Shown: positions 1 through 64,000 of the stretch, in pieces | Layout: each line of letters starts with the position of its first letter | Position numbering within the stretch: the stretch's first letter is position 1 | DNA from: an uncultured Anaerolineales bacterium | GTDB taxonomy: Bacteria > Chloroflexota > Anaerolineae > Anaerolineales > UBA11858 | Reading direction: 5' to 3' | Length of the DNA stretch: 64,000 nt | Assembly (NCBI GenBank): GCA_964344175.1 | Contig: CAYFMI010000010.1 | Span: 243 to 64,242 of the forward strand | Notes under the pieces: model-generated | Told to the model about the DNA's origin: nothing | Database searches by the model: none | What the model saw: the letters and a program-made list of their open reading frames with translations, nothing else | Position numbers and translations under genes: made by a program

Positions 1-1
1 C

Positions 2-475
2 TTAGCCTACCCTGGAACAATCTCACTGCGTATAGACACTTTGATGAATGTTGTCGAAGATCTCATTCGTTCAGTCTATGGTTATGGCTTTCGGCGGTTG
101 CTGCTGCTCAACGGGCATGGCGGGAATACACCGGTCAAGGCGCGCCTCTACGAAATTGCCAGCGAACTCTCAGATACACGCATAGCCTGGTACAACTGGT
201 GGGAATCACACAGTGTGGAAGCCATTGCCATGCAGCATGGTCTGAAGTCCTATCATGCCGGGTGGATTGAAGCCTTCAACTTCACTCGCGTTGCCGATCT
301 TCCTGATGGTGAGAAGATCCCCCCGCACATCCCGGGTTTATTAGGAGCCAAAGAAGCTCGTCAGGTCTATGGTGATGGCGTATTTGGCGGGCCATACAAA
401 GTGGATGGGGTGGTCATGCACGAGATTTTTGAGACTGCTTTGGGGGATGTGTTGCAGATGCTGAAATTCGAGTAA
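2..475 (+). CDS. creatininase (creatinine amidohydrolase) family protein, 5'-truncated by window edge
   Basis: The frame is open from base 2 into ORF 41..475. The motif RRLLLLNGHGGN is typical of the creatininase family. Confidence 0.6.
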   Translation, partial: LAYPGTISLRIDTLMNVVEDLIRSVYGYGFRRLLLLNGHGGNTPVKARLYEIASELSDTRIAWYNWWESHSVEAIAMQHGLKSYHAGWIEAFNFTRVADLPDGEKIPPHIPGLLGAKEARQVYGDGVFGGPYKVDGVVMHEIFETALGDVLQMLKFE

Positions 476-641
476 CCATCGAATGAATTCAAGGTCAGTT
501 TGCGAAATTAATCTATTAGGAGTTACACACTTGCGAGAGGAAAAGAAATTTTCAACGAACTGTGTACGTTTTGTCTATGTAGATTATTAACGGACAGCAG
601 TCGGTTTTGTGAGACAACAGCGATTTCATTCGACTTCTAAC

Positions 642-670
642 TTGTAACCTGCAACCCTCTCCGGTACAAT
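642..670 (+). promoter_or_regulatory. sigma70-like promoter candidate for ridA (TTGTAA-N17-TACAAT)
   Basis: TTGTAA at 642-647 and TACAAT at 665-670 are separated by 17 nt. The pair lies about 65 nt upstream of ATG 734. Confidence 0.4.
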
Positions 671-733
671 GGGGAAAATTGTGAGCCAGGTGACCATCAC
701 TTGCAAGGTGACGTCGCCTAAAAGAGGTGACCC

Positions 734-1120
734 ATGAAAAAAGAAATTATTACAGCGAAAGACGCCCCGAAAGCGATTGGCCCCTACTCGGCGGGCGTCC
801 GCGCCGGGCAATTTGTTTACACTGCCGGTCAATTGGGCATTGACCCACTCAGCGGGCAGTTTGTCTCGGACGAAATCGTTGAACAGACTCGACAGGCATT
901 GAAGAACCTTCAGGCTGTATTGGAGGCAGGTGGTGCTTCGTTGGCAAGTGTTGTCAAAACCACTGTTTTTCTGCGCGATATGAATGATTTTGGTGATATG
1001 AACGCCGTGTATGCCGAATTCTTCACCGAGAATTTCCCAGCCCGCTCGGCGGTGCAGGTGGCCCGTTTACCCAAAGATGCTGCTGTTGAAATTGAGGCGG
1101 TAGCGCTTGTTCAGTCTTAA
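734..1120 (+). CDS. ridA: RidA/YjgF/TdcF family reactive-intermediate deaminase
   Basis: The 128-aa product has the family N-terminus APKAIGPYSAGVRAGQFVYTAGQLGIDP and a C-terminal ARSAVQVARLP..EIEAVA motif. An AGAGGTG RBS precedes the ATG. Confidence 0.85.
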   Translation: MKKEIITAKDAPKAIGPYSAGVRAGQFVYTAGQLGIDPLSGQFVSDEIVEQTRQALKNLQAVLEAGGASLASVVKTTVFLRDMNDFGDMNAVYAEFFTENFPARSAVQVARLPKDAAVEIEAVALVQS

Positions 1121-1193
1121 ATTGCAGGTTAAAAGCTATTACCGCAACACGCGAACTTGCGGCCTGTAACCTAATCCTTGTAACCCACACGCC

Positions 1194-1877
1194 ATGTCTG
1201 CTGAACTCATCCTCCTGGTTGACGACGAACCTAATATCCTCCAGTTGGCGCGCATGTATTTGGAGCGCGAGAATTTTCGTGTAGAAGTTGCCGAAGACGG
1301 CCGCGCTGCCCTGGAGTCTATCGAGCGCCTGAAGCCGGCCTTGATGGTGCTTGACATCATGCTTCCGGAGATCGACGGCCTGGAAGTGTGCCGTCGATTG
1401 CGAGCGGAAGATAACCCCGTACTGATCTTGATGCTCACGGCGCGCGACGAGGATATTGACAAAATCATCGGCCTGGAAATGGGAGCAGATGATTACCTGA
1501 CCAAGCCCTTCAACCCCCGTGAGTTGGTGGCGCGCGCCAAGGCGCTGCTACGCCGTATGGCGCGCACTACCCCCACCGATGCCGCCCCGCTTCATTTTGG
1601 TGACATCACCATTGATCCCGGCAGCCGGGAGGTCACCATTGCCGGTGAAGCAGCACCATTGCGTTTGCAAGAGTTCGAATTGCTGCTGACATTAATTGAG
1701 CACAAAGGGCTTGTCTTAAGCCGGGAGAAGCTCTTGCAATTGGCCTGGGGCTACGATTTTGCCGGGCAAACCCGCACGGTCGATGTTCATGTTGGTCAAT
1801 TGCGAAAAAAATTGGCTGATAGCTCCGTGCGTATCGAAACCGTTACCGGGGTGGGGTATAAATTAGTTCATCGGTAA
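1194..1877 (+). CDS. OmpR/PhoB-family response regulator (receiver + winged helix)
   Basis: Receiver motifs LLVDDEP and LMVLDIMLPEIDG are present. The C-terminal region LTxxEFELL...GVGYKL matches a winged-helix DNA-binding domain. Confidence 0.85.
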   Translation: MSAELILLVDDEPNILQLARMYLERENFRVEVAEDGRAALESIERLKPALMVLDIMLPEIDGLEVCRRLRAEDNPVLILMLTARDEDIDKIIGLEMGADDYLTKPFNPRELVARAKALLRRMARTTPTDAAPLHFGDITIDPGSREVTIAGEAAPLRLQEFELLLTLIEHKGLVLSREKLLQLAWGYDFAGQTRTVDVHVGQLRKKLADSSVRIETVTGVGYKLVHR

Positions 1878-1944
1878 TCGGTTGATGATTTCAGATCGTT
1901 TTGCCGGGCAAATCTAACCAACCAACTGACGAAACGACTACGAT

Positions 1945-3387
1945 ATGTTCTCTTCCCTCCGCTCTCGTTTATTGCTTACCTATATTTTTATTATTGGGGT
2001 AGCCTTAGGCGTTGTCGCGATTGTGACACTGATCTACTTATCCCGTAACCCGGCCCAGGTTGCTCAAGCGCGCATCCACTTGCAGGCGGCTGTCGAAACA
2101 CTGGCGCGGCGGTCGCGAGAATTTGATGTAAGTTCTCAAGTGCATTTGGAAAACGCTTTACAACGCGCAGATGAAGCGATGGATGTGCGAATAATGATAT
2201 ACACCCCCGAGGGGGAGTTGCTGATAGATTCGCGATCTGCCGAACATGCCCCGTTTCCTGATGCTGCGCCCCGTCGGGCTATGAATGCAGCTCCTGCTGT
2301 TGTGGTTGTAGATGATGCTGCGGGGGACGAATGGCTTTATCTTGTGCAAGCTTTAGACACGGGCGGTTGGCTTGGTGTCGCTACCCCGCGCCCACAAGTG
2401 ACATTTTGGGCGGCAGTGCGGTCGCGTAGCGATGAAGTTGCCAACTTATTGCGTCAAGGGGGCATCGTGGCGCTGCTCCTGTCGTTGGTGTTGGCTTTCG
2501 GAATGTCTCGCTGGGTGGCTGCGCCCTTGCAGCGGATTTCTCAGGCGGCGCGCCGGTTTGCCGCTGGGAAGTATCAACCCATAGAGCCGCGCGGCCCGCG
2601 CGAGGTGCAAGCCCTGGCTGAGTCCTTCAATGAGATGGCTGCACAAGTGTTGACCACCCAACAATCCCAACGCGATTTTATTGCCAATGTTTCCCACGAA
2701 TTAAAAACACCCTTGACGTCTATTCAGGGTTTCGCGCAGGCAATGATGGATGGCACGGCCCAAACTCGGGATGAATATAAGTCTTCTTCACAGATCATCT
2801 ACAATGAGGCTGCCCGAATGCACCGTATGGTGTTAGATTTGCTCGATTTGGCGCGCCTGGATGCGGGAACACTCGAATTGGTGCGCGCCCCCCTCGATAT
2901 TCAGGCTCTGCTGCGTGGGATTATCACTAAACTCAAGCCTCAGGCCTCGCAAGCACAAGTCAAACTCCACCTTCAAGTTGACGAACTTCCTACCATTATC
3001 GGCGATGATGACCGTATGTCCCAGGTTTTTACGAATTTGATCGACAACGCGATCAAACACACTCCCACCGGAGGGCAGGTGCGCGTTGTCGCTCAACATC
3101 ATAATGGGTTTGTGCAGGTTTCGGTGATGGATACCGGGGAGGGCATTCCGCAACAGGAATTAGAGCGAATCTTCGAACGTTTTTATCAGGTGGATAAATC
3201 TCGGCCCGGGGGCAGGCGGCACGGCTCGGGGTTGGGCCTGGCTATTGCCCATGAGATTGTTTTTGCTCATGGTGGGAGACTCTCGGTGAAAAGTGTCCCA
3301 GGACAGGGAAGTGATTTTGTGGTACAACTACCCCTTGTGCGCGCAGATGATGAAACCTTAGCCACACCGCGCATCCATAATTTGTAG
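1945..3387 (+). CDS. sensor histidine kinase (2 TM, HAMP, HisKA, HATPase_c)
   Basis: The H-box is FIANVSHELKTPLTSI. The N/G boxes are NLIDNAIKHT, DTGEGIP and GSGLGLAI. It is paired with the upstream OmpR-type regulator. Confidence 0.85.
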   Translation: MFSSLRSRLLLTYIFIIGVALGVVAIVTLIYLSRNPAQVAQARIHLQAAVETLARRSREFDVSSQVHLENALQRADEAMDVRIMIYTPEGELLIDSRSAEHAPFPDAAPRRAMNAAPAVVVVDDAAGDEWLYLVQALDTGGWLGVATPRPQVTFWAAVRSRSDEVANLLRQGGIVALLLSLVLAFGMSRWVAAPLQRISQAARRFAAGKYQPIEPRGPREVQALAESFNEMAAQVLTTQQSQRDFIANVSHELKTPLTSIQGFAQAMMDGTAQTRDEYKSSSQIIYNEAARMHRMVLDLLDLARLDAGTLELVRAPLDIQALLRGIITKLKPQASQAQVKLHLQVDELPTIIGDDDRMSQVFTNLIDNAIKHTPTGGQVRVVAQHHNGFVQVSVMDTGEGIPQQELERIFERFYQVDKSRPGGRRHGSGLGLAIAHEIVFAHGGRLSVKSVPGQGSDFVVQLPLVRADDETLATPRIHNL

Positions 3388-3410
3388 AAATGAGTATTGA
3401 AAAATCGCCG

Positions 3411-3459
3411 CAAAATAGAGGGGTGTGGGGCACTTTGTACCCCACACCCCTCTATTTTG
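3411..3459 (+). terminator. hairpin with perfect 20-bp stem downstream of the kinase gene
   Basis: CAAAATAGAGGGGTGTGGGG, a 9-nt loop, then CCCCACACCCCTCTATTTTG. The inverted repeat was verified base by base and starts 24 nt after the stop at 3387. Confidence 0.6.
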
Positions 3460-3474
3460 CGCACTTGTCTCCTT

Positions 3475-4473
3475 ATGGTTGAACCCGACGTTTCAGTGAT
3501 TGTGCCTTGTTACAACGAGCAGCAAACGATCCACCTGTTATTGGAAGCTTTGCTGGCTCAGAGCTTCCCGCTTGCCAAAATGGAAGTCATCATCGCCGAT
3601 GGTATGTCTACCGACCGCACACGGCAACGGATTGCAGATTTTCAAGCCACGCATCCCACCTTACAAATCCGAGTTGTCGATAATCCAAAACGCACCATCC
3701 CCGCAGCCTTGAATTGTGCTATTCAAGCAGCTCAGGGTGAATATATCGTTCGCCTGGATGCGCACTCAATGCCCGCGCACGATTATGTCTCTCGCTGCGT
3801 GGGAGCGTTGCAGGCCGATTTTGGGAAGAATGTCGGTGGTGTATGGGAGATTCGGCCTGGGAACGAGACAAGAATAGCGCATGCCATAGCGGTAGCTGCA
3901 GCTCATCCCCTTGGCGTTGGTGACGCCCGTTACCGTGTGGGTGGTGAGGCTCAAGTTGTAGATACAGTTCCCTTTGGGGCCTTCCACCGTTCGCTGGTTG
4001 AGCAAATTGGCCTGTTTGATGAAACGCTTTTATCCAACGAAGATTATGAATTTAATGTGCGTGCCCGCCAGTCTGGAGCCGTCATTTGGTTGGATCCACA
4101 AATTCGTTCGGTCTATTTTGCCCGCGCAAATTTAGGTGAGCTATCCCAGCAATACTGGCGTTATGGATTCTGGAAATTACGCATGTTGCTGCGTTACCCC
4201 GAAACATTTCGTTGGCGGCAACTTTCGGGCGCTTTTGTACTCACCTGGCTGGGATTAGGTTTGTTGTCGGTCTGGTTTACATTTGCTCGTTGGTTATTGC
4301 TGGCGGAGGCTGTCGTTTATGGTGCGGCCTTGTTGTTTGCGGGTCTGCAATCGGTGGTGAAACAGGGCGATATTGCCATGTTGTGGGGCGTCCCCCTATC
4401 TATCGCCGTGATGCATTTTTCGTGGGGGACGGCATTTATATGGAGTTTTGTGGCATACTTGTTCAAACGATGA
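3475..4473 (+). CDS. family 2 glycosyltransferase with C-terminal TM segments
   Basis: VSVIVPCYNEQ at the N-terminus and a RLDAHS (DxD-like) motif. The start was moved to ATG 3475 because the track start at 3397 lies inside the upstream hairpin. Confidence 0.75.
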   Translation: MVEPDVSVIVPCYNEQQTIHLLLEALLAQSFPLAKMEVIIADGMSTDRTRQRIADFQATHPTLQIRVVDNPKRTIPAALNCAIQAAQGEYIVRLDAHSMPAHDYVSRCVGALQADFGKNVGGVWEIRPGNETRIAHAIAVAAAHPLGVGDARYRVGGEAQVVDTVPFGAFHRSLVEQIGLFDETLLSNEDYEFNVRARQSGAVIWLDPQIRSVYFARANLGELSQQYWRYGFWKLRMLLRYPETFRWRQLSGAFVLTWLGLGLLSVWFTFARWLLLAEAVVYGAALLFAGLQSVVKQGDIAMLWGVPLSIAVMHFSWGTAFIWSFVAYLFKR

Positions 4474-4480
4474 GTTCATT

Positions 4481-5899
4481 ATGATCAATCGACAAGCAAC
4501 ATCATTTCATAGAAGGTTGGGTTTGCGAGAACGGCGCACGCTGCTTTTGATCGGTGATTTAATCATCGGTCTTTTCGCGATGGTTTTGGCGTTAATCATC
4601 TGGGGGACGCGCGAAGAGTGGCTGGGTCTTTCTTTGCAATTTTTGCAAGAGCGGGTAGATCCCTGGTTTTATTTCCTTCCGTTGGTATGGTTGTTCCTAA
4701 TGGTGGAGTTGTATGATGTCCATCGGGCCGCCAACCGGCGGCAGGTGATTGGGGGCGTGCTCACTTCGACGGCAATTGGGTTGGGATTGTATTTGGTGGT
4801 CTATTTTGCCTCGGATAATCCGCTGCCCCGTCGAGGGGTGGCCGCCTTTCTGGGCGTAGTTTCTGTGTTGACGCTGATATGGCGCTTGGCGTATGTGCGG
4901 GTGTTTACTGCTCCTGAATTCATGCGCCGAGTCTTGTTGGTGGGAGCAGGCCGGGCGGGGGGGACGATCCTCGACATCATCAATAAAATGACTCCCAAGC
5001 CGTTTGAGTTGGTTGGCCTGATTGATGATAATCCCGATTTGGCGGGAAAGCAAATTGGCGGATACACCGTGCTTGCCGGAAGCGATCAACTGTTAGCGAT
5101 CATCGAACAAGAGGCCATTACCGATATTATCGTTGCCATTTCGGGGGCAATGCAAGGGCGCACGTTTCAGACCATACTAGATGCGCAAGAACGCGGTGTA
5201 GAGATTACTCGTATGCCGGTTGCCTACGAAGAATTGGCAGGGCGGGTGCCGATAAAAATTCTTGAAACCGATTGGATCTTGCGTTCCTTTGTCGATGAGT
5301 TCCGCATCAGTGGTTTCTACGAAGCCGCCAAACGCCTGGTGGATGTCGTAGGGGGGCTGGTGGGGTGTTTGGTATTCACAATATTTTTACCCTTTATTGC
5401 CGTGGGGATATTGATCGACGATGGCTGGCCGATCTTTTATTCACAGGAGCGTTTGGGGAAAGGCGCGCAGGAATATAACATTATCAAGTTCCGCACCATG
5501 CGTAAAGATGCCGAAGCGGACGGCCAAGCTGTCTTGGCCTCTGAAGACGATGACCGCGCCACTCGTACAGGGCGTTTGCTCCGGCGCACTCACCTGGACG
5601 AACTGCCCCAGTTTATCAATGTGGTACGCGGCGATATGAGTCTGGTTGGGCCGCGGGCCGAACGCCCCCAGTGGGTTGAGCATTTCACCCGCCGGATTCC
5701 GTTTTATCGAGCGCGGTTGTTGGTTAAGCCGGGGGTCACCGGGTGGGCGCAAGTTAATTTTGGCTATGCTTCGAATGTCGAAGATACCGCCATGAAACTC
5801 GAATATGATCTCTACTACATTAAGCATCGCAGTTTTCTCTTGGATGCGCAGATTTTAGTTCGCACCCCGGCGACGGTGTTTGGGTTGAAAGGGCAATAA
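4481..5899 (+). CDS. polyprenyl-phosphate glycosyl-1-phosphate transferase (bacterial sugar transferase, WbaP/EpsB-like)
   Basis: N-terminal TM helices are followed by a C-terminal sugar-transferase domain with FRTM, DELPQFINVVRGDMSLVGPR and PGVTGWAQV. ATG 4448 is an alternative start. Confidence 0.8.
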   Translation: MINRQATSFHRRLGLRERRTLLLIGDLIIGLFAMVLALIIWGTREEWLGLSLQFLQERVDPWFYFLPLVWLFLMVELYDVHRAANRRQVIGGVLTSTAIGLGLYLVVYFASDNPLPRRGVAAFLGVVSVLTLIWRLAYVRVFTAPEFMRRVLLVGAGRAGGTILDIINKMTPKPFELVGLIDDNPDLAGKQIGGYTVLAGSDQLLAIIEQEAITDIIVAISGAMQGRTFQTILDAQERGVEITRMPVAYEELAGRVPIKILETDWILRSFVDEFRISGFYEAAKRLVDVVGGLVGCLVFTIFLPFIAVGILIDDGWPIFYSQERLGKGAQEYNIIKFRTMRKDAEADGQAVLASEDDDRATRTGRLLRRTHLDELPQFINVVRGDMSLVGPRAERPQWVEHFTRRIPFYRARLLVKPGVTGWAQVNFGYASNVEDTAMKLEYDLYYIKHRSFLLDAQILVRTPATVFGLKGQ

Positions 5900-6829
5900 A
5901 TGAGAGTATCCCTGGTGACAGGTGGGGCCGGGTTCATCGGTTCCCACATTGTGAGGACATTGTTGGCACGCGGCGACCGCGTGAAAGTGCTGGATAATTT
6001 CTCGACCGGACAACGGGAGAATCTCTCTGGGGTGGAGAAGGAGATTGAACTCATCGAGGGGGATCTGCGCGAAGCGGCAGAGGTTGCCCAGGCCGTGCAG
6101 GGTGTGGATGCGATTTTCCATCACGCGGCCCTGGTGTCTGTGCCGCTTTCGGTTGAAGACCCACAAACATGCTTCGACATCAATGTCCAGGGGACATTGA
6201 ATCTCCTCGAAGCGGCGCGCCACGCCGGAGTGAGCCGCGTAACCCTGGCTTCTAGCGCGGCAGTTTACGGCGAATCACAAGATATCCCCCTCAAAGAATC
6301 AGGTGAGACGATGTCCTATTCCCCTTACGCAGCGTCAAAGCGGGTTAACGAGATTTATGCCGATCTCTATACACGCACGACCGATATGGGCGTCACGGCG
6401 TTACGCTATTTCAATGTTTATGGCCCGCGCCAATCTCCCGATTCGCACTACGCCGCGGCGATTCCCATTTTTGCGCGTCGTTTGTTGGATGGCAAGGCCC
6501 CCACAGTCTATGGGGATGGGTTGCAAAGCCGAGACTTTGTCTTTGTGGGCGATGTGGTGCGCGCCAACTTGCTGGCTGTCGAAGCGCCGGATGCTCCTGG
6601 GCGCATCTTCAATATTTGTTCGGGTAGTGAAATTGCCATTCTTGATTTAATCGCCACGTTGCGCGAAATCTTGCCCGGCGCTCCCGAAACACGATTTGCG
6701 TCGACACGTCTCGGCGATGTGTACCGTTCCCTGGGAGACCCCGCACAGGCCGCTCGATGTTTGGGGTTCAACGCCGAGACACGGCTTCTGGATGGATTGA
6801 AACGCACCGTAGATTGGATGCGCTCGTGA
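5900..6829 (+). CDS. NAD-dependent epimerase/dehydratase (extended SDR, UDP-sugar 4-epimerase-like)
   Basis: VTGGAGFIGSH Rossmann motif and a YAASK catalytic motif. Confidence 0.8.
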   Translation: MRVSLVTGGAGFIGSHIVRTLLARGDRVKVLDNFSTGQRENLSGVEKEIELIEGDLREAAEVAQAVQGVDAIFHHAALVSVPLSVEDPQTCFDINVQGTLNLLEAARHAGVSRVTLASSAAVYGESQDIPLKESGETMSYSPYAASKRVNEIYADLYTRTTDMGVTALRYFNVYGPRQSPDSHYAAAIPIFARRLLDGKAPTVYGDGLQSRDFVFVGDVVRANLLAVEAPDAPGRIFNICSGSEIAILDLIATLREILPGAPETRFASTRLGDVYRSLGDPAQAARCLGFNAETRLLDGLKRTVDWMRS

Positions 6830-8769
6830 CGCGAGAAAAACTACTCACCCGCTTGCGCATGATATTGGCGACGGCCCCCTTGAGAAATCGCGTCTTTTTG
6901 GTGGGGGATGTTATTTTAATTGTCGTATCGGTGCTGGGGAGTTTCGCGCTACGCTTCGAGTTGGGGTCGTTGTTTAGCTACTATATGCCGCAGGCGCTGC
7001 GCATGGCGGTTTTGGCGGTCATTATCAAGCCGATCATGTACCATATTTTTGGCCTCTATCGGCGTTTGTGGGCGTATGCCAGCACGCGTGAACTCACCCT
7101 GGTCATTTATGCGGTAACCTCGGCATCGGTGGCCCTTTCGGTAGCGGTGCTGGTCATGATCTATATTCAATCGAACTTCACCCGCTATATTGGCTTCCCG
7201 CGTGCTACACTGGTCATCGATTGGCTTCTGTCCATAATTGTTGTGGGGGGGTTGCGTTTTGCCTCCCGCCTGGTAGCCGACAGCCGCGGCGGCGCTTTTA
7301 ATGGCAAGCATGATGGTTCGGTAGTGCGGCGGGTGTTGGTAGTTGGCGCCGGAGATGCCGGAGCAATGGTTGTACGGGAGATCCAAAAGAACCCTCAGTT
7401 GAACCTCAACCCGATCTGTTTTTTGGATGATGATGAATCGAAACAAAAGAGCCAGATTCACAGCATCCCCGTTGTTGGCCCGCTTGATGATCTTTCCAGA
7501 GTCATCAAAGCCCGCAATATTCAGGAAGTAATCATTGCCATCCCCACAGCGCCGGGTGATGTTGTTCGCCACGTGACCGAAGTATGCCGTCAAGAGAAAG
7601 TATCCTTCCGCACGATGCCGGGCATCTACGAACTGATTGGCGGGCGCGTCAGCGTCAATCGTCTACGTGAAGTCAATATCGATGACTTATTACGCCGGGC
7701 TTCAGCGATGTCGGACGACCGCCGGATTGGTTCGGTGATCGCCGGGCGCCGTGTGTTGGTCACCGGGGCGGGTGGCTCCATTGGGATGGAACTTTGCCGC
7801 CAGATTGCTCGCTGGGGGCCTTCGGCATTGGCTATTCTGGGGCATGGTGAGAACAGTATTTTTCGGGCCTTTCTAGATTTAAAAGAAAATCACCCGGATC
7901 AGGTGTTGCACCCTGTCGTGGCGGATGTTCGCGACCGCGACCGTTTGAGCGCTGTCTTCGACGACCTGCGCCCGCAGGTCGTTTTCCACGCTGCCGCGCA
8001 CAAACATGTCCCGCTGATGGAAGCCAATGTCGAAGAAGCCATTACCAATAACGTCATGGGGACGCGCAACGTTGTCGAGGTTTCGGTAAACGCCGGTGTG
8101 GATCGACTGGTGATGATCTCATCGGACAAAGCCATTCGCCCGTCCAGCGTAATGGGAGCCACCAAACGATTGGCCGAACTCATTGTCTTAGATGCTGCGC
8201 ATGTCTCAGAATGCGCTTTCTCGGCGGTGCGATTTGGCAATGTCCTCGGTAGCCGCGGCAGTGTCGTGCCCCGTTTCCAGCGCCAGATTGCCGCGGGCGG
8301 CCCGGTCACGGTTACACACCCCGATATGGAGCGTTACTTCATGACCATCCCCGAAGCTGTCCATCTGGTATTGCAGGCTGGCGCAATCAGTCAGGGCGGC
8401 GAAGTCTTTGTCCTCAGAATGGGGGAACAAATCAAGATCGTCGATTTGGCCGAAGACCTCATCCGACTCTCGGGTTTAGAACCGGGCCAAGATATCGAAA
8501 TTGCCTATACAGGCGTGCGCCCCGGCGAGAAACTCAGCGAAGAGTTGTGGGATCAATGGGCGTCTTTCCTGCCGACCGAGCATTCTGAAATTGTGCTGCT
8601 CTCCGAAGAAGATATTCTCAGCGGTCAGGCGCTCAACAACGCCGTAGACGAGTTGATCCACCTGGCGCGTGAAGGCGCGGCCTCGGCCATTCTCAAGCGC
8701 CTCGATGTACTCATCCCCGGCGCTTCAGTGCGCGACACCCCACCCCCCGATCTGACCTCGCTGATTTAA
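6826..8769 (+). CDS. membrane-anchored polysaccharide biosynthesis protein, CapD/PglF/WbpM-like nucleotide-sugar 4,6-dehydratase
   Basis: N-terminal TM helices are followed by two Rossmann regions (VGAGDAG; VTGAGGSIG) and a SSDKA motif. GTG 6826 overlaps the upstream TGA (GTGA). ATG 6859 is an alternative start. Confidence 0.75.
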   Translation: MTREKLLTRLRMILATAPLRNRVFLVGDVILIVVSVLGSFALRFELGSLFSYYMPQALRMAVLAVIIKPIMYHIFGLYRRLWAYASTRELTLVIYAVTSASVALSVAVLVMIYIQSNFTRYIGFPRATLVIDWLLSIIVVGGLRFASRLVADSRGGAFNGKHDGSVVRRVLVVGAGDAGAMVVREIQKNPQLNLNPICFLDDDESKQKSQIHSIPVVGPLDDLSRVIKARNIQEVIIAIPTAPGDVVRHVTEVCRQEKVSFRTMPGIYELIGGRVSVNRLREVNIDDLLRRASAMSDDRRIGSVIAGRRVLVTGAGGSIGMELCRQIARWGPSALAILGHGENSIFRAFLDLKENHPDQVLHPVVADVRDRDRLSAVFDDLRPQVVFHAAAHKHVPLMEANVEEAITNNVMGTRNVVEVSVNAGVDRLVMISSDKAIRPSSVMGATKRLAELIVLDAAHVSECAFSAVRFGNVLGSRGSVVPRFQRQIAAGGPVTVTHPDMERYFMTIPEAVHLVLQAGAISQGGEVFVLRMGEQIKIVDLAEDLIRLSGLEPGQDIEIAYTGVRPGEKLSEELWDQWASFLPTEHSEIVLLSEEDILSGQALNNAVDELIHLAREGAASAILKRLDVLIPGASVRDTPPPDLTSLI

Positions 8770-8811
8770 ATGTCGCTATTTTATCGAATTGAGAATCCCC
8801 AATAAAAACCT

Positions 8812-9801
8812 ATGCCAGAATTAACTTCCCGCGAATGGGATCAATTTCTGCGTCAGTATCCTGACGCACATATTTTACAAACATCGGCCTGGGGGGCTTT
8901 GAAGAGCGATTTCGGTTGGGATGCCGTTCAGCTGGCTTCCGGCGCGGTGGGCGCGCAAATTCTCTTTCGACGTTTGCCATTGGGCTATAGTTTGGCCTAC
9001 CTTCCGAAAGGCCCTGTCGGTGAAACGTGGCCTGATCTATGGCCTGAAGTCGATGAGGTCTGCCGCCGCAGGAAGGCCGTCTTCTTGAAGCTGGAACCTG
9101 ATCTATGGGCCGGAGCCGCGGACTCGCTCTGGGGTGGCGCTCCGCCTGCGGGTTTCCGCCTCAGCCCTCACGAGATCCAGCCCCCGCGCACCATCGTGGT
9201 AGACCTGCAGCCCGATGAGGAACAGATCCTGGCGCGTATGAAACAAAAGACGCGTTACAACATCCGCCTGGCGCAGAAAAAGGGCGTCGTCATACGCCCA
9301 TCCGAAGACGTCGATGCCTTTTTCGAACTGATAAACATCACCGGCGCGCGCGCCGAATTTGACGTGCATTCCCTGGAATATTATCGTCGCGCCCATGCGC
9401 TCTTCCACCCTCGCTCCGAGTGTGAAATTCTTCAGGCGGAATTTGAGGGCGAACCTCTGGCGGCCCTGATGGTATTTGCTCGTGGAAAGCGGGCCTGGTA
9501 CTTGTACGGCGCATCCTCAGACCGGCATCGTAACCTGATGCCCACCTATTTATTACAATGGGAGGCCATGCGTTGGGCCAGCGCGCGCGGTTGTGACTCT
9601 TATGATTTTTGGGGAGTGCCTGACGTGGATCGGGAAGTTTTGGAAGCGAACTTTACCCGGCGCAATGATGGGCTGTGGGGGGTGTATCGTTTCAAACGCG
9701 GTTTCGGCGGAGATGTGCAACGCGCGGCTGGCCCGTGGGATCGGGTATACAACCCCCTTTTGTATCGTCTCTATTTGTTACGTTTCAAGCACCAAACATG
9801 A
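8812..9801 (+). CDS. FemAB-family peptidoglycan bridge-formation (aminoacyl-tRNA-dependent peptidyltransferase)-like protein
   Basis: The 329-aa product has family-typical ILQTSAWGALK, TRYNIRLAQKKG and LYGAS motifs. Confidence 0.65.
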   Translation: MPELTSREWDQFLRQYPDAHILQTSAWGALKSDFGWDAVQLASGAVGAQILFRRLPLGYSLAYLPKGPVGETWPDLWPEVDEVCRRRKAVFLKLEPDLWAGAADSLWGGAPPAGFRLSPHEIQPPRTIVVDLQPDEEQILARMKQKTRYNIRLAQKKGVVIRPSEDVDAFFELINITGARAEFDVHSLEYYRRAHALFHPRSECEILQAEFEGEPLAALMVFARGKRAWYLYGASSDRHRNLMPTYLLQWEAMRWASARGCDSYDFWGVPDVDREVLEANFTRRNDGLWGVYRFKRGFGGDVQRAAGPWDRVYNPLLYRLYLLRFKHQT

Positions 9802-9953
9802 GGTCCCCCGAATCGCACATTCGGGGTCGTTTTTTTACTTTCCCCATCTCCCCAACCCCCCTCCCCCGCAATTCGGGGGAGGGGCCAGGAGTGGGGGTAA
9901 ATATTTTTTTCAGTTCAGATGCACAGAAAGAATAAATTTGGGGGTGCCTCATG
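9797..9953. mobile_element. MITE/REP-like intergenic repeat, copy 1
   Basis: It aligns along its whole length with 50760..50918. The ends are inverted (CATGAGGTCCCC ... GGGGTGCCTCATG). Internal hairpins are CCCCGAAT/ATTCGGGG and CCTCCCCCG/CGGGGGAGG. No coding capacity is evident. Confidence 0.6.
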
Positions 9954-9955
9954 TC

Positions 9956-11194
9956 TTATCCGCAACCGCCGCCCGATGGGGCGCGTTTCAGTTCGAGTTT
10001 GATCTTCCTCTCGAATTCCATCTCATGGGCAAGATCAAGATCAGGGTAAGCAGCCGGGCAGCCAGAGCCGAGGGCGGCGGTGAATTCATAGCGCAGTTCA
10101 TCATCGGCGCCTGCTTTGATGCCACCGCAGAAATCTTCTTCAAATTCGGTGCCAAAGATGTCTAGCCAGTTGTTGATGCCCCCCTCGAGGATATACACAT
10201 TGGGAACCGATTCGGCGACCATGTGTTTCCATACATCCGTGGCAGAAGTTTCGTCATTACTCATCACCACGAAGACAGTATTGGCGGGTTGCGCAATGAA
10301 TTCGTCGATATGACGGCTAATTTCAGTGGGGAGGATATTTTCAGCATCGAGTAGATGGAAAAGATTATAGTCTGCCTCGCTGCGTACATCGATCATGATG
10401 ATATTCAATTTATGATCGTGCCAGCTTTCCAGCAGTTCGCCGGGGTGGATCTGAAATTGGCGGGCTTCCAGGGCCGGGCCTTTTTCAGGGAGTAAGCGTT
10501 CCCAGCGGTCTTCGGTCGTCGGCTGGCCGACAAAAATCAGACCGACCGCCACCAATACCAGCGCACCGGCGCCAAAATAACGCGCCTTCGGCGCTTTTTT
10601 AGGGTCGATCCCGCCGTAGATTTTCTCGAGTTGTTCGCCACCCCAGAACATAAACAGCGCCATTAACACAACGAGGAGTACTACCCACCCTGTAGGTAGG
10701 CCTAAAAACTCAGGCAGGGTGAAGCGTCCCATATACGATGAGTTGAAAAAAATGTCGTACAAATCTACGCTTTCGCCAAAAACGAAGATCCCGAAGATGG
10801 TACCCAGGGCAAAAAAGATACCGTCAATTTTTAATGTGGCCGCACCGACCAGCGAAGTGCCTGGTCAGTAACCGCCAACGATGAACCCGATCCCCATTAT
10901 GAAGCCGCCAATAATCCCAGGCCAGAGATAAGTGGGGTTGACATAGATCAGGTTGTAATCTAATAATCCAATTGCTGATGCCGAAAATACCAGTACCATC
11001 GCCACAATGATGGCAGTGAACATGACCTTAAGTACGGTCAGGTTCTTGAAGTAAAACTGAGCCGCCAATAAGGGGGAGTTCGCAAAGCCAGAGATTTCGA
11101 GGACATAGCCAAAGGCAAAACCAATCATCAAGAAAACCAGATTGACGCCAATGGGTAGGAATATTTCTGCGAGAGGGAGAGGGAATGGAGACAT
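9956..11194 (-). CDS. YeeE/YedE-family sulfur/selenium transporter half fused to TM segments and a rhodanese-like domain; needs in-frame UGA (10865-10867) decoded, candidate selenoprotein
   Basis: ORFs 10865..11194 and 9956..10762 share one frame, and all 34 codons between them are sense. The TGA falls in GFIVGGY-[TGA]-PGTSLVG. The sequence after the TGA continues as a hydrophobic helix, IDGIFFALGTIFGIFVFG. The rhodanese fold contains IIMIDVRSEADY...ILEGGINNW. The alternative model is two separate genes. Confidence 0.5.
10837..10851 (-). other. candidate bacterial SECIS stem-loop (UGGUC-GGUGC-GGCCA) 13 nt 3' of the UGA
   Basis: It was read on the minus strand. The stem is 5 bp including one G-U pair, and the loop is GGUGC. 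A second possible hairpin, GACCAG-N8-CUGGUC, includes the UGA itself. Confidence 0.25.
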
Positions 11195-11206
11195 GTTATT
11201 GTTCCT

Positions 11207-11779
11207 TTAGTTCCATAGTTTGCGCACAAAATAGGCCAGAGCATAGGCGCCGCCAAATACGGCAAACATAAAAGCCCAGCTTCCTGTGGAAAGTACCGCG
11301 CCGCCAGAAAGCGCTTGCCCCGAGGTGCAGCCGCGCGCCAGACGGGCGCCAAAGCCCATGAACGCCCCGCCAACAAAGGCCATCAGCCAGCGTTTGCGGT
11401 TTGATATATTCGGTCCTTTACCGGTTTCGGGCTTGATGCGTCCATGTAGCCAGCCGGAGAAGAAACCGCCAAGAAGCACGCCGGTGGTTACAAAGACGAT
11501 CCACGAATCGAGCGGGTTCTTGCTGCCGCCAGCCATCGCCAGGAGATAGGGCGTTAGGTCAACGTGCTTAGGGGCAATCAAATCTTCGAAGAAAACCAGA
11601 AAGCGATTCAGTCCGCCTGAGGCCCCTAGGCCGCTCCCGGTGATGAAGAACGACAGAAATAACACGACACCAAGTACCGCGCCCCCCAGGTATGCGTTGA
11701 CGTGATCTTTCTTTTCGCGTTGAAAAATGAACTTTTTCAACGCCGAGGCTTTCTTGGGTGAATGAGTTGCAGTTGTCAT
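11207..11779 (-). CDS. YeeE/YedE family membrane protein (sulfur-transport domain)
   Basis: The 190-aa polytopic protein has the motif GARLARGCTSGQALSGG typical of the family. It lies directly upstream of the second YeeE-like ORF. Confidence 0.7.
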   Translation of the reverse strand: MTTATHSPKKASALKKFIFQREKKDHVNAYLGGAVLGVVLFLSFFITGSGLGASGGLNRFLVFFEDLIAPKHVDLTPYLLAMAGGSKNPLDSWIVFVTTGVLLGGFFSGWLHGRIKPETGKGPNISNRKRWLMAFVGGAFMGFGARLARGCTSGQALSGGAVLSTGSWAFMFAVFGGAYALAYFVRKLWN

Positions 11780-14538
11780 TCTTGAGATTCCTCCTCGGCT
11801 GGGGCATGTACTTCAACTTCGTCCCAGCCCATCATCATAGCTTTGATGCCGGCCATTGGGGTATGACCGGTCGTTGTCAGGTAAACGTGCATCACAATAA
11901 ACGATGCGAACATCCAGGCGACCAGGGTGTGGAAAGGCCCCAAGAAAGGCAGCCCACCCAAACTTTCCGCGATACTGGGCCAGCGTTGCGCGCCCCAGAT
12001 GAGAATGCCGGTGATTCCTTGCAACGGCAGCAGTACATTCAGGATGCCGAAATAGGTCACTTGTTGGAGTGGGTTGAGTTTTCGGCGGGTCGTTTTCTCA
12101 AAGGGATGTTCCGCTCCTTTGAAGATGCCGTTCAGGTAAAATTTTGTCTGGGTGATGGCTTGGTCGAAGAAACCGCGCGGTCTAGGAATGTATTGTTGGA
12201 TTTCGCCGCTGACCAGGTGGTAGAACAATGACAAGGCTGCGTTTATCGCCAGGATGGCGGCGACGATGTTGTGGACGATGACAACCCCGCGGAAACTAAA
12301 CATGCCGAAAGTGTCCGGTTTGTGGATAATCAACCCGGTGAAGAGCAAAAGTACAATGGCGAAGGTTTGCAGCCAATGCCACAGCCGCTCGTAGACGGTA
12401 TACATGTACACGTTTTCAATGCGCGCCTCATGTGTTGGTTGCCGCATTGAAGAATACACACGTAAGCCGCCGTGGGCTACGATCCCTAGCAGAACGCCCA
12501 TAAACATTAGCGATCCGGCCAGGTCTATCCACCCAAGGTTGTTGTGTCCGAGAATGTATAAGTCATTCTGATCGGTATCGGGCCGATAGAACAATGCGCC
12601 GCTTTCATCGGTGTAGATCTCGCCGTCGAGAATTGTGTTCGTATCATTAACGAATTCAGGCATCACACTGCCGGGCGCGTATGACGATAGTTGAATTGGC
12701 TGAGTAATGCGGGATTGTGCACCATGGCAGGCGGCGCAATCTTTCAGCGCCCCATCGCCGCCGACAACATTGTGATTGATGCTGTAGGGTTGCACTTCGC
12801 CTACAATGCGGGGATTCCCCAACCCGATGCGTGTCAGACGGTCTTTGATGAACTGTTCTTTCTCCGATGTATCTATGAGTAGTTCACTTTCATCAAGACT
12901 TCCATCCTGGTTTCCATCGAAGCGCAGCAGTACACCGGGGAGATAATCGCCATTTTCTACATATGCCGCTTGCAAGTCATCCATTCGTACAGGGCGAGGA
13001 GGGTCGCCATAGACCCAGAACCAGGTGGTGATCAAGTTGTGGGGGGCCAGACTGTTGCCACCATCGACATCGGTGCTGGGGAGCAAGACGGGTTCGTACC
13101 CTACCATCAGCGACCGCATGGTATCCTCATCGCCCTCGATGCCGCGACATTCTGTGGCTGCCTGGCCTTCGAGGGTTATCACTGTCCAGTCGTGCTGCAT
13201 ATTCGATGATGAGTACATTTGCGGTATGTGGCAACTTTCGCAGCTAATTGCGGTCATATGGCGGTCTTTGTAAGGCAGCCATTCGTGTGTGTTTTCTACG
13301 CTATGGCAGGAGGCGCACCGCCGCATGGTGTCTTTTAATTCTGGGGCCACCGTGCCCTGGGCGCTATTGCCGCGGGCAAATTGATGGAGCGGCTTTTCAA
13401 GGTAGTCACCAATTTCCAGCCGACGGGGATCGAAGAGCAAGTGTTCGGGCAGTGTACTTTCAGACTCGCGGAAGTAGAGCGGGTTGTTAAGCGAATAGTG
13501 GCAATCGGTGCAGTTTAGCAGGCGTTCTGCGTGCACATCCCAGGGGCGGTTGAGCGTTTCTTTGTTTGCCAGGTTCATGCCCGAATCGGCTAGTTTTTGC
13601 GGTGAGATGATTTGCCCGGTTGTGATGGTGCTCCAGCGTTCGGCAGAGCAGCCCAGCATGACGAGAGGATCTTCTACGTTGTCATGCACCAGACCGTGGC
13701 ACAAGCCGCAATTATCGTTGGTGGGATCTTGAATGATGGGGAGTTCCGCCGAGAGTTCGCCCTCGGTGTTGAAGGCTGCCGCGTTCCAGGTGTAGGTGTC
13801 GCCGCTTTGTTCAACGATGCCGGTTCCCACCAGGGTGGCGGTATTGGCCCAGCCGAAGTTGCCGCGTTGAATCGCTTCTACGCGGGTTTCGTTGTTGGGG
13901 GAGGGAATATGGCAAAGGAAGCAATTCATCTCGATAACGCCGGATGCGCGCCAATCCCAGCCGACCATTTCGCCGGTGTCCTCATCGATGGTAGCTGTCT
14001 CTGGGTTGGTTGGATCAACCTCGAGGCTGGTCAGAGGTTCCCCGCTTTGGGCGTAAATGGCAGGTCCGCCACCGACGTGCCGCGTCCCATAGAGTTGAAT
14101 CCACATCGGGGTGGTTAAGTCAATCCGTTCATCTCCCGCCGGTGAGAGATAGCGATAGCCAATCGAATTCCACTTCCCGAAAAATCCGGGGCTGATATCC
14201 CAGGCGCGTTGGCTGGTGGTTGTGCCGGGTTCGGTGATTTCGTGCAGCCCAATGCTGGCATGGAAACTATGCTGTTCGATGAAATCGGCATTGTGGCAGG
14301 CCCCGCAGGTTTGCATGGTGGATACTGCCGCTCCTGAATCGAGAACGTTGACGCCATTCTCGTCGAGGAAGGGGAAGGTGGGGTGGATGGGGGAGAGTTG
14401 TGGGGCGGTGTTGATTGCTCGCTTGGCTTGGGCGAAGTCCCTCGTGACCAAAACTGCCGCGAACAAGAGCATCACTGCCATGCCGATGAAGATGATTCGT
14501 CGAGTTTTTCGTGGACGAAAGGTAGGTTTTGTTGGCAT
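11776..14538 (-). CDS. heptaheme c-type cytochrome fused to a C-terminal diheme-type cytochrome b (FdnI/PhsC/HydC-like) membrane domain
   Basis: The N-terminus is a signal anchor. There are 7 CxxCH motifs (CGACH, CFLCH, CGLCH, CTDCH, CASCH, CESCH, CAACH). The C-terminal TM helices carry YERLWHWLQTFAIVLLLFTGLIIH and further conserved His residues. Confidence 0.75.
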   Translation of the reverse strand: MPTKPTFRPRKTRRIIFIGMAVMLLFAAVLVTRDFAQAKRAINTAPQLSPIHPTFPFLDENGVNVLDSGAAVSTMQTCGACHNADFIEQHSFHASIGLHEITEPGTTTSQRAWDISPGFFGKWNSIGYRYLSPAGDERIDLTTPMWIQLYGTRHVGGGPAIYAQSGEPLTSLEVDPTNPETATIDEDTGEMVGWDWRASGVIEMNCFLCHIPSPNNETRVEAIQRGNFGWANTATLVGTGIVEQSGDTYTWNAAAFNTEGELSAELPIIQDPTNDNCGLCHGLVHDNVEDPLVMLGCSAERWSTITTGQIISPQKLADSGMNLANKETLNRPWDVHAERLLNCTDCHYSLNNPLYFRESESTLPEHLLFDPRRLEIGDYLEKPLHQFARGNSAQGTVAPELKDTMRRCASCHSVENTHEWLPYKDRHMTAISCESCHIPQMYSSSNMQHDWTVITLEGQAATECRGIEGDEDTMRSLMVGYEPVLLPSTDVDGGNSLAPHNLITTWFWVYGDPPRPVRMDDLQAAYVENGDYLPGVLLRFDGNQDGSLDESELLIDTSEKEQFIKDRLTRIGLGNPRIVGEVQPYSINHNVVGGDGALKDCAACHGAQSRITQPIQLSSYAPGSVMPEFVNDTNTILDGEIYTDESGALFYRPDTDQNDLYILGHNNLGWIDLAGSLMFMGVLLGIVAHGGLRVYSSMRQPTHEARIENVYMYTVYERLWHWLQTFAIVLLLFTGLIIHKPDTFGMFSFRGVVIVHNIVAAILAINAALSLFYHLVSGEIQQYIPRPRGFFDQAITQTKFYLNGIFKGAEHPFEKTTRRKLNPLQQVTYFGILNVLLPLQGITGILIWGAQRWPSIAESLGGLPFLGPFHTLVAWMFASFIVMHVYLTTTGHTPMAGIKAMMMGWDEVEVHAPAEEESQE

Positions 14539-14637
14539 TTGCGAAATATCCTTATCTTGGATGATAGCTTTTCGAGAGCCTGACAGATATCTTTTAGGCT
14601 GAGGGGCTATCAGGTTTCTTTTTGTCGATTCTTAGGT

Positions 14638-16086
14638 TCAGGGCTGATAGCTGTTCGAGCGGAAGCGTCCGCCCCAGTCGATGGGGTCGCCATAATAGCC
14701 GAGGGCTTCCCAATCCATGCGGCCGTTTTCGCCGTGACAGTTATCGCAGGTTAATGCGTCGGAGGCCGGGCTGACCATGTGAGTGGTCGGCCAGTACATT
14801 TCAGTTTCGGCAAAATCGTATTGACCGCTGTAATCGAGACCGACGATTTCAGAGCCAAGCGCCAGCGCTTGATCCCAGTCGAAATCATGCCAGAACCCAC
14901 CTTCCCCGTAGGTAACCGGTTGCAGCAGGATGTTGTAGACGGCATCGTAGGGCTGCTTGGCACGATGGACTTTGAAGGGCCAAATTTTTGCCCCCGGGTC
15001 GGTAATATCCCCATTGGGTATATTGATCGGTGTGGAGACGGATGGATCCATCACATCGCCGAAGATATAGCGACCGGCGGTGCCGTTGTACCAGGCAAAT
15101 TCAGGCTGGAAGTTGGAAGTGTATACGAAGCTGCCCTTGATTTTTAAATAATCGTGAACATTTTCTTCGATGTCGTCGCTGCCAGCGGTGGACCAATCCC
15201 AGTACATTTTTGTGGCATCGCGCGTGGCAGCAACCGGGATGTGACAAGTCTGGCAGGCAACGGCCTGAACATGAGCGTTGATGCGGTCATCTTCGTGGAG
15301 GTCTTCATTATGACAGTCGGTACAGTAAATTTGGTTGGTATTGTCCAGGCTGACAGAAATTGAGCGGCCGCTGATGTTGTGGGCTTCGGTTTGGTGGCAG
15401 TCAGTGCACAAGAAATCGTGCTTGCCCATATGAACATCGACGCTTTCGGGAGGAAAGTAGAGGGTTTCATCAAGGTCGCCGTGTTTTACTGCGTTACCGC
15501 CCCCGCCATTGAAATGACAGCCACCACAGTTTTCGCGCGTTGGCATCGCTACGCTTTGGGCGGCGGTCAGCAGGTCAACGCCTTCAGCAGGGTATCCCGC
15601 AGCGCTTTTTACATAGATGCCGGAGTTGTCGTGGCATACCAGACAGTCAATATTCTCTTGATTCGAAAAATCGAAATTGGCATCATCCCATCCATACCCG
15701 GCATGGCAGGATGTGCAACCTGCCCAGTTGCCTTGAATGCCAATGCAGAAGTTGTTGATCGAATTTTTCTTGCCAACGGTTATGGGGCCATCGCGCCCGG
15801 GCAGGGTGTAGGGTTCGCTTTCCCATGTCCAATGGGCTGTTTGCATGACTTCGAACCCGGCATTTTCGTGACATTCCAGACAAGCACGGGTGACATCAGA
15901 CCCGTTTTCGTAGGGGCCTTCGATGATGTCGCTATGGTCGGTGTGCGGAATTCGAAGAGGGACATTCTCCCAGGGCGCATCGTTAGTTTGTTTTTCGCCG
16001 TTGGTAGTGAAAATGACAATAGGGACGATAAGGATTGTCAATGTGATCGTTAATCCTAACAACCAGATAAATTTTAAGTTTTTCAT
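14638..16086 (-). CDS. octaheme c-type cytochrome, tetrathionate reductase (Otr)-like family, copy 1
   Basis: A signal anchor is followed by 8 CxxCH motifs. The N-terminal signature is CLECHENAGFEVMQTAHWTW. It is a paralog of 43171..44718. Confidence 0.65.
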   Translation of the reverse strand: MKNLKFIWLLGLTITLTILIVPIVIFTTNGEKQTNDAPWENVPLRIPHTDHSDIIEGPYENGSDVTRACLECHENAGFEVMQTAHWTWESEPYTLPGRDGPITVGKKNSINNFCIGIQGNWAGCTSCHAGYGWDDANFDFSNQENIDCLVCHDNSGIYVKSAAGYPAEGVDLLTAAQSVAMPTRENCGGCHFNGGGGNAVKHGDLDETLYFPPESVDVHMGKHDFLCTDCHQTEAHNISGRSISVSLDNTNQIYCTDCHNEDLHEDDRINAHVQAVACQTCHIPVAATRDATKMYWDWSTAGSDDIEENVHDYLKIKGSFVYTSNFQPEFAWYNGTAGRYIFGDVMDPSVSTPINIPNGDITDPGAKIWPFKVHRAKQPYDAVYNILLQPVTYGEGGFWHDFDWDQALALGSEIVGLDYSGQYDFAETEMYWPTTHMVSPASDALTCDNCHGENGRMDWEALGYYGDPIDWGGRFRSNSYQP

Positions 16087-16190
16087 AGCGTGTAAATCCT
16101 ATTTTGATAAGCGCAACTTAGAAGGACGTGCCCGGCTTGGGGGGCAGAATTCTTCTAGCAAGTTGATGTTGTCACGAGGGAGTTTGTTGG

Positions 16191-16556
16191 TTACTTTGAA
16201 TTGGTGGCTTCTTCGACAAGGTAAGCACGATGGGTCAGCCGGTCGTATAGGACAGTGCGCAATAAATCCAATGCTTCGATAAGACGCTTATCGCTGAGGC
16301 GATATTCAACACTAGCGCCTTTGCGGGTGGCGCTAACCAGCCCGCGCTGGCGAAGGATTTTCAAATGCCTGGAAGTGGCAGGCTGGCTAATGCCGATAGA
16401 ATCGGCCAGGTCGCCGACGCTCCAGGGGCGCTCGGCAAGCTGATAGATCATCAATATTCGCCTAGGATCTGCCAGGGCAGAACAGATTTCTGCGTGGAGT
16501 TGATTGATTTCTTGAACGAGATCAGATTTTGTCATGGGTATCATAGCCTTATTCAT
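16191..16556 (-). CDS. ArsR/SmtB-family transcriptional regulator, copy 1
   Basis: The HTH region is LADPRRILMIYQL...VGDLADSIGISQPATSRHLKILRQRGLV. The protein has a single Cys (EICSAL). An internal ATG (Met8) is an alternative start. Confidence 0.8.
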   Translation of the reverse strand: MNKAMIPMTKSDLVQEINQLHAEICSALADPRRILMIYQLAERPWSVGDLADSIGISQPATSRHLKILRQRGLVSATRKGASVEYRLSDKRLIEALDLLRTVLYDRLTHRAYLVEEATNSK

Positions 16557-16602
16557 ATAATCGTATATATCGAGATATTAACATTCAGGAAGATGAACTG
16601 AT

Positions 16603-16618
16603 AGTGAACCTTGTCACA
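16603..16618 (-). promoter_or_regulatory. CRP/FNR-type palindrome TGTGA-N6-TCACT upstream of arsR copy 1
   Basis: The plus strand reads AGTGAaccttgTCACA. The extended match TGATAGTGA-N6-TCACA-N-GGGGGG is shared with 42991..43017. The site lies 47 nt upstream of ATG 16556. Confidence 0.45.
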
Positions 16619-16896
16619 TGGGGGGCGGCCGAATGTCATGTAGATATGACAATAATTGTGATATGTAAAAACTATGTGTCATACGATAAAAAAGATAACC
16701 AATGTCTTATTTGGCGCGTAAAAAATAACCAGCCGCCCACAGGCAACTGGTTAGCTAGGATCATCAAATTTTAAACTTAGAATCGATCTAAAAAATGCTC
16801 TTGGCAGGTTTCCATATCCGCCGATTATTTTTGGATAGGTGCTTAGGAATTCCCCCCTGTGAGATACAATTGCTCAATTTGTGAGTGAGGCAAGTA

Positions 16897-17808
16897 TTAG
16901 ATCAGGGGATAGGGGTACGGTAAATCCAAAATAAATTCCCAGAAAGCACTTTGAGCAATGGTGGTCGGGCGGTTGGTATTACGCCCAATGTAAATATTGC
17001 GGTGGATATTTAGGCCATCAATTTGGATGGGCACTACCCGCCCATAGCCAAGCTTGCGAACGATGATCTCGGACACAAAGCCAACGCCAAGCCCTTCTTG
17101 CACCGCGAGTGCAATCGCTTCGGAATTCCCTAACGTCATGAGAATGTCGAGGGAATTTGTATTCACATCAATTTCGGATAAGGCGGCGTTAACAACAATA
17201 TAGGTGCCGGAATCGATTTCCCTCATCAGGAAATTTTCTTCGAATAACTCTCCGGGCTGGATGATCCCTCTCTGCGCCCAGGGGTGCTCGTTTGGAACAA
17301 TGAGGCTGATCGTGTCTTCGAGAAATTTATGAAATTCAATATTCTTGCAAGGCACTCCCGTTTCACTGGTCAGGGCAAAATTAACGTGGCCCAGGCTGAG
17401 CATTTCAATAGCTTGCGATTGGGGAGATACCTGGCAGGTGATACGGACTTTTGAATATTCGTGGTGAAATTTCGTCAACAAATGGGGGAGGATATATTTC
17501 CCGGGGGTTGTGCTACACCCAACGATGAGATGCCCAAAAACCTCGCCCTGGAGCGATGCCATTGTTTCCTCGATATGAATCGAGTGTCTGACCATTTCCC
17601 TTGCCAGCGGCACAAGCGTGATGGCCGCGTCGGTTAATTGCAAACTACGTGTAGAGCGGATGAAGAGGGGTACTTGAAAATACCGCTCTAGCGCCTGGAT
17701 ATGCTGGCTGACACTGGGTTGGCTCATTCCTAGTTGTTGAGCCGCCTGCGTGAAATTCAGTGAATCAGCTGCAGCTAAAAAGACATTGAGTTGATGGGCA
17801 TCTAACAT
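16897..17808 (-). CDS. LysR-family transcriptional regulator, copy 1
   Basis: The N-terminal HTH is LNVFLAAADSLNFTQAAQQLGMSQPSVSQHIQALE, followed by a LysR substrate-binding domain. ATG 17808 is preferred over the track start TTG 17835. Confidence 0.8.
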   Translation of the reverse strand: MLDAHQLNVFLAAADSLNFTQAAQQLGMSQPSVSQHIQALERYFQVPLFIRSTRSLQLTDAAITLVPLAREMVRHSIHIEETMASLQGEVFGHLIVGCSTTPGKYILPHLLTKFHHEYSKVRITCQVSPQSQAIEMLSLGHVNFALTSETGVPCKNIEFHKFLEDTISLIVPNEHPWAQRGIIQPGELFEENFLMREIDSGTYIVVNAALSEIDVNTNSLDILMTLGNSEAIALAVQEGLGVGFVSEIIVRKLGYGRVVPIQIDGLNIHRNIYIGRNTNRPTTIAQSAFWEFILDLPYPYPLI

Positions 17809-17854
17809 AATATCGCTCTGTTCAAATGATAACAACCCTTTATATTAGCAAACA

Positions 17855-17870
17855 AGTGATAAAGATCACA
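17855..17870 (-). promoter_or_regulatory. CRP/FNR-type palindrome TGTGA-N6-TCACT in the lysR/cytochrome divergent region
   Basis: The plus strand reads AGTGAtaaagaTCACA. The site lies 47 nt upstream of ATG 17808 and 132 nt upstream of ATG 18002. Confidence 0.4.
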
Positions 17871-18001
17871 GATATATAGAAGTTGCTTATCATTTATTAT
17901 AAGTAGATTGCATAAGCTTGGGTTATTTTCGTCACTAGGAATTATGACATTTTCTTATTTATAATTCAGATTGTGAAATCGAGAACAAGCAGGAAGGTAA
18001 A

Positions 18002-19399
18002 ATGAATAAACTTAGGCCTTTTTATTTTTTTCTAGCAATTCTTGTTATCATTGGAGTGGCCGCTTTTGCAAATATGGGGATAGCCAACGCACTCCCATTA
18101 GAAGACGCCATACCTGTTGAAGAGCCTTCAGATAAAGCTGCTGAAGGGGTGGATGAATGCGTTGTCTGCCATTCTGATAAGGAAAGACTTGTGAGTTCGG
18201 CGAAAGCAGAAGAAGTTTCCGAAAGCGAAAACGAAGGAGAGGGCTGAGGGGGCGAAGTGGCTCCGTTGGAGCCCTGGGAAAAAGTTCTTCTAGATGAGAC
18301 CTTTGCTGAAACAGTTCATGGGAGCATTGCTTGTATGGAATGCCATAGCGGGCAGCAGTCGAGTAACAAAGAAACTGCTCATACCGATTTGATCATCGCT
18401 CCGAGTACGGATCCTGGGAAAGCCTGTGGAACTTGCCATGCTGAGATTGTCGAAGTTTATCCGTCCAGCTTGCATTCATCGCAGCAGGGTTATTGGACCA
18501 TGATCGAAGCGCGCAGCGTGCCTGAAAACCACGTTGCTCTCGAAGAAATGTTCGGCAATCATTGTTCGAGTTGCCATACCGATTGCGGTGATTGCCATGT
18601 CAGTCAGCCGACTTCGGTGGGGGGGGGCTTTATCAATGGTCATATATTCAACGCGACCCCCTCGATGACACGCAACTGCACCGCCTGTCATGGCAGCCGG
18701 GTGGGAAATGAGTACCTGGGCAAACATGAGGATATCAAGGCGGATGTCCACTTTCGTCAAGGGCGCATGAAATGCACCGACTGTCATACGGCAGAAGAAA
18801 TGCACGGTGATTATGCGGCCCTGGGAATGCAAGAGACCCCCGATCACCGTTACTCTGGTGGACAACTTCCTGCCTGTGAGGATTGCCACGATGTAACCCA
18901 ATTTGAGACCCAATATCTGGTGTCCCACAAGGTCCATAGCGCCTTAGCCTGTCAGACCTGCCACTCAGTGTCCTATACCAGTTGTGATGGCTGCCATGTT
19001 CAAGTGAGCGAGGAGTCTGGCAAGCCGTATTTTTCCACAGAAGGGACGTATATGACCTTCTATATTGGCAAGAACCCACTCCAAAGCGCCGAACGCCCCT
19101 ATGAGTATGTCACGCTGAGGCATATTCCTGTTGCTGAAACCAGCTATCAATACTATGGGGAGAATCTGCTCCCCAACTTCGACGCCTTGCCCACCTGGGC
19201 ATACGCCACCCCTCACAATATTCAGCGGGTAACGCCACAAACAGAATCTTGCACAATCTGTCATGACAACCCCGAAATCTTCCTGACAGCCGATAAGGTT
19301 TCTCCCCTGGAGCGGAACGCAAACCAATCTGTGATTGTCGAAGAAATTCCCGAGTTAATTATGGAGAGCTTTGGCGCAACTGAGCCGAGTGATCCTTAA
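18002..19399 (+). CDS. 11-heme c-type cytochrome requiring in-frame UGA (18245-18247) decoding; candidate selenocysteine-containing multiheme cytochrome
   Basis: ORF 18002..18247 (signal peptide plus CVVCH) and ORF 18257..19399 (10 CxxCH, no signal peptide) are in the same frame. They are separated by TGA plus GGG GGC GAA. A hairpin lies 11 nt after the TGA. The alternative model is two genes with the second starting at GTG 18257. Confidence 0.55.
18259..18273 (+). other. candidate bacterial SECIS stem-loop GGCUCC-GUU-GGAGCC
   Basis: A perfect 6-bp stem with a GUU loop begins exactly 11 nt 3' of UGA 18245-18247. Confidence 0.4.
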
Positions 19400-19435
19400 T
19401 TTTGTAGCAATATCAAAATTATTAAGGAGATGATT

Positions 19436-21127
19436 ATGAAAAAGAAGCTACACGTTGTTCTCTCAGTGCTTGTTCTCGCGAGCATGCTGGTAGCAGCAAT
19501 GCCTGTATTTGCGGATTCGCACATGGCAGACCTTGATGCTCCCTATAGCGCAATGTTGGGCAGTATGGTGGGCTATAACACCGTCAAAGCCGATGGTTTG
19601 CTGGTTGAGATGGCCGAAGATGAGCCGCCTTTCTTGCTCGATGTTCGTACCACCCCTGAGCTGGAAGAGAACGGCCACATCGAAGGGGCTGTGCATATCC
19701 CCTTGGCTGAATTGGCCCAAAATCTCGATTTGTTGCCTGCCTTCGATACCCCCATTGTGACCTATTGTGGCAGTGGCTGGCGTGCCACCATTGCAATGAC
19801 ATCGCTCTACGCGCTGGGGTGGGCCGATGTGCGTGCGCTCAAGACCACATTCGCTGATTGGGTAGGAGCGGGTAATCCGGTTGCTGAAGGTGTTCCCGAA
19901 GTTGTTGCTTTGAATGCAGCCGAGCCCGATGTTGAAGCAGTTGCGCTTGTGGACGCTGCCCTGGCGGCTTATGGCGTTGCTCCCTACGGTGTCATTGATG
20001 CCGAAGGTCTCAATACTGCTTTGGTAGAAGACCCCGAAATGGTTATTATCGACGTGCGCACCCCCGGGGAATGGACAGGTAAGGGTGTGATTGACACCGG
20101 TGATGTTGAACTGATCAACCTGCCTTTACAGCGATTTGTTGCCCAGAAAACTCTATGGCCTGTCGATAAAGACACCCACATTGTTGTCTACTGCGGTAGT
20201 GGGCACCGTTCCACAATGGCGATGGCTATTTTGTGGACCTATGGATATACCAATGTCTCCAGCCTGAAAGGTGGATTTGGTGGTTGGACAGAAGCAGAAT
20301 ATGCTGCTGTTGAGTATGCTGCGCCAGATTTTGCCACGCCTTATGCAGATATGCTAGCCAATATGGCTGGTTACAATACGGTTAAGGCGGATGGTTTACT
20401 GGTCGAGATGGCTGAAGATCAACCGCCCTTCTTGCTTGATGTGCGCACTACCCCTGAGCTGGAAGAAAACGGCCATATCGAAGGGGCGGTGCATATTCCC
20501 CTGGCTGAACTGGCTGCGAACCTGGATCTGTTGCCCGCTTTTGATACCCCCATCGTAGCTTACTGCGGCAGCGGCTGGCGTGCCACCATTGCCATGACCG
20601 CGTTGCATGGTATGGGTTGGACTGATGTGCGTGCCCTCAAAACAACCTTTGCTGATTGGGTGGCGGCTGAGAACCCAGTTGTCGAGGGTGTTCCTGAAGC
20701 CGTAGCCCTGGATGTTGCCGAAGTGGATCCCAAGGTGGCCGTTTTCAAAGATGCTACTCTGGGCGCTTTTGGTGTCAAGCCTTATGGTGTTCTCACTGCA
20801 GATGTGCTGAACACGGAGTTGGTCGAAGATCCTGAGATCATTGTGATTGACGTTCGACGCACAGATGAATTGGAAGAGAATGGCGTCATTGATGTTGGTG
20901 AAGCGACTCTAGTTCACATTCCGTTGGAAGAGTTCATCACTCAGTTGGAGAGCTGGCCTGCAGAGAAGGATGCCCATATTGATGTCTACTGCGGCAGCGG
21001 ACACCGCTCTACAATGGCAATGGAGATGTTATGGGCCTTTGGGTACACGAATGTCTCTAGTTTGAAGGGTGGCTTTGGCGGATGGGTAGAAGCTGGATAC
21101 CCGGTTGCTGAATACGTTGCTCCCTAA
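19436..21127 (+). CDS. exported protein with four rhodanese domains (thiosulfate/persulfide sulfurtransferase-like)
   Basis: The signal peptide is LVAAMPVFA/DS. The four active-site loops are YCGSGWRATIAM (two copies) and YCGSGHRSTMAM (two copies). An AAGGAG RBS lies 6 nt before ATG 19436. Confidence 0.8.
   Translation: MKKKLHVVLSVLVLASMLVAAMPVFADSHMADLDAPYSAMLGSMVGYNTVKADGLLVEMAEDEPPFLLDVRTTPELEENGHIEGAVHIPLAELAQNLDLLPAFDTPIVTYCGSGWRATIAMTSLYALGWADVRALKTTFADWVGAGNPVAEGVPEVVALNAAEPDVEAVALVDAALAAYGVAPYGVIDAEGLNTALVEDPEMVIIDVRTPGEWTGKGVIDTGDVELINLPLQRFVAQKTLWPVDKDTHIVVYCGSGHRSTMAMAILWTYGYTNVSSLKGGFGGWTEAEYAAVEYAAPDFATPYADMLANMAGYNTVKADGLLVEMAEDQPPFLLDVRTTPELEENGHIEGAVHIPLAELAANLDLLPAFDTPIVAYCGSGWRATIAMTALHGMGWTDVRALKTTFADWVAAENPVVEGVPEAVALDVAEVDPKVAVFKDATLGAFGVKPYGVLTADVLNTELVEDPEIIVIDVRRTDELEENGVIDVGEATLVHIPLEEFITQLESWPAEKDAHIDVYCGSGHRSTMAMEMLWAFGYTNVSSLKGGFGGWVEAGYPVAEYVAP
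19535..21127 (+). repeat. tandem intragenic duplication (about 798-bp unit, two copies) of a two-rhodanese module
   Basis: Unit A begins at 19535 and unit B at 20333. Long stretches are near-identical at the DNA level, for example GATGGTTT.CTGGT.GAGATGGC.GAAGAT... Confidence 0.8.
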
Positions 21128-21143
21128 TAGATAAAATTTTCAT

Positions 21144-21181
21144 AAAAAGCCTGGCCCTGCGTGTTATGGGCCAGGCTTTTT
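21144..21181 (+). terminator. rho-independent terminator after the rhodanese gene
   Basis: GCCTGGCCC, a 10-nt loop, GGGCCAGGC, then TTTTT. Confidence 0.75.
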
Positions 21182-21395
21182 CATTCGTGGGGCAAAGATA
21201 CCCCCCTGATGGTTGAAAGTGGTTGTTCCCAAAGCGGGGTGGGATGCCGACTACCCAAAAGAATGGCTCGATGGTTCTCTCTCCCATGCTAACGAGTGTC
21301 ATAAACTATCCTGGGGGAGGTGTGATGAATTCTCATTATTTGTTAATATTTGCACAGATAACTTAGGATCCTCAGGATGAATTCACGGAGGCATA

Positions 21396-21740
21396 ATGCA
21401 AAAGCCCCAGCAAGTGGTAATTCTCTCGGACCACTCGATTTTTGCCGAAGGCGTTGCAAAACGATTTCAGCAATATCCAGATCTGGTGAATTTGCATTTA
21501 ATCAACCCTCAAGAAGAAGATGCCTTTGTGCGTATCTCTGAAATTCAACCCTCGGCAGTAATATTGAATGCATCTGAAGCCGAAATGAAAACCCACTGCG
21601 CACTTTGCGAACTAATTACATCGTTTACTTCCATCAAAATAATTCGATTAGCCGTAGATCGCGAGGGGGTTCAACTCATTACCAGTGAGCAAAGTCAGTT
21701 AGGCGAAATACGCGATCTGATAGGACTTATTGATTCATAA
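21396..21740 (+). CDS. small receiver-like (pseudo-receiver) domain protein, function unknown
   Basis: The 114-aa product has the layout VVILSDHSIFAEGV...AVILNASEAEM. This resembles a NarL-type receiver, but the acidic pocket and phospho-acceptor positions appear substituted (SD, N). Confidence 0.35.
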   Translation: MQKPQQVVILSDHSIFAEGVAKRFQQYPDLVNLHLINPQEEDAFVRISEIQPSAVILNASEAEMKTHCALCELITSFTSIKIIRLAVDREGVQLITSEQSQLGEIRDLIGLIDS

Positions 21741-21898
21741 GTTGTTTGATGATCACCCAGACCGTTAAATGAACTACGCCATGAAAGGAGGTGATGCTCC
21801 AAAAAAATAATATTACAGCTACACCAAATCTAATGGTTATTCCTATTTGGATTTGGTACACTTTTTTGTTTGCACGATACATTGTAGAGGAGAATAGA

Positions 21899-24097
21899 AT
21901 GCAAAAAAGAATCTTTATCATTGCTCTGATGGTGGCCCTCAGCCTTGTGCTGGTAAGCTGTGCTACACCAGATGCACTCGAATGCCCGGATTGTCCGGCT
22001 TGTCCTGATGCAGAATGTCCAGAAGCACCGGCTTGCCCTGAAGCAGAGCCTTGCCCAGAATATGAAGCCATCCTCCCTGAGATTGAGGCTGCATGGGCTG
22101 GCTCCGGCCACGCGGCCGCAGACGCTGAAGCGTTCCGCCATTGGGATGAGGACGATCCTGCTGTGGTGTCATTGGCCTGTGCCAAATGCCACAGCACTGC
22201 TGGTTATGTAGAATACGTCGGCACTGGCGTAGTGACGGCAGAAACCCCTGCTGAGGAAAACCTGGGTGTGATGTGTGTGGCTTGTCACAACGAATTCACA
22301 GCCGAAAAAGGCAGTGTGGTAATGCCCTCAGGTATTGAACTTTCTGGCCTGGGTGATGAGGCTCGCTGTATGGAATGCCATCAGGGACGCCATTCAACAG
22401 TCAGTGTAAATAACGGCATTGCAGCGGCGGCTGGTATTGAGGTTGTCGTCCCCGAAGATGCCGAAGATCCTGCTCATGCGGCTATCGCAGCGGCTGCCGA
22501 AGCCGCTGCTCAGGCTGACCCTGACGCAGTATACGAAGATCTAGGCTTTGCCAACATCCACTACTTTGCTGCGGCTGCCACCAAGTATGGCACCTATGCA
22601 AAAGGTGGTTATGAATATGCGGGCAAGACCTATGATGGCAATTTTGCGCATGTTGAAGAATTCGACACCTGCATCGAATGTCATGATCCACATACCCTGG
22701 AAGTTCAGGTTGAAGGGTGTGTCATGTGCCACGGCGAAGGTGAGCCTGCTGGCTACCGCATGTATGGTTCGGCGGTGGACTACGATGGTGATGGTGACTT
22801 AGAAGAAGGTATTGCAGCCGAGATTGCCGGTTTGCAGGAAACGCTGTATGCTGCACTTCAGGCATATGCGGCGGATACGGTTGGTACAGGCATCATCTAC
22901 GACTCCCACGCTTATCCTTACTTCTTCAATGATAGCGATGGCGATGGTGCGGTTACCGAAGGCGAAGCCAATTATGGCAATAAATATGCCACCTGGACAC
23001 CTCGCCTGGCCCGCGCGGCCTATAACTATCAGGTTTCCCTGAAGGACCCCGGTGGTTATGCCCATGGCGGTAAGTACATCATCCAATTGCTGTATGACTC
23101 CATCGAAGATTTGGGTGGCGATGTAGCTGCTTTGCACCGTGATGACCACGCCCACTTTATGGGTTCCGCCGAAGCCTTCCGCCATTGGGACGAAGATGGC
23201 GAAGTTTCAGGTAGCTGTGCTCGCTGTCACTCAGCGGACGGCTTGCCCTTCTACCATGAAGCCGGTGTCAACGTGGCAACAGAGATCTCCAACGGCTTCC
23301 AGTGTGAAACTTGCCATGCTGGTGAGTGGCCCGGACGCCTGGCGTTCCCCGCTGTGACATTCCCCAGTGGTGCGACCGTTGAGGTCGCCGAGGGCGATGA
23401 GAGCGGCCTGTGTATGCAGTGTCACCAGGGCCGTTCCTCGACCGTAACCGTCAATGGGATGGTAGCCGATCTGCCTGGTGACGAAGTGTCTGATAGCCTG
23501 CGTTTCTCTAATATCCACTACTTTGCTGCAGGTGCCTCTCGTTATGGCACTGAGGCTCAGGGCGGCTACGAGTTCGATGGCAAGGAATACGTTGGGTACT
23601 TCGAACATGTGGCCGGGTATGACACCTGCACCGCCTGTCACGACGCCCATGCCCTCGAAGTCAAGACCGCAGAATGCTTCACCTGCCACGCTGGCTATGA
23701 AGACGTCAAAGACATCCGCATGTCAGAAGTAGACTATGATGGCGATGGTGATGTTGCCGAAGGCATTGCAGGCGAAGTCGAGACTATGGCTGCTGCCCTC
23801 TACGATGCCATAAAGGCCTATTCTGCAGAGATTGGCTTCCCGGTCGTCTACGAATCTCATAGCTATCCTTACTTCTTCGCCGATGCTAATGGCGATGGTG
23901 AGGCTACGCCTGACGAAGCCAACTATGGCAATCGCTATGGAACCTGGACCCCGAACTTGCTCGAAGCGGCTTACAACTACCAATATGCCCTGAAAGATCC
24001 CGGTGGCTTTGCGCATAATGGCAATTACGTTCTACAATTGCTCTATGACAGCATCCAGGCTGTTGGCGGCGATGTTGCCGGAATGACGCGTCCGTAG
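21899..24097 (+). CDS. lipoprotein decaheme c-type cytochrome with Cys-Pro-rich stalk and internal duplication
   Basis: The lipobox is LVLVSC. The CP-rich segment is CPDCPACPDAECPEAPACPEAEPCPE. There are 10 CxxCH motifs arranged as two 5-heme halves (AEAFRHWDED...). A GAGGAG RBS precedes ATG 21899, and the track start at 21791 is rejected. Confidence 0.8.
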   Translation: MQKRIFIIALMVALSLVLVSCATPDALECPDCPACPDAECPEAPACPEAEPCPEYEAILPEIEAAWAGSGHAAADAEAFRHWDEDDPAVVSLACAKCHSTAGYVEYVGTGVVTAETPAEENLGVMCVACHNEFTAEKGSVVMPSGIELSGLGDEARCMECHQGRHSTVSVNNGIAAAAGIEVVVPEDAEDPAHAAIAAAAEAAAQADPDAVYEDLGFANIHYFAAAATKYGTYAKGGYEYAGKTYDGNFAHVEEFDTCIECHDPHTLEVQVEGCVMCHGEGEPAGYRMYGSAVDYDGDGDLEEGIAAEIAGLQETLYAALQAYAADTVGTGIIYDSHAYPYFFNDSDGDGAVTEGEANYGNKYATWTPRLARAAYNYQVSLKDPGGYAHGGKYIIQLLYDSIEDLGGDVAALHRDDHAHFMGSAEAFRHWDEDGEVSGSCARCHSADGLPFYHEAGVNVATEISNGFQCETCHAGEWPGRLAFPAVTFPSGATVEVAEGDESGLCMQCHQGRSSTVTVNGMVADLPGDEVSDSLRFSNIHYFAAGASRYGTEAQGGYEFDGKEYVGYFEHVAGYDTCTACHDAHALEVKTAECFTCHAGYEDVKDIRMSEVDYDGDGDVAEGIAGEVETMAAALYDAIKAYSAEIGFPVVYESHSYPYFFADANGDGEATPDEANYGNRYGTWTPNLLEAAYNYQYALKDPGGFAHNGNYVLQLLYDSIQAVGGDVAGMTRP

Positions 24098-24129
24098 TTG
24101 TTTTAGTGTGGACGTGCAATGCTTTACAA

Positions 24130-24162
24130 AGACCGGGTGCCTCGCGCACCCGGTCTCTTTTT
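24130..24162 (+). terminator. rho-independent terminator after the decaheme gene
   Basis: GACCGGGTGC, a short loop, GCACCCGGTC, then TCTTTTT. Confidence 0.7.
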
Positions 24163-24300
24163 AGAGTATGGCTGGATCCCTCCTTGCATTGCGGCGTGCC
24201 TTTTCAAGGGCAAGAATGGAGTAGTCGTGTACCCCCGTTAGCAGGTGAGGGATTATTGTTCAACATAACCTTTGATTTGAGATATATATAATTAGCTCTT

Positions 24301-24329
24301 TTCACTCGATAAGATGATCTTGGTATAAT
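24301..24329 (+). promoter_or_regulatory. sigma70-like promoter candidate TTCACT-N17-TATAAT, possibly giving a leaderless kinase mRNA
   Basis: The -10 element at 24324-24329 ends 6 nt before ATG 24336. Confidence 0.3.
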
Positions 24330-24335
24330 CAATTT

Positions 24336-25841
24336 ATGCACCCTTCGGCAGGTTTGATCTTAGTTTTCTTTTTCTATGGGTTGGCCTTTTTCTCAATGGG
24401 ACTTATTGTGGCCATTGAGCGTGGACGCGGCACAGATGAGCGTCTGCGCCACGCTTTGCGTCCACTGATCGGGTTTGGCCTGATTCATGGTGGGCACGAG
24501 TGGCTAGAGATCTTTGAGATTCTGCATGTACTCCCCGGACAAGAAGCTGCCCCCCTGGCGTGGCATAGTATCCGTACGGCTCTGTTGGCTTTTTCCTTCT
24601 TCTCACTGACCGCTTTTGGCGCTTCCCTACTTTCACCAACCCCCCAAATCCGCCGCCTGAGTATGATTGCCCCCTTGGTACAAGCGGCAATATGGGGTTT
24701 CGGTTTGCTCTATTTTGCCGAACAATATGATGTACAAGATGAATTATGGGTAGTGGCAGATGTGTGGACACGCTACGTTGTAGCTATTCCAGGCTCACTG
24801 GTGGCTTGTCTGGGGCTTATCAATCAACAACGGGTGTTTCGCCTGGCAGGTTTAGAGCGCTTCAGCAGAGATAGCCTGTGGGCCGCAGTCGCTTTTGCCT
24901 GGTATGGATTGATTGGGCAATCGTTTACACGGGCCAGCCCTATTCCGCCTTCGACGTTTCTGAACCAAGATTTATTCCAAGAAGTGTTTGGATTTCCTGT
25001 GCAGTTGTTACGGGCGGCAGCAGCCATAGCCGTTGCCATTTTTGTCGTGCGCTTCCTGCGCTCTTTTGAGGTTGAAACTCAGCGTAAGATTGGCGAACTT
25101 CAGGCGGCGCGCCTGCTTGAAGCTCAACGTAAAGAAGCCCTGCGCGGCGAACTACTGCGCAGAGTGGTTGCCGCTCAAGAATCTGAGCGTCAGCGGATTG
25201 CCCGAGAGTTACATGACGAAACGGGTCAGGCATTGACCGCACTTGGATTAGGATTGCGGGGTGTCTCTTCAACCGTGCGAACGGATCTTGATAAAGCCTC
25301 GGGCAACCTCCGCCAACTTGAAGGGATGGCCGTGCGCTCCCTGGATGAACTTCGGCGTCTCATTTCCGATTTGCGGCCATCCCATTTGGATGATCTGGGC
25401 TTGGCGGCTGCTATCCGGTGGTATGTCGGCGACATTCATGATCGAGCCAGTTTAGATATTGATCTCGATATTCCACCAGATGAAGAATGTAATTTACCCA
25501 GTACCATCAGCACAACCTTGTTTCGCGTAGTGCAAGAGGCGCTGACGAATATCGTCAAACACGCCTGCGCCGAGCACGCCTGGGTGCGGCTTGGGCGCCG
25601 AGATGGCATTGTAAGGCTTGAAATTGAGGATGATGGCATTGGTTTGGTGGATGACATGCATTTTGCACAGGGTCAACCCGCGTGGGGGTTGCTGGGCATG
25701 GAAGAACGCGCCCATTTGCTTGGTGGTGAGTTTCATCTGAAATCTAGGCCCGGAGATGGAACACGCATCACCGTGTTAGTCCCTTGCCCAGATAGTTTGC
25801 TCGAAGAGGAAGAAGATGATACGACTATTGTTGGTGGATGA
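24336..25841 (+). CDS. sensor histidine kinase, NarX/DegS-type (HisKA_3) with polytopic membrane sensor domain, copy 1
   Basis: About 6-7 TM helices carry FFYGLAFFSMGL and HGGHEWLEIF. The H-box is ERQRIARELHDETGQ, followed by an HATPase_c domain. It is a paralog of 36413..37942. Confidence 0.8.
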   Translation: MHPSAGLILVFFFYGLAFFSMGLIVAIERGRGTDERLRHALRPLIGFGLIHGGHEWLEIFEILHVLPGQEAAPLAWHSIRTALLAFSFFSLTAFGASLLSPTPQIRRLSMIAPLVQAAIWGFGLLYFAEQYDVQDELWVVADVWTRYVVAIPGSLVACLGLINQQRVFRLAGLERFSRDSLWAAVAFAWYGLIGQSFTRASPIPPSTFLNQDLFQEVFGFPVQLLRAAAAIAVAIFVVRFLRSFEVETQRKIGELQAARLLEAQRKEALRGELLRRVVAAQESERQRIARELHDETGQALTALGLGLRGVSSTVRTDLDKASGNLRQLEGMAVRSLDELRRLISDLRPSHLDDLGLAAAIRWYVGDIHDRASLDIDLDIPPDEECNLPSTISTTLFRVVQEALTNIVKHACAEHAWVRLGRRDGIVRLEIEDDGIGLVDDMHFAQGQPAWGLLGMEERAHLLGGEFHLKSRPGDGTRITVLVPCPDSLLEEEEDDTTIVGG

Positions 25842-26463
25842 TCATGCTGTGGTTCGCTCAGGCTTGCGGATGTTATTAGAAGGGAAAGAAGACCTCCTCA
25901 TTGTGGGGGAGGCAGGCACAGCCAGTGAAGCAATTAACCTAACCCCCAGTTTAAAACCAGACGTTATTTTGATGGATATTGGCTTGCCAGATGTTTCAGG
26001 TATTGATGCCACCCGCCAAATCAAAGAACTCTGGCCCGAAACGGCTATTGTGGCCTTGACGATTCATGAAGACGAAGAATATTTCTTCAAAATGCTTGAG
26101 GCCGGTGCCAGTGGATATGTGCCCAAGCGAGCAGCACCAGAGGAGTTATTGTCTGCTATACAAGTTGCTGCATCAGGAGAAGTTTATCTATACCCTTCGT
26201 TGGCAAAACTGTTGGTGAAAGATTATCTTACCCAGGGCAGCCTAGATGAAGACCAGACCGCTCTTGATGGATTAACAGAGCGCCAGCAGGAAGTCTTGGC
26301 ATTGCTCGCCGAGGGGGCTACCAATAGTGAAATTGCCGAAAAATTGTTTATCAGCCCAAAAACAGTTGCTTCTCATCGTGAAAACATTATGCAGAAACTC
26401 AACTTGCATTCGCGCACGGAGTTGGTGAAATACGCCATCCGCAAAGGCCTGATACAACTCTGA
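25816..26463 (+). CDS. NarL/FixJ (LuxR)-family response regulator, copy 1
   Basis: Receiver motifs LLVDDHAVVRSG and VILMDIGLPDVSG are followed by the C-terminal HTH LTERQQEVLALLAEGATNSEIAEKLFISPKTVASHRENIMQKL. Confidence 0.85.
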   Translation: MIRLLLVDDHAVVRSGLRMLLEGKEDLLIVGEAGTASEAINLTPSLKPDVILMDIGLPDVSGIDATRQIKELWPETAIVALTIHEDEEYFFKMLEAGASGYVPKRAAPEELLSAIQVAASGEVYLYPSLAKLLVKDYLTQGSLDEDQTALDGLTERQQEVLALLAEGATNSEIAEKLFISPKTVASHRENIMQKLNLHSRTELVKYAIRKGLIQL

Positions 26464-26503
26464 CGGAATTATTTCTACTGGAATTGCAGTAAGAAACTCG
26501 CCC

Positions 26504-26545
26504 AAAAAGAGTGCCACAGCACATTTGACTGCGGCACTCTTTTTG
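26504..26545 (+). terminator. rho-independent terminator after response regulator copy 1
   Basis: AAAAAGAGTGCCACAG, a loop, CTGCGGCACTCTTTTT. Confidence 0.7.
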
Positions 26546-26603
26546 GTTATGTTGGTCAGTCCTAAATTTCGCAAACCCTTGTCTAAAGTCAGATACGCTT
26601 GTG

Positions 26604-26623
26604 TATGGGGTATCTGCCCCATA
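26604..26623. promoter_or_regulatory. palindrome TATGGGG-N6-CCCCATA upstream of the cytochrome/NrfCD operon
   Basis: A perfect 7-6-7 inverted repeat. Its core TGGG-N8-CCCA is shared with 36306..36331. Confidence 0.35.
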
Positions 26624-26853
26624 GAATGTCCTAATTTTAGCCCTGGCGTGTGGAGGAATGGGGAAAACCCCCCACGTTTTCATGATGGAGATAGGCAAAT
26701 GTCCTGGTGCTATTGCCCCCTGAGAAGGGCGTGTATCGGCGGTTCAACCTATTTGTGAAACTGGGCACATATCCGATTTCCTAAAAGCCTTTCCCTTGCT
26801 ACACTGTGGCTAACAAATCCAATTCACCGTATGAGAGAGAAAGGCAGGATTTC

Positions 26854-26961
26854 ATGTCCACAATTGTATTAGGAACACTCTTGTTAGTACGGATTATCTT
26901 TCCCCTGGTGCTTTGTTTATTGCTGGGGACGCTGGTTAATCGCTATCAGTACCAATTCTGA
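26854..26961 (+). CDS. possible 35-aa hydrophobic peptide (MSTIVLGTLLLVRIIFPLVLCLLLGTLVNRYQYQF)
   Basis: It is an ATG ORF that I translated by hand; it is shorter than any ORF listed in the track. A purine-rich GAGAGAGAAAGGCAGG lies upstream. It sits immediately before the next small membrane ORF. Confidence 0.25.
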   Translation: MSTIVLGTLLLVRIIFPLVLCLLLGTLVNRYQYQF

Positions 26962-26975
26962 AAGCGAGGACTGTA

Positions 26976-27326
26976 ATGGGAACATATGAAGGGTTAATCC
27001 TGGCCATTGGATGGTTTGTGCTACGCTTTGGCCTTCCAGTTGCGATTACTGCGCTGCTCATCTGGTTTTTCAGGAAGCTGGATACTCGCTGGCAGGCTGA
27101 AGCAAAGCAACATATCGATCAGAGCAAAATTGAACGCATTGCCCCAGTTGTTCGATGTTGGCTGCTAAATGATTGCCCAGAAGATAAAACAAAGTACTGT
27201 CTGGCATTCCAAAACCAAGATGTGCCCTGCTGGCAAAATTTTCGAGCAGGAGATGGATCTCTTCAAGCGCGTTGTCTGGCATGCCGCGTATTTCGAGGCA
27301 CTCCTGCACCTGCCTTTGGTGATTAG
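26976..27326 (+). CDS. small membrane-anchored Cys-rich protein of unknown function
   Basis: The 116-aa product has one N-terminal TM helix. A soluble part follows, with 6 Cys including a C-terminal CxxC (CLAC). Confidence 0.45.
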   Translation: MGTYEGLILAIGWFVLRFGLPVAITALLIWFFRKLDTRWQAEAKQHIDQSKIERIAPVVRCWLLNDCPEDKTKYCLAFQNQDVPCWQNFRAGDGSLQARCLACRVFRGTPAPAFGD

Positions 27327-27341
27327 AGAGGACGATTAACA

Positions 27342-28274
27342 ATGAAAAAAACTGTTCTATTTCGATGGATAGTTGCCGTATTATTTGCGGTTCCTTTTGT
27401 GTTTGTAGCCGTTGCTGGTGTGCAAGCAAGCACACTTCTCGATGAAACTCCGGTTGATCCGGGTTGTCAAGAATGCCATCCGGCTATTCATGGTGCCTGG
27501 AAAAATAGTCACCACGGTCAGGCGATGACAGATCCAAATTTTGCTGCTGCCTGGGAAGAACAAGGCCAACCCAACGAATGTCTTCCCTGCCACACAACCG
27601 GGTATGATCCCATAACGCGAACTTGGGAGTCAGATGGCATTACCTGTGAAGCATGCCATGCCCCTATGCCGTCCAACCACCCAGATCAGCCGATGCCAAC
27701 TGATCGATCGGCCAGCCTGTGTGGAGGCTGCCACCAAGAAACAGTCTTGGAATGGAAAGTCAGCCACCACCATCAAGCGGAACTAACCTGTGTGGATTGC
27801 CACGGGCAACACTCAACTTCCCTGAAGGGGCAGGATGCCCAAGCGCTGTGCTCAAGCTGCCATCAAGAGCGTGTTTTAGATTACACCCACTCAGCGCACA
27901 GTATGGAAGGTCTCTTGTGTGCCGATTGTCACCTGGGTTCTACCGGTGAAGTCGCTGGTGAAGGGCATGCCTTGAAAGATCACAGCTTCCATGTGAATCT
28001 ATCAACCTGCACGGATTGCCACGCCGATGAAATGCACGACCCCGTAGGAGCAGTAGCTTCGGTTTCCAATGATGATAATAGCTCATCAGGGCCGAAGCTA
28101 GATGCCATGGCTGCAGTTACCGATTTGGGTGTGAGCGCGGTGCCCGATCCGATCAGCCCGATATACTATGCATTGATTGCAGGGTTGATTGGCATGGCAT
28201 TTGGTTTGTTGGTTGCTCCCTGGGTAGAGCGCTGGTATCGCAGCCTCGATCAGCGCACCCGTGTAGATGAATAG
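27342..28274 (+). CDS. octaheme c-type cytochrome with signal peptide and C-terminal TM anchor
   Basis: The 8 CxxCH motifs are CQECH, CLPCH, CEACH, CGGCH, CVDCH, CSSCH, CADCH and CTDCH. The C-terminal helix is IYYALIAGLIGMAFGLLVAPW. Confidence 0.8.
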   Translation: MKKTVLFRWIVAVLFAVPFVFVAVAGVQASTLLDETPVDPGCQECHPAIHGAWKNSHHGQAMTDPNFAAAWEEQGQPNECLPCHTTGYDPITRTWESDGITCEACHAPMPSNHPDQPMPTDRSASLCGGCHQETVLEWKVSHHHQAELTCVDCHGQHSTSLKGQDAQALCSSCHQERVLDYTHSAHSMEGLLCADCHLGSTGEVAGEGHALKDHSFHVNLSTCTDCHADEMHDPVGAVASVSNDDNSSSGPKLDAMAAVTDLGVSAVPDPISPIYYALIAGLIGMAFGLLVAPWVERWYRSLDQRTRVDE

Positions 28275-28292
28275 GGGAGAGCGAGGTGCATT

Positions 28293-29066
28293 ATGACAAA
28301 GAAAAATGAGAGCTTGAATCGACGTGACTTCATCAAAATTATGGTGGGCGGCGGTGCTACCGTTGCCAGCCTGAAAGCTGCTAAATCCGTTTCGGCTTCA
28401 CATCCCGACGGCAGCAGCCCGCATCGTTGGGCTATGGTGATCGACCAGGGCAAATGCGAAGGTTGTGGTTTTTGCACCCTGGCTTGCCAGGCGCACAATG
28501 ATATCGCACCAGATATTTCTTGGAACCGGGTGATTGAGTCGTCTGAAGTCGATGGCAAAAAATGTTACCTTGCCCGCCCTTGTATGCAGTGTGAACATGC
28601 CCCATGTGTGGATGTGTGTCCGGTGGGCGCCAGTTATTATCGGGCGGATGGGATTGTAATGATGGATTACGACCTTTGTATTGGTTGCCGCTATTGTGAG
28701 GTGGCCTGCCCCTATAATGCCCGATCCTTCAATTGGCAAGCCTTCACTGGTGAAAACCCGGCGGTTCCAGATTGGGGTGAACCCGAAGTGGAGCGTCGTC
28801 CGCGCGGTGTCGTAGAAAAATGCTCATTTTGCTATCACCGCATTGACCGCGGCCTGGCCCTGGGGCTGACCCCCGGTGTGGATCCAGATGCCACCCCAGC
28901 CTGTGTTGTCGCTTGCCCTGTTGGGGCCAGAGTGTTTGGTGATCTCAATGATCCAGACTCTGAGGTGAGTCAAATTGTGAAGAACCGCGTCACCCATCGT
29001 CTGCGTGAAGATCTTGGAACCGGGCCGCGGGTGTACTACATTTGCCCCGAGAGCCAGGAGGCATGA
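28293..29066 (+). CDS. Tat-exported 4Fe-4S ferredoxin-type subunit (NrfC/PsrB/DsrO/HmcB-like)
   Basis: The Tat motif is NRRDFIK. There are four Cys clusters: CEGCGFC..C, CMQCEHAPC..C, CIGCRYC..C and CSFC...CVVAC. Confidence 0.8.
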   Translation: MTKKNESLNRRDFIKIMVGGGATVASLKAAKSVSASHPDGSSPHRWAMVIDQGKCEGCGFCTLACQAHNDIAPDISWNRVIESSEVDGKKCYLARPCMQCEHAPCVDVCPVGASYYRADGIVMMDYDLCIGCRYCEVACPYNARSFNWQAFTGENPAVPDWGEPEVERRPRGVVEKCSFCYHRIDRGLALGLTPGVDPDATPACVVACPVGARVFGDLNDPDSEVSQIVKNRVTHRLREDLGTGPRVYYICPESQEA

Positions 29067-29067
29067 T

Positions 29068-30321
29068 ATGAATATCAAACGCTTGCTTCGCAACCTAACT
29101 AAATTCCACTACTGGCTGGTCGGGCTGACGATAGTAATGGTGGCCGGGGTGATCGGCGCTCTGATTGTCTTTGTAAAGGGGTTAGTCGTCACCAACTTGA
29201 CCGACCTGGTTCCCTGGGGCCTATGGATCACAATTGACCTGTCCTCGATTGCCTTGAGCGCAGGGGCATTTACCTTGTGTGCAGCGGTCTATCTGATTGG
29301 CCTGAAAGAGTATCAACCGGTAGCGAAGACAGCCACTTTTATTGGCATTATCGGCTATAGCATGGCCATGCTGTGCTTGCTGCTAGATATTGGCCGTCCC
29401 GACCGCTTCTGGCATGCCTTTGTGTTTTGGAACGTACACTCAGTGCTGTGGGAAGTGACCATGTGCGTTGGGTTGTACTTCACCGTGCTGACCTTAGAAA
29501 CCCTGCCGATCATTGGCGAAGCCGAGTGGTTCCGCTCGCGTTGGCCGAAACCAGCCAAGTGGATGACGAAGATTCACCATTATGCGCCTTATCTGGCGAT
29601 TGCTGGTTTGTGTCTTTCGATGCTGCATCAATCATCGTTGGGCGCTACCTATGGTGTGTTGAAAGCACGCCCGCTGTGGTATTCCCCCAGCTTGTCGGTG
29701 CTGTTCATGTATTCGGCTATTGTCGGCGGTATTTCGTTGACTATTCTAAGTTCGATGATTGCGGCCCGCCTGAGTGATAAAGCGAATGTGATCGATTCAC
29801 TTTTAGAGAAGTTAGCGCATTTCGTTGGTTGGGCCTTGGTGGGCTATCTTTATTTCCGATTTTGGTATGCCTTCTCGATGACCTATACCTATGAGCCTGG
29901 ACGCACCGAGGGGTTGAGACTGCTCACGAAGGGGCCGCTGGCTTTCAACTTCTGGCTGGGTGAGATCATTCTAGGGGCGGTTGTTCCCATTGTGATCTTA
30001 CTTAAGAAAGATTGGCGGGCGCGCCCCTGGTTGCGCATGGTGGCTTTAGGGCTTGTCGTGGGTGGCTTAGTTGCCTATCGTTGGGATACGAACCTTTCAG
30101 GGCAATTGGTGATCTTAACCTACCTCCACAACGAAATCAGCACTTTATATACCAGCTATGTGCCCTCGTTGATTGAAATTGTTGTTGGGGGAGGGGTTGT
30201 AGCCTTTGGGTTGATGGCGTTCACTTTGGGGGTGCAATTCCTCAAGGTAGTAGACCACTCTTCGGAAGAAGAACCCGCGCTGGGGTCAGCAGTGGAGGCT
30301 ATCCCTCTTTCCGGAGATTAG
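29068..30321 (+). CDS. NrfD/PsrC/DsrP-family polytopic quinone-interacting membrane subunit
   Basis: The product has about 10 TM helices. ATG 29068 follows an AGGAGG RBS and the upstream TGA at 29064. Its position after an NrfC-like gene fits the family. Confidence 0.7.
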   Translation: MNIKRLLRNLTKFHYWLVGLTIVMVAGVIGALIVFVKGLVVTNLTDLVPWGLWITIDLSSIALSAGAFTLCAAVYLIGLKEYQPVAKTATFIGIIGYSMAMLCLLLDIGRPDRFWHAFVFWNVHSVLWEVTMCVGLYFTVLTLETLPIIGEAEWFRSRWPKPAKWMTKIHHYAPYLAIAGLCLSMLHQSSLGATYGVLKARPLWYSPSLSVLFMYSAIVGGISLTILSSMIAARLSDKANVIDSLLEKLAHFVGWALVGYLYFRFWYAFSMTYTYEPGRTEGLRLLTKGPLAFNFWLGEIILGAVVPIVILLKKDWRARPWLRMVALGLVVGGLVAYRWDTNLSGQLVILTYLHNEISTLYTSYVPSLIEIVVGGGVVAFGLMAFTLGVQFLKVVDHSSEEEPALGSAVEAIPLSGD

Positions 30322-30380
30322 CTCACAAAAATCGTTTCTCCTCTTCAAGCGATGTGTGATGAGACATCGCACTCTCCAAA

Positions 30381-30413
30381 AAGCCCCCGATCTTAATCAA
30401 GGATCGGGGGCTT
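30381..30413. terminator. bidirectional terminator between convergent operons
   Basis: AAGCCCCCGATC, a 9-nt loop, GATCGGGGGCTT. Confidence 0.7.
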
Positions 30414-30438
30414 GAACATTCCTTAGGGAGTGCGGCGG

Positions 30439-32142
30439 CTATTCGCTCTTTTCGGGTGCTCCTAATTGGATCCACTCAAAAACTCGCGTCAGTTCATCGT
30501 TGTTAAACTGCCCAAAATGGGGTTGCTCGCCGGTTTGTTTCGTGATGAGCAGGCTGTTCTCCGGATCTCCAGGAATCACCGCCGGGCCGCCATCACCCCC
30601 CGCCATTGTGGCCTCATAGGATGTCAGACTGAGGCCTTCCACACCATCTTCTCCGTGGCATGTCCCACAACGTAATTCGAGCAGGGGGGCAATTGTGTCT
30701 TCGTAGGTGAGGGGGCCTCCCGTTGGAAGTTCGGGTTCAGGTGGGGGCGGGGGCATCTGTTCCAGAAGAATTGCGCGCAGTTTGGGCGCGTTGAACCCGG
30801 CATATTCCCAAACGTTGCCATGACAGGCGCTGTTCGAGCAGAAGGATGTATTACTCACGCCGCCCGGATCCTCGGTGGTGTGGCAGTTTTGGCAGGTGTA
30901 GTCGAATACGTCGCGGTGCAGGCTGATCCAATTGGCGTTGAGGTGGGTTTCAGGTTCCGGGCCGCGGCTGATCTCGATGTTCGCAACAAAATCTGAAGCG
31001 CTGCTAACAATTGGAATTGAGTGACAAATATTGCATTCCAGTCGAATGGCTTCTTCTTGTTCGTTTAGATGTTTGCCATCATGACAGCGAAAACAGCCTG
31101 GCGAGTATTCATGACCAATATTGTTGGGGTGGGAATTCCAATCGGCTTTTTGTTCGGGATATACGCTCTGGGCATAGGCATCTTGCAGCGCTGTAATGGC
31201 ATTCTCAACCAGCAGGGCATTCTCTGCATAGAAATCGGGGAGGTATGTCTCGTAATAATCGGTCAGACCCGCAATTGCAGCAAGCCCGATTTCTTTGGTT
31301 TGGTAATCACGGTAAAGGATTTCGATGGCTAAACGGCGAATCTCAGGAATGGAAGTCGAAACCACGCCGCGTTCCATGAGTTGATCGAGAATATCTTCGG
31401 GGTGGTAAACAAGGTGTGAAATGCGGTTATGGCAAGTGATGCAATCCATCTCCTGAAGGTCTTCTTCATTGATGGTGGATGAGTCTATTTCGGCTTCGAC
31501 GTCCAAATATTCCGTAATTGTGCCATCCTCGGCGACGATTTGAATATAGGGAATTACTTGCCCGGCATCATCCGTTGGTAAATAATACACCGGATTTTCA
31601 ATATGCCAATGGATGCCCTGTCCTAAGCCTAGTCGCTTTGACCCGCCGCCGGTTTTCATAATCAGGTATGTAGATACTGCTGTGTTGTCAAAATCACTCT
31701 GGAATTGCCTGATTTCGCGCAAGCTGTCGTCGGAGAATTTTTCGGGGAAATGGCACAGTTCACAGGTATCACGCGATGGCCGCAACTCGTGTGCTTCAAT
31801 GGGGTACTCGTAATCTTTAAAGAGTAAAGAAATGATATGCTTGGCGTCTCCGGCTTTGCGGGTAATTCGAGTAGCAATAAAACCGCGCCCAATATGGCAA
31901 TCCACACAATCAACACGGGCATGAGGGGAAGTAAGGTAGGATGTGTATTCCGGTGGCATGGTGTGACACGCCGTGCCACAGAATTCGGGAGAATTGGTAT
32001 ATTCCCAAGCATACGCCCCGGAGATCAGAACAATTAATGTCAAGCCTCCTAATACAGCATAGGGCAAGATCCTCTGCCATCGGGGTGTACCTTCAGGGGG
32101 AAAGAAGAATTGTTTAAGCCAATTTGCGAAGCGTTTGCCCAT
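30439..32142 (-). CDS. membrane-anchored NapC/NirT/NrfH-like multiheme cytochrome with extra heme domains (9 motifs)
   Basis: It has an N-terminal TM helix. The heme motifs are CGTACH (CX3CH), CVDCH, CELCH, CITCH, CFRCH, CNICH, CQNCH, CSNSACH (CX4CH) and CGTCH. The last motif lies in a class-I-like C-terminal domain. Confidence 0.7.
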   Translation of the reverse strand: MGKRFANWLKQFFFPPEGTPRWQRILPYAVLGGLTLIVLISGAYAWEYTNSPEFCGTACHTMPPEYTSYLTSPHARVDCVDCHIGRGFIATRITRKAGDAKHIISLLFKDYEYPIEAHELRPSRDTCELCHFPEKFSDDSLREIRQFQSDFDNTAVSTYLIMKTGGGSKRLGLGQGIHWHIENPVYYLPTDDAGQVIPYIQIVAEDGTITEYLDVEAEIDSSTINEEDLQEMDCITCHNRISHLVYHPEDILDQLMERGVVSTSIPEIRRLAIEILYRDYQTKEIGLAAIAGLTDYYETYLPDFYAENALLVENAITALQDAYAQSVYPEQKADWNSHPNNIGHEYSPGCFRCHDGKHLNEQEEAIRLECNICHSIPIVSSASDFVANIEISRGPEPETHLNANWISLHRDVFDYTCQNCHTTEDPGGVSNTSFCSNSACHGNVWEYAGFNAPKLRAILLEQMPPPPPEPELPTGGPLTYEDTIAPLLELRCGTCHGEDGVEGLSLTSYEATMAGGDGGPAVIPGDPENSLLITKQTGEQPHFGQFNNDELTRVFEWIQLGAPEKSE

Positions 32143-32238
32143 TGCGAGATGCTCCTCTTTGTTTACTGGTAAAAAGAGTCGATTAATATGTAATTTATAC
32201 CATGACTATCGGATGACAATCGTCGCAAAATAGAGAAT

Positions 32239-32294
32239 AAACATCTTAAAAAATCGAGCGGCATAATTATGCCGCTCGATTTTTTAAGATGTTT
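32239..32294. terminator. 56-bp perfect palindrome (26-bp arms) downstream of the cytochrome b/c gene
   Basis: AAACATCTTAAAAAATCGAGCGGCAT-AATT-ATGCCGCTCGATTTTTTAAGATGTTT, verified base by base. Confidence 0.6.
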
Positions 32295-32321
32295 AGCTGG
32301 TTATCGGTTTGCTTGGAGAAA

Positions 32322-33479
32322 TTATTCTTCCGGCGCGCCTGCTAAAATCCATTCGATGATGAAATCTAACTCTTCTTCCGAGAATTGACCAGGGTGACTG
32401 CCGGCCACCTGTACACTCACTAATCGACTGGCGTTAGGGTCTTCCGGAATAATCGCCTCGCCGGAAACCCCACCTTCCATGGCGCTCTCGTATGAACTCA
32501 GGTCGAGACCTCCCATTGCGGCTGCACCGTGGCAGGATGCGCATTTATCATCAATGATAGATGCGATACTTTCAGCCCACGATAAGCCGGAAATCGGTGC
32601 TGGAGTGGGGGTTGGCATCGGGGTCGGTAATGGCGTCGGTGTGTATGGAGAGAATACGACCACCGACTCGGCAGGGGGAACCGTTTCTAAGGCGGTTTCT
32701 TCACCATTTACGAAGAAGAAAACCCCGGCAAGCATAACCACGGCAGCGACCCCATAAACGGGGAAGAATATCTTCTTCCGTTTAGCTATTGCTTTGGGGT
32801 CTTGAGGAATTTCGGCAATGCCGGCTTTGATATCGGCAAGTTCTAGAGGATGCTCTTCGAGCATTTCGTGTTCAGATATATAGCCGGTGAACATGCTCTT
32901 GTTCAAATGTTTTATGTGGACATTATAGAAGTGCCAGATGATGATCGCCAGAACGGCCAACAAAGCTTCACCGCTGTGCGCGGCCTTTGCCGCTGGGATT
33001 GCCATTCCGGGGAGGAAACGCGCTGTGGAAATTGGATTCCAAAGCATAAACCCGGTAATGCCCATCACAAGGGTGCCCCAGACAAAAGCCCAGTATTCAA
33101 ATTTCTCGTCAAAGGTGAAACGTCCTTGTTGGGGTTTTTCTTCTTGGAAACCTAAGTTATGCATGAAGATGCCCCAGGCAGCTGTGACATCCTGGATGGT
33201 GGGAAGCATAGTAATGCGAGATCGTTTGACGTAATATTTATACCCTGCAGCGCCAAGATGGTAAATTGTGCCCAGCATAAGACCTACCGAAGCAACCCGA
33301 TGGATGATGCGCACAGATTCAATTCCACCTAACCCGGCGATGATCGAAATCGATATTTCAGCTCCAGAATATTTTTGAATCAAGCCGGTGAGTCCCAGTA
33401 ATCCAAAGCTAATCACTTGAATCCAGTGCTCGATGCGATCTGAGATTGAAAAACGGAGGTATCTACGTTCTTTACTCAT
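32322..33479 (-). CDS. cytochrome b (FdnI/PhsC-like) membrane protein fused to a C-terminal monoheme cytochrome c domain
   Basis: The N-terminal motif is RFSISDRIEHWIQVISFGLLGLTG, followed by 4-5 TM helices with conserved His. A Pro/Thr linker leads to CASCH in a domain homologous to the C-terminus of 30439..32142. Confidence 0.7.
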   Translation of the reverse strand: MSKERRYLRFSISDRIEHWIQVISFGLLGLTGLIQKYSGAEISISIIAGLGGIESVRIIHRVASVGLMLGTIYHLGAAGYKYYVKRSRITMLPTIQDVTAAWGIFMHNLGFQEEKPQQGRFTFDEKFEYWAFVWGTLVMGITGFMLWNPISTARFLPGMAIPAAKAAHSGEALLAVLAIIIWHFYNVHIKHLNKSMFTGYISEHEMLEEHPLELADIKAGIAEIPQDPKAIAKRKKIFFPVYGVAAVVMLAGVFFFVNGEETALETVPPAESVVVFSPYTPTPLPTPMPTPTPAPISGLSWAESIASIIDDKCASCHGAAAMGGLDLSSYESAMEGGVSGEAIIPEDPNASRLVSVQVAGSHPGQFSEEELDFIIEWILAGAPEE

Positions 33480-34588
33480 TTTCGCCCCCCTATCTTATCT
33501 GAGATTTTCTTTTTAATATCGGCGCCGATAAACACGAGCATGCCTCCAATCGTCACAGGGATAATGATCTTGTAAAAAAGATCAATAAAGAACACCAAGG
33601 GAGCCTCTGTTGGGCTTGGTTCATAGTGCCCTAGCCACGACGTCGGGAAGTTTGTTGTGGCATTGGGGTGGCATTTTTGACAAGTGGTTAACAAATTCTT
33701 CTTGATGACATAGCTTTCTGGGTCATCCACTTTACGCATGTCATGCACGCCATGACAATCGATGCAGACAGGCTTGTTGGTCTCTTGGTCGGGCGTCAAT
33801 TTCTCGAAGAGGACAACCGTTGTGCCGTGGAAATCGGAAACGTAGGTATCGAAAACATGGGTGCTGATATCGTACCGTGCCATGAGTTCAGGATCGGCGT
33901 GGCAGTCGGCGCAAATTTGGGGCGAGAATAAATGAAAAGACTCGCTCGTAGATGGCCCTTGGAGACTGTGGACACCGTGGCAGTCTGTGCAGGTGGGGAC
34001 ATCGGGGTTCCCTTCACCAATTAACGCGGAGCCATGTACACTGCTGGCATACGAGCGGTAAATTGTTGAGTGGCAGCGTTCACACATTTTCGGGATATTG
34101 CTGCGAGGTGGCTCTGGCTCACTGATATTATGTGTCCCATGACAGTCGGTGCAAACTGCAGCTTCGGGGTTGCCAGCCTCAAGAGCTTGTTGGTGTGTGC
34201 TGTCGTGGGTGTCCTCATAATTACTTTGATGGCATTGCTCACAGAGGGTGTACATGGCCAATGTATATTCACGCACGGTTGTCGCAGGTATCTCGCGATG
34301 TGGATATTCTCGAATGTCGGTGTGACACTGGACACAGGCATAACCGTTCCGACCATGTACAGAAGTTGCATGTGTCACACTATCAACAGCGATATAGAGA
34401 ACTTCGCCGGATTCTAGGGTGGTGCGCAACCCTGGTGTATCATGGCAGGAAAGGCAATATTCGTCTTCTACGCCGGGGAGATTTTCCTCTGCCTGGGCAT
34501 AACTGGGCGGAACGAATAATATTCCGAGTAGAGATAGTACCCCTATGAGTGGTAGTATTTTATGTTTTGCTTTCAAAGCATCCTCCAA
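33476..34588 (-). CDS. nonaheme c-type cytochrome with signal peptide and C-terminal TM anchor
   Basis: There are 9 CxxCH motifs. An ATGA overlap couples it to the downstream cytochrome b gene. Confidence 0.8.
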   Translation of the reverse strand: MEDALKAKHKILPLIGVLSLLGILFVPPSYAQAEENLPGVEDEYCLSCHDTPGLRTTLESGEVLYIAVDSVTHATSVHGRNGYACVQCHTDIREYPHREIPATTVREYTLAMYTLCEQCHQSNYEDTHDSTHQQALEAGNPEAAVCTDCHGTHNISEPEPPRSNIPKMCERCHSTIYRSYASSVHGSALIGEGNPDVPTCTDCHGVHSLQGPSTSESFHLFSPQICADCHADPELMARYDISTHVFDTYVSDFHGTTVVLFEKLTPDQETNKPVCIDCHGVHDMRKVDDPESYVIKKNLLTTCQKCHPNATTNFPTSWLGHYEPSPTEAPLVFFIDLFYKIIIPVTIGGMLVFIGADIKKKISDKIGGRK

Positions 34589-34800
34589 AGAGAATGTACA
34601 CTACCCAACATTAACGCGCTCACAGCGATTTGTTGGGCTAATGAAAAGTGACATAACGATTGATGATAATTGCACGAAGTATAGCACAGGCATAACTTAT
34701 AAATCAGGGTAAAACGTCGGTGATATGGGGGGAAATTATCAACATTTGTGATAGTTATCTCAAAGTATTTGTGATGTTAGTAACAAATTGTGGGTAAAAA

Positions 34801-34831
34801 ACGCGGGCCGGGATCACTTCCCGGCCCGCGT
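34801..34831 (-). terminator. rho-independent terminator after the collagen-like cytochrome gene
   Basis: ACGCGGGCCGGGA, a 5-nt loop, TCCCGGCCCGCGT. A T-tract follows on the minus strand. Confidence 0.7.
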
Positions 34832-34853
34832 TGGAGCCTAAGCAGATATTCGA

Positions 34854-36122
34854 TTAGGGGGCGTCAGGGCGATCGTGATAGCCGTACGCTTTATCGATGA
34901 GTTCCTCATCGGTTTTCACGGAGGCCGATCCACCTTCAACATGACAACTGCGGCAGGCAAAGTCAAGTCCTAGTTGTGATAAAGCTTCCGAACCGTCTTC
35001 TGTGAACTGCCCAATTTGCGTGGGATCAATCGCCATCAGGTGTGTGCGGATGTCGCCGGTGAACATTTCGGCATTGCCAACTGCACTCTTGGTGACGCGG
35101 GGCATATGGCAGTCGATACATTCAGCCACTGCCGGGTGAACCTGAGAATCCTCGTAAGCGGTTTCTTGGAAATGGCAATTTTCGCAAGCTGTGCGGGTGG
35201 TAGGGGTACCTTCCTCAGCTTTGCGCAATTGCACAACCCCAGTATGAGGGTCGTGGCAGGTCACACAGTCGATGGTGATGTGCTTGCTCTGGAAGAGTTC
35301 TTCGTACTGTTCGTGGTGCTTGATGAAACCGCCGCTAGCATTAACGGCTTCAGGTGCTCCCCGTAAGTGGCATTCACCACACTGCGCAGAATCACGCACG
35401 ATTTCCAGACCGACACCATATGGATCTTGAACGTGCAAGCTGCCGGGGCCGTGGCATTCTTCACATTGGATGCCACCTTCAGACCAAGTCCCGATTAAAC
35501 CTGGAAGGTCATCCTGATTGCCCGTGGGTCTATATCCTGTAGTGTGGCATGAGCCGCAGTCGTAGGGCGTCTCTTCGCCAGGATGGTACCCGACCCAGCC
35601 AGCTTCGTTGCCAACAATAGGGTTAGCGAAGTTGTACTGGCTGACGTATTCGGTGTTTCCATCGCCGCGTGTGCCGGGTAGGCCGGTGATTATATAGCCT
35701 TCTTTGTCCACAAAACGGGCTTTCCAGTTATAACCGCCGATGACATAGAGAATGTCGTCCCAAGTGTATCCCTCAGGAACTTCGAGTACCTCGGTGAAGG
35801 GGTAAGCGGGAGGTTGACCATCCACAACAGGATTGAGCTTGTAGGGGTGGCCAGACATCATAAAGACATCGTAGATTTCCTCATGACATCCTGCGCAAGT
35901 GGCTGATTTTACATATTCAGCACCAGCTGCCGAACCGGTTTCTCCGGCGGGACCTTCAGGCCCTTCGGGGCCTTCAGGGCCTGGGGGGCCTTGTGGCCCT
36001 TCGGGGCCGGCTGGCCCAGCGGGACCTGGGGGGCCTTCAGGCCCTTGTGGCCCGGCGCATGCTGACAGCACCAGACTGGCAATCAGTAGGATGCCGAGGG
36101 CGAAAATTTGTTTTTTTTGCAT
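34854..36122 (-). CDS. lipoprotein octaheme c-type cytochrome with N-terminal collagen-like (GXY)14 stalk
   Basis: The lipobox is LVLSAC. It is followed by [42 protein letters not shown]. There are 8 CxxCH motifs, including the [11 protein letters not shown] type. Confidence 0.8.
35928..36053 (-). repeat. collagen-like Gly-X-Y triplet repeat coding region (14 triplets)
   Basis: It was read directly from the translation. The GC-rich GGNCCN periodicity also creates a mirror ORF on the plus strand. Confidence 0.85.
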
Positions 36123-36305
36123 CAGTCATTCTCCTTAGTACAATACTCATTTTTGGGCTATGAACATATTCCATGCAATATTCTTGGGCCGTGTGCACCT
36201 CCTGAAAGAATCGGGTACAATTTATTTTTAAAATAAATGGGTCAAAACTCCCAATTAAGATGTTTCTTGAGTAATAAGACCCAATTATTTGTTCAAAAAA
36301 GCACT

Positions 36306-36331
36306 TATATTGGGTATTTTAACCCAATATA
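36306..36331. promoter_or_regulatory. palindrome TATATTGGGT-N6-ACCCAATATA in the divergent region between the collagen-like cytochrome and two-component system copy 2
   Basis: A perfect 10-6-10 inverted repeat. Additional CCCAAT half-sites lie just upstream (about 36250-36285). Confidence 0.4.
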
Positions 36332-36412
36332 AATCTGGATGTCAAGTAAGCTATTCACACATGTGACAATCATCATTGTTTTCCCGTGAGGGTTGTTCGC
36401 GGAGTTGATCGA

Positions 36413-37942
36413 ATGCTCGACGTAGGATTTCAGCCAAACATTATCCTGGTATATTTTTTTTACGGCTTAGCCTTCTTCAGTATGGGGTTAGCCATTACGT
36501 TTGAGTTTGGCCGTGCGCCGTTGCTGGCGGAAGCGCGTGTGTTACGGCCTCTGGCAGTTTTTGGCCTGCTGCATGGTATCCATGAGTGGTTGGAAATTTT
36601 CATCATTCTTCCCCAATGGTTTGAGGTTACTCTACCCGTTTATTGGGATTGGACACGGCTTTGGTTATTGGCAATCTCCTTTGCTTCCCTGGTGGCCTAT
36701 GGTATTCAAGTTTTGCGCCCACCCAATCGGTTAGCTGCAATGGATGCCTGGATTGGAGCAGGGCTGTTGACGCTGTATGCTGCATTGATTGTATTGACCG
36801 GTGCAACCGTGTGGGGGAATTTCCCGGTTTGGATTGGACGGGCAGATGTCCTGGCACGTTATGTATTGGCAGTGCCAGGGGCTTTCTTGGCAGCGGCTGC
36901 TTTGTTCTTGCAGGCCTATCAGGCTCATTCCAGCCAGCGAGTTATCTTATCGAATAATTTACGTTGGGCTGCAATCGGGTTTTCTTTATACGCAATTACC
37001 CAAATTTTCGTCCCAGCCTTTGATTTTTTCCCGGCCAATTTTATAAATGCAGGCTCATTCGCCGCAGTGACTGGGATTCCAATACAACTTGTCAGAGCGG
37101 TGTTGGCCTTCATTATCACATCGAGTCTCATTCGGGCAACGCAAACCGTAGAAAGTGAGCGCCAGCGTCAATTAGAAGCTGCAAAGGAAGAGCGTTTGGA
37201 AGCGCTGGAAAGAGTGCAGGAAGAATTGGTCAAGCGCGAAGATTTGCGTCGAAAGCTATTGCGGCATACGGTCATGGCCCAAGAAGAAGAACGTTCTCGT
37301 ATTGCTCGAGAACTTCATGATGAACTGGCTCAAATCCTCACCGGCTTTACTCTTGAATTGGCTACTCTCAAGAGTCTTAGTTCGGACAATATCGGATGCC
37401 AGGATGTCGTTGAACGGCTTCAAGACTTATGTCAGCAAATGTCGAATGGGATATATACCCTGGTTCATGATCTACGTCCTGCCCAACTGGATGATCTTGG
37501 TTTGGTTCCGGCGGTACAGCACTTGATTGATGACGCGCAACGCCACATGAAACTGGCAGTCCAGTTAGAAGTGCTGGGAGGAAAACAGCGCCTCGATCAT
37601 GTTGTGGAGACGGTGCTATTCCGGGTTATCCAAGAGGCATTGACGAACGTCGCTCGCCACGCTCATGCCAATGCGGTTGCAATTTCACTCCACTACCAGC
37701 CTGCTCAGACAGTTTTGGTGGTGAGTGATGATGGTGTTGGTTTTCGACCGAAGATCCTGGCGAATCCACAAACTGGTTTTGGGATTGCAGGTATGCGCGA
37801 ACGCGTGCGATCTGTTGGGGGGGGATTTCAACTGGATTCTGCACCCGGTCAGGGCACACGTATTCAGGTGGAAATTCCACTTGAGGCTGATATAGTGAAT
37901 GAGGAGAATGCCTATGAAAGCGATTCGTCTTTTGCTGGTTGA
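36413..37942 (+). CDS. sensor histidine kinase, HisKA_3 type with polytopic membrane sensor domain, copy 2
   Basis: The N-terminal signatures are FFYGLAFFSMGL and HGIHEWLEIF. The H-box is ERSRIARELHDELAQ. ATG 36413 is preferred over GTG 36386. Confidence 0.8.
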   Translation: MLDVGFQPNIILVYFFYGLAFFSMGLAITFEFGRAPLLAEARVLRPLAVFGLLHGIHEWLEIFIILPQWFEVTLPVYWDWTRLWLLAISFASLVAYGIQVLRPPNRLAAMDAWIGAGLLTLYAALIVLTGATVWGNFPVWIGRADVLARYVLAVPGAFLAAAALFLQAYQAHSSQRVILSNNLRWAAIGFSLYAITQIFVPAFDFFPANFINAGSFAAVTGIPIQLVRAVLAFIITSSLIRATQTVESERQRQLEAAKEERLEALERVQEELVKREDLRRKLLRHTVMAQEEERSRIARELHDELAQILTGFTLELATLKSLSSDNIGCQDVVERLQDLCQQMSNGIYTLVHDLRPAQLDDLGLVPAVQHLIDDAQRHMKLAVQLEVLGGKQRLDHVVETVLFRVIQEALTNVARHAHANAVAISLHYQPAQTVLVVSDDGVGFRPKILANPQTGFGIAGMRERVRSVGGGFQLDSAPGQGTRIQVEIPLEADIVNEENAYESDSSFAG

Positions 37943-38606
37943 CGATCATGATGTTGTACGGACAGGACTTAGTTCTTTCTTTAAAACCCATGATGGTATT
38001 GAAGTTGTGGGTGAGGCAAGAAATGGCTACGAAGCAATCGTACAGGCAAAAGCTCTCCAGCCCGACGTAATCGTTATGGACATTACCATGCCAGAAATGG
38101 ATGGTCTGACAGCAACTCGAAAACTGGTTGAGCAATCTCAAGATTTTGCTGTGTTGGCTCTGACCGTGCATGAAGATAAGCAGTATTTCTTCGAAATGAT
38201 GGCAGCCGGAGCTGCCGGTTACATCACCAAGCAAGCAGCGGCTGAAGAGTTGGTGGCCGCTATTCGTGCCATTCATGCAGGCAATATTTATTTACAACCT
38301 TCACTGGCGCGCTGGTTGTTAGAAGATTATAAGCGCCTTATTGAGCATGCCCCCCGCCGTCCAGATGATGAGTCTGTTGAAAGCGATGGGGGAATTCACC
38401 CAGATTTGAATGTTCTTAGTGAACGCGAACAGCAAGTTCTTGAAATGGTAGCCGATGGCTTGACCACGCCCAAAATCGCCGAACAGTTAGAAATAAGTCC
38501 GAAAACCGTTTCTCGTCATCGTGAGCGCATCATGAATAAATTAAATTTGCATTCGTCAACAGAATTAGTAAAATTTGCTATCCGTACCGGCTTAATTGAT
38601 ATATAG
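37914..38606 (+). CDS. NarL/FixJ (LuxR)-family response regulator, copy 2
   Basis: Receiver motifs LLVDDHDVVRTG and VIVMDITMPEMDG are followed by the HTH LSEREQQVLEMVADGLTTPKIAEQLEISPKTVSRHRERIMNKL. Confidence 0.85.
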   Translation: MKAIRLLLVDDHDVVRTGLSSFFKTHDGIEVVGEARNGYEAIVQAKALQPDVIVMDITMPEMDGLTATRKLVEQSQDFAVLALTVHEDKQYFFEMMAAGAAGYITKQAAAEELVAAIRAIHAGNIYLQPSLARWLLEDYKRLIEHAPRRPDDESVESDGGIHPDLNVLSEREQQVLEMVADGLTTPKIAEQLEISPKTVSRHRERIMNKLNLHSSTELVKFAIRTGLIDI

Positions 38607-38976
38607 TCTTCAGAGCGAGGCAGCCAGAGATCACCCATCCCCGAAGACCCTTTGGATGTTTGAAGAAGCTAGGTACGCGTATAGATGATAATGCCAGGGC
38701 TTGAATCCTGGGATGAAATTTGTGATAGGGGAATCAAAAAGATCTATCAAATTGGATATAGATAGTCCGTAAAATTTTGGTACAATAGTCTGATATAACA
38801 TAGAGAGTGCACATGTCCTATGGTTGTGTTGGTGATGCCAGGCAGGGATCAACCTGGGTTTGCTGTTCTCACACAATAACGAGATTAGGCGTTATGCGCT
38901 GACGATGGTGAAAGCCCTGTTTTCGGAGAAATTTTCGTAAAGCTTATAGTTGTAAATTCCATTGGAGGTAATTACC

Positions 38977-39642
38977 GTGGAACCATTTGATAAAGATGCC
39001 ATTTCAGTTGATGTTGGTGTGCGGTTGCGTGATCTGAGAGAAGAGCGAAATCTATCGATGCGCGCGCTGGCACGTATGAGCGGGCTTTCTGCTAATGCCC
39101 TCAGTATGATTGAGCGCGGTAAATCCTCCCCTTCGGTGAGTACACTGTATAAACTTGCAGAAGCGATGGAGGTGCCAATCACCTGCTTCTTCAGAACAGA
39201 AACTCCCCAGAACGATATTGTCTTCCGGAAAGCGAATTCGCGCACTCGTATTCCTTTTCATCGCGGCTTATGGGAGGGGTTGGGGGGTGAGAATTTCGCG
39301 GGTCATGTCGAACCCTTTATGTTGACTCTGGAAAGCGGCGCGAACAGTGGTCGTTTCCCGATGATCCATTCGGGGCATGAATTTGTGATGTGTTTGCGTG
39401 GTCAGCTTGAATATCAGGTGGAGAATCAATATTTTCTCCTCGAGCCGGGTGACACCTTATTGTTCGCAGCAGAATTGAAACATCAGTGGCGCAACCCTGG
39501 GCAAACGGTCGCCAACGCTGTATTTGTCTTAGCGGGTTTCAAAGAGGGAGAAAGCCCCAGTGAATTTCATATTGTTTCTGGGTTATCAGATACAGATGGT
39601 GCGGTCATTGTCGATACAGATGACCTCATCGGCGAGGTTTGA
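38977..39642 (+). CDS. XRE-family HTH regulator with C-terminal cupin domain
   Basis: The HTH is RLRDLREERNLSMRALARMSGLSANALSMIERGKSSPSVSTLYKLA. Cupin-like motifs HSGHEFVMCLRG and GDTLLF follow. A GGAGG RBS lies 8 nt before GTG 38977. Confidence 0.75.
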   Translation: MEPFDKDAISVDVGVRLRDLREERNLSMRALARMSGLSANALSMIERGKSSPSVSTLYKLAEAMEVPITCFFRTETPQNDIVFRKANSRTRIPFHRGLWEGLGGENFAGHVEPFMLTLESGANSGRFPMIHSGHEFVMCLRGQLEYQVENQYFLLEPGDTLLFAAELKHQWRNPGQTVANAVFVLAGFKEGESPSEFHIVSGLSDTDGAVIVDTDDLIGEV

Positions 39643-39670
39643 TCCCTAATCAAAAGTAATTCACAATGAA

Positions 39671-39711
39671 ACAGGCCCGATGGTATATCACCGGGCCCGT
39701 TATTTTGTTTT
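39671..39711. terminator. terminator hairpin between convergent genes
   Basis: An imperfect stem, ACAGGCCCG...CGGGCCCGT, is followed by TATTTTGTTTT. Confidence 0.55.
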
Positions 39712-39720
39712 GCGTAGGGT

Positions 39721-40224
39721 TTAGATAAATACGATCTGAGCGCCCTCGGTCATATCCATGAAGTCGCCTGCAGTGACAATCCCCTGAACGCCATCCACAA
39801 AATCGTCCATGCTCTGGCCGAACATATCCACAGACATCTTGCAGGCGTAGAGATTAGCGCCTCCGTCGACAAGCATTTCCAGGTATTCATCCACCGGGGG
39901 AGCCTGCACTTCGGCAATTTTCTTCTTCATGAACCAAGAAGTGAAGGCAGTCATGCCGGGCAAGATACTGAGAATATTAGGGATACCCAAATTGCCGGTA
40001 GGCAATCCCATCAAGCTCATTTTCATGCTGGTCTTTGTGATGGGGGAAAGCTCAAGGCGTTTTTGGCGCTTTTTGTTGATGATGTCCATGCCCCAAAACG
40101 TAAAGAAAATGGTGACATCGATGCCATTGCCAAGCGCTGCCCATCCCATTACCAAAGCCGGGTAGGCCATGTCCAAATCGCCTTTGGAGCAGATAAACGC
40201 AATGTGTCGGTTTTCATTTGTCAT
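39721..40224 (-). CDS. DsrE/DsrF/DrsH-like family protein
   Basis: The N-terminus IAFICSKGDLDMAYPALVMGWAALGNGIDVTIFFTFWGMDII matches the DsrE-2-type family pattern. Confidence 0.65.
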   Translation of the reverse strand: MTNENRHIAFICSKGDLDMAYPALVMGWAALGNGIDVTIFFTFWGMDIINKKRQKRLELSPITKTSMKMSLMGLPTGNLGIPNILSILPGMTAFTSWFMKKKIAEVQAPPVDEYLEMLVDGGANLYACKMSVDMFGQSMDDFVDGVQGIVTAGDFMDMTEGAQIVFI

Positions 40225-40263
40225 GATTAATCCTTTTTTAGGTTTCTAATCGAAAGCCAGCGA

Positions 40264-40569
40264 CTAAACACAGCCTTCGGGTTTACCGAGACCAGAAATC
40301 TTGGCGACTTTCTTGGCTGGTCCTTTGGGGTAGAGTGCAAAAAGCGCTTTGGTGGAAATGCCCGTGCCCTTAGTGATTTGACGCAGCGTTGGCGCGGCGC
40401 CGGTGCTTTCAGCATTATCGCGGCAGAATTCAATGACAGTCCAGTGATCGGGCGTTAATTCGGCAATTCCTTCTCCCTGGGCAATTTCTGCAGCAATTTC
40501 TTTGCTCCACTGACTCGGATCGGTCATGAAGCCTTCCTCATTGAAATTGACAGTATCTAATATAGACAT
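40264..40569 (-). CDS. TusE/DsrC/DsvC-family sulfur relay protein (single C-terminal Cys, TusE-type)
   Basis: The 101-aa product contains FNEEGFMTDPSQW...LTPDHWTVIEF. Its C-terminal arm is KISGLGKPEGCV. The second Cys found 10 residues upstream in bona fide DsrC is absent. Confidence 0.75.
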   Translation of the reverse strand: MSILDTVNFNEEGFMTDPSQWSKEIAAEIAQGEGIAELTPDHWTVIEFCRDNAESTGAAPTLRQITKGTGISTKALFALYPKGPAKKVAKISGLGKPEGCV

Positions 40570-40596
40570 GGGTTTACTCCTTCTGAAAGATGTGAA

Positions 40597-41277
40597 TTAG
40601 TTTTGCGTTGCAGATTGCTCATCCAACGCTTTGAGTAGATTGATAAGCCGGGCCATCCCGCGGCGAACTTTGGGGTTTCCAAGTTCCCGCAATAAAGCCC
40701 AGGTTGAGACTTTCTCAGATTCGGGCATTTCTTCTTGAATTGCGCCCACTGCGTTATTGGCAATTGCCATAATCTCAGGTTGTGTCATGCTGCGAACGGT
40801 GTTCAGGATGATGACGATATTGTCACCCAGGGCGCGGACATCATCTTCACTGAATTCGGTGGTGATGCGTTCGACAATTCGCCAGCCTTCACGGGCAAAA
40901 TCGAAATACCCTTCACGTTCGAATTGATCTAATTGCTCAACGGCCACATTGAAGACTTGCTTGCCGAGTAATTCAACTTCATCAGTGATCCCCATCAAAG
41001 CCTCAACGCGATCCATCAATGCCAGCCACAAATGGGTGTTACGGATTACTCTTTTGAGTAGGAAGAAGAGATCTTCAACGGCAAATTCGGTGCCAATCTC
41101 TGCGAGTTCGTCGATGGTCAGTTTGATCATATGATTGACCATCGGGATGACATCATTTTTCAATTCTTCAAATTCTTGCAGTCGCCTTTGCTGAACCTCG
41201 GCATGTGAAGTCAGTGCGGCTACCTGCTCGGTGAGAGCGTCAACTTTTTGGTGGAGGAGGGCTAGATCATCTGCCAT
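40597..41277 (-). CDS. DUF1641-like protein (coiled-coil N-terminus)
   Basis: The C-terminal region TWALLRELGNPKVRRGMARLINLLKAL resembles DUF1641. It lies directly downstream of an SQR-like flavoprotein. ATG 41277 follows an AGGAG RBS. Confidence 0.5.
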   Translation of the reverse strand: MADDLALLHQKVDALTEQVAALTSHAEVQQRRLQEFEELKNDVIPMVNHMIKLTIDELAEIGTEFAVEDLFFLLKRVIRNTHLWLALMDRVEALMGITDEVELLGKQVFNVAVEQLDQFEREGYFDFAREGWRIVERITTEFSEDDVRALGDNIVIILNTVRSMTQPEIMAIANNAVGAIQEEMPESEKVSTWALLRELGNPKVRRGMARLINLLKALDEQSATQN

Positions 41278-41288
41278 GATGCACTCCT

Positions 41289-42521
41289 TTAGGCCCACTT
41301 CCCGGCCATGGTCATCTGAGATTCGAAGGGCATTTCGCCACCCTTCAACAAGATGTTCCAATAAATCCAACGGAAGGCCATCTTGCCCCAGTGATTAGCA
41401 GCTGATTCTTTGAGCAGCGAGAAGGGCCCAAATCCGGGTAGGGGGAATTTCCCAGGCAATGGTTCGACATCATAATTGAAATCGATTAAGATGCCTTTCT
41501 CGAAACCGGATTCGATATAGCAATTGGCATGCCCGTCAAATTTGGGTAGCGGTTGAAGGCCTTCCATGTGGCGAAGCATATTTTCGATGAGCACATCGAG
41601 CATAAAGTGCGCTACGGACCCGGCCTTGGAGGTTGGTGCATTGCCTGCATCGCCGATCACCCAAACATTTTCCCATTTATCAGATTGCAATGTGTGCTTG
41701 TCAATGGGAACGTAATTGAGTTCATCCCCCATGCCGGAGCGATCAATCACCTCAGACCCCATGTTGGTAGGAATGGTAACTAGCAGATCGTAGTTGATTT
41801 CACGCTCATCCCAAGAGCTGATGACTTTTCGATTGTTATCAACTTCGCCGATATTGAATTCAGGCTCAAGAATGATGTTCTTCTGATCGAGCATGTCACC
41901 TAAAATGGAAGATGCGCGCGGCTTTGTGAAAGCGCCATCCAATGGGGTGGCAAAAACAATTTCGACATTGTCGCGAATGCCGCGTTCGTGGAAGAACCAA
42001 TCGGCCAGGAACAAGAATTCCAGCGGTGCAACCGGGCACTTGATGGGCATCTCGGTGATATTCAGCACCATGCGCCCGCCCTTCCAGAATTTCAAGAATC
42101 GACTCAAGGCGGTCGCGCCCTCGATGGTGTAGAAGTCGAAGCGATCCTCATGCCAGCCTTCATCGACCATGCCTTCAGTTTCTTCGGGGTGGATTTGGGT
42201 CCCCGTGGAGATCACCAAGTAATCGTAGTTGATCACTCGGCCCTCTTTGATCAGCTTGACCCGATTTTTGTCGGGTTCGATGATTTCTACATCCGACAAT
42301 ATGAACTCGACATTATGTGGGATGAAATCTCGTTTAGGCTTAACCACATCTCCGGGGCTGTAGATGCCAAATGGAATGAAGAGGAACCCTGGTTGATAGT
42401 AGTGGGTTTCGTACTTATCAACGATGATGATACGCCATTCCGCAGGATCGAGTTCATGAGCCATTTTATTGGCAACCATTGTGCCACCAGTCCCAGCTCC
42501 GAGGATTAGTAGAGTTTTCAT
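41289..42521 (-). CDS. NAD(P)/FAD-dependent oxidoreductase, sulfide:quinone oxidoreductase-like
   Basis: The N-terminal Rossmann motif is LLILGAGTGGTMVA, followed by HYYQPGF and PIKCPVAPLE motifs. ATG 42521 has an AGGAGA RBS. Confidence 0.65.
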   Translation of the reverse strand: MKTLLILGAGTGGTMVANKMAHELDPAEWRIIIVDKYETHYYQPGFLFIPFGIYSPGDVVKPKRDFIPHNVEFILSDVEIIEPDKNRVKLIKEGRVINYDYLVISTGTQIHPEETEGMVDEGWHEDRFDFYTIEGATALSRFLKFWKGGRMVLNITEMPIKCPVAPLEFLFLADWFFHERGIRDNVEIVFATPLDGAFTKPRASSILGDMLDQKNIILEPEFNIGEVDNNRKVISSWDEREINYDLLVTIPTNMGSEVIDRSGMGDELNYVPIDKHTLQSDKWENVWVIGDAGNAPTSKAGSVAHFMLDVLIENMLRHMEGLQPLPKFDGHANCYIESGFEKGILIDFNYDVEPLPGKFPLPGFGPFSLLKESAANHWGKMAFRWIYWNILLKGGEMPFESQMTMAGKWA

Positions 42522-42552
42522 AGAAGTTTCTCCTGTATGTGTAAGAATGTAG

Positions 42553-42936
42553 TTATGCAGATAATTCTTGTTGGACGGTATCGGCAAGTTCGCTTTGATC
42601 GTGCAAGCGGCTTGCCAGCACAGCCCGGAGTAGATCTAATGCTTCGATGATGCGCGGGTCGGAAAGCGAATAATAAACCGATTGGCCATCGCGATTTGCG
42701 TTGACCATTTGGCGTTCTCGCAGAACTTTCAAGTGCCTCGAAACCGTAGGCTGGGGGAGTTCGATTGTCTCTGCGAGCTCACTGACATTGTGGGGGCGAT
42801 CATGCAATGTATAAAGGATCAGTATGCGAGTGGAATCTGCCAACCCGCTACAGATTTGAGCGTGTAATTTATTGATCTCTGCCCGGAGTTCTTTCATGGT
42901 GGGGTCACTTTTCCCAATGGTTGATTCTATAAACAT
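42553..42936 (-). CDS. ArsR/SmtB-family transcriptional regulator, copy 2
   Basis: The HTH is LADSTRILILYTL...VSELAETIELPQPTVSRHLKVLRERQMV. There is a single Cys at the same position as in copy 1. ATG 42897 is an alternative start. Confidence 0.8.
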   Translation of the reverse strand: MFIESTIGKSDPTMKELRAEINKLHAQICSGLADSTRILILYTLHDRPHNVSELAETIELPQPTVSRHLKVLRERQMVNANRDGQSVYYSLSDPRIIEALDLLRAVLASRLHDQSELADTVQQELSA

Positions 42937-42994
42937 ATACGCTTATACGAATAGATGTACGGGTGAAATATAGCATTAGGGAACACGAATTGAT

Positions 42995-43010
42995 AGTGAT
43001 TTGTGTCACA
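42995..43010 (-). promoter_or_regulatory. CRP/FNR-type palindrome TGTGA-N6-TCACT upstream of arsR copy 2
   Basis: The plus strand reads AGTGAtttgtgTCACA. The flanks TGAT...(A)GGGGGG are shared with the site at 16603. Confidence 0.45.
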
Positions 43011-43170
43011 AGGGGGGAGGATGGATGTAATGTGATAGGGGTGGGGTACATTATGTTCCCCGGATGGAATAAACAACAGCCCCCATATTTGGGGGCTGTT
43101 GGCGAACCAGGAAGGTCTGGTAACGCACTATGGGGTACGCCGAATGGCGCAGGTTGCAGGTAGCCTGGGG

Positions 43171-44718
43171 TTATTCTCCTGGGGGGAATACCTGTAACTT
43201 GGCAATTTCTTCCTCGGAGTATCCCAAAGCAGCAAAGTCGAGAATGCTCTCTTGGCTGTGGCAGGCTTCACAGGCCAGAGCCTGGTCGGCAGGCGAAACC
43301 TGGTGCGTGAGCGGCCAATACATTACTGTATTGACCCAACCCAGTTCGCCGCTGAATTCGTAGCCGGCAACTGCCTGCCCGCCTTCGGCGGCCAGGTTCC
43401 AATCCCAATTTGCCCAGTAGGCGGTTTCAGGATTTGTAGGGAACAGGTTGGGGATGACCAAAGCATTCGTCGCGGCATCGTAAGGCTGAATGGCATAGAA
43501 TGACTTCATGGGGAAGATGACCGCGGTTTCATCGGCTCGTTCACCGTGCATTGTATTGATCGGTACAACAGTTTCGGGATCAAAGGTATCGTCCAGGGTG
43601 ATATAGGTGGTATCACCATTGAACCACATATAGTCAGGTGTCAGGCCAATGCCCCATTCGAAGGAGCCTTTGTTAGACATGTAGATTTTATTGCCATTTT
43701 CGTCTTTTTCAACCATCCAAACTTTGCGGCCTTCAAAGTCGCCTTCGCCATCTATTAACTCGCCGGCAGTATTCCAATCCCAATAAGTTTTGGTGTACTG
43801 TTCTTTGGCATAAGTGGGGATGTGGCAGGTTTGGCAGGCGACTCGAGCCGTATGGGTGTTCAATTCTTCGGTTTCATGAGGATCCGTTTGGTGGCAGGTT
43901 ACACAACTTTTTACAGTTGTCTCGCCGGTGAGATCCATTTCGTAGCGGCTTCCAGCGACATTGTGATCTTCAGTGGTGTGGCAGGTCTGGCATGCGAAAT
44001 TAGAACCCTCGGCTGCCATGTGGACATCCACATCGGCGGTGGGTTCGAGCATTGATGTATCTAAGTCGCCGTGTTTGACGTTTGCGCCACCGCCGCCATT
44101 AAAGTGGCAGGAGCCGCAATTGGCGCGAGTGGGCATTCCAACACTTTGGGCAATCGCTGTCAAATCAAGTGGAGACCAGACAGTACCATAGGGTTCACCC
44201 GGGCCGGCAGGGAATAGCTTTTCTTCATAGGTTGGATGACCAGAACCAGCGGGGAATTTCTTGTAGGTGCCGGTTGTATCGTGACATACCAGACAGTCTA
44301 CGGCGGTTTCATCCATCGCGGCAAAAGCCTCAGGATTAGAGTACCCATATCCTACATGGCAACTCGTGCAGCGCGGCCAGTTCGAATCTACTGCGACGCA
44401 GTAGTTGTTGATGACATTGTTCTTACCGAGTTCTTGCCCGTCTTCGGTAGCATATTCCCATGTCCAGTGTGTAGTTGCCATCACCTGGGAGCCTGAGTCT
44501 TGATGGCATTCTAGACATGCTTGCGTAACTTCAGGGCCCGTGGCGAATTCGGCCTGAAGTTGTTCGTATTCGCTATGATCGGGGGGGGCATCCTCGCCCG
44601 CAAAAGCCGGGGTTGTCATAGCCGGGGCACTGAAGATAATGCCCAAGACAAGCAATGATACAGCTAACAATCCCAAGGTTATGCGGGTTTTCTTGGATGT
44701 GTGATGAAATCGTTTCAT
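43171..44718 (-). CDS. octaheme c-type cytochrome, tetrathionate reductase (Otr)-like family, copy 2
   Basis: A signal anchor is followed by 8 CxxCH motifs. The signature is CLECHQDSGSQVMATTHWTW. ATG 44718 has an AGGAG RBS, and the track start at 44832 is rejected. Confidence 0.65.
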   Translation of the reverse strand: MKRFHHTSKKTRITLGLLAVSLLVLGIIFSAPAMTTPAFAGEDAPPDHSEYEQLQAEFATGPEVTQACLECHQDSGSQVMATTHWTWEYATEDGQELGKNNVINNYCVAVDSNWPRCTSCHVGYGYSNPEAFAAMDETAVDCLVCHDTTGTYKKFPAGSGHPTYEEKLFPAGPGEPYGTVWSPLDLTAIAQSVGMPTRANCGSCHFNGGGGANVKHGDLDTSMLEPTADVDVHMAAEGSNFACQTCHTTEDHNVAGSRYEMDLTGETTVKSCVTCHQTDPHETEELNTHTARVACQTCHIPTYAKEQYTKTYWDWNTAGELIDGEGDFEGRKVWMVEKDENGNKIYMSNKGSFEWGIGLTPDYMWFNGDTTYITLDDTFDPETVVPINTMHGERADETAVIFPMKSFYAIQPYDAATNALVIPNLFPTNPETAYWANWDWNLAAEGGQAVAGYEFSGELGWVNTVMYWPLTHQVSPADQALACEACHSQESILDFAALGYSEEEIAKLQVFPPGE

Positions 44719-45040
44719 TCTTAACACTCTCCTAAATGTTGTGGACGTGCGTTCTGCCTTCCTGGTTGCATTTTGTGGGGGGGTTCGCGTGATGAGGCGC
44801 GACCCACATTGGTGCAGTTCATCACAATACATTTTGTGACAAACTACGTTGGAATTCTCACCGATGCTATCTATAATATGTAGTAACGATTGTCATGTGC
44901 ATTTATTAGCACGGCTTATGTTAATGTATGATGAATTTCTTATACCCATTTGCTGTAAATGTTAGGGCTTACGCAATTCGATAGAGGTATCCCTACTTGC
45001 GGGCAAAAACATTGTTAGCAAATGCTTGAAAGGCGCATAT

Positions 45041-45961
45041 ATGCTAAATATAGATGATTTGGTAGTTTTCGTCGAAGCTGCTGAATGCAATAACTTCAGC
45101 ATGACCGGGAGAAAATTACACCTTACCCAACCTGCTGTCAGTCAGAAGATTAGTAACTTGGAAGATCGCTTTGGTGTCAAACTATTCATCCGTCAGGGAC
45201 GTTCGATGTCGCTAACGGAAGCTGGGCAGGTTTTAGAACCGATGGCAAGAGAATTGATCGGGCTATCGCGCCGCCTTGATGAAACAATGGTTTCGCTGCA
45301 GGGTGAGGTGATTGGCGAAATGACGGTGGGGTGTTCGACAGCATCTGGAAAATATTTGTTACCAGGGTTAATTGCATTATTCCGCAAGCGATATCCCTTG
45401 GTGAGAATCAACGTCGAAGTCTCGAGCCGCGACAGCGTTTTTCGAAAAATATCCGCGGGAGATGTTGCTTTGGGCGTCTCAAGTAAGAAAGTTGAGCACC
45501 GTGATCTGGAGTACCGCAAATTGTTTACGGATGACGTCATCCTCATTGTCCCCGCAGGCCACCCCTGGGCCGACTTTCCGCATGTCTATCCCGATGATAT
45601 TCTCGATCAGCCGATCATTTTGCGGGAATCAGTCGCGGGGACGCGAGAAGTTTTTATGGCTGCCTTGCGAGAGCATGATTTGTTCCCCGAAATGCTCAAT
45701 GTCGTGATGGAGCTTGGCAACGCTGAAGCGATTGAGATGGCCGTAGAAGAAGGCATCGGAATTGCTTTTATTTCTCGTGCCGCTGCACAACGCGGCTTAG
45801 AATTAGGAAAAATTGCTGAGGTACATGTCGAGGGTATGCAGTTGCAACGAGATATTTATATGGTGCGAAATACAACCATTCAACCCACGCGTACCCAACT
45901 GTATTTCTGGGAATATATAGAGGCATCCGAAGTGCAGCAAAGACTTGCGCAAGTCGCCTGA
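45041..45961 (+). CDS. LysR-family transcriptional regulator, copy 2
   Basis: The HTH is LVVFVEAAECNNFSMTGRKLHLTQPAVSQKISNLE. It is divergent from Otr copy 2 and a paralog of 16897..17808. Confidence 0.8.
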   Translation: MLNIDDLVVFVEAAECNNFSMTGRKLHLTQPAVSQKISNLEDRFGVKLFIRQGRSMSLTEAGQVLEPMARELIGLSRRLDETMVSLQGEVIGEMTVGCSTASGKYLLPGLIALFRKRYPLVRINVEVSSRDSVFRKISAGDVALGVSSKKVEHRDLEYRKLFTDDVILIVPAGHPWADFPHVYPDDILDQPIILRESVAGTREVFMAALREHDLFPEMLNVVMELGNAEAIEMAVEEGIGIAFISRAAAQRGLELGKIAEVHVEGMQLQRDIYMVRNTTIQPTRTQLYFWEYIEASEVQQRLAQVA

Positions 45962-45996
45962 TTTCACTTCCTTCGGTTAGCTGACTAGACGAAAGA

Positions 45997-46033
45997 GTTG
46001 GGCCTGGTTTGATTTTGGGTCCAACGCTTTTTT
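45997..46033 (+). terminator. rho-independent terminator after lysR copy 2
   Basis: The stem is GTTGGGCCT...GGGTCCAAC, followed by GCTTTTTT. Confidence 0.55.
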
Positions 46034-46075
46034 ATTGGGGGATGCAATAGGCCTGTGATAGAATCGTAGATACCT

Positions 46076-46468
46076 ATGAGCATGAATAAGATCTATCCTG
46101 TCAGAAACTATTTGCCTGCTTCAATTCTTTTGGCAGCGGGAGGGTGGTTTGGTTTGGCGATGTTAGTTCGCTCTACATTGCCTACATTGGGGCCGCGTTG
46201 GATGTTTTTCTTCTTATTGGTATCAGCCATCACCGGCACGGCAATGCCCTTGATTGCTTATTTGAATCAGCGCTTTCCGGCGAGATCGCCCCACACGCAT
46301 CGTACCGTTGTGCGGGAATCCCTGATGGCCGGGACCTATGTGGCAACCTTGGCCTGGTTGCAACTCGGACGGGCACTGACTCCGGCATTGGCATTTTTGT
46401 TAGCACTGGGTCTCGGTGGCGTAGAATGGTTGGTGCGCCTTCGTGAACAAAGTCAATGGCAGCCATAA
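46076..46468 (+). CDS. small integral membrane protein, unknown function
   Basis: The 130-aa product has about 4 hydrophobic helices and no recognisable motif. Confidence 0.4.
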   Translation: MSMNKIYPVRNYLPASILLAAGGWFGLAMLVRSTLPTLGPRWMFFFLLVSAITGTAMPLIAYLNQRFPARSPHTHRTVVRESLMAGTYVATLAWLQLGRALTPALAFLLALGLGGVEWLVRLREQSQWQP

Positions 46469-46504
46469 TGGCTGAGGGGAGAAATCCCCGGCGAAAAAAT
46501 GTAG

Positions 46505-47860
46505 ATGGAAGAACTCAGAAATTTACCCGCTGTAGATAAACTACTTATATCCCCTCAGGCTGAGGCATGGCTCGCCGAATATGGCCGCCCGCTGTTATTG
46601 GAGGCTGTGCGGGAATCCCTTGAGGATGCACGCCAAAATGTACTCGGCGGGGGGATAGCCCCTGCGTTGGATGATATCCTGGCTGTGATATCAAATAAAC
46701 TACATTCCTGGGTAAAGCCGACTTTGCAACCGGTGATTAACGCTTCGGGGGTGATGTTGCACACCAACCTGGGACGCGCCCCGCTCAGCACGGCAGCCAT
46801 GCAAGCCGCACAACAAATGGCGCTGGGATATTCGAATTTAGAGTATGATCTCGCCCGCGGCAGACGCGGCTCGCGTCTACTTCATGCCGAGGAGTTGCTC
46901 ACCCGCCTAACAGGCGCTGAAGCAGCGCTTGTGGTCAACAACAATGCTGCCGCAGTGTTGTTGTCGCTGTCGGCGCTGGCAAATCGCCGTCGAGTGGTGA
47001 TTGCCCGCTCGCAGCTCGTGGAAATTGGGGGTGGGTTTCGTGTCCCTGATGTGATGAAACAGTCCGGGGCAAAATTGGTCGAAATCGGGGCTACTAACCG
47101 TGTCCACCTGCGCGATTATCAGCAGGTTATCGCCGACCAGCCCATCAAACTGGTCATGCGTGCCCATCGCTCAAATTTCGCTATTGTTGGGTTTACCACC
47201 GAGCCAGAATTGGAAGCGATTGTCACAGTTGCCCATGCTGCCGATATCCCGGTGCTTGATGATCTCGGTTCGGGGACTTTCATTGATACGGCTGCCTATG
47301 GCCTGACCCATGAGCCGACCATTCAGGAATCTTTGCACGCAGGGGTCGATCTGGTGTGTTTCTCGGGAGATAAACTCCTGGGCGGCCCGCAAGCGGGCAT
47401 TATCATTGGGCGGGAAGATTTGTTAGCAAAGCTTAAAAAACATCCCCTGGCGCGCGCTGTGCGTGCCGATAAGCTGGCCCTGGCAGCGCTTTCGGCGACG
47501 CTGCTTCATTACTTGAAGGATGAAGCTGAAGATGAGATTCCCATCTGGCGGATGATTTCTGCATCCCCAGCTGGGATGCAGGAACGTGCTCAGGGGTGGG
47601 CTGCCAGCCTCGGGCAGGGTGAGGTGCTCCCCGGCTTCTCCACCGTCGGCGGTGGTAGTCTCCCCGGTGAATCCCTGCCAACTCATCTGCTGGTACTCGG
47701 TCATCCCCATCCCAATCAATTGATGAAACGCCTGCGCGCCGCGCAGATCCCGGTGATTGGCCGCATTCAGGAGGGGAAAGCGGTTTTCGATCCGCGCACA
47801 GTTTTGCCTGAACAAGAAAAAACATTGCTGGAAATTCTGCAATCCAATCTCAATACCTGA
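46505..47860 (+). CDS. selA: L-seryl-tRNA(Sec) selenium transferase
   Basis: The 451-aa product has the family pattern LRNLPAVDKLL, VINASGVMLHTNLGRAPLS, NLEYDLARGRRGSR, VEIGGGFR and FSGDKLLGGPQAG (PLP Lys). Confidence 0.85.
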   Translation: MEELRNLPAVDKLLISPQAEAWLAEYGRPLLLEAVRESLEDARQNVLGGGIAPALDDILAVISNKLHSWVKPTLQPVINASGVMLHTNLGRAPLSTAAMQAAQQMALGYSNLEYDLARGRRGSRLLHAEELLTRLTGAEAALVVNNNAAAVLLSLSALANRRRVVIARSQLVEIGGGFRVPDVMKQSGAKLVEIGATNRVHLRDYQQVIADQPIKLVMRAHRSNFAIVGFTTEPELEAIVTVAHAADIPVLDDLGSGTFIDTAAYGLTHEPTIQESLHAGVDLVCFSGDKLLGGPQAGIIIGREDLLAKLKKHPLARAVRADKLALAALSATLLHYLKDEAEDEIPIWRMISASPAGMQERAQGWAASLGQGEVLPGFSTVGGGSLPGESLPTHLLVLGHPHPNQLMKRLRAAQIPVIGRIQEGKAVFDPRTVLPEQEKTLLEILQSNLNT

Positions 47861-47871
47861 GGATATAACCC

Positions 47872-49110
47872 ATGAAATCTGATCTCGACCGTTTGATGCA
47901 AGAAAAGAATGTTGATGCCATTTTGGTGACCGGCCCGGCGCAACATAACCCGGCTATGTACTACTTAACCGGCGGCGGGCATTTAACCAGCGCCGATTTA
48001 ATCAAAACCCGCAACGGCGATGCCGTGTTGTACTACAACCCCATGGAGCGCGATGAAGCTGCCGCAACGGGTTTGACCACGAAAAATCTCGCCGAATACA
48101 GTTTTCAAGAATTGCTCAAACAAGCTGAGGGCGATCCCATTCGCGCTTTGGCGATACGCTATAAGAAAATGCTTACCGAGCAAGGGATCAGCGAGGGGCG
48201 CATGTTGATCTATGGCAAGGTCGATGTCGGCGCGGGGTATGCGGTGTTTTCGGCGCTCCAGCGCGAAATGCCTGACCTGGAGATCCTTGGCGAGACCTCG
48301 CGCAACTCGATGCTGCTGGAAGCTATGGCGACGAAAACAGAGCCTGAAATCGAGAAGATCCGCCGGATGGGGGAAGTCACCGTTGATGTGGTCGGCAATG
48401 TGGCCGACTTTCTTTCATCGCATCACACAAAGGATGGTTATCTGGTAATGTCCGACGGCCAACCCTTGACGGTTGGCGCAGTCAAGAGTCGTATCAATTT
48501 ATGGCTGGCCGAGCGGGGTGCCGAAAACCCGGAGGGTTCGATCTTTGCCATCGGGCGAGATGCCGGCGTTCCCCATAGTGCCGGTAACGATGCTGATTAC
48601 TTGCGTCTGGGAGAATCGATCATTTTCGACATTTTCCCCTGTGAAGGCGGTGGCGGATATTTTTACGACTTCACCCGCACCTGGTGTTTGGGCTATGCCC
48701 CTGACGAAGTCCAGGCCATCTATGATGACGTATTCGCTGTCTATCAGCAGATTATGGGTGAACTCAAAGCGGGGGAACCCTTTAAGAAATTTCAGGACCG
48801 CACCTGCGAACTCTTCCAGGCTCAGGGACACCCCACCATCAAAGAGGATGACGCCATACAAGAAGGGTACGTTCACAGTCTCGGTCATGGATTGGGCTTG
48901 CATGTTCACGAGCGGCCCTGGTCGGGCAGCACAGCTACGAATGAAGATATTCTGGCCCCCGGGGTTGTAGTGACGATTGAGCCAGGCCTCTACTACCCCG
49001 ACCGCGGCATGGGCTGCCGCCTGGAAGACACCGTCTGGGTGCGACCAGATGGAAAGATGGAGATTTTGGCAGACTTCCCTTTAGATTTAGTGATCCCAAT
49101 TAAAAATTAG
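47872..49110 (+). CDS. M24-family peptidase (Xaa-Pro aminopeptidase/creatinase-like)
   Basis: The C-terminal pita-bread motifs are HSLGHGLGLHVHE and VVTIEPGLY. Confidence 0.75.
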   Translation: MKSDLDRLMQEKNVDAILVTGPAQHNPAMYYLTGGGHLTSADLIKTRNGDAVLYYNPMERDEAAATGLTTKNLAEYSFQELLKQAEGDPIRALAIRYKKMLTEQGISEGRMLIYGKVDVGAGYAVFSALQREMPDLEILGETSRNSMLLEAMATKTEPEIEKIRRMGEVTVDVVGNVADFLSSHHTKDGYLVMSDGQPLTVGAVKSRINLWLAERGAENPEGSIFAIGRDAGVPHSAGNDADYLRLGESIIFDIFPCEGGGGYFYDFTRTWCLGYAPDEVQAIYDDVFAVYQQIMGELKAGEPFKKFQDRTCELFQAQGHPTIKEDDAIQEGYVHSLGHGLGLHVHERPWSGSTATNEDILAPGVVVTIEPGLYYPDRGMGCRLEDTVWVRPDGKMEILADFPLDLVIPIKN

Positions 49111-49181
49111 CTAGTGGCAAGTTGGCAGGTTGATGGAATGAATTTCTGCGCCAACCGGCTGACTTGCGAGTATGTATTACC

Positions 49182-50213
49182 ATGGAAAATGTACGCATTC
49201 TAGGCATCGAAACCTCGTGCGACGAAACCGCAGCCGCCGTTGTGCAGGGAGGGCGTGAGATTCTTTCCAGCGTCGTGGCTTCACAAGTCGATTTGCACGC
49301 TCAGTTTGGGGGCGTCTTTCCTGAAGTGGCCTCGCGCCAGCATATCCGCAGCATTTATCCGATCATTGAGGCGGCTTTGCGCGAAGCCCACATGGATTTG
49401 GACGAGGTGGACGGCATTGCGGTGACGCGCGGCCCCGGCTTGCCGGGGTCTTTGGTCGTAGGGATCAATGCCGCCAAAGGCTTAGCGTTTGGCAGCAGGC
49501 TGCCATTGGTTGGTATCAATCACCTGGAAGGCCATCTCTATTCAGCCTGGCTGCATGATTTGGGGGGAGAAACTCCCGCCGAGCCGAAATTCCCGCTCCT
49601 GGCGCTGATTGTATCAGGGGGTCACACCGAGTTGATTTTAATGGAAGAGCATCACCAATACCGCCGTTTGGGAGGAACATTAGACGACGCTGCCGGAGAA
49701 GCCTTTGACAAGGTGGCTCGTCTGTTAGGGTTATCCTATCCCGGTGGTCCGGCCATTCAGCGGGCTGCTGAGGATGGACAGCCGGATGCGGTCAATCTCC
49801 CTCGGGCCTGGCTGCCAGGAACGTGGAATTTCTCCTTTAGCGGTTTGAAGACCGCTGTGTTGCGCCTGGTGCGCGATGCTGAGGCCATTAAAGAAACATT
49901 GCCGGTTTCAGATATGGCTGCCAGTTTTCAGGCATCGGTGGTGGATGTGTTGGTGGGGAAGACTTTGACAGCAGCCAAAGAATTTGATGCCAAAGCCATT
50001 CTGGTTGCGGGCGGTGTTTCGGCAAATAGCGCTTTACGTGAACGCATACTAGAAGAGGCGCACTTGCCGGTGCATATTCCACCTATTGCGCTATGTACCG
50101 ATAACGCCGCCATGATCGCCGGGGCGGGGTGTTATCGGTTTGGCGCTGGTCAGCGTGATGGCCTGGATATGGATGCCTTGCCGACCTGGCCGCTTTCGGA
50201 ATTGTTGGATTAG
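49182..50213 (+). CDS. tsaD: tRNA N6-adenosine threonylcarbamoyltransferase
   Basis: The motifs are [30 protein letters not shown] and GVSANSALR. Confidence 0.9.
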
Positions 50214-50222
50214 GAACAGCCG

Positions 50223-50750
50223 ATGGAATTCGATTTTTCACTGCAAGCGTTATTGGGGACTTTGTTGATATTCTCCCTGCGGGTCACAGATATGAGCCTG
50301 GATACCCTGCGGGTTTTGTTTGTCATCCGCGGTCGTAAACCTCTTGCCTGGTTGCTGGGGTTTTTTCAATCGGGGATCTTTGTAATAGCTATTACCTCGG
50401 TCTTGAGCAATTTAGACAACCCCCTCAATATTATTGGTTATGCCGCCGGGTTCGCGACTGGTAATGTCCTGGGGATGTGGATCGAAGAGCGTCTGGCGGT
50501 GGGGCACTCGCACATGCGCATTGTCAGTCCGCGGCGCGGTACGGCCATTGTTGAAAGACTGCGCAGCGAGGGCTATGCCGTTACCGAATTGTCGGGGCGC
50601 GGCAAAGATGGAATGGTTACGTTGGTGAGTTGCAGTGTACGCCGCAAAGATGTGATGGATGTGGACAAAATTATTCGAGAAGTAGACGAAAACGCATTTG
50701 TCACCGCGGAAGATGTGCGCTCCGTGCGGCGCGGTTTTTGGCGGGCATAG
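50223..50750 (+). CDS. UPF0316/DUF2179-family membrane protein
   Basis: N-terminal TM helices carry RVTDMSLDTLRVLFVIRG. The C-terminal DUF2179-like domain contains VTELSGRGKDG. Confidence 0.6.
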   Translation: MEFDFSLQALLGTLLIFSLRVTDMSLDTLRVLFVIRGRKPLAWLLGFFQSGIFVIAITSVLSNLDNPLNIIGYAAGFATGNVLGMWIEERLAVGHSHMRIVSPRRGTAIVERLRSEGYAVTELSGRGKDGMVTLVSCSVRRKDVMDVDKIIREVDENAFVTAEDVRSVRRGFWRA

Positions 50751-50759
50751 CAAAACAAA

Positions 50760-50918
50760 CATGAGGTACCCCGAATCTCATATTCGGGGTACCTCATGTT
50801 TGTTTTGCTTTCCCCAACCCCACTCCCCCGCAATTCGGAGAGGGGGCCAGGGGTGGGGGCAAATATTTCTTTTTTGCAGTCCAGATGCCCAAAAAGGTTA
50901 AATTTGGGGTGTCTCATG
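50760..50918. mobile_element. MITE/REP-like intergenic repeat, copy 2
   Basis: It is homologous to 9797..9953. The first module here is a long palindrome (GCAAAACAAACATGAGGTACCCCGAAT-ctcat-ATTCGGGGTACCTCATGTTTGTTTTGC) that extends into the flank from 50750. Confidence 0.6.
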
Positions 50919-50936
50919 TTTCCTAGAATATTCAGG

Positions 50937-52046
50937 TTAGATCACAAATTGACCGTTCCGGTAAACTACTTCCCCATCCACCAAAATTTCCGAATCTTTC
51001 CGCAAATCGCAGATCATGTCCCAATGAATGGCGCTTTTGTTTTGGCTGCCGGTTTCGGGGTAGCCTGCGCCTAACGCCATGTGGAAGGTGCCGCCGATCT
51101 TCTCATCGAAGAGGATATGCCCGATAAAGCGGTCAATCTGATAGTTGGTGCCGATAGCGAATTCGCCCACGTAGCGCGCCCCGGGGTCGGTTTCGAGCAT
51201 CTCTAGGAGAAAATCTTCATGGGTCTTGGCGCTGGCCTGGGTGACTTTTCCCTGCTCGAAGGTGAGTTCCACGCCCTCGACTACGCGCCCACTTGCGATG
51301 GCCGGGTACGAATAACGCACCCACCCATTGAGTGAATCTTCCACCGGGCCGGTGTAAATTTCACCGTCAGGCATATTGTGTTCCCCAAAGGAATTCTTGA
51401 AGGTGCGCCCCTTGATCGAGAGAGTCAAATCTACATGGGGGCCGCGCAATTCAACGCGGTCATGCCCTTCAATTTGGTCAATGATCTGGCTTTGTCGGGC
51501 TTTGAATTCATTCCAGGCCGCGATGGGGTCGCGAGTTTGTTCATCGGCAAAACAGGCCTGAAAAACAAAATCTTGATAGGCTGCGAAATCCATGCCCGCT
51601 TGTTGGGCGTAGGCCTCTGTGGGGCATAAAGTAGTCACCCATTTGAACTCTTTGGCTGCCCCGCGCCGCATTTGTGCGGCGAGGATCGGAGCCAGCGCCT
51701 TTTGGCGGCGGGCCTGCCGGGTCGGGTCAATATCGGTCAACGCCTGAAGGTCGGTTTCAGAGTGAATGCGAATACGGGACTCGAACTCGTCGTAGGCTAG
51801 TTTTCGGAAAGTGGGGGGAAAATCGAGTTGTGCGTCACTGGCATGCTGGAAGAAGATGGCCGCCTCATCAGGGAGCGCCATCTGCAAATGTGGATGTCCG
51901 CCGCGCTTCAAAATTTCGGTGAATAAAGGACGCAACAGCGGCTCGGCAGCGGTGCTGGCTTCGAGTAGCACCCGGTCGCCGGGCTGGATATTGGCGGAAT
52001 GTTCCGTCAGAATTTTGGCAAAATTCTCGTAGCGGCGGTCGCCCAA
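50937..52046 (-). CDS. M29-family aminopeptidase (AmpS/PepS-like)
   Basis: The 369-aa product has the family-like N-terminus FAKILTEHSANIQPGDRVLLE and the C-terminal motifs EFAIGTN and GGTFHMALG. Confidence 0.7.
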   Translation of the reverse strand: MGDRRYENFAKILTEHSANIQPGDRVLLEASTAAEPLLRPLFTEILKRGGHPHLQMALPDEAAIFFQHASDAQLDFPPTFRKLAYDEFESRIRIHSETDLQALTDIDPTRQARRQKALAPILAAQMRRGAAKEFKWVTTLCPTEAYAQQAGMDFAAYQDFVFQACFADEQTRDPIAAWNEFKARQSQIIDQIEGHDRVELRGPHVDLTLSIKGRTFKNSFGEHNMPDGEIYTGPVEDSLNGWVRYSYPAIASGRVVEGVELTFEQGKVTQASAKTHEDFLLEMLETDPGARYVGEFAIGTNYQIDRFIGHILFDEKIGGTFHMALGAGYPETGSQNKSAIHWDMICDLRKDSEILVDGEVVYRNGQFVI

Positions 52047-52169
52047 CTTGCTCTCCTCGTGACGATAGGCTGAAGATTATATCACGCCTGTCCGGTTGTG
52101 TGGATATCTACCACGCGGTATACTGGGCATATTCATCCGAATTTAGCCTACCCACAAACTGATAAACCT

Positions 52170-54341
52170 ATGAAACAACTCTTACAAAATTTGCGCACCG
52201 GTGAAACTGCCATTGCCGATGTGCCCATGCCTTCCTGTCAACCTGGCACGGTATTAGTTCGTACAGCCGCTTCATTAGTATCTGCCGGAACAGAACGAAT
52301 GGTGGTTGAATTTGCCGAGAAAAGCCTGGTTGGGAAAGCCCGCTCGCGCCCTGACCTGGTGATGCAAGTGGTGGACAAAGCCCGCCGAGAAGGTGTGTTG
52401 ACCACCGTAGATGCGGCCTTCAACCGGCTGGATCAACCAATGCCCCTGGGATATTCCTCTGCTGGGGAGATCGTCGCGGTGGGGGATGAGGTGCAGGATT
52501 TGAAGGTAGGCGACCGCGTGGCCTGCGCCGGAGGCGGGTATGCCGTCCATGCCGAATATGCTATTGTCCCCAAGAATTTACTGGCCCACCTGCCCGATAA
52601 TGTCGATTTTGAGTCGGCAGCCTTTGTCACTCTGGGGGCGATCGCCCTGCACGGATTCCGTCTGGCCGATAGCAAGTTGGGCGAACGCGTTGCCGTGATT
52701 GGTTTGGGGTTGCTGGGGCTGCTGACCTGTGGCATTGCTGCTGCGGCAGGCTGCCACGTCATCGGTGTTGATCTCGACCCCCGCCGGGTGGAGTTAGCCG
52801 AGCGCATGGGCTTTGTTGCTGTAAGCCGCGATCAAGCAGAAGAAGCAGCCCTGGCCTTCTCGCGCGGGCAAGGTTGTGATGCTGTGCTGATATGCGCTGA
52901 CACACCCTCCGATGACCCAGTCACTCTGGCCGGCGCGTTAGCGCGTGATCGCGCCAATGTGGTCGCTGTTGGCGCGGTGGGCTTGAACATTCCCCGCAAA
53001 ATCTATTTCGAGAAAGAACTGAATGTTGTCAATTCGCGCTCCTATGGCCCAGGGCGTTATGATCCGAGCTATGAAGAGCAGGGGCTAGATTACCCCATCG
53101 GTTACGTGCGCTGGACGGAAGGCCGCAACCTGGAAGCAATTGTTGACTTGCTGGCCTCGGGCCGTCTGGATGTGCAGCCGATCATCTCGCACCGCTTCCC
53201 GATTGCTGAAGCCCCCCAGGCTTACGAGTTGATCACCGGGAAAACCGAAGAAGCCTTTTTGGGCGTCTTGCTGACCTATCCACCAACAGGGGATCATAAA
53301 CGACCAACTTTAGACCCCAAACCGAAAATTACGGTATCTCCTTCGTCGCCCGTTGTTCGTCTTGGTGTGATCGGCGCAGGGAATTTTGCCAGTGCGGTAA
53401 TGCTCCCGGCGGTTAAGAAAATTGAGTCGATTGAACTTGTTGGGGTCGTCTCAGGCTCTGGATTGAATGCAAATCATGCAGCGAAGAAATTTGCTTTCCG
53501 CTACGCTGCCGATTCAGTCGATCAAATTCTTGCCGACCCGGAAATCAACACGGTTGCCATCCTTACCCGTCACGCCCAGCACGCCGATTTAGCGATACGG
53601 GCCTTGCAAGCGGGTAAACATGTCTTTGTCGAAAAGCCGCTGGCAATCGATGCCGCTGAATTAGATGAAGTCCTTCCCCATACTCAATTAGCAACCGACA
53701 ATTCTCAATTATTAACGGTGGGTTTTAACCGTCGCTTCGCGCCCCTGACGCAGGAACTTTCGGCGTTTCTCGCCGGACGGCAGGAGCCGCTTGTGGCCCA
53801 TTACCGTGTCAACGCCGGATACATCCCCCTGAAACACTGGCTGCATGACCCCCAAGAAGGCGGCGGGCGCATCATCGGAGAAGGCTGTCATTTTGTCGAT
53901 TTTCTGACTTTTCTCGTTGGCGCGCCGCCGGTCAGCGTCACCACCCATGCCATCCCAGATGGGGGGCACTATAAAGAAGATAATATCCTGATGACCTTCA
54001 CCTTCCCAGATGGCTCTTTGGGCAGCGTGACCTATGTTGCCAATGGCGATAAAGCCTTCCCCAAGGAGCGCGTTGAGGCATTCACCGGCGGGCGCGTGGC
54101 CGTGCTGGATGACTACCGCTCATTAGAGATGGTGCACGATGGCCGCCGGGTTGTCCGCAAGGCACGCCTGCGTCAGGATAAGGGACACCGTGCCGCTTGG
54201 GAAGCCTTTGCCAAAGCCGTTCTCTACACCGGTCAGCCGCCTATTCCCTACGACCAACTTTTCGGTGTTACGGCGGCTACATTTGCTGCCGTCGAGGCCT
54301 TACGCACGCGCCAGTCGGCAGCTATTGGTACTGTAGCATAA
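52170..54341 (+). CDS. bi-domain oxidoreductase (Zn-ADH/MDR-like N-domain + Gfo/Idh/MocA C-domain)
   Basis: The N-terminal GroES-like region is followed by the Rossmann motif VIGLGLLG. The C-terminal Gfo/Idh/MocA region contains LGVIGAGNFA...EKP. ATG 52170 is the preferred start. Confidence 0.7.
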   Translation: MKQLLQNLRTGETAIADVPMPSCQPGTVLVRTAASLVSAGTERMVVEFAEKSLVGKARSRPDLVMQVVDKARREGVLTTVDAAFNRLDQPMPLGYSSAGEIVAVGDEVQDLKVGDRVACAGGGYAVHAEYAIVPKNLLAHLPDNVDFESAAFVTLGAIALHGFRLADSKLGERVAVIGLGLLGLLTCGIAAAAGCHVIGVDLDPRRVELAERMGFVAVSRDQAEEAALAFSRGQGCDAVLICADTPSDDPVTLAGALARDRANVVAVGAVGLNIPRKIYFEKELNVVNSRSYGPGRYDPSYEEQGLDYPIGYVRWTEGRNLEAIVDLLASGRLDVQPIISHRFPIAEAPQAYELITGKTEEAFLGVLLTYPPTGDHKRPTLDPKPKITVSPSSPVVRLGVIGAGNFASAVMLPAVKKIESIELVGVVSGSGLNANHAAKKFAFRYAADSVDQILADPEINTVAILTRHAQHADLAIRALQAGKHVFVEKPLAIDAAELDEVLPHTQLATDNSQLLTVGFNRRFAPLTQELSAFLAGRQEPLVAHYRVNAGYIPLKHWLHDPQEGGGRIIGEGCHFVDFLTFLVGAPPVSVTTHAIPDGGHYKEDNILMTFTFPDGSLGSVTYVANGDKAFPKERVEAFTGGRVAVLDDYRSLEMVHDGRRVVRKARLRQDKGHRAAWEAFAKAVLYTGQPPIPYDQLFGVTAATFAAVEALRTRQSAAIGTVA

Positions 54342-56327
54342 ATGGCTCGTTCCGGTTTAGTAATCAAGGCATTGCGTGAACTCGGTCCCCGGCAAGTGGG
54401 GCTTTATGCCGGGTATCAACTTTTGTTGCGTTTGGGTTATTTGCGTTGGCGAACACCAGCGTCTCCGCAACCGTCGAACCCCAATGCTTGTTCGTTGTCC
54501 GCTGTAATGCCCTTGCCAGAGAGAGATATGCTGAAAAACCTATTGGGGGATGAAGGCATCGCCGATCTCATTGCTGAAGCTAACCTCGTTGTGGAGGGTC
54601 AGTTCCGCCGCTTTGGCGTGGCGCTTGCGCCCATACAAGTGACTCCCCCCGGAGAGTTGCATCACTGGGTAGACTACGAAAAGGGGTCTCAGCCGTGGGG
54701 GGCAGTGGATCCCAAATTTATCTGGGAGCCGGCTCGTTTTGGCTGGGCCTTTACCCTGGGGCGGGCATACTTTCTTAGCGGTGAAGAGCGCTTCTCAGAA
54801 ACCTTTTGGCAGCGCTTCAAAGAATTCACTAAAGCTAATCCGACGAATCTTGGCCCCAACTGGGCATCGGCGCAGGAAGTAGCCTTGCGTTTAATGGCCT
54901 TCACCTTCGCCGCTCAGATTTTCTCATCTTCGCCGCATTCAACCGATTTTCGCAAGGTGCGCCTTGCCCAAGCAATTGCCGCGCATGCCGCCCGCATCCC
55001 CCCCAGCATACTTTACGCCCGTGCCCAAAACAACAACCATTTGCTCTCCGAGGCCGCCGGGTTAATTACCGCCGCGGCCGCCTTGCCGGGGCATCCTCAG
55101 GCGCGCCGCTGGCGCAAGCTGGGCTGGAAGTGGTTCAACCGCGGCCTGATTCAGCAGATTGACCATCATGGAGCGTATAGCCAGCACAGCGCCAACTACC
55201 ACCGCCTGATGCTGCAACTGGCTTTATGGGTTAATGCACTACATCAATCCGGGAAGCCTTCGACCCGCAACCTGCAACCTGCAACCCGTTGGCTACAATG
55301 CGCCACTCGTTGGCTGATCGCCCTCGTTGATCGAAAATCGGGCCGTGTTCCCAACCTCGGCCCCAACGATGGGGCCTATATCCTCCCATTGGCCAACTTG
55401 CCCTTCACCGACTACCGCCCGGTCTTGCAGGCCGCCTCGCTGGCTTTTTTTGGCCAGCCTGCTTTTGAGCCGGGGCCGTGGGACGAAATGTTTGCCTGGT
55501 TGCATGCCGAAAGCAAAGGGTCAAACCTGCAACCTGCAACCTGCGACTTTCAATCCAATAACCCCGCTGTCTTGCGTGCCGGTCATTCCTGGGCATACCT
55601 GCGCGCCGCTCATTTCACCGGGCGACCCGGTCACGCCGACCAACTTCACCTTGATTTGTGGTGGCGCGGCCTGAATATTGCCCAGGACGCCGGGACGTAT
55701 GCCTACAATGCCAGCCCCCCCTGGGATAACGCCCTGACTCACACTGCTGTGCATAATACCCTCACCCTCAATGGACAGGAACAAATGACCCGCACCGGGC
55801 GATTTCTCTACCTGGATCAGGCGCAGGCTGAGATCATCTCGCATGACCGGGCCGATGACGGCGGCTGGGCGCGGATGGTTGCCCAACACGATGGTTATCG
55901 TAGGCTGGGCGTCATTCATCGCCGCGCTATAACAGCCTTTTCCAACGATCGCTGGCTCATCGAAGATTTTCTTGAACCTTCAACGGGGCATGCGCAGGCC
56001 GAAACTCACCTTGTTCGTCTTCATTGGCTGCTCCCCGATTTAGAATGGCGTTTTGACGAAACCATGCTGACTCTCGAAGTGCTTTCCCCTTATGGTTGGG
56101 TTTCTCTCCAGGTAGCTGCAATTGCCGACCTGCAACCGTTAACGATTAACCATCAACTTGTGCGCGCCGGTGAATTGATCGCCGGGCGCGGTGAAATTTC
56201 CCCCGCCTGGGGCTGGACCTCCCCGACCTATGCGCTTAAAGAACCGGCATTATCTTTTGCGGTAATCGTCGAGAGTTTATTGCCTCTCACATTGAAAAGC
56301 GAGTGGATTTTTCCAGCCGATGAATAA
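54342..56327 (+). CDS. heparinase II/III-family protein
   Basis: The 661-aa product contains NNHLLSEAAGL, and HADQLHLDLWW plus GTYAYN heparinase II/III-like motifs. Its context is polysaccharide biosynthesis. Confidence 0.6.
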   Translation: MARSGLVIKALRELGPRQVGLYAGYQLLLRLGYLRWRTPASPQPSNPNACSLSAVMPLPERDMLKNLLGDEGIADLIAEANLVVEGQFRRFGVALAPIQVTPPGELHHWVDYEKGSQPWGAVDPKFIWEPARFGWAFTLGRAYFLSGEERFSETFWQRFKEFTKANPTNLGPNWASAQEVALRLMAFTFAAQIFSSSPHSTDFRKVRLAQAIAAHAARIPPSILYARAQNNNHLLSEAAGLITAAAALPGHPQARRWRKLGWKWFNRGLIQQIDHHGAYSQHSANYHRLMLQLALWVNALHQSGKPSTRNLQPATRWLQCATRWLIALVDRKSGRVPNLGPNDGAYILPLANLPFTDYRPVLQAASLAFFGQPAFEPGPWDEMFAWLHAESKGSNLQPATCDFQSNNPAVLRAGHSWAYLRAAHFTGRPGHADQLHLDLWWRGLNIAQDAGTYAYNASPPWDNALTHTAVHNTLTLNGQEQMTRTGRFLYLDQAQAEIISHDRADDGGWARMVAQHDGYRRLGVIHRRAITAFSNDRWLIEDFLEPSTGHAQAETHLVRLHWLLPDLEWRFDETMLTLEVLSPYGWVSLQVAAIADLQPLTINHQLVRAGELIAGRGEISPAWGWTSPTYALKEPALSFAVIVESLLPLTLKSEWIFPADE

Positions 56328-57012
56328 CCGCCGCACAGTCATTGAACAACTTGCCGATCGCATCGTGGCCGTACAACGCGAGCACCCTGTCCGCGTGGCC
56401 ATAGACGGTGTGGATGCCGCCGGAAAAACCTTTCTTGCAGATGAACTTGTTGAGCCGATTGAAGCCCGCGCCCGCAAGGTGATGCGTGCCTCGGTAGATG
56501 GCTTCCACAACCCGGGCGCGATTCGCTATCGTCTGGGCGCAGACTCCCCTGAAGGATATTACCGGGATTCGTTCAATCACAGGGCGATCCTCGAACACTT
56601 GCTGCTGCCCCTCGGGCCAGGGGGGAATCGCCAATATTACCGGGCGTTGTTCGATCATCAGGAAGACGCGCCCACCTCCGCGCTGCGCCGCGAGGCTCCC
56701 TCCGATGCGGTATTATTATTCGACGGCGTTTTTCTCTTGCGGCCCGAACTTGCGCCCTTTTGGGATTTCTCCATTTTCATCGAGGTCGATTTTCATACCG
56801 CCGTCCCCCGCGCAGTGCAGCGTGATCTTCAAAATGGAGCGGGGCTTGTTGAACAGACCCTCACTGATCGATATATGCGGCGCTACGTCCCTGGGCAGCA
56901 GATCTACTTTCAGGAGGCCCGGCCACAACAAAACGCCAATGTTCGTTTGGTTAATAACGATTTCGAGAACTCCGAAATTATCTGGCTTTCAAGTGAGGAA
57001 CAACACGTATGA
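56320..57012 (+). CDS. P-loop kinase (uridine kinase/PRK-family-like)
   Basis: The Walker A-like motif is IDGVDAAGKTFLADEL. Confidence 0.5.
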   Translation: MNNRRTVIEQLADRIVAVQREHPVRVAIDGVDAAGKTFLADELVEPIEARARKVMRASVDGFHNPGAIRYRLGADSPEGYYRDSFNHRAILEHLLLPLGPGGNRQYYRALFDHQEDAPTSALRREAPSDAVLLFDGVFLLRPELAPFWDFSIFIEVDFHTAVPRAVQRDLQNGAGLVEQTLTDRYMRRYVPGQQIYFQEARPQQNANVRLVNNDFENSEIIWLSSEEQHV

Positions 57013-57374
57013 ATATACATTCAAAATGGGTGGGGGCGTTTTTCTTAATGGTGGGTGTAACCGCACTCTATGTTCTGGTTATGCGTTTTATGCCCTTCGG
57101 TGAGAGCATGGCGGGACACCCGCTGGACTGGCTGATCCCGGCCCTTAAGTACGTTGCTTTCGCCGATCTGTTCACATTTCTTGGAGTCTTGTTTCTCAGT
57201 CAGGCTCCCGATAGAATGTGGTCACTCGGTGAGTTGTTCTCTTTGCAATGGTGGCAGGCTGAATGGGTCTCGCAAAATTTTCGCTTTCTCTTGAGGCTGG
57301 GTGTGGTCTTTTATCTTGGAGCCATCGCGGTTGATTTTGTATATAAGCTCACTCAGGCCTCTGGATTAATCTAA
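57009..57374 (+). CDS. small membrane protein, unknown function
   Basis: The 121-aa product has 3-4 hydrophobic helices. An ATGA overlap joins it to the upstream gene. Confidence 0.4.
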   Translation: MNIHSKWVGAFFLMVGVTALYVLVMRFMPFGESMAGHPLDWLIPALKYVAFADLFTFLGVLFLSQAPDRMWSLGELFSLQWWQAEWVSQNFRFLLRLGVVFYLGAIAVDFVYKLTQASGLI

Positions 57375-57377
57375 CCG

Positions 57378-58610
57378 ATGCATATGCTCCTCATCCACCA
57401 GGCCTTTGCCGCCCTCGATGAACCGGGGGGAACACGCCATCATGAAATTGCCCGTTATTTGGTCAAGCGGGGGCATCGCGTTACTATTATTGCCAGTCCG
57501 GTCAGCTATTTGACAGGCACTTCACCGCCGCCCCCCACACCGGCAGAAGGGGGGCGGGAGGGGGAAGATAGTGCGTTAACCATTTTGCGCGCTTACACTT
57601 ATCCCGCCTTGCACAAAAGTTTTGTGCACCGGGTCTTTAGCTTTTTTAGCTTCATGGTTTCTTCTTTCATCACGGGCTTACGCGTGGACGATGTCGACCT
57701 GGTTTGGGGCACCTCCCCGCCCATCTTTCAGGCAGTGACGGCCTGGCTGCTGGCCTCTCTCAAACGAGTTCCCTATCTATTGGAGGTGCGCGACCTCTGG
57801 CCGGATTTTGCCATTGCTGTGGGAGTGCTGCGCAACCGCCCCCTGATTGCCGCTTCGCAATGGCTGGAAAAATTGCTCTACCGCCGGGCGGATCGCCTAT
57901 TAGTGAACTCGCCGGGTTTCATCACGCACATTCAACAACGCGGCGGTCAAGATATTGCCCTGGTGCCCAATGGGGCTGACCCGCGCATGTTCGATCCTGC
58001 CGCCGATGGGGCAGAGTTCCGCCGCGCCCATACCCTGGAGGGAAAGTTTGTCGCGCTCTACGCCGGGGCGCATGGCATGTCGAATGACTTGGGCATTGTG
58101 CTGGAAGCCGCCGCACAGCTTGCCGATCAGCCAAAAATTGAGGTGGTCTTGCTGGGAGACGGGAAGGACAAAGCCCAGCTTATCCACCGCGCCTCGGCGC
58201 TCGGTCTCTCTAATGTGAAATTTGTCCCCTCCGTTCCAAAAAAAGAGATGGATGTCGCACTGGCCGCCGCCGATGCCTGTATCGCTATTCTCAAACCGAT
58301 TGAGATGTATAAAACGGTCTACCCAAATAAAGTTTTTGATTATATGGCCGCCGGGCGTCCGGTGATCTTGGCTATTGATGGGGTCGTTCGGGAAGTGGTT
58401 GACCAGGCTCAGGCAGGCATCTTCGTTCCACCCGGCGATGCGGATGCCCTCGCAGAGGCCATCCGCTTTTTGGCAGGCAACCGCCGAGAGGGGGAGCGCA
58501 TGGGGGCCAGAGGGCGTCAATATATCGAGACGCATTTCGATCGCCAGAAATTATCGGCCCAAATGGTAGATATCCTTGAGACGCTGGTCAAGAAAACCAA
58601 TCCAAGCTAG
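57378..58610 (+). CDS. family 4 (GT-B, WbuB-like) glycosyltransferase
   Basis: The N-terminus is LLIHQAF...EPGGTRHHE. The C-terminal region has the EX7E-type sequence YPNKVFDYMAAGRPVI. Confidence 0.75.
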   Translation: MHMLLIHQAFAALDEPGGTRHHEIARYLVKRGHRVTIIASPVSYLTGTSPPPPTPAEGGREGEDSALTILRAYTYPALHKSFVHRVFSFFSFMVSSFITGLRVDDVDLVWGTSPPIFQAVTAWLLASLKRVPYLLEVRDLWPDFAIAVGVLRNRPLIAASQWLEKLLYRRADRLLVNSPGFITHIQQRGGQDIALVPNGADPRMFDPAADGAEFRRAHTLEGKFVALYAGAHGMSNDLGIVLEAAAQLADQPKIEVVLLGDGKDKAQLIHRASALGLSNVKFVPSVPKKEMDVALAAADACIAILKPIEMYKTVYPNKVFDYMAAGRPVILAIDGVVREVVDQAQAGIFVPPGDADALAEAIRFLAGNRREGERMGARGRQYIETHFDRQKLSAQMVDILETLVKKTNPS

Positions 58611-58619
58611 TACAGCCCT

Positions 58620-60962
58620 ATGGATTCTCAGATTGTCATCACGCTGGTTATATTGGGAAGTGCGGTGCTGCTATTTGTCACCGAACGGCTGCGCATCGAT
58701 CTGATTGCCCTGTTGGTGATGAGCGCTTTGGCGTTGACGGGTTTACTTGACCCCATAGATGCCCTTTCGGGATTCAGCAACCCGGCTGTGGTGACAGTTT
58801 GGGCGGTTTTTATCATTAGCGGGGCATTATCGAAAACTGGTGTCGCTAATATCATCGGGTGGCAAATCCTGAAATATGCCGGTACGGGGGAAATGCGAAT
58901 TACTTTGCTGATTATGCTAATCGCCGCAATTCTTTCGGCTTTTATGAACAATATTGGCGTGGCGGCTTTGTTGCTTCCGGTCGTGATGGATATTGCTCGA
59001 CAGACCAAGCGCCCCCCATCAAAACTGCTGATGCCCCTGGCATTTAGTTCCTTGCTCGGAGGGCTGATGACACAGATTGGCACACCGCCCAATATCCTCA
59101 TCAGCAGCACGCTCGAAGCAAATGATCTGCGCCCCTTTGGGATGTTCGATTACACGCCAATAGGCCTGGCGGTGACGTTGGCTGGTTTGTTGTTTATGAT
59201 CTTTATCGGTCGTCACCTCTTGCCAGATCGTCACCCGGCAAGCGTTGTCCATCACTCGTCGGTTGAACAATTGGGACAACTTTATAATTTACAACAACGC
59301 ATGTTTGTGCTGCGCCTGCCCGCGAACTCGATGCTCGCTGGTCAATCTCTGGCGGACAGCCGTTTAGGGGCAGTATTGGGATTGAATGTCGCGGCAATCA
59401 TCCGTAATGGAAAAATTAATCCGGCCCCTCAACCAGCGGATATTCTTTTAGGCGGAGATCAATTGCTGGTGACCGGGCATGCAGAAAGTCTGACGGATAT
59501 TCAGAATCACCATCCGATGCGCCTGGACGACCAGGAACTATCTATTGAGCAGTTTACATCTGAAAATCTCGCCTTCACTGAAGTAAGATTGCAGAAGAAC
59601 TTCATCGGGGTGGGGCGCTCGATTCAAGAGATTGAGTTCCGACAGCAATTTGATGTGTTAGTGCTGGCAATCTGGCGGCAGGAGCACCCTATCTATTCCG
59701 CCTTCGATAATCTACCCCTCGAAGCGGAGGATCGGTTGCTGGTACTAGGATATCGCAACAGCATTGCAACACTAAAGGAAGCGCGGGGTGTGCGCGTTGG
59801 GGCGGCATCGTCAGATAAGATCACTCAATTGGGCAAGCACTTGATGCGGCTTTATATTCCCCCCGAATCGACATTGGTGGGGAAGACATTGGGCGAAAGC
59901 CGTCTGGCGGAAACCTTTGGCCTGGCGGTTTTGGGCATTGTGCGTCAAGGCAGCCTGATGATGTTGCCTGCCGCGCTAGATAGGGTGCAAGCTGGGGATA
60001 TGCTCCTTGTGCGAGGAGAATCCGATTCGTTAATGGCCCTGGATGATTTGCAAGACTTGCAGGTTTCTTCGGAGGAGATGCCCGGGCTTTCTCAACTAGA
60101 ATCGGCTCAGGTTGGCCTCGTCGAGGCAATTTTGTCGCCGCATACCACCCTGGTTGGAAGAACCTTACGCCAGTTACATTTCCGCGAAAAATATGGCCTG
60201 AGTGTGCTGGCCTTGTTGCGCGGTGGACATCCTTACCGGACAAACTTGCGTGATATGCGCCTTCGTTTGGGCGATGCCCTGTTGTTACATGGCCCGTGGC
60301 AAAAGATGAAGATGTTGGCTGCCGATGACGATTTCCTCGTGCTGACCGATGAGATCCAAGAGTCGCCGCGCCTGAAGAAGATGCCAATAGCCCTGCTGAT
60401 TCTCGCGGGGGTGTTGATCCCCGTGATTATGGGATGGCTGCCCATTTATGTTGCGGCTGTTGCTGGTGCATCGCTGATGATCTTGACGGGGTGTTTAAAT
60501 ATGGAAGAAGCTTATCGGTATATTGAATGGAATGCTGTATTTCTAATTGCCGGTATGCTCCCTTTGGGCATTGCCATGCAGCAAAGCGGTACGGCGCAAT
60601 TCCTCGCTGGCGGCGTGGTGGCTTTTGTGGGGGCTTGGGGACCACTGGCGATTGCTGCAGCGTTGTTTCTGATTGCTGTCTTGGCTTCTCAATTTATGCC
60701 CAACGCTGCCACGGCGGTCTTGCTGGCGCCAATTGCCTTGAATGCCGCCGCCGATTTGGGGATTTCCCCCTACCCGTTGATGATGACGGTCGCTATCGCC
60801 GCATCGGCATCGTTCCTAAGCCCGGTGGGGCATGCTGCCAATGTGTTGGTGTTAGGCCCTGGGGGATACCGGTTTTACGACTATCTAAAAGTGGGCATTC
60901 CCTTAACCCTTGTGGTAATGGGTGTCGTACTGCTCGTTTTGCCCATCCTTTGGCCCTTTTGA
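58620..60962 (+). CDS. SLC13/DASS-family permease with central TrkA-C (RCK_C) domains
   Basis: Polytopic N- and C-terminal halves contain SAFMNNIGVAALLLP and SQFMPNAATAVLLAP. Between them lie four repeats of the type GQSLADSRLG...GDQLLV. Confidence 0.75.
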   Translation: MDSQIVITLVILGSAVLLFVTERLRIDLIALLVMSALALTGLLDPIDALSGFSNPAVVTVWAVFIISGALSKTGVANIIGWQILKYAGTGEMRITLLIMLIAAILSAFMNNIGVAALLLPVVMDIARQTKRPPSKLLMPLAFSSLLGGLMTQIGTPPNILISSTLEANDLRPFGMFDYTPIGLAVTLAGLLFMIFIGRHLLPDRHPASVVHHSSVEQLGQLYNLQQRMFVLRLPANSMLAGQSLADSRLGAVLGLNVAAIIRNGKINPAPQPADILLGGDQLLVTGHAESLTDIQNHHPMRLDDQELSIEQFTSENLAFTEVRLQKNFIGVGRSIQEIEFRQQFDVLVLAIWRQEHPIYSAFDNLPLEAEDRLLVLGYRNSIATLKEARGVRVGAASSDKITQLGKHLMRLYIPPESTLVGKTLGESRLAETFGLAVLGIVRQGSLMMLPAALDRVQAGDMLLVRGESDSLMALDDLQDLQVSSEEMPGLSQLESAQVGLVEAILSPHTTLVGRTLRQLHFREKYGLSVLALLRGGHPYRTNLRDMRLRLGDALLLHGPWQKMKMLAADDDFLVLTDEIQESPRLKKMPIALLILAGVLIPVIMGWLPIYVAAVAGASLMILTGCLNMEEAYRYIEWNAVFLIAGMLPLGIAMQQSGTAQFLAGGVVAFVGAWGPLAIAAALFLIAVLASQFMPNAATAVLLAPIALNAAADLGISPYPLMMTVAIAASASFLSPVGHAANVLVLGPGGYRFYDYLKVGIPLTLVVMGVVLLVLPILWPF

Positions 60963-61122
60963 TCACCCCAAAGGGAGTCCGCTGCACCCTGCCCAGTAAG
61001 ATGCACCCACTGGTGAGCGTCAAAACCCAAACGTTAGAAGCATGTTAATATCCGGGTGCCTGCCAGTAAATTACTACCAGCTTAGATGATAGATTGGTAT
61101 AATTTATTCGCCATTTTGGCCT

Positions 61123-63006
61123 ATGAAAGTTTTGGAGGTATCAGTGGATTCATCTAGAAACCGATCTTCGTTCGTCTATATTTTGTTTATTATCGCTATC
61201 GCGATTCTCTTGTTCTTTAACTATCGTCAAAATACCGTTGCCCAAGAAGCCCTGACAATCAACGAGTTGGCTGTGCAGATTCAGCGCGGTGAAGTTGCCC
61301 GGGTGATCAGTGATGAAAATGAGATCCGCGTAATTTATGAGGATGGCAATGAGGGCATTACGTATAAAGAACCGGCTTCGACCCTGGTTGAGCAGTTGAT
61401 AACCTTTGGGGTCAGTGCCCAGGATTTGAACTCGGAAAATATTAAAGTCGAAATTCAGCCCCCCGGACAATGGGTGGGGATTGTTACGGTTTTAAGTTAT
61501 ATCGCCCCGATTGTATTGTTAGGCGCTATGTTCTGGTTCATCTTCCGGCAGGCGCAGGGCGGCAATAACGCGGCCATGGCTTTTGGAAAATCTCGGGCAC
61601 GCATGTTCTCTGGCGATCAACCGACGGTGACATTTGAAGATGTTGCCGGGGTAGAAGAAGCCAAGATCGAATTGGAAGAAGTCGTTGAATTCTTGCAGGA
61701 ACCGGAAAAATTCATTGCTCTGGGGGCGCGCATTCCTAAAGGTGTGCTGCTGGTCGGCCCGCCAGGGACAGGCAAAACCCTGTTGGCGAAAGCGGTTTCG
61801 GGTGAGGCGGGTGTGCCGTTCTTCTCGATCTCCGGTTCGGAGTTCGTTGAGATGTTCGTAGGCGTCGGCGCCAGCCGCGTGCGCGATTTGTTTGATCAGG
61901 CCAAACGTCACTCGCCTTGCATTGTCTTTGTCGATGAGATCGACGCCGTTGGCCGTCAGCGCGGTGCCGGTTTAGGGGGTAGTCACGATGAGCGCGAACA
62001 AACCCTCAATCAGATGCTGGTTGAAATGGATGGCTTTGATACCGATACCAATGTCATCATTGTCGCCGCCACCAACCGCCCCGATGTCCTGGATCCGGCG
62101 CTGCTGCGACCGGGTCGCTTCGACCGCCGGGTGGTGCTAGACCGCCCCGACCTGCGTGGGCGCGAAGCAATTCTCAAAATCCATGTGCGCGGCAAACCCC
62201 TCGATCCCGAAGTAGATCTAACCGTGCTGGCACGGGCAACCCCCGGCTTTGTAGGTGCAGATATTGAGAACCTGGTCAATGAGGGCGCCATTCTGGCTGC
62301 CCGGCGCGATAAAACCATGATCGGTCAGAGCGAGTTCGAAGAAGCCATCGAGCGAGTGATTGCCGGGCCTGAACGCAAGAGCCGCCTGATCAGCGATGAA
62401 GAAAAGCGCATTATCGCCTATCACGAGGCCGGTCATGCCGTTGTCACCAACGCGCTACCAGAAGGTGACCCGGTGCATAAGGTTTCCATTACGGCGCGCG
62501 GTCAGGCCGGTGGGTACACGCTGATCTTGCCGGAAGAAGACCGCACCTTGATGGCGCGTAAAAAGATGATTGCCAGCATGGTCGGCTTATTGGGCGGGCG
62601 CGCCGCCGAAGAATTGGTTTTCAACGACATTACTTCGGGCGCCTCGAACGATCTCGAGCGGGTTACTCGTATGGCCCGAACAATGGTCACCCGTTTGGGG
62701 ATGAGCGAAAACCTCGGCCCAATGGTTTACGGGCAAAAAGAAGAATTGGTTTTCTTGGGGCGCGAGATCTCCGAGCAGCGCGATTATTCAGAAGCGGTTG
62801 CCGAGAAAATCGACCAGGAAGTGCGCAGTCTGGTGAGTGACGCTTACCAGCGCGCCAAGCAGATTCTGACCCAATATCGCGACAAGCTGGATGTTGTTGC
62901 TGAAAAGCTGATGGAAGTTGAAACCATCACCCGCGAAGAATTCGAAACATTATTCCCCGCTCCAGTGGAAAAGAACGGCGGTACGCCTATTCCACAGGCT
63001 GCCTAA
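61123..63006 (+). CDS. ftsH: ATP-dependent zinc metalloprotease FtsH
   Basis: Walker A is GPPGTGKT and Walker B is IVFVDEID. The SRH region, the HEAGH zinc motif and two N-terminal TM helices are present. Confidence 0.95.
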
Positions 63007-63020
63007 GGGTTCTATGATTG

Positions 63021-63058
63021 CGGGGTGTGCGCCGGTGATGGGCACACCCCGTTTTTTG
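63021..63058 (+). terminator. rho-independent terminator after ftsH
   Basis: GGGGTGTGC, an 11-nt loop, GCACACCCC, then GTTTTTT. Confidence 0.75.
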
Positions 63059-63074
63059 TTAAGGGTAGGTTGTG

Positions 63075-64000
63075 ATGCAAACTCTGCAAGGCTATCAGGC
63101 GGCATTAGAAGGGGCTGTATATTATCAAATCCCTGTTTCGGGGTATCTTCGAGTTGGCGGCAGCGATCGGATGGATTTCCTCCAGCGCCAAACCAGCAAC
63201 GATGTGCGCGCATTGACGCCAGACCGCGCCATAATGTCTGTACTCACCTCGCCGACGGCGCGCATTTTAGATCTCTTCTGGTTTGTCGAAGATGCAGACG
63301 CGATAGGCGTTGTGACATTGCCGGGGCGCGCCGCAGCAACGGAACATTTCTTGCGCAGCCGCATTTTCTTCAATGACGATGTCACACTGGAAAATGCCAG
63401 CGCCAATTGGGGTCAAATCATTCTGGATGGCCCAGGTGTGCCCGTCGTTCTTAATTCGTTGGGGATGCCCCTTCCGGAGATGGGGGAAGTTTCTCAAATA
63501 GAATTTCAGGTTGCCGCAGGCAAACTCATTGGTCAGGCGGGCTTTTCACAAACGACTGTCCGCATCTTATATCCTCAAGAGCATCTCGATGCCTTTGAGC
63601 AATCTCTGTCTGACGCCGGCGCGCAGGCCTTGGATGATGATGCTTTCCATATCCTGCGTGTTGAAAACGGATTGCCCGGTGAAGCGGGCGAGCTGACCGA
63701 TAATTACACCCCCCTGGAAGTTGGCTTGCAAGAAGCAGCCATCTCGATGGACAAAGGTTGTTATACCGGCCAAGAGATAATTGCCCGTCAGGTCAATTTT
63801 GACAAGATCACGCGGCATTTAGCTGGGCTGCGCGTAAGCGCTCCTGTTAATGTGGATGATCCTGTGCTGTTCGATGGCAAGTCTCGGGGCGCTATCACTT
63901 CATTCGCCGTCTCGCCCCGTTTTGGCAATATTGCCCTGGCGGTACTCAAACGCGCCTCTGTAGAAAGCGGCACATCTGTTACTATCGGTGAAACGACCGG
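63075..64000 (+). CDS. folate-binding GcvT/YgfZ-family (aminomethyltransferase-like) protein, 3'-truncated by window edge
   Basis: I translated this by hand from ATG 63075; it is absent from the ORF track because no stop is reached. The motifs are RVGGSDRMDFLQRQTSNDV and KGCYTGQEIIAR. Confidence 0.65.
   Translation, partial: MQTLQGYQAALEGAVYYQIPVSGYLRVGGSDRMDFLQRQTSNDVRALTPDRAIMSVLTSPTARILDLFWFVEDADAIGVVTLPGRAAATEHFLRSRIFFNDDVTLENASANWGQIILDGPGVPVVLNSLGMPLPEMGEVSQIEFQVAAGKLIGQAGFSQTTVRILYPQEHLDAFEQSLSDAGAQALDDDAFHILRVENGLPGEAGELTDNYTPLEVGLQEAAISMDKGCYTGQEIIARQVNFDKITRHLAGLRVSAPVNVDDPVLFDGKSRGAITSFAVSPRFGNIALAVLKRASVESGTSVTIGETT

Follow-up and report, generated by a model that had tools for sequence, protein, structure and literature searches.

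A predicted selenocysteine-containing 11-heme cytochrome, encoded beside an exported tetra-rhodanese, in Anaerolineales and other Chloroflexota

To our knowledge, the only multiheme selenoenzyme that has been characterised is MccSep (2026). This protein is ExtKL (GSU2937-2936) of Geobacter sulfurreducens, a periplasmic enzyme that reduces polysulfide and also selenite, and the rhodanese ExtH is encoded nearby (PMC13510729, PMC5877670). Among the octaheme cytochromes of the tetrathionate-reductase family (OTR, TIGR04315), some members have likewise been listed as selenoproteins (PMC13188914). Here we describe a locus in a 64,000-nucleotide stretch of DNA from an uncultured Anaerolineales bacterium (hereafter, the window), in which positions 18002-19399 very probably form one gene whose UGA codon 82 encodes selenocysteine. 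We found no paper on this Chloroflexota selenocytochrome family in open-access text.

The locus resembles that of MccSep in several respects. It encodes an exported multiheme c-type cytochrome in which an in-frame UGA would be decoded as selenocysteine through a SECIS-like hairpin located just downstream, it has long been annotated as two genes, its relatives include both Sec-type and Cys-type proteins, and its cluster, rich in other multiheme cytochromes, includes an exported rhodanese-like protein close by and a candidate quinol-linked module. The differences are nevertheless considerable. The window family carries 11-13 hemes compared to five in MccSep; in MccSep the selenocysteine (U325) is part of a C-terminal Ig-like domain, where it lies in a D-G-U-P loop, whereas here it would be residue 82, in the sequence G-U-G-G, between heme 1 and heme 2; and the heme next to the Sec of MccSep is His/Cys-ligated by a strictly conserved cysteine, while the window family has no conserved ligand cysteine. 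Furthermore, the rhodanese partner of the window family comprises four domains and is encoded right next to the cytochrome or fused to it, and the window family occurs in Chloroflexota, which the text of the MccSep survey does not mention. The NF040886 model for MccSep/ExtKL did not match the window protein at E<=0.01 or at E<=10, and the MccSep structures 9WT8 and 9WT9 (of the series 9WT8-9WTC), which are present in the PDB sequence set, were unmatched by phmmer at E<=10 and by the family profile at E<=1. On these grounds, together with the heme number and the Sec position, membership of the MccSep/ExtKL family was rejected. The earlier note had named ExtKL as a precedent for the arrangement; the precedent is real (PMC5877670, PMC13510729), but in the absence of similarity to NF040886 or 9WT8 it stands as a functional analogy only, and the window family would have evolved separately from that of MccSep. 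The OTR cytochromes are comparable as multiheme cytochromes that act on sulfur or nitrogen oxyanions and have Sec-containing members, but the window selenocytochrome gave no match to TIGR04315 and membership of that family was also rejected, as was membership of the GSU2204-family CXXCH selenoproteins (NF041027), to which there was no match in the NCBIfam scans.

The frame of the gene is broken solely by the TGA. Upstream lies an ORF at 18002..18247 that starts with ATG and encodes 81 amino acids, and downstream, in the same frame, an ORF at 18257..19399 that starts with GTG and encodes 380 amino acids; the two are separated by the TGA at 18245-18247 and the three sense codons GGG GGC GAA. A signal-like N-terminus (MNKLRPFYFFLAILVIIGVAAFANMGIANA) and a single CVVCH are found in the upstream part, whereas the downstream part begins VAPLEPWEK and has 10 CxxCH motifs but no signal peptide, giving a total of 11 CxxCH for the cytochrome. 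All of this agrees with what the earlier note had described. The features of the gene, each on the forward strand, are:

18002..19399, + strand: predicted single selenoprotein gene, encoding an exported 11-heme c-type cytochrome of 465 codons with Sec at codon 82
18002..18091, + strand: putative signal peptide or membrane anchor at the N-terminus, residues 1-30, with likely cleavage after ANA, as read from the sequence
18158..18172, + strand: heme-1 binding motif CVVCH, residues 53-57, the sole heme site upstream of Sec (sequence and ortholog comparison)
18245..18247, + strand: UGA codon 82, probably read as selenocysteine, in the motif G-U-G-G
18259..18273, + strand: putative SECIS element with a 6-bp stem GGCUCC/GGAGCC and a GUU triloop, within codons Val86-Ala-Pro-Leu-Glu-Pro91 (folding, bSECIS criteria, codon invariance and pairing)

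In the joined reading, the tryptic peptide across the Sec would be AEEVSESENEGEG-U-GGEVAPLEPWEK. The TGA codon is an ordinary stop elsewhere in the window, as had been noted from a few genes: it terminates 15 of the 42 annotated genes (among them the genes that end at 6829, 26463 and 29066), and the read-through frames beyond these stops soon meet further stops. Global reassignment of UGA was rejected on this basis.

We compared the gene with its orthologs in 78 species-level Chloroflexota genomes, whose proteins are only 52-76% identical. The in-frame TGA was found at the identical codon in 77 of the 78, a recurrence that places the arrangement far beyond chance. The peptide is kept on both sides of the UGA, as CxxCH-x24-27-G-U-GG-x-V-APLEPWEK, and exactly one CxxC[HQ] motif precedes the Sec in 78/78 orthologs, at a fixed distance of 29-31 residues, within proteins of 11-13 hemes each. 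The N-termini of the orthologs examined are of the signal or the lipoprotein type. A lipobox-like L-x-x-C is present in at least 44 of the 78, and most orthologs thus appear to carry a lipoprotein-type signal in place of the signal or anchor of the window protein. Relatives of the 11-heme cytochrome are encoded by at least 581 species-level Chloroflexota genomes. The gene is also present in cultured strains, such as Thermanaerothrix solaris 4228-RoL (locus L039), and the records NZ_JAUHMF010000001 and NZ_OZ244997 are examples of genomes with the TGA form.

The hairpin GGCUCC-GUU-GGAGCC starts exactly 11 nt after the UGA, which equals the spacing reported for the minimal fdhF element. When folded in isolation it has an energy of -9.1 kcal/mol (z = -4.0, with 0/200 shuffles as good), and its MFE with context is -11.3 kcal/mol. 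The MFE of the wider 75-nt region was unexceptional (z = -0.59) and the folding energy alone is therefore not convincing, so that the convincing support for a SECIS comes from the isolated hairpin and the comparative data. Published bSECIS criteria require a loop of 3-9 nt, a stem of 4-16 bp, a G in the first two loop positions, a UGA-to-loop distance of 16-37 nt and an MFE <= -7.5 kcal/mol (PMC13188914). The window hairpin, with its 3-nt GUU loop, 6-bp stem, UGA-to-loop distance of 17 nt and energy of -9.1 kcal/mol, falls within all of these limits, which bears out the position and the G- and U-containing loop to which the earlier note had drawn attention. No match was obtained when the window was searched against Rfam at gathering thresholds, but no bacterial SECIS family was seen among the results and this null is therefore uninformative.

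Codons 86-90 are each represented by one single codon in 77-78 of the 78 species, while in a control set of 124 other columns of the gene that are >=95% invariant and degenerate, the mean top-codon fraction was 0.57 and none reached 0.95. All 438 of the 438 stem cells (100%) pair across the orthologs, compared to 33-58% in slid controls. The stem variants comprise one compensatory CG and two GU pairs and, given how little the element varies, covariation is limited to the three genomes that carry them; the compensatory change, a swap from G-C to C-G in L073, alters Ala87 to Pro and Pro91 to Ala. The sole relaxed stem codon belongs to the single genome with TGG in place of TGA. The codon invariance and the compensatory or GU changes show that there is selection on the hairpin at the RNA level. 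Like the bacterial SECIS of the E. coli fdhF type, the element is a stem-loop inside the coding region with a 6-bp upper stem and a loop beginning G-U. It differs in being only 15 nt long with a 3-nt loop, without a bulged U or a conserved lower stem, and in being essentially sequence-invariant over a whole bacterial class.

The gene neighbourhood bears on the possible function of the protein. The features of the window that are relevant here are:

14638-16086 and 43171-44832, - strand: two OTR-family octaheme cytochromes (TIGR04315, 569 and 566 bits), both uninterrupted ORFs
16897..17835, - strand: LysR-family regulator, divergently transcribed, with a homolog in 68/83 loci
19430..21127, + strand: partner gene, whose exported product has four rhodanese domains that all contain the active-site loop CGSG[WH]R[AS]T (domain matches and gene neighbourhood)
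27342..30321, + strand: multiheme cytochrome, 4Fe-4S protein (DsrO/QrcC-like) and NrfD/QrcD-like membrane subunit (profile matches)
45026..45961, + strand: LysR regulator just upstream of selA, similar to those called 'selenium metabolism-associated' (NF040786, 233.4 bits, slightly below its cut-off of 250)
46505..47860, + strand: selA, L-seryl-tRNA(Sec) selenium transferase (TIGR00474, 541.7 bits vs cut-off 267.9)

The signal-bearing four-rhodanese protein is, as the earlier note had it, encoded by the next gene, and in 74 of 75 loci the gene that directly follows the cytochrome, in the same orientation, is a rhodanese gene. Natural cytochrome-rhodanese fusions were found in one of the loci (L076) and in P0181 and P0144. 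The divergent LysR-family regulator likely controls the selenocytochrome operon. In about 27-31 of 83 loci, homologs of the cytochrome/FeS/NrfD genes are found no more than 4 kb from the selenocytochrome gene, and the copy at 27342..30321 is a candidate for a quinol-linked electron input module. With its two OTR octaheme cytochromes, SQR, DsrE2-like, YeeE/YedE and PhsC-like cytochrome b genes, the window is a sulfur-metabolism island.

Taking this neighbourhood together with the analogy to MccSep and ExtH, the protein may act outside the cytoplasm to reduce sulfane sulfur or polysulfide (or selenite), an assignment for which we judge the case to be evenly balanced. The mechanism that we propose begins with a well-supported recoding step, in which SelB, carrying Sec-tRNA(Sec), would bind the hairpin 11 nt past UGA-82 so that selenocysteine is inserted instead of termination taking place. 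The 465-residue product would be exported via its N-terminal signal and gain 11 covalently bound hemes, with the Sec placed in a flexible, glycine-rich G-U-G-G loop that links a one-heme N-terminal module to a ten-heme body. The exported and presumably co-transcribed tetra-rhodanese could then bind sulfane sulfur (polysulfide, sulfur derived from thiosulfate, or a selenium analogue) in the form of a cysteine persulfide. Attack on this persulfide by the Sec would give a Se-S intermediate, from which electrons of the heme chain would release sulfide. The ultimate source of these electrons would be the quinone pool, and the cytochrome/FeS/NrfD module nearby may be the route that they take. In Wolinella succinogenes, Sud is a periplasmic polysulfide-sulfur transferase and Psr is the polysulfide reductase, and the proposal is similar in that an exported rhodanese-type carrier hands sulfane sulfur to a respiratory reductase, although Psr is a molybdopterin enzyme and not a heme selenoprotein.

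A true selenocytochrome could also serve another role, such as the oxidation of sulfur compounds (TsdA-like, with Sec or Cys as an axial ligand), the reduction of selenite or tellurite, or extracellular electron transfer to metals, and we regard this as possible though on the whole doubtful. PF22113 (MtrC/MtrF domain II/IV) matched residues 54-148 of the downstream part only, at a marginal 32.0 bits (gathering score 30), and the best NCBIfam matches were ExtM and ExtN, cytochromes of selenite/tellurite operons, at scores far below cut-off; the reduction of selenite by MccSep points in the same direction. Two AlphaFold models, one of the Cys-type homolog P0014 with a shallow N-terminal alignment (pLDDT 68.7, falling below 50 in the Sec loop) and one with a deeper alignment (pLDDT 84.7), yielded no significant Foldseek match in the PDB, MtrC-type structures included. 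We know of no redox motif that corresponds to the G-U-G-G context. The family alignment contains no invariant cysteine outside the CxxCH motifs and, since there is no conserved cysteine ligand, the Sec itself might ligate heme iron, for which we know of no precedent in a natural protein. On the other hand, about 12 conserved non-motif histidines are present, which would be enough for bis-His ligation of all 11 hemes, and the near-obligate coupling to a rhodanese, with occasional fusion, favours the handling of sulfane sulfur or selenium over metal reduction.

The nature of the residue inserted at the UGA can be judged from the selenium genes and from the non-Sec relatives. Programmed read-through or recoding that does not use Sec, for example with the hairpin stimulating near-cognate insertion of Trp, Cys or Gly, or with a stop at the UGA and a fresh start at the GTG, would agree with two observations. 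One is that searches of the 64-kb window, of the 10 kb of contig that follow it and of 80 related loci yielded no selB, selC (tRNA-Sec) or selD, and the other is the Trp (TGG) found at the site in one clade. However, selA is indeed in the window, as had been reported, and its presence implies that the genome makes Sec-tRNA; we know of no other role for this gene. The hairpin moreover fits the SelB-type bSECIS geometry, including the G-U loop. The pairing of Sec and Cys at one site is a classical selenoprotein signature, and the alignment of homologs called for in the earlier note shows it here, alongside the conserved TGA: the UGA column holds Cys (TGT/TGC) in the close full-length homologs P0014, P0047 and P0092. 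Among 30 full-length relatives at a greater distance, 12 also have Cys there, for the most part as C-G-G; a second count, made beside the three close homologs, gives nine such distant relatives with C-G-G or related motifs. The one genome of the 78 with Trp, L060, lacks not only the Sec but also the rhodanese neighbour, and its relaxed hairpin and lost partner suggest that the original function was lost. Read-through without Sec is thus very unlikely. The VAPLEP peptide is not conserved in the distant Cys-type relatives, which fits with the RNA freezing this peptide only in the Sec clade. The hairpin is intact in two Cys-type genes, so that nucleotide conservation is not strictly tied to the UGA; most simply, these would be fossil SECIS elements remaining after a recent change from Sec to Cys.

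It is even less likely that the locus consists of two separate genes, encoding an exported monoheme protein of 81 amino acids and a decaheme protein of 380 amino acids that starts at GTG 18257. Gene callers have split the locus in this way, and all of the public records examined show the 81-aa ORF as an orphan, followed by a "hypothetical" decaheme protein that has no signal and that some of the records label a sulfurtransferase. A GAGGGGG sequence resembling a Shine-Dalgarno site also precedes the GTG, which the earlier note had raised as a possible start. This GTG, however, is the Val-86 codon frozen by the conserved hairpin and not a free start, and the 9-nt spacer between TGA and GTG, invariant in frame and length, evolves as coding sequence: in the ortholog alignment its codon positions 1-2 are invariant and position 3 is free, and the 3-periodic substitution pattern runs on across the UGA codon. 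In none of the 78 species does the downstream part have a signal, without which a separate product could not be exported or receive heme, and the Cys-type homologs are continuous ORFs, so that the pattern of two genes with a signal on the second was not encountered. A pseudogene, nonsense mutation or assembly error, as the metagenomic source of the contig and the single mutation that separates TGA from TGT, TGC or TGG might suggest, can practically be dismissed, given that 77 independent species-level genomes share the TGA, that identical contigs from other samples and a cultured isolate have it as well, and that the sequence on either side of it is under purifying selection. The single 465-codon product with UGA-82 as Sec, put forward as a candidate in the earlier note, is instead strongly supported by the conservation of the TGA, the Cys homologs, the synonymous invariance and compensatory change of the hairpin, and selA.

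Taken as a whole, the locus may represent a new, class-wide selenoprotein family: an 11-13-heme cytochrome that carries its Sec on a glycine-rich arm and is coupled to a tetra-rhodanese, either as a pair or as one fused protein, independent of MccSep, respiring or oxidising sulfur or selenium, and with the Sec possibly acting as a heme ligand. We put this fuller description forward tentatively, as one that falls just short of probable. The invariant 15-nt SECIS would be a compact natural element and a possible search pattern and model for SelB recognition in Chloroflexota. Since the public records split the gene, hundreds of Anaerolineae genomes would misreport a major redox protein. If the description is correct, it would add a second, unrelated family that combines heme, selenium and rhodanese, pointing to convergent chemistry for sulfane sulfur. 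Anaerolineae, which are abundant in sediments and anaerobic digesters, are usually regarded as fermenters; they would gain an extracytoplasmic enzyme that respires (or oxidises) sulfur or selenium, suggesting an unrecognised sulfur or selenium respiration in this group.

Rereading of the sequence bore out the arrangement described in an earlier note for the 465-codon gene at 18002-19399, namely two same-frame ORFs split by a TGA and nine bases, a decaheme part without a signal peptide, a hairpin 11 nt after the UGA, an exported four-rhodanese protein encoded by the next gene, and selA within the window:

18002-18247, + strand: upstream ORF, 81 aa, signal-like N-terminus, one CVVCH
18245-18247, + strand: in-frame TGA, nine bases after which the same frame resumes
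GTG 18257 to 19399, + strand: downstream part, 380 aa, ten CxxCH, start VAPLEPWEK, without a signal
18259-18273, + strand: hairpin GGCUCC-GUU-GGAGCC, beginning 11 nt past the UGA
19430-21127, + strand: signal-bearing tetra-rhodanese gene, four domains, each with the loop CGSG[WH]R[AS]T
46505-47860: selA

TGA is also an ordinary stop elsewhere in the window, as had been claimed, terminating 15 of the 42 annotated genes, in whose read-through frames other stops are soon met.

A protein search with the fused window sequence, in which U was replaced by C, returned 2031 relatives. Most of these start at M/V-APLEPWEK and are thus split at the same spot as the window gene; a few others are full-length and show Cys in place of the window TGA (...GEG-C-GGEVAPLEPWEK). 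Genomic DNA of the relatives was taken from species-representative genomes, which yielded 581 stretches coding for one. The 80 best-scoring stretches are all from Chloroflexota, mostly Anaerolineae MAGs; among the carriers are the cultured Thermanaerothrix solaris and MAGs placed in Anaerolinea thermophila, Bellilinea, Ca. Villigracilis, Ca. Leptofilum and Ardenticatenaceae. When homologs were aligned at the TGA position, a check set beforehand, TGA stood five codons ahead of APLEPWEK at 77 of the 78 readable junctions (77 of the best 80 loci plus the window itself; the exception, locus L060, has TGG), with no frame shift in any of the 78 sequences, and some continuous full-length relatives carried Cys. 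The upstream peptide is conserved, with one CxxCH constantly 29-31 residues ahead of the TGA, and in the nine spacer bases codon positions 1 and 2 are invariant and position 3 is free, which is the mark of translated sequence. In no ortholog does the downstream part bear a signal peptide, and full-length reconstructions carry an N-terminal signal, usually of the lipoprotein type. The conserved TGA, the constant frame, the upstream peptide, the coding-type spacer and the signal pattern exclude, for practical purposes, the two-gene model with a start at GTG 18257 that had still been considered possible, and, to the same degree, a pseudogene or an assembly error. A single product, an exported cytochrome with 11 hemes, is strongly supported.

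For bacterial SECIS elements, a 2026 review of prokaryotic selenoproteomes sets as consensus a loop of 3-9 nt on a stem of 4-16 bp, a G within the first two loop positions, a UGA-to-loop distance of 16-37 nt and an MFE <= -7.5 kcal/mol (PMC13188914). The window element, with a 3-nt GUU loop, a 6-bp stem, 17 nt spacing and an MFE of -9.1 kcal/mol alone (z = -4.0) or -11.3 kcal/mol within UGA+40 nt, falls within all four constraints, in agreement with its proposal as a SECIS candidate. The comparative data are the stronger evidence. Among selenocytochrome proteins that are merely 52-76% identical, the codons are GTG for Val86 (77/78), GCT for Ala87 (77/77), CCG for Pro88 (78/78), TTG for Leu89 (78/78) and GAG for Glu90 (78/78); in 124 control columns elsewhere, each with degenerate codons and a residue invariant to at least 95%, the commonest codon averages 0.57 and reaches 0.95 in none. 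All 438 of 438 stem cells are in standard pairs, a share that falls to 33-58% on sliding the 3' arm. Stem covariation amounts to three variant genomes in all; locus L073 keeps a pair through G15-to-C and C27-to-G at the price of Ala to Pro and Pro to Ala, and a G-U wobble occurs in L059 and L066. Among three Cys-type genes, the loop G is lost in one and the hairpin is intact in two, which may be read as fossil SECIS elements after a recent Sec-to-Cys conversion. The VAPLEP peptide is not conserved in distant Cys-type relatives, which fits the possibility that the RNA freezes it in the Sec clade only. Decoding of UGA-82 as Sec through this minimal SECIS is strongly supported. No selB, selC or selD gene turned up in the window, the next 10 kb of the contig or 80 related loci.

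When the Cys-type homolog P0047 was used as query in an exhaustive search, 572 cluster representatives were obtained at E<=0.001. Cys lies in the aligned column in 12 of 30 full-length non-Sec relatives, mostly as G-C-G-G or S-C-G-G and in three cases with C-C, and the remainder have assorted residues there. A chalcogen residue in a glycine-rich loop is thus ancient within the superfamily, and this speaks for its having a function. A small Trp clade was also noted, comprising L060 (JBARSJ010000040.1, TGG at 4160) and proteins P0037 and P0040. L060 has the sole relaxed stem codon (GTA, at the closing pair of the hairpin) and is the sole locus with ample downstream DNA that lacks a rhodanese gene after the cytochrome, and the heme-1 motif of P0037 is CLICQ; together, these features suggest decay or a change of function after Sec loss.

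As to the hemes, Sec might alternatively serve as a ligand; about 12 conserved histidines outside the motifs are available to the 11 hemes and no additional Cys is invariant, so that a heme with a missing ligand does not seem evident from the alignment. The window protein and its closest relatives, those of L003-L007, lack, in the region of window residues 268-283, a CxxCH insertion (CxxCHxGPE...) found in most orthologs, which accounts for 11 hemes here versus 12 in 42 orthologs and 13 in 23. Some relatives have a C-terminal extension with two more CxxCH. A Cys-type homolog gave a good AlphaFold model (pLDDT 84.7, pTM 0.78), which none of the solved structures released by April 2026 matched significantly.

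The closest known system is MccSep/ExtKL with its rhodanese ExtH, but the selenocytochrome, judged by sequence, is not a member. The precedent invoked in the earlier note thus holds as a multiheme selenoenzyme analogue but not as family membership: the NCBIfam ExtKL/MccSep model NF040886 gave no match even at E<=10, and neither the protein nor a profile of its own family retrieved MccSep chains 9WT8 and 9WT9, both present in the PDB sequence set. The two are set apart by sequence, heme number (five in MccSep, 11 in the window protein) and the position and context of Sec, with no conserved ligand Cys in the selenocytochrome. The OTR (TIGR04315) and GSU2204 families were rejected, as neither model was matched. 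Text searches of the prokaryotic selenoprotein table in the 2026 review (PMC13188914) yielded just three entries of cytochrome or CXXCH type, namely ExtKL, the GSU2204 family and an OTR subtype; the present family lacks a model in NCBIfam release 20.0, Chloroflexota go unmentioned in the text of the MccSep survey, and no description was found in open-access full text. Publicly, relatives are named "hypothetical protein" or, mistakenly, "sulfurtransferase". P0010, P0017, P0043, P0075 and others, truncated decaheme proteins with cytochrome domains only, bear the JGI name 'thiosulfate/3-mercaptopyruvate sulfurtransferase', probably transferred from cytochrome-rhodanese fusions. Within the limits of an open-access search, the selenocytochrome represents an undescribed selenoprotein family of a generally known kind.

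The tetra-rhodanese gene lies downstream of the cytochrome in 74 of 75 loci, in most on the same strand and 14-500 nt away. In L076 (CAVPJC010000001.1, 3926-7342), the TGA-bearing cytochrome and four rhodanese domains are fused in one 1138-residue ORF, and further fusions occur in two distant relatives, with the rhodanese at the C-terminus in P0181 and a rhodanese fragment at the N-terminus in P0144. Of 83 loci, 68 have a divergent LysR regulator, and about one third have a cytochrome/FeS/NrfD module close by. The window is a sulfur island, with genes for SQR, a DsrE2-like protein, YeeE/YedE-type transporters and an ArsR/BigR-like regulator; its neighbouring features include:

9956-11188, minus strand: YeeE/YedE (PF04143)-rhodanese membrane protein, in-frame TGA at 10865-10867
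11776-14538, minus strand: multiheme cytochrome with C-terminal cytochrome b fusion, 920 residues, PhsC-like (143 bits, below the cut-off of 204)
14638-16086 and 43171-44832, both minus strand: two OTR-family octaheme paralogs (TIGR04315, 569 and 566 bits), ORFs uninterrupted
16897-17835: divergent LysR of the cytochrome operon
41289-42587, minus strand: SQR-type ORF, NCBIfam 'type III sulfide:quinone reductase, selenoprotein subtype' (655 bits, above the cut-off of 525)
45026-45961: LysR regulator beside selA, 'selenium metabolism-associated LysR' (233 bits, below the cut-off of 250)

The architecture of the 920-residue fusion is unusual, its b part resembling the thiosulfate reductase PhsC subunit. 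Some OTR-family members are selenoproteins; neither window ORF is interrupted. The SQR-type ORF has no internal TGA and a TAA stop, and presumably represents the Cys type in a family that takes its name from the Sec forms. In the YeeE/YedE-rhodanese protein (...GIGFIVGGY-U-PGTSLVG...), the best 120 homologs (64-75% identical, 395-428 aa, mostly 411-413, with 96-100% of the query aligned) have Cys exactly at the TGA position in 120 of 120 cases (GG[FY]-C-PGTSLV). A hairpin, GGUCG-GUG-CGGCC (about 10838-10850, -6.0 kcal/mol), follows this TGA, and its G-U-N triloop begins 19 nt after the UGA, a design shared with the cytochrome SECIS; the gene may be a second, rare Sec variant or carry a nonsense mutation.

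The periplasmic selenoenzyme MccSep, with five hemes, reduces polysulfide and, to a lesser degree, selenite (PMC13510729, PMC5877670). Alternatively to a sulfur reductase, the present cytochrome might oxidise its substrate, or selenite might be the substrate. The near-obligate coupling or fusion to rhodanese, the sulfur-rich neighbourhood and the MccSep precedent point to sulfane-sulfur reduction with the rhodanese, a function to which we would give about an even chance. The rhodanese would deliver sulfane sulfur to Sec, which, carried by a flexible G-U-G-G arm that joins the monoheme module to the decaheme body, would be the attacking nucleophile, and the heme chain would feed in electrons for the reductive release of sulfide.

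Follow-up and report, generated by a model that had tools for sequence, protein, structure and literature searches.

A collagen-like stalk between the lipid anchor and the haem domain of a predicted octahaem cytochrome from an uncultured Anaerolineales bacterium

One gene in the window (the whole 64-kb stretch of DNA that was analysed, from an uncultured Anaerolineales bacterium of the Chloroflexota) is best explained as encoding a lipoprotein cytochrome in which an uninterrupted collagen-like segment joins an N-terminal lipid anchor to an octahaem domain. The segment is conserved among orthologs, is coupled to the lipid anchor, is kept strictly periodic under selection and, among the lipoproteins sampled, occurs only on cytochromes. 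Most likely it is a spacer which, if triple-helical, would hold the terminal cytochrome about 12 nm off the cytoplasmic membrane. The whole proposal, namely a lipid-anchored cytochrome on a triple-helical trimer stalk with an electron path leading from quinol to the octahaem head, is given a probability of about 0.5. The design appears to be undescribed: the open-access full-text literature yielded no paper linking collagen-like repeats with multihaem cytochromes, which agrees with the belief expressed in an earlier note on this DNA, the absence of such a paper being no proof.

The gene is a single open reading frame of 422 amino acids with an ATG start (Table 1). Its signal peptide consists of a positively charged n-region (Lys3, Lys4), a hydrophobic core of 14 residues and the lipobox Leu19-Ser20-Ala21-Cys22; the latter (LSAC) matches the pattern [LVI][ASTVI][GAS]C. 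The anchor is this N-terminal lipobox, and the LPXTG motif is absent from the 422-residue protein. Cys22 is separated from the first glycine of the stalk (Gly24) by Ala23. The earlier note had placed 14 unbroken Gly-X-Y triplets behind the lipobox cysteine and an eight-haem domain behind the triplets. The run lies precisely where it was claimed to be, Ala23 being the only residue left out of that description, and the part following the stalk contains eight CXXCH motifs (CAGCH, CGSCH, CEECH, CGECH, CVTCH, CENCH, CIDCH and CRSCH).

Table 1. Position of the stalked cytochrome gene, its parts and its neighbours in the window.
Feature	Position	Strand	Basis
Stalked octahaem cytochrome gene	34854..36122	-	ORF translation
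Ribosome-binding site AAGGAG, 8 nt 5' of the ATG	36131..36136	-	read from sequence
Signal peptide and lipobox, M1..C22	36057..36122	-	ORF translation
Collagen-like stalk, G24..A65	35928..36053	-	ORF translation, Pfam Collagen, PDB sequence matches
Octahaem c-type cytochrome domain, residues 66-422	34857..35927	-	Pfam, PDB sequence search, Foldseek
Stop codon of the stalked gene	34854..34856	-	
Nonahaem cytochrome with N-terminal signal peptide, C-terminal transmembrane helix and nine CXXCH	33476..34588	-	ORF, Pfam
Cytochrome b (FdnI / Ni_hydr_CYTB type) with Pro/Thr-rich linker and monohaem PSCyt1 domain	32322..33479	-	Pfam PF01292, PF07635
Divergent two-component system: HisKA_3 histidine kinase (multi-pass membrane N-terminus) and LuxR-type response regulator	36386..38606	+	Pfam

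The stalk comprises 42 residues and ends a few residues short of the octahaem domain. It is composed of proline to 39%, contains 5–6 acidic and no basic residues and has a net charge of about -3.4 per chain. A Gly-X-Y run of this kind is far beyond chance, because a six-frame scan of the 64 kb gave only three runs of at least five triplets: the stalk itself, its antisense shadow of 12 triplets and a chance run of 5 triplets. The gathering threshold of the Pfam family Collagen (PF01391) is passed only marginally (28.0 bits vs the cut-off of 27.2), and a PDB sequence search returned collagen peptides and BclA. Weak matches to the NCBIfam models of SclA, SclB and Lcl (22.5–26.1 bits) are confined to the GXY region; membership among adhesins of the Scl, Lcl or BclA type was rejected at scores of about 22–26 bits against family cut-offs of 325–500.

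The haem domain is, as judged from its sequence, a distant relative of OcwA from Thermincola potens (PDB 6i5b) within the NrfA/c554/MccA superfamily. It is called a relative and not an OcwA because it has eight CXXCH motifs, whereas OcwA has nine haems, two of them penta-coordinated and with distal His pairs. Residues 64–262 of the query align with residues 10–203 of the OcwA chain (E = 2.7e-14), and a second, weak stretch of the alignment includes the CIDCHMPR / CVDCHMPK motif. The Pfam matches of the domain are Cytochrome_C7, c3_2, C554 and MtrC/MtrF domains II/IV; it harbors an invariant pair of histidines (H269, H270), and the protein has 3337 homologs at E <= 1e-5. The AF2 monomer model, made from an alignment of 92 sequences, has a mean pLDDT of 65, the N-terminal half of the head being good and the C-terminal half poor. 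Foldseek ranks OcwA on top for this model (E = 1e-6), followed by MccA and by OmhA of Carboxydothermus ferrireducens (6qvm), with E-values ranging from 1e-6 to 9e-5. The TM-scores against these three are only 0.25–0.41, being low because the model has no haems and averages a pLDDT of 65, and the identity in the structural alignment to OcwA is only about 19%. At the level of a predicted model, the fold matches point to the superfamily and not to the details.

The N-terminal part was compared over 110 close orthologs with intact N-termini. A lipobox followed by 6–21 triplets is present in 86 of them and 22 have neither, so that the two elements co-occur with a Fisher p of 4e-21; the two remaining proteins, with a run and no lipobox match, are probably misses of the search pattern. 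In most close orthologs the run begins at Cys+2. Position X is proline in 71% of their triplets and position Y is Ala, Glu, Gln or Pro; Lys or Arg is present in only 13% of the runs. Some close orthologs have only 6–8 triplets. Repeat number does vary between homologs, a check proposed in the earlier note, and extends in more distant relatives from 5 to 41 triplets, some versions there being rich in Lys-Asp-Gly. Absence of the repeat from orthologs, or its exchange for arbitrary linkers, had been named in the same note as an argument against the stalk. The 86 proteins above keep the repeat, and the orthologs without it are also without the lipobox and have no substitute linker in its place. 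Precomputed PF01391 annotation is found on many orthologs, and the arrangement of anchor, stalk and cytochrome recurs in hundreds of relatives. A neighbour-joining tree assigns the stalk to the common ancestor and requires nine or more losses, in each of which the lipobox disappeared too; this number of losses rules out the stalk-less orthologs as a single clade. All six loci labelled Spirochaet* and the one labelled Desulfarculaceae (bin labels as given) are stalk-less.

Such a tract could in principle be a neutral, low-complexity passenger that arose when a 9-bp repeat in the DNA slipped. Tandem Repeats Finder does report periods of 9, 18 and 36 bp in the gene, and the difference in repeat number between orthologs is also what slippage would give; but the DNA repeats are degenerate, matching at 70–79%, and all four Gly codons are present in this gene's run. 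Over 71 runs the glycines are encoded by GGC (292), GGT (233), GGA (220) and GGG (139), with 3.4 different codons per run, and 94% of the 9-mers within one run are distinct. Because four synonymous codons are used and the 9-mers are so largely distinct, the sequences indicate that the glycine periodicity is kept by selection at the amino-acid level and not by recent repeat slippage; as a by-product of slippage, the periodicity was rejected on the same two grounds. Further against passive carriage, the tract has been kept since the ancestor of the clade and lost only along with the lipobox, it recurs within narrow limits in an unrelated cytochrome family, and it is missing from non-haem lipoproteins sampled from the same genomes (see below). 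Neutral origin of the stalk is therefore regarded as very improbable.

The unrelated family belongs to the Anaerolineales and combines five haems with a cbb3-type cytochrome c domain. All of its 63 full-length orthologs have a lipobox and 8–13 triplets, which on the evidence of sequence makes it an independent replicate of the stalk design. A TsdA-like family adjoining it always has Pro/Thr-rich linkers instead of GXY; each of the two families keeps its own type of linker, and the types are never mixed. A hexahaem family (loci L017 and L029) is stalked as well. In 1.29 Mb of flanking sequence, GXY was found in 0 of 36 non-haem lipoproteins but in 4 of the 26 lipoproteins that are cytochromes from other families (p = 0.027), the sample being biased towards cytochrome-rich neighbourhoods. 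Within this sample, a general lipoprotein linker of the lineage is ruled out as an explanation of the stalk.

The genes of the nonahaem cytochrome and of cytochrome b are co-conserved. The pair immediately follows the stalked gene in 28 of the 50 loci with enough sequence, vs 1 of 12 stand-alone stalk-less copies (p = 0.003); in the other 22 stalked copies the operon partners are not nearby. The cytochrome b gene gives a formate dehydrogenase gamma-like NCBIfam match below the cut-off of that model, and its fusion with PSCyt1 is a putative quinol-interacting module. Both cytochrome b and a NapC-like protein of the same operon carry Pro/Thr-rich linkers, and for this reason GXY is not a default linker in this organism.

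The proposed mechanism begins with export by the Sec system. Judging from the motif, Cys22 would be lipidated and become the new N-terminus, so that the protein stays fixed to the cytoplasmic membrane on its outer side. The Gly-X-Y segments of three chains would then pair into a collagen triple helix, giving a stalk of ~12 nm here and of about 5–18 nm in close orthologs. A trimer of octahaem heads would thereby be held at a set height over the membrane, either inside the wall layers or past them. The content of the operon suggests that electrons may pass from membrane quinol to cytochrome b with its fused monohaem domain, from there to the membrane-anchored nonahaem wire, which possibly spans most of the gap, and from the wire to the stalked head. 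The head, like OcwA, would deliver them to an acceptor beyond the membrane or, conversely, may take electrons up. A role in extracellular electron transfer is suggested by distant homology and gene context, and a location at the cell surface by the lipid anchor, the stalk and the operon; the stalk may cross a wall or sheath. The envelope of Chloroflexota is multilayered and without outer-membrane markers (PMC13319060, PMC7332563), and the spacer reading fits both this envelope and the operon. It counts against the proposal that the 22 close orthologs described above manage without anchor or stalk and that 22 of the 50 stalked copies have no operon partners nearby.

The triple helix itself has to be weighed against another possibility, that the stalk is a monomeric, extended and flexible leash of polyproline-II-like character, on which a single head swings between the nonahaem donor and distal acceptors. 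With 14 triplets here and down to 6 in orthologs, the stalk has little length for forming a triple helix unaided and with no hydroxyproline; it is acidic and has almost no Lys or Arg for stabilising ion pairs. Inspection of the flanks of the repeat (translation, Pfam) revealed neither a coiled coil nor any other recognisable trimerisation or nucleation domain. The AF2 monomer has a pLDDT of ~40–60 and no defined structure at residues 24–68, and other cytochrome lipoproteins of the lineage have plainly flexible Pro/Thr linkers at the equivalent position. Among the relatives of the head, MccA is a trimer. OcwA is a mixture of monomer and dimer with a weak interface (PMC6703420), which counts against a trimer here and in favour of the leash. 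A leash, however, does not need a glycine at every third residue, and the 86 stalked orthologs keep the register unbroken through 6–21 triplets, distant relatives through as many as 41. This register survives synonymous codon turnover, and GXY and Pro/Thr linkers are not mixed within families. The Lys-Asp-Gly patterns of distant relatives, which are typical of triple-helix-forming bacterial collagens, also argue against a mere leash. On balance the leash is considered a serious but doubtful alternative to the triple-helical spacer.

It is also conceivable that the stalk is chiefly a module for binding or assembly, directed to a wall polymer, a sheath, a mineral surface or lateral arrays of cytochromes, its height being secondary. 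In 45 of 87 runs the sixth triplet shows a conserved motif, GPEGPQGP, which hints at sequence-specific recognition; as these sequences share 69% identity or more, however, shared ancestry may be explanation enough. The abundant glutamates could bind cations or mineral surfaces, and the known bacterial collagen-like proteins Scl1/2, Lcl and BclA are adhesins or surface-layer components. Against this, the segment begins at the second residue after the cysteine predicted to be lipidated, which would place part of it at the membrane surface and not in the wall, and no binding partner for the stalk is evident in the conserved neighbourhood. Binding as the chief function thus seems improbable; as an additional one, it is compatible with the role of the stalk as a spacer.

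The closest known counterparts of the head, OcwA and OmhA, share with it the haem domain of the NrfA/c554/MccA superfamily; both are cell-surface proteins of monoderm hosts, and the PDB title of OmhA describes a protein from the S-layer. The distal end of a multihaem chain across an envelope that lacks a classical outer membrane is the place proposed for them (PMC6703420, PMC7911101), and here for the stalked protein as well. The number of haems differs, being eight here, nine in OcwA and eleven in OmhA. Neither a lipobox nor a collagen-like segment has been reported for OcwA or OmhA, and the OcwA paper mentions neither “lipoprotein” nor “collagen” (PMC6703420).

With regard to the stalk, the protein resembles Scl1/Scl2 of Streptococcus, BclA of Bacillus and Lcl of Legionella, which also have uninterrupted Gly-X-Y repeats without hydroxyproline, variable in number between strains or species, and whose stalks hold a globular domain at a distance from the cell surface, as in the spacer reading. 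As adhesins or exosporium fibres, those proteins have collagen regions of much greater length and heads dedicated to trimerisation, and they are anchored by LPXTG or to a basal layer. In the present protein, unlike in these, the predicted anchor is an N-terminal lipid and the cargo a redox protein. A similar order of parts, from an N-terminal anchor or bundle through a collagen stalk to a C-terminal globular head, is met by analogy only in class A scavenger receptors, MARCO, collagens XIII/XVII, C1q and adiponectin. Some eukaryotic collagenous proteins of the scavenger-receptor, collectin and C1q kinds have stalks as short as about 14–25 triplets. These eukaryotic proteins share neither sequence nor kingdom with the present one; the trimerising role of their heads is known, and they contain hydroxylated prolines. 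The grafting of a collagen-like segment onto a working envelope protein other than an adhesin has a precedent in Bucl8 of Burkholderia pseudomallei/mallei, an efflux-pump component of the outer membrane that is predicted to be trimeric and bears a collagen-like extension outside the cell (PMC7682875). Bucl8 comes from a diderm, is an outer-membrane factor of beta-barrel/alpha-helical build and has no sequence relationship to the stalked cytochrome; its collagen region projects outward, whereas the segment described here links the anchor to the functional domain.

To our knowledge, electron transfer across the walls of bacteria without a classical outer membrane is poorly understood, the few studied cases known to us being Firmicutes (Thermincola, Carboxydothermus). 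Anaerolineae are abundant in anoxic sediments, in marine oxygen-minimum and euxinic waters, in digesters and in bioelectrochemical systems, and almost none of them, as far as we know, has been cultured. A design of anchor, stalk and cytochrome that crosses families offers a concrete structural hypothesis for their electron-transfer machinery. Tentatively, and as a wider claim held with less confidence than the proposal for this protein, lipid-anchored, collagen-stalked multihaem cytochromes may represent a hitherto unrecognised class of device by which Anaerolineae and related Chloroflexota carry electrons across the envelope. A genuine triple helix would in such devices hold trimers from at least three unrelated families at defined heights of ~5–18 nm above the cytoplasmic membrane, and stalk length would be matched both to the layering of the envelope and to the distance that the nonahaem wire can bridge. 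Where filamentous species have an outer layer in common, a lawn of cytochromes of fixed height could also let electrons be exchanged sideways along the filament. Should the triple helix prove real, this would be the first case found of collagen serving as a molecular ruler for a redox enzyme, of interest both to work on bacterial-collagen biomaterials and to bioelectrochemistry. The signature of a lipobox, GXY repeats and CXXCH motifs in this order can be used to find such proteins in metagenomes.

About 25 related loci also have the histidine kinase of the divergent two-component system, lying ~1.5 kb upstream on the opposite strand, beside stalked and stalk-less forms alike.

The octahaem cytochrome begins with a tripartite lipoprotein signal peptide whose last residues form the lipobox L-S-A-C22. 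Translation gave exactly the 14 unbroken Gly-X-Y (GXY) triplets that the earlier note had placed at 35928..36053, and the described order of lipobox, GXY run and eight-haem domain was borne out (C22, G24–A65 and eight CXXCH haem-binding motifs C-terminal to the stalk). The Pfam Collagen model scores just over its threshold on the stalk (28.0 versus 27.2 bits). When the window was scanned in all six frames, no other run of at least five triplets turned up in a plausible gene; the only ones left were the antisense shadow of the stalk and one chance match of five triplets. In the shadow ORF the reverse complement of the stalk reads as a (GPS/GPA)n "collagen"; this artefact recurs in dozens of related loci and could be annotated by gene callers as a spurious collagen-like gene.

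Features of the stalked gene and its surroundings (window positions)
Feature	Position	Strand	Basis or remark
Octahaem cytochrome ORF, 422 residues	34854..36122	-	ORF translation
AAGGAG ribosome-binding site	8 nt upstream of the octahaem cytochrome ATG	-	sequence reading
Collagen-like stalk, 14 triplets, G24 to A65, after Ala23	35928..36053	-	translation
Antisense shadow ORF, 79 aa	35899..36138	+	
Nonahaem cytochrome with C-terminal transmembrane helix	first gene directly downstream of stalked gene		
Cytochrome b, FdnI / Ni_hydr_CYTB type, fused to monohaem PSCyt1 domain	second gene downstream of stalked gene		
NapC/NrfH-like protein with C-terminal PSCyt1 domain	30439..32142		
ACIII-like module: pentahaem-type cytochrome, 4Fe-4S protein, NrfD-like membrane protein	27342..30321		
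Decahaem lipoprotein, 768 aa	21791..24097	+	

Repeat number varies among orthologs, as was seen in the search that the earlier note had proposed: a lipobox with 6–21 triplets (commonest 11–15) is present in 86 of the 110 close orthologs with intact N-termini (octahaem domains at least 69% identical). Both elements are absent in 22 (Fisher p = 4e-21 for co-occurrence), and the remaining two are probably regex misses. In most close orthologs the GXY run starts at Cys+2 and takes up the linker except for a short Ala/Glu-rich tail, which precedes the domain with its conserved first residues "AEYVGS". The X position is Pro in 71% of triplets, and Y is one of Ala, Glu, Gln and Pro. In the neighbour-joining tree of haem domains the stalk goes back to the common ancestor and has since disappeared at least 9 times, in every case together with the lipobox. 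No substitute linker is present in the stalk-less proteins, where the domain comes almost immediately after a plain signal peptide.

Replacement of the repeat by an arbitrary linker, which the earlier note had set against a genuine stalk, is not seen in the close stalk-less orthologs. Among 150 representatives at 40–55% identity about 30 carry a lipobox and GXY (5 to 41 triplets), the runs being Lys-Asp-Gly-rich in some; in other representatives Ig-like domains or other low-complexity linkers replace GXY. In four distant homologs (P0194, P0201, P0217, P0241) a (C)WDLNGNGxCD...D motif, resembling calcium-binding DxDxDG or thrombospondin-type-3-like loops, lies between the GXY run and the octahaem domain. 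All six loci labelled Spirochaetes/Spirochaetota and one labelled Desulfarculaceae (L025, L044, L061, L068, L077, L081, L078) are stalk-less, with a plain signal peptide and no lipobox; if their binning is right, these are diderm carriers without anchor and stalk.

The GXY segment is confined to cytochromes in the lipoproteins surveyed (128 candidates from the window and 1.29 Mb of related loci): it was found in 4 of 26 cytochrome lipoproteins of other families versus none of 36 non-haem lipoproteins (p = 0.027). The other GXY-bearing cytochromes are hexahaem (L017, L029), five-haem with a cbb3-type cytochrome c domain (L026, L063) or truncated (L082). A search with the haem part of the five-haem protein of L026 found a lipobox and 8–13 triplets, mostly 9–10, in 63/63 full-length orthologs. 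A TsdA-like family adjacent in sequence space, matched via the shared C-terminal domain, has a lipobox and a Pro/Thr/Glu-rich linker, never GXY, and thus the type of linker is fixed per family. Two other proteins of the stalked gene's own operon carry Pro/Thr linkers. The GXY segment is not an interchangeable low-complexity spacer. Both families, spanned by proteins P0272-P0390, are from Anaerolineales: the five-haem one of about 444 aa (L026:19124-20455, L063:19129), the TsdA-like one of about 490 aa and called "thiosulfate dehydrogenase" in JGI names.

The cytochromes bear a conserved, selected and anchor-coupled Gly-X-Y segment. Slippage as the source of its periodicity is strongly argued against by the diversity of Gly codons in 71 stalk-coding regions (GGC 292, GGT 233, GGA 220, GGG 139; 3.4 different ones per run) and by the 94% of 9-mers that are distinct within a run. 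The DNA repeat under the stalk is degenerate (70–79% matches), and such extensive synonymous turnover means that Gly at every third position is kept at the protein level. The main rival to a triple helix, a monomeric, extended, flexible leash, accounts for the position and variable length of the stalk but leaves the strict Gly register unexplained, this register being a requirement of a triple helix and not of a merely flexible linker. OcwA is a mixture of monomer and dimer and MccA is a trimer, so the superfamily gives no clear prior on trimerisation. No nucleation domain is visible in the stalked protein, the stalk is acidic (mean net charge of -3.4 per chain), and Lys or Arg is present in only 13% of runs. 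On their own, stalks of 6–8 triplets would scarcely be stable, though they might gain stability from tethering at both ends and from cold habitats. The stalk has a roughly even chance of forming a triple helix.

The collagen triple helix rises by 0.286 nm per residue, and by this geometry the 42-residue stalk would measure 12 nm if triple-helical, with 5–18 nm in close orthologs and 35 nm in the longest distant relative. The lipobox suggests that Cys22 is lipidated and cleaved, which would place the protein on the outer face of the cytoplasmic membrane. As the operon suggests, electrons may pass from quinol via cytochrome b and the nonahaem wire to the stalked octahaem head and on to an external acceptor. 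By analogy with MtrA a nine-haem wire would be roughly 7–8 nm long and could bridge most of the gap to a head at 12 nm. The envelopes of Chloroflexota are multilayered, without BAM or LPS markers, and filaments share an outer layer (PMC13319060, PMC7332563), which makes a set height over the membrane a plausible requirement.

In Pfam the haem domain hits generic multihaem families, and in a sequence search it hits the N-terminal half of OcwA (PDB 6i5b, E = 2.7e-14), the cell-wall surface cytochrome of Thermincola potens. Its eight haems, against nine in OcwA, make the stalked protein a relative and not a true OcwA. The AF2 model from 92 homologs is of moderate confidence only (pLDDT 65): the N-terminal half of the head is well predicted, the C-terminal half and the stalk poorly. 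In the PDB it nevertheless matches OcwA, octahaem sulfite reductase MccA and S-layer cytochrome OmhA best, all of them in "clade 3" of the NrfA/c554 superfamily (PMC9250108). A search restricted to the haem domain found 3337 homologs at E <= 1e-5, the best 120 being at least 69% identical and, where named, from Anaerolineales / Chloroflexota MAGs. In source databases these proteins go under "hypothetical" or "multiheme c-type cytochrome". The carriers in 80 GTDB species loci belong almost entirely to Anaerolineae, Caldilineae or Ardenticatenales and come from anoxic settings that are marine or sedimentary (among them the Black Sea at 150 m, a Red Sea brine, sands and muds). An exhaustive representative search gave 1631 clusters, some of them tandem duplications that reach 32 haems. 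Such giants of tandem octahaem modules (P0121, 1398 aa and 32 CXXCH; P0138, 1555 aa; P0153, P0237, P0239, P0253) mostly lack the GXY stalk and start with a lipobox or plain signal peptide.

Collagen-like stalks of bacteria are known from Scl, BclA and Lcl, Bucl8 has a collagen-like extension (PMC7682875), and OcwA and OmhA are known surface multihaem cytochromes of monoderm bacteria. The earlier note knew of no collagen-stalked multihaem cytochrome, and the open-access literature searched likewise yielded no description of a lipid anchor, collagen-like stalk and multihaem cytochrome combined. What appears new against this literature is the combination itself, with its recurrence across several cytochrome families of one lineage. 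The design is real and conserved, and merits experimental follow-up.

A cytochrome island at 11776..44832 has nine multihaem genes, each with 7–10 CXXCH motifs and 75 in all; the ACIII-like module and the NapC/NrfH-like protein are part of it. The nonahaem and cytochrome b pair is found downstream of 28/50 stalked copies with at least 3 kb of downstream sequence versus only 1/12 stand-alone stalk-less copies (p = 0.003). In three Anaerolineales species (L012-L014) a stalk-less paralog lies just upstream of the stalked one in the same operon, and the nonahaem and cytochrome b genes follow both; this arrangement points to different roles of the two forms within one pathway, e.g. as soluble shuttle and as anchored terminal protein. 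In about 25 species a HisKA_3 kinase, upstream of the octahaem gene, and a LuxR regulator are transcribed divergently from it, beside stalked and stalk-less forms. The window has two such paralogous systems, at 24336..26463 and 36386..38606 (+), each adjoining a multihaem lipoprotein gene, and their kinases have in common a conserved multi-pass membrane domain at the N-terminus, which contains the motif FFYGLAFFSMGL. The decahaem lipoprotein has an unusual Cys/Pro-rich segment, CATPDALECPDCPACPDAECPEAPACPEAEPCPE, directly after its lipobox, the rest of the protein being an internal duplication; this tract could serve for disulfides, metal binding or as a rigid spacer.
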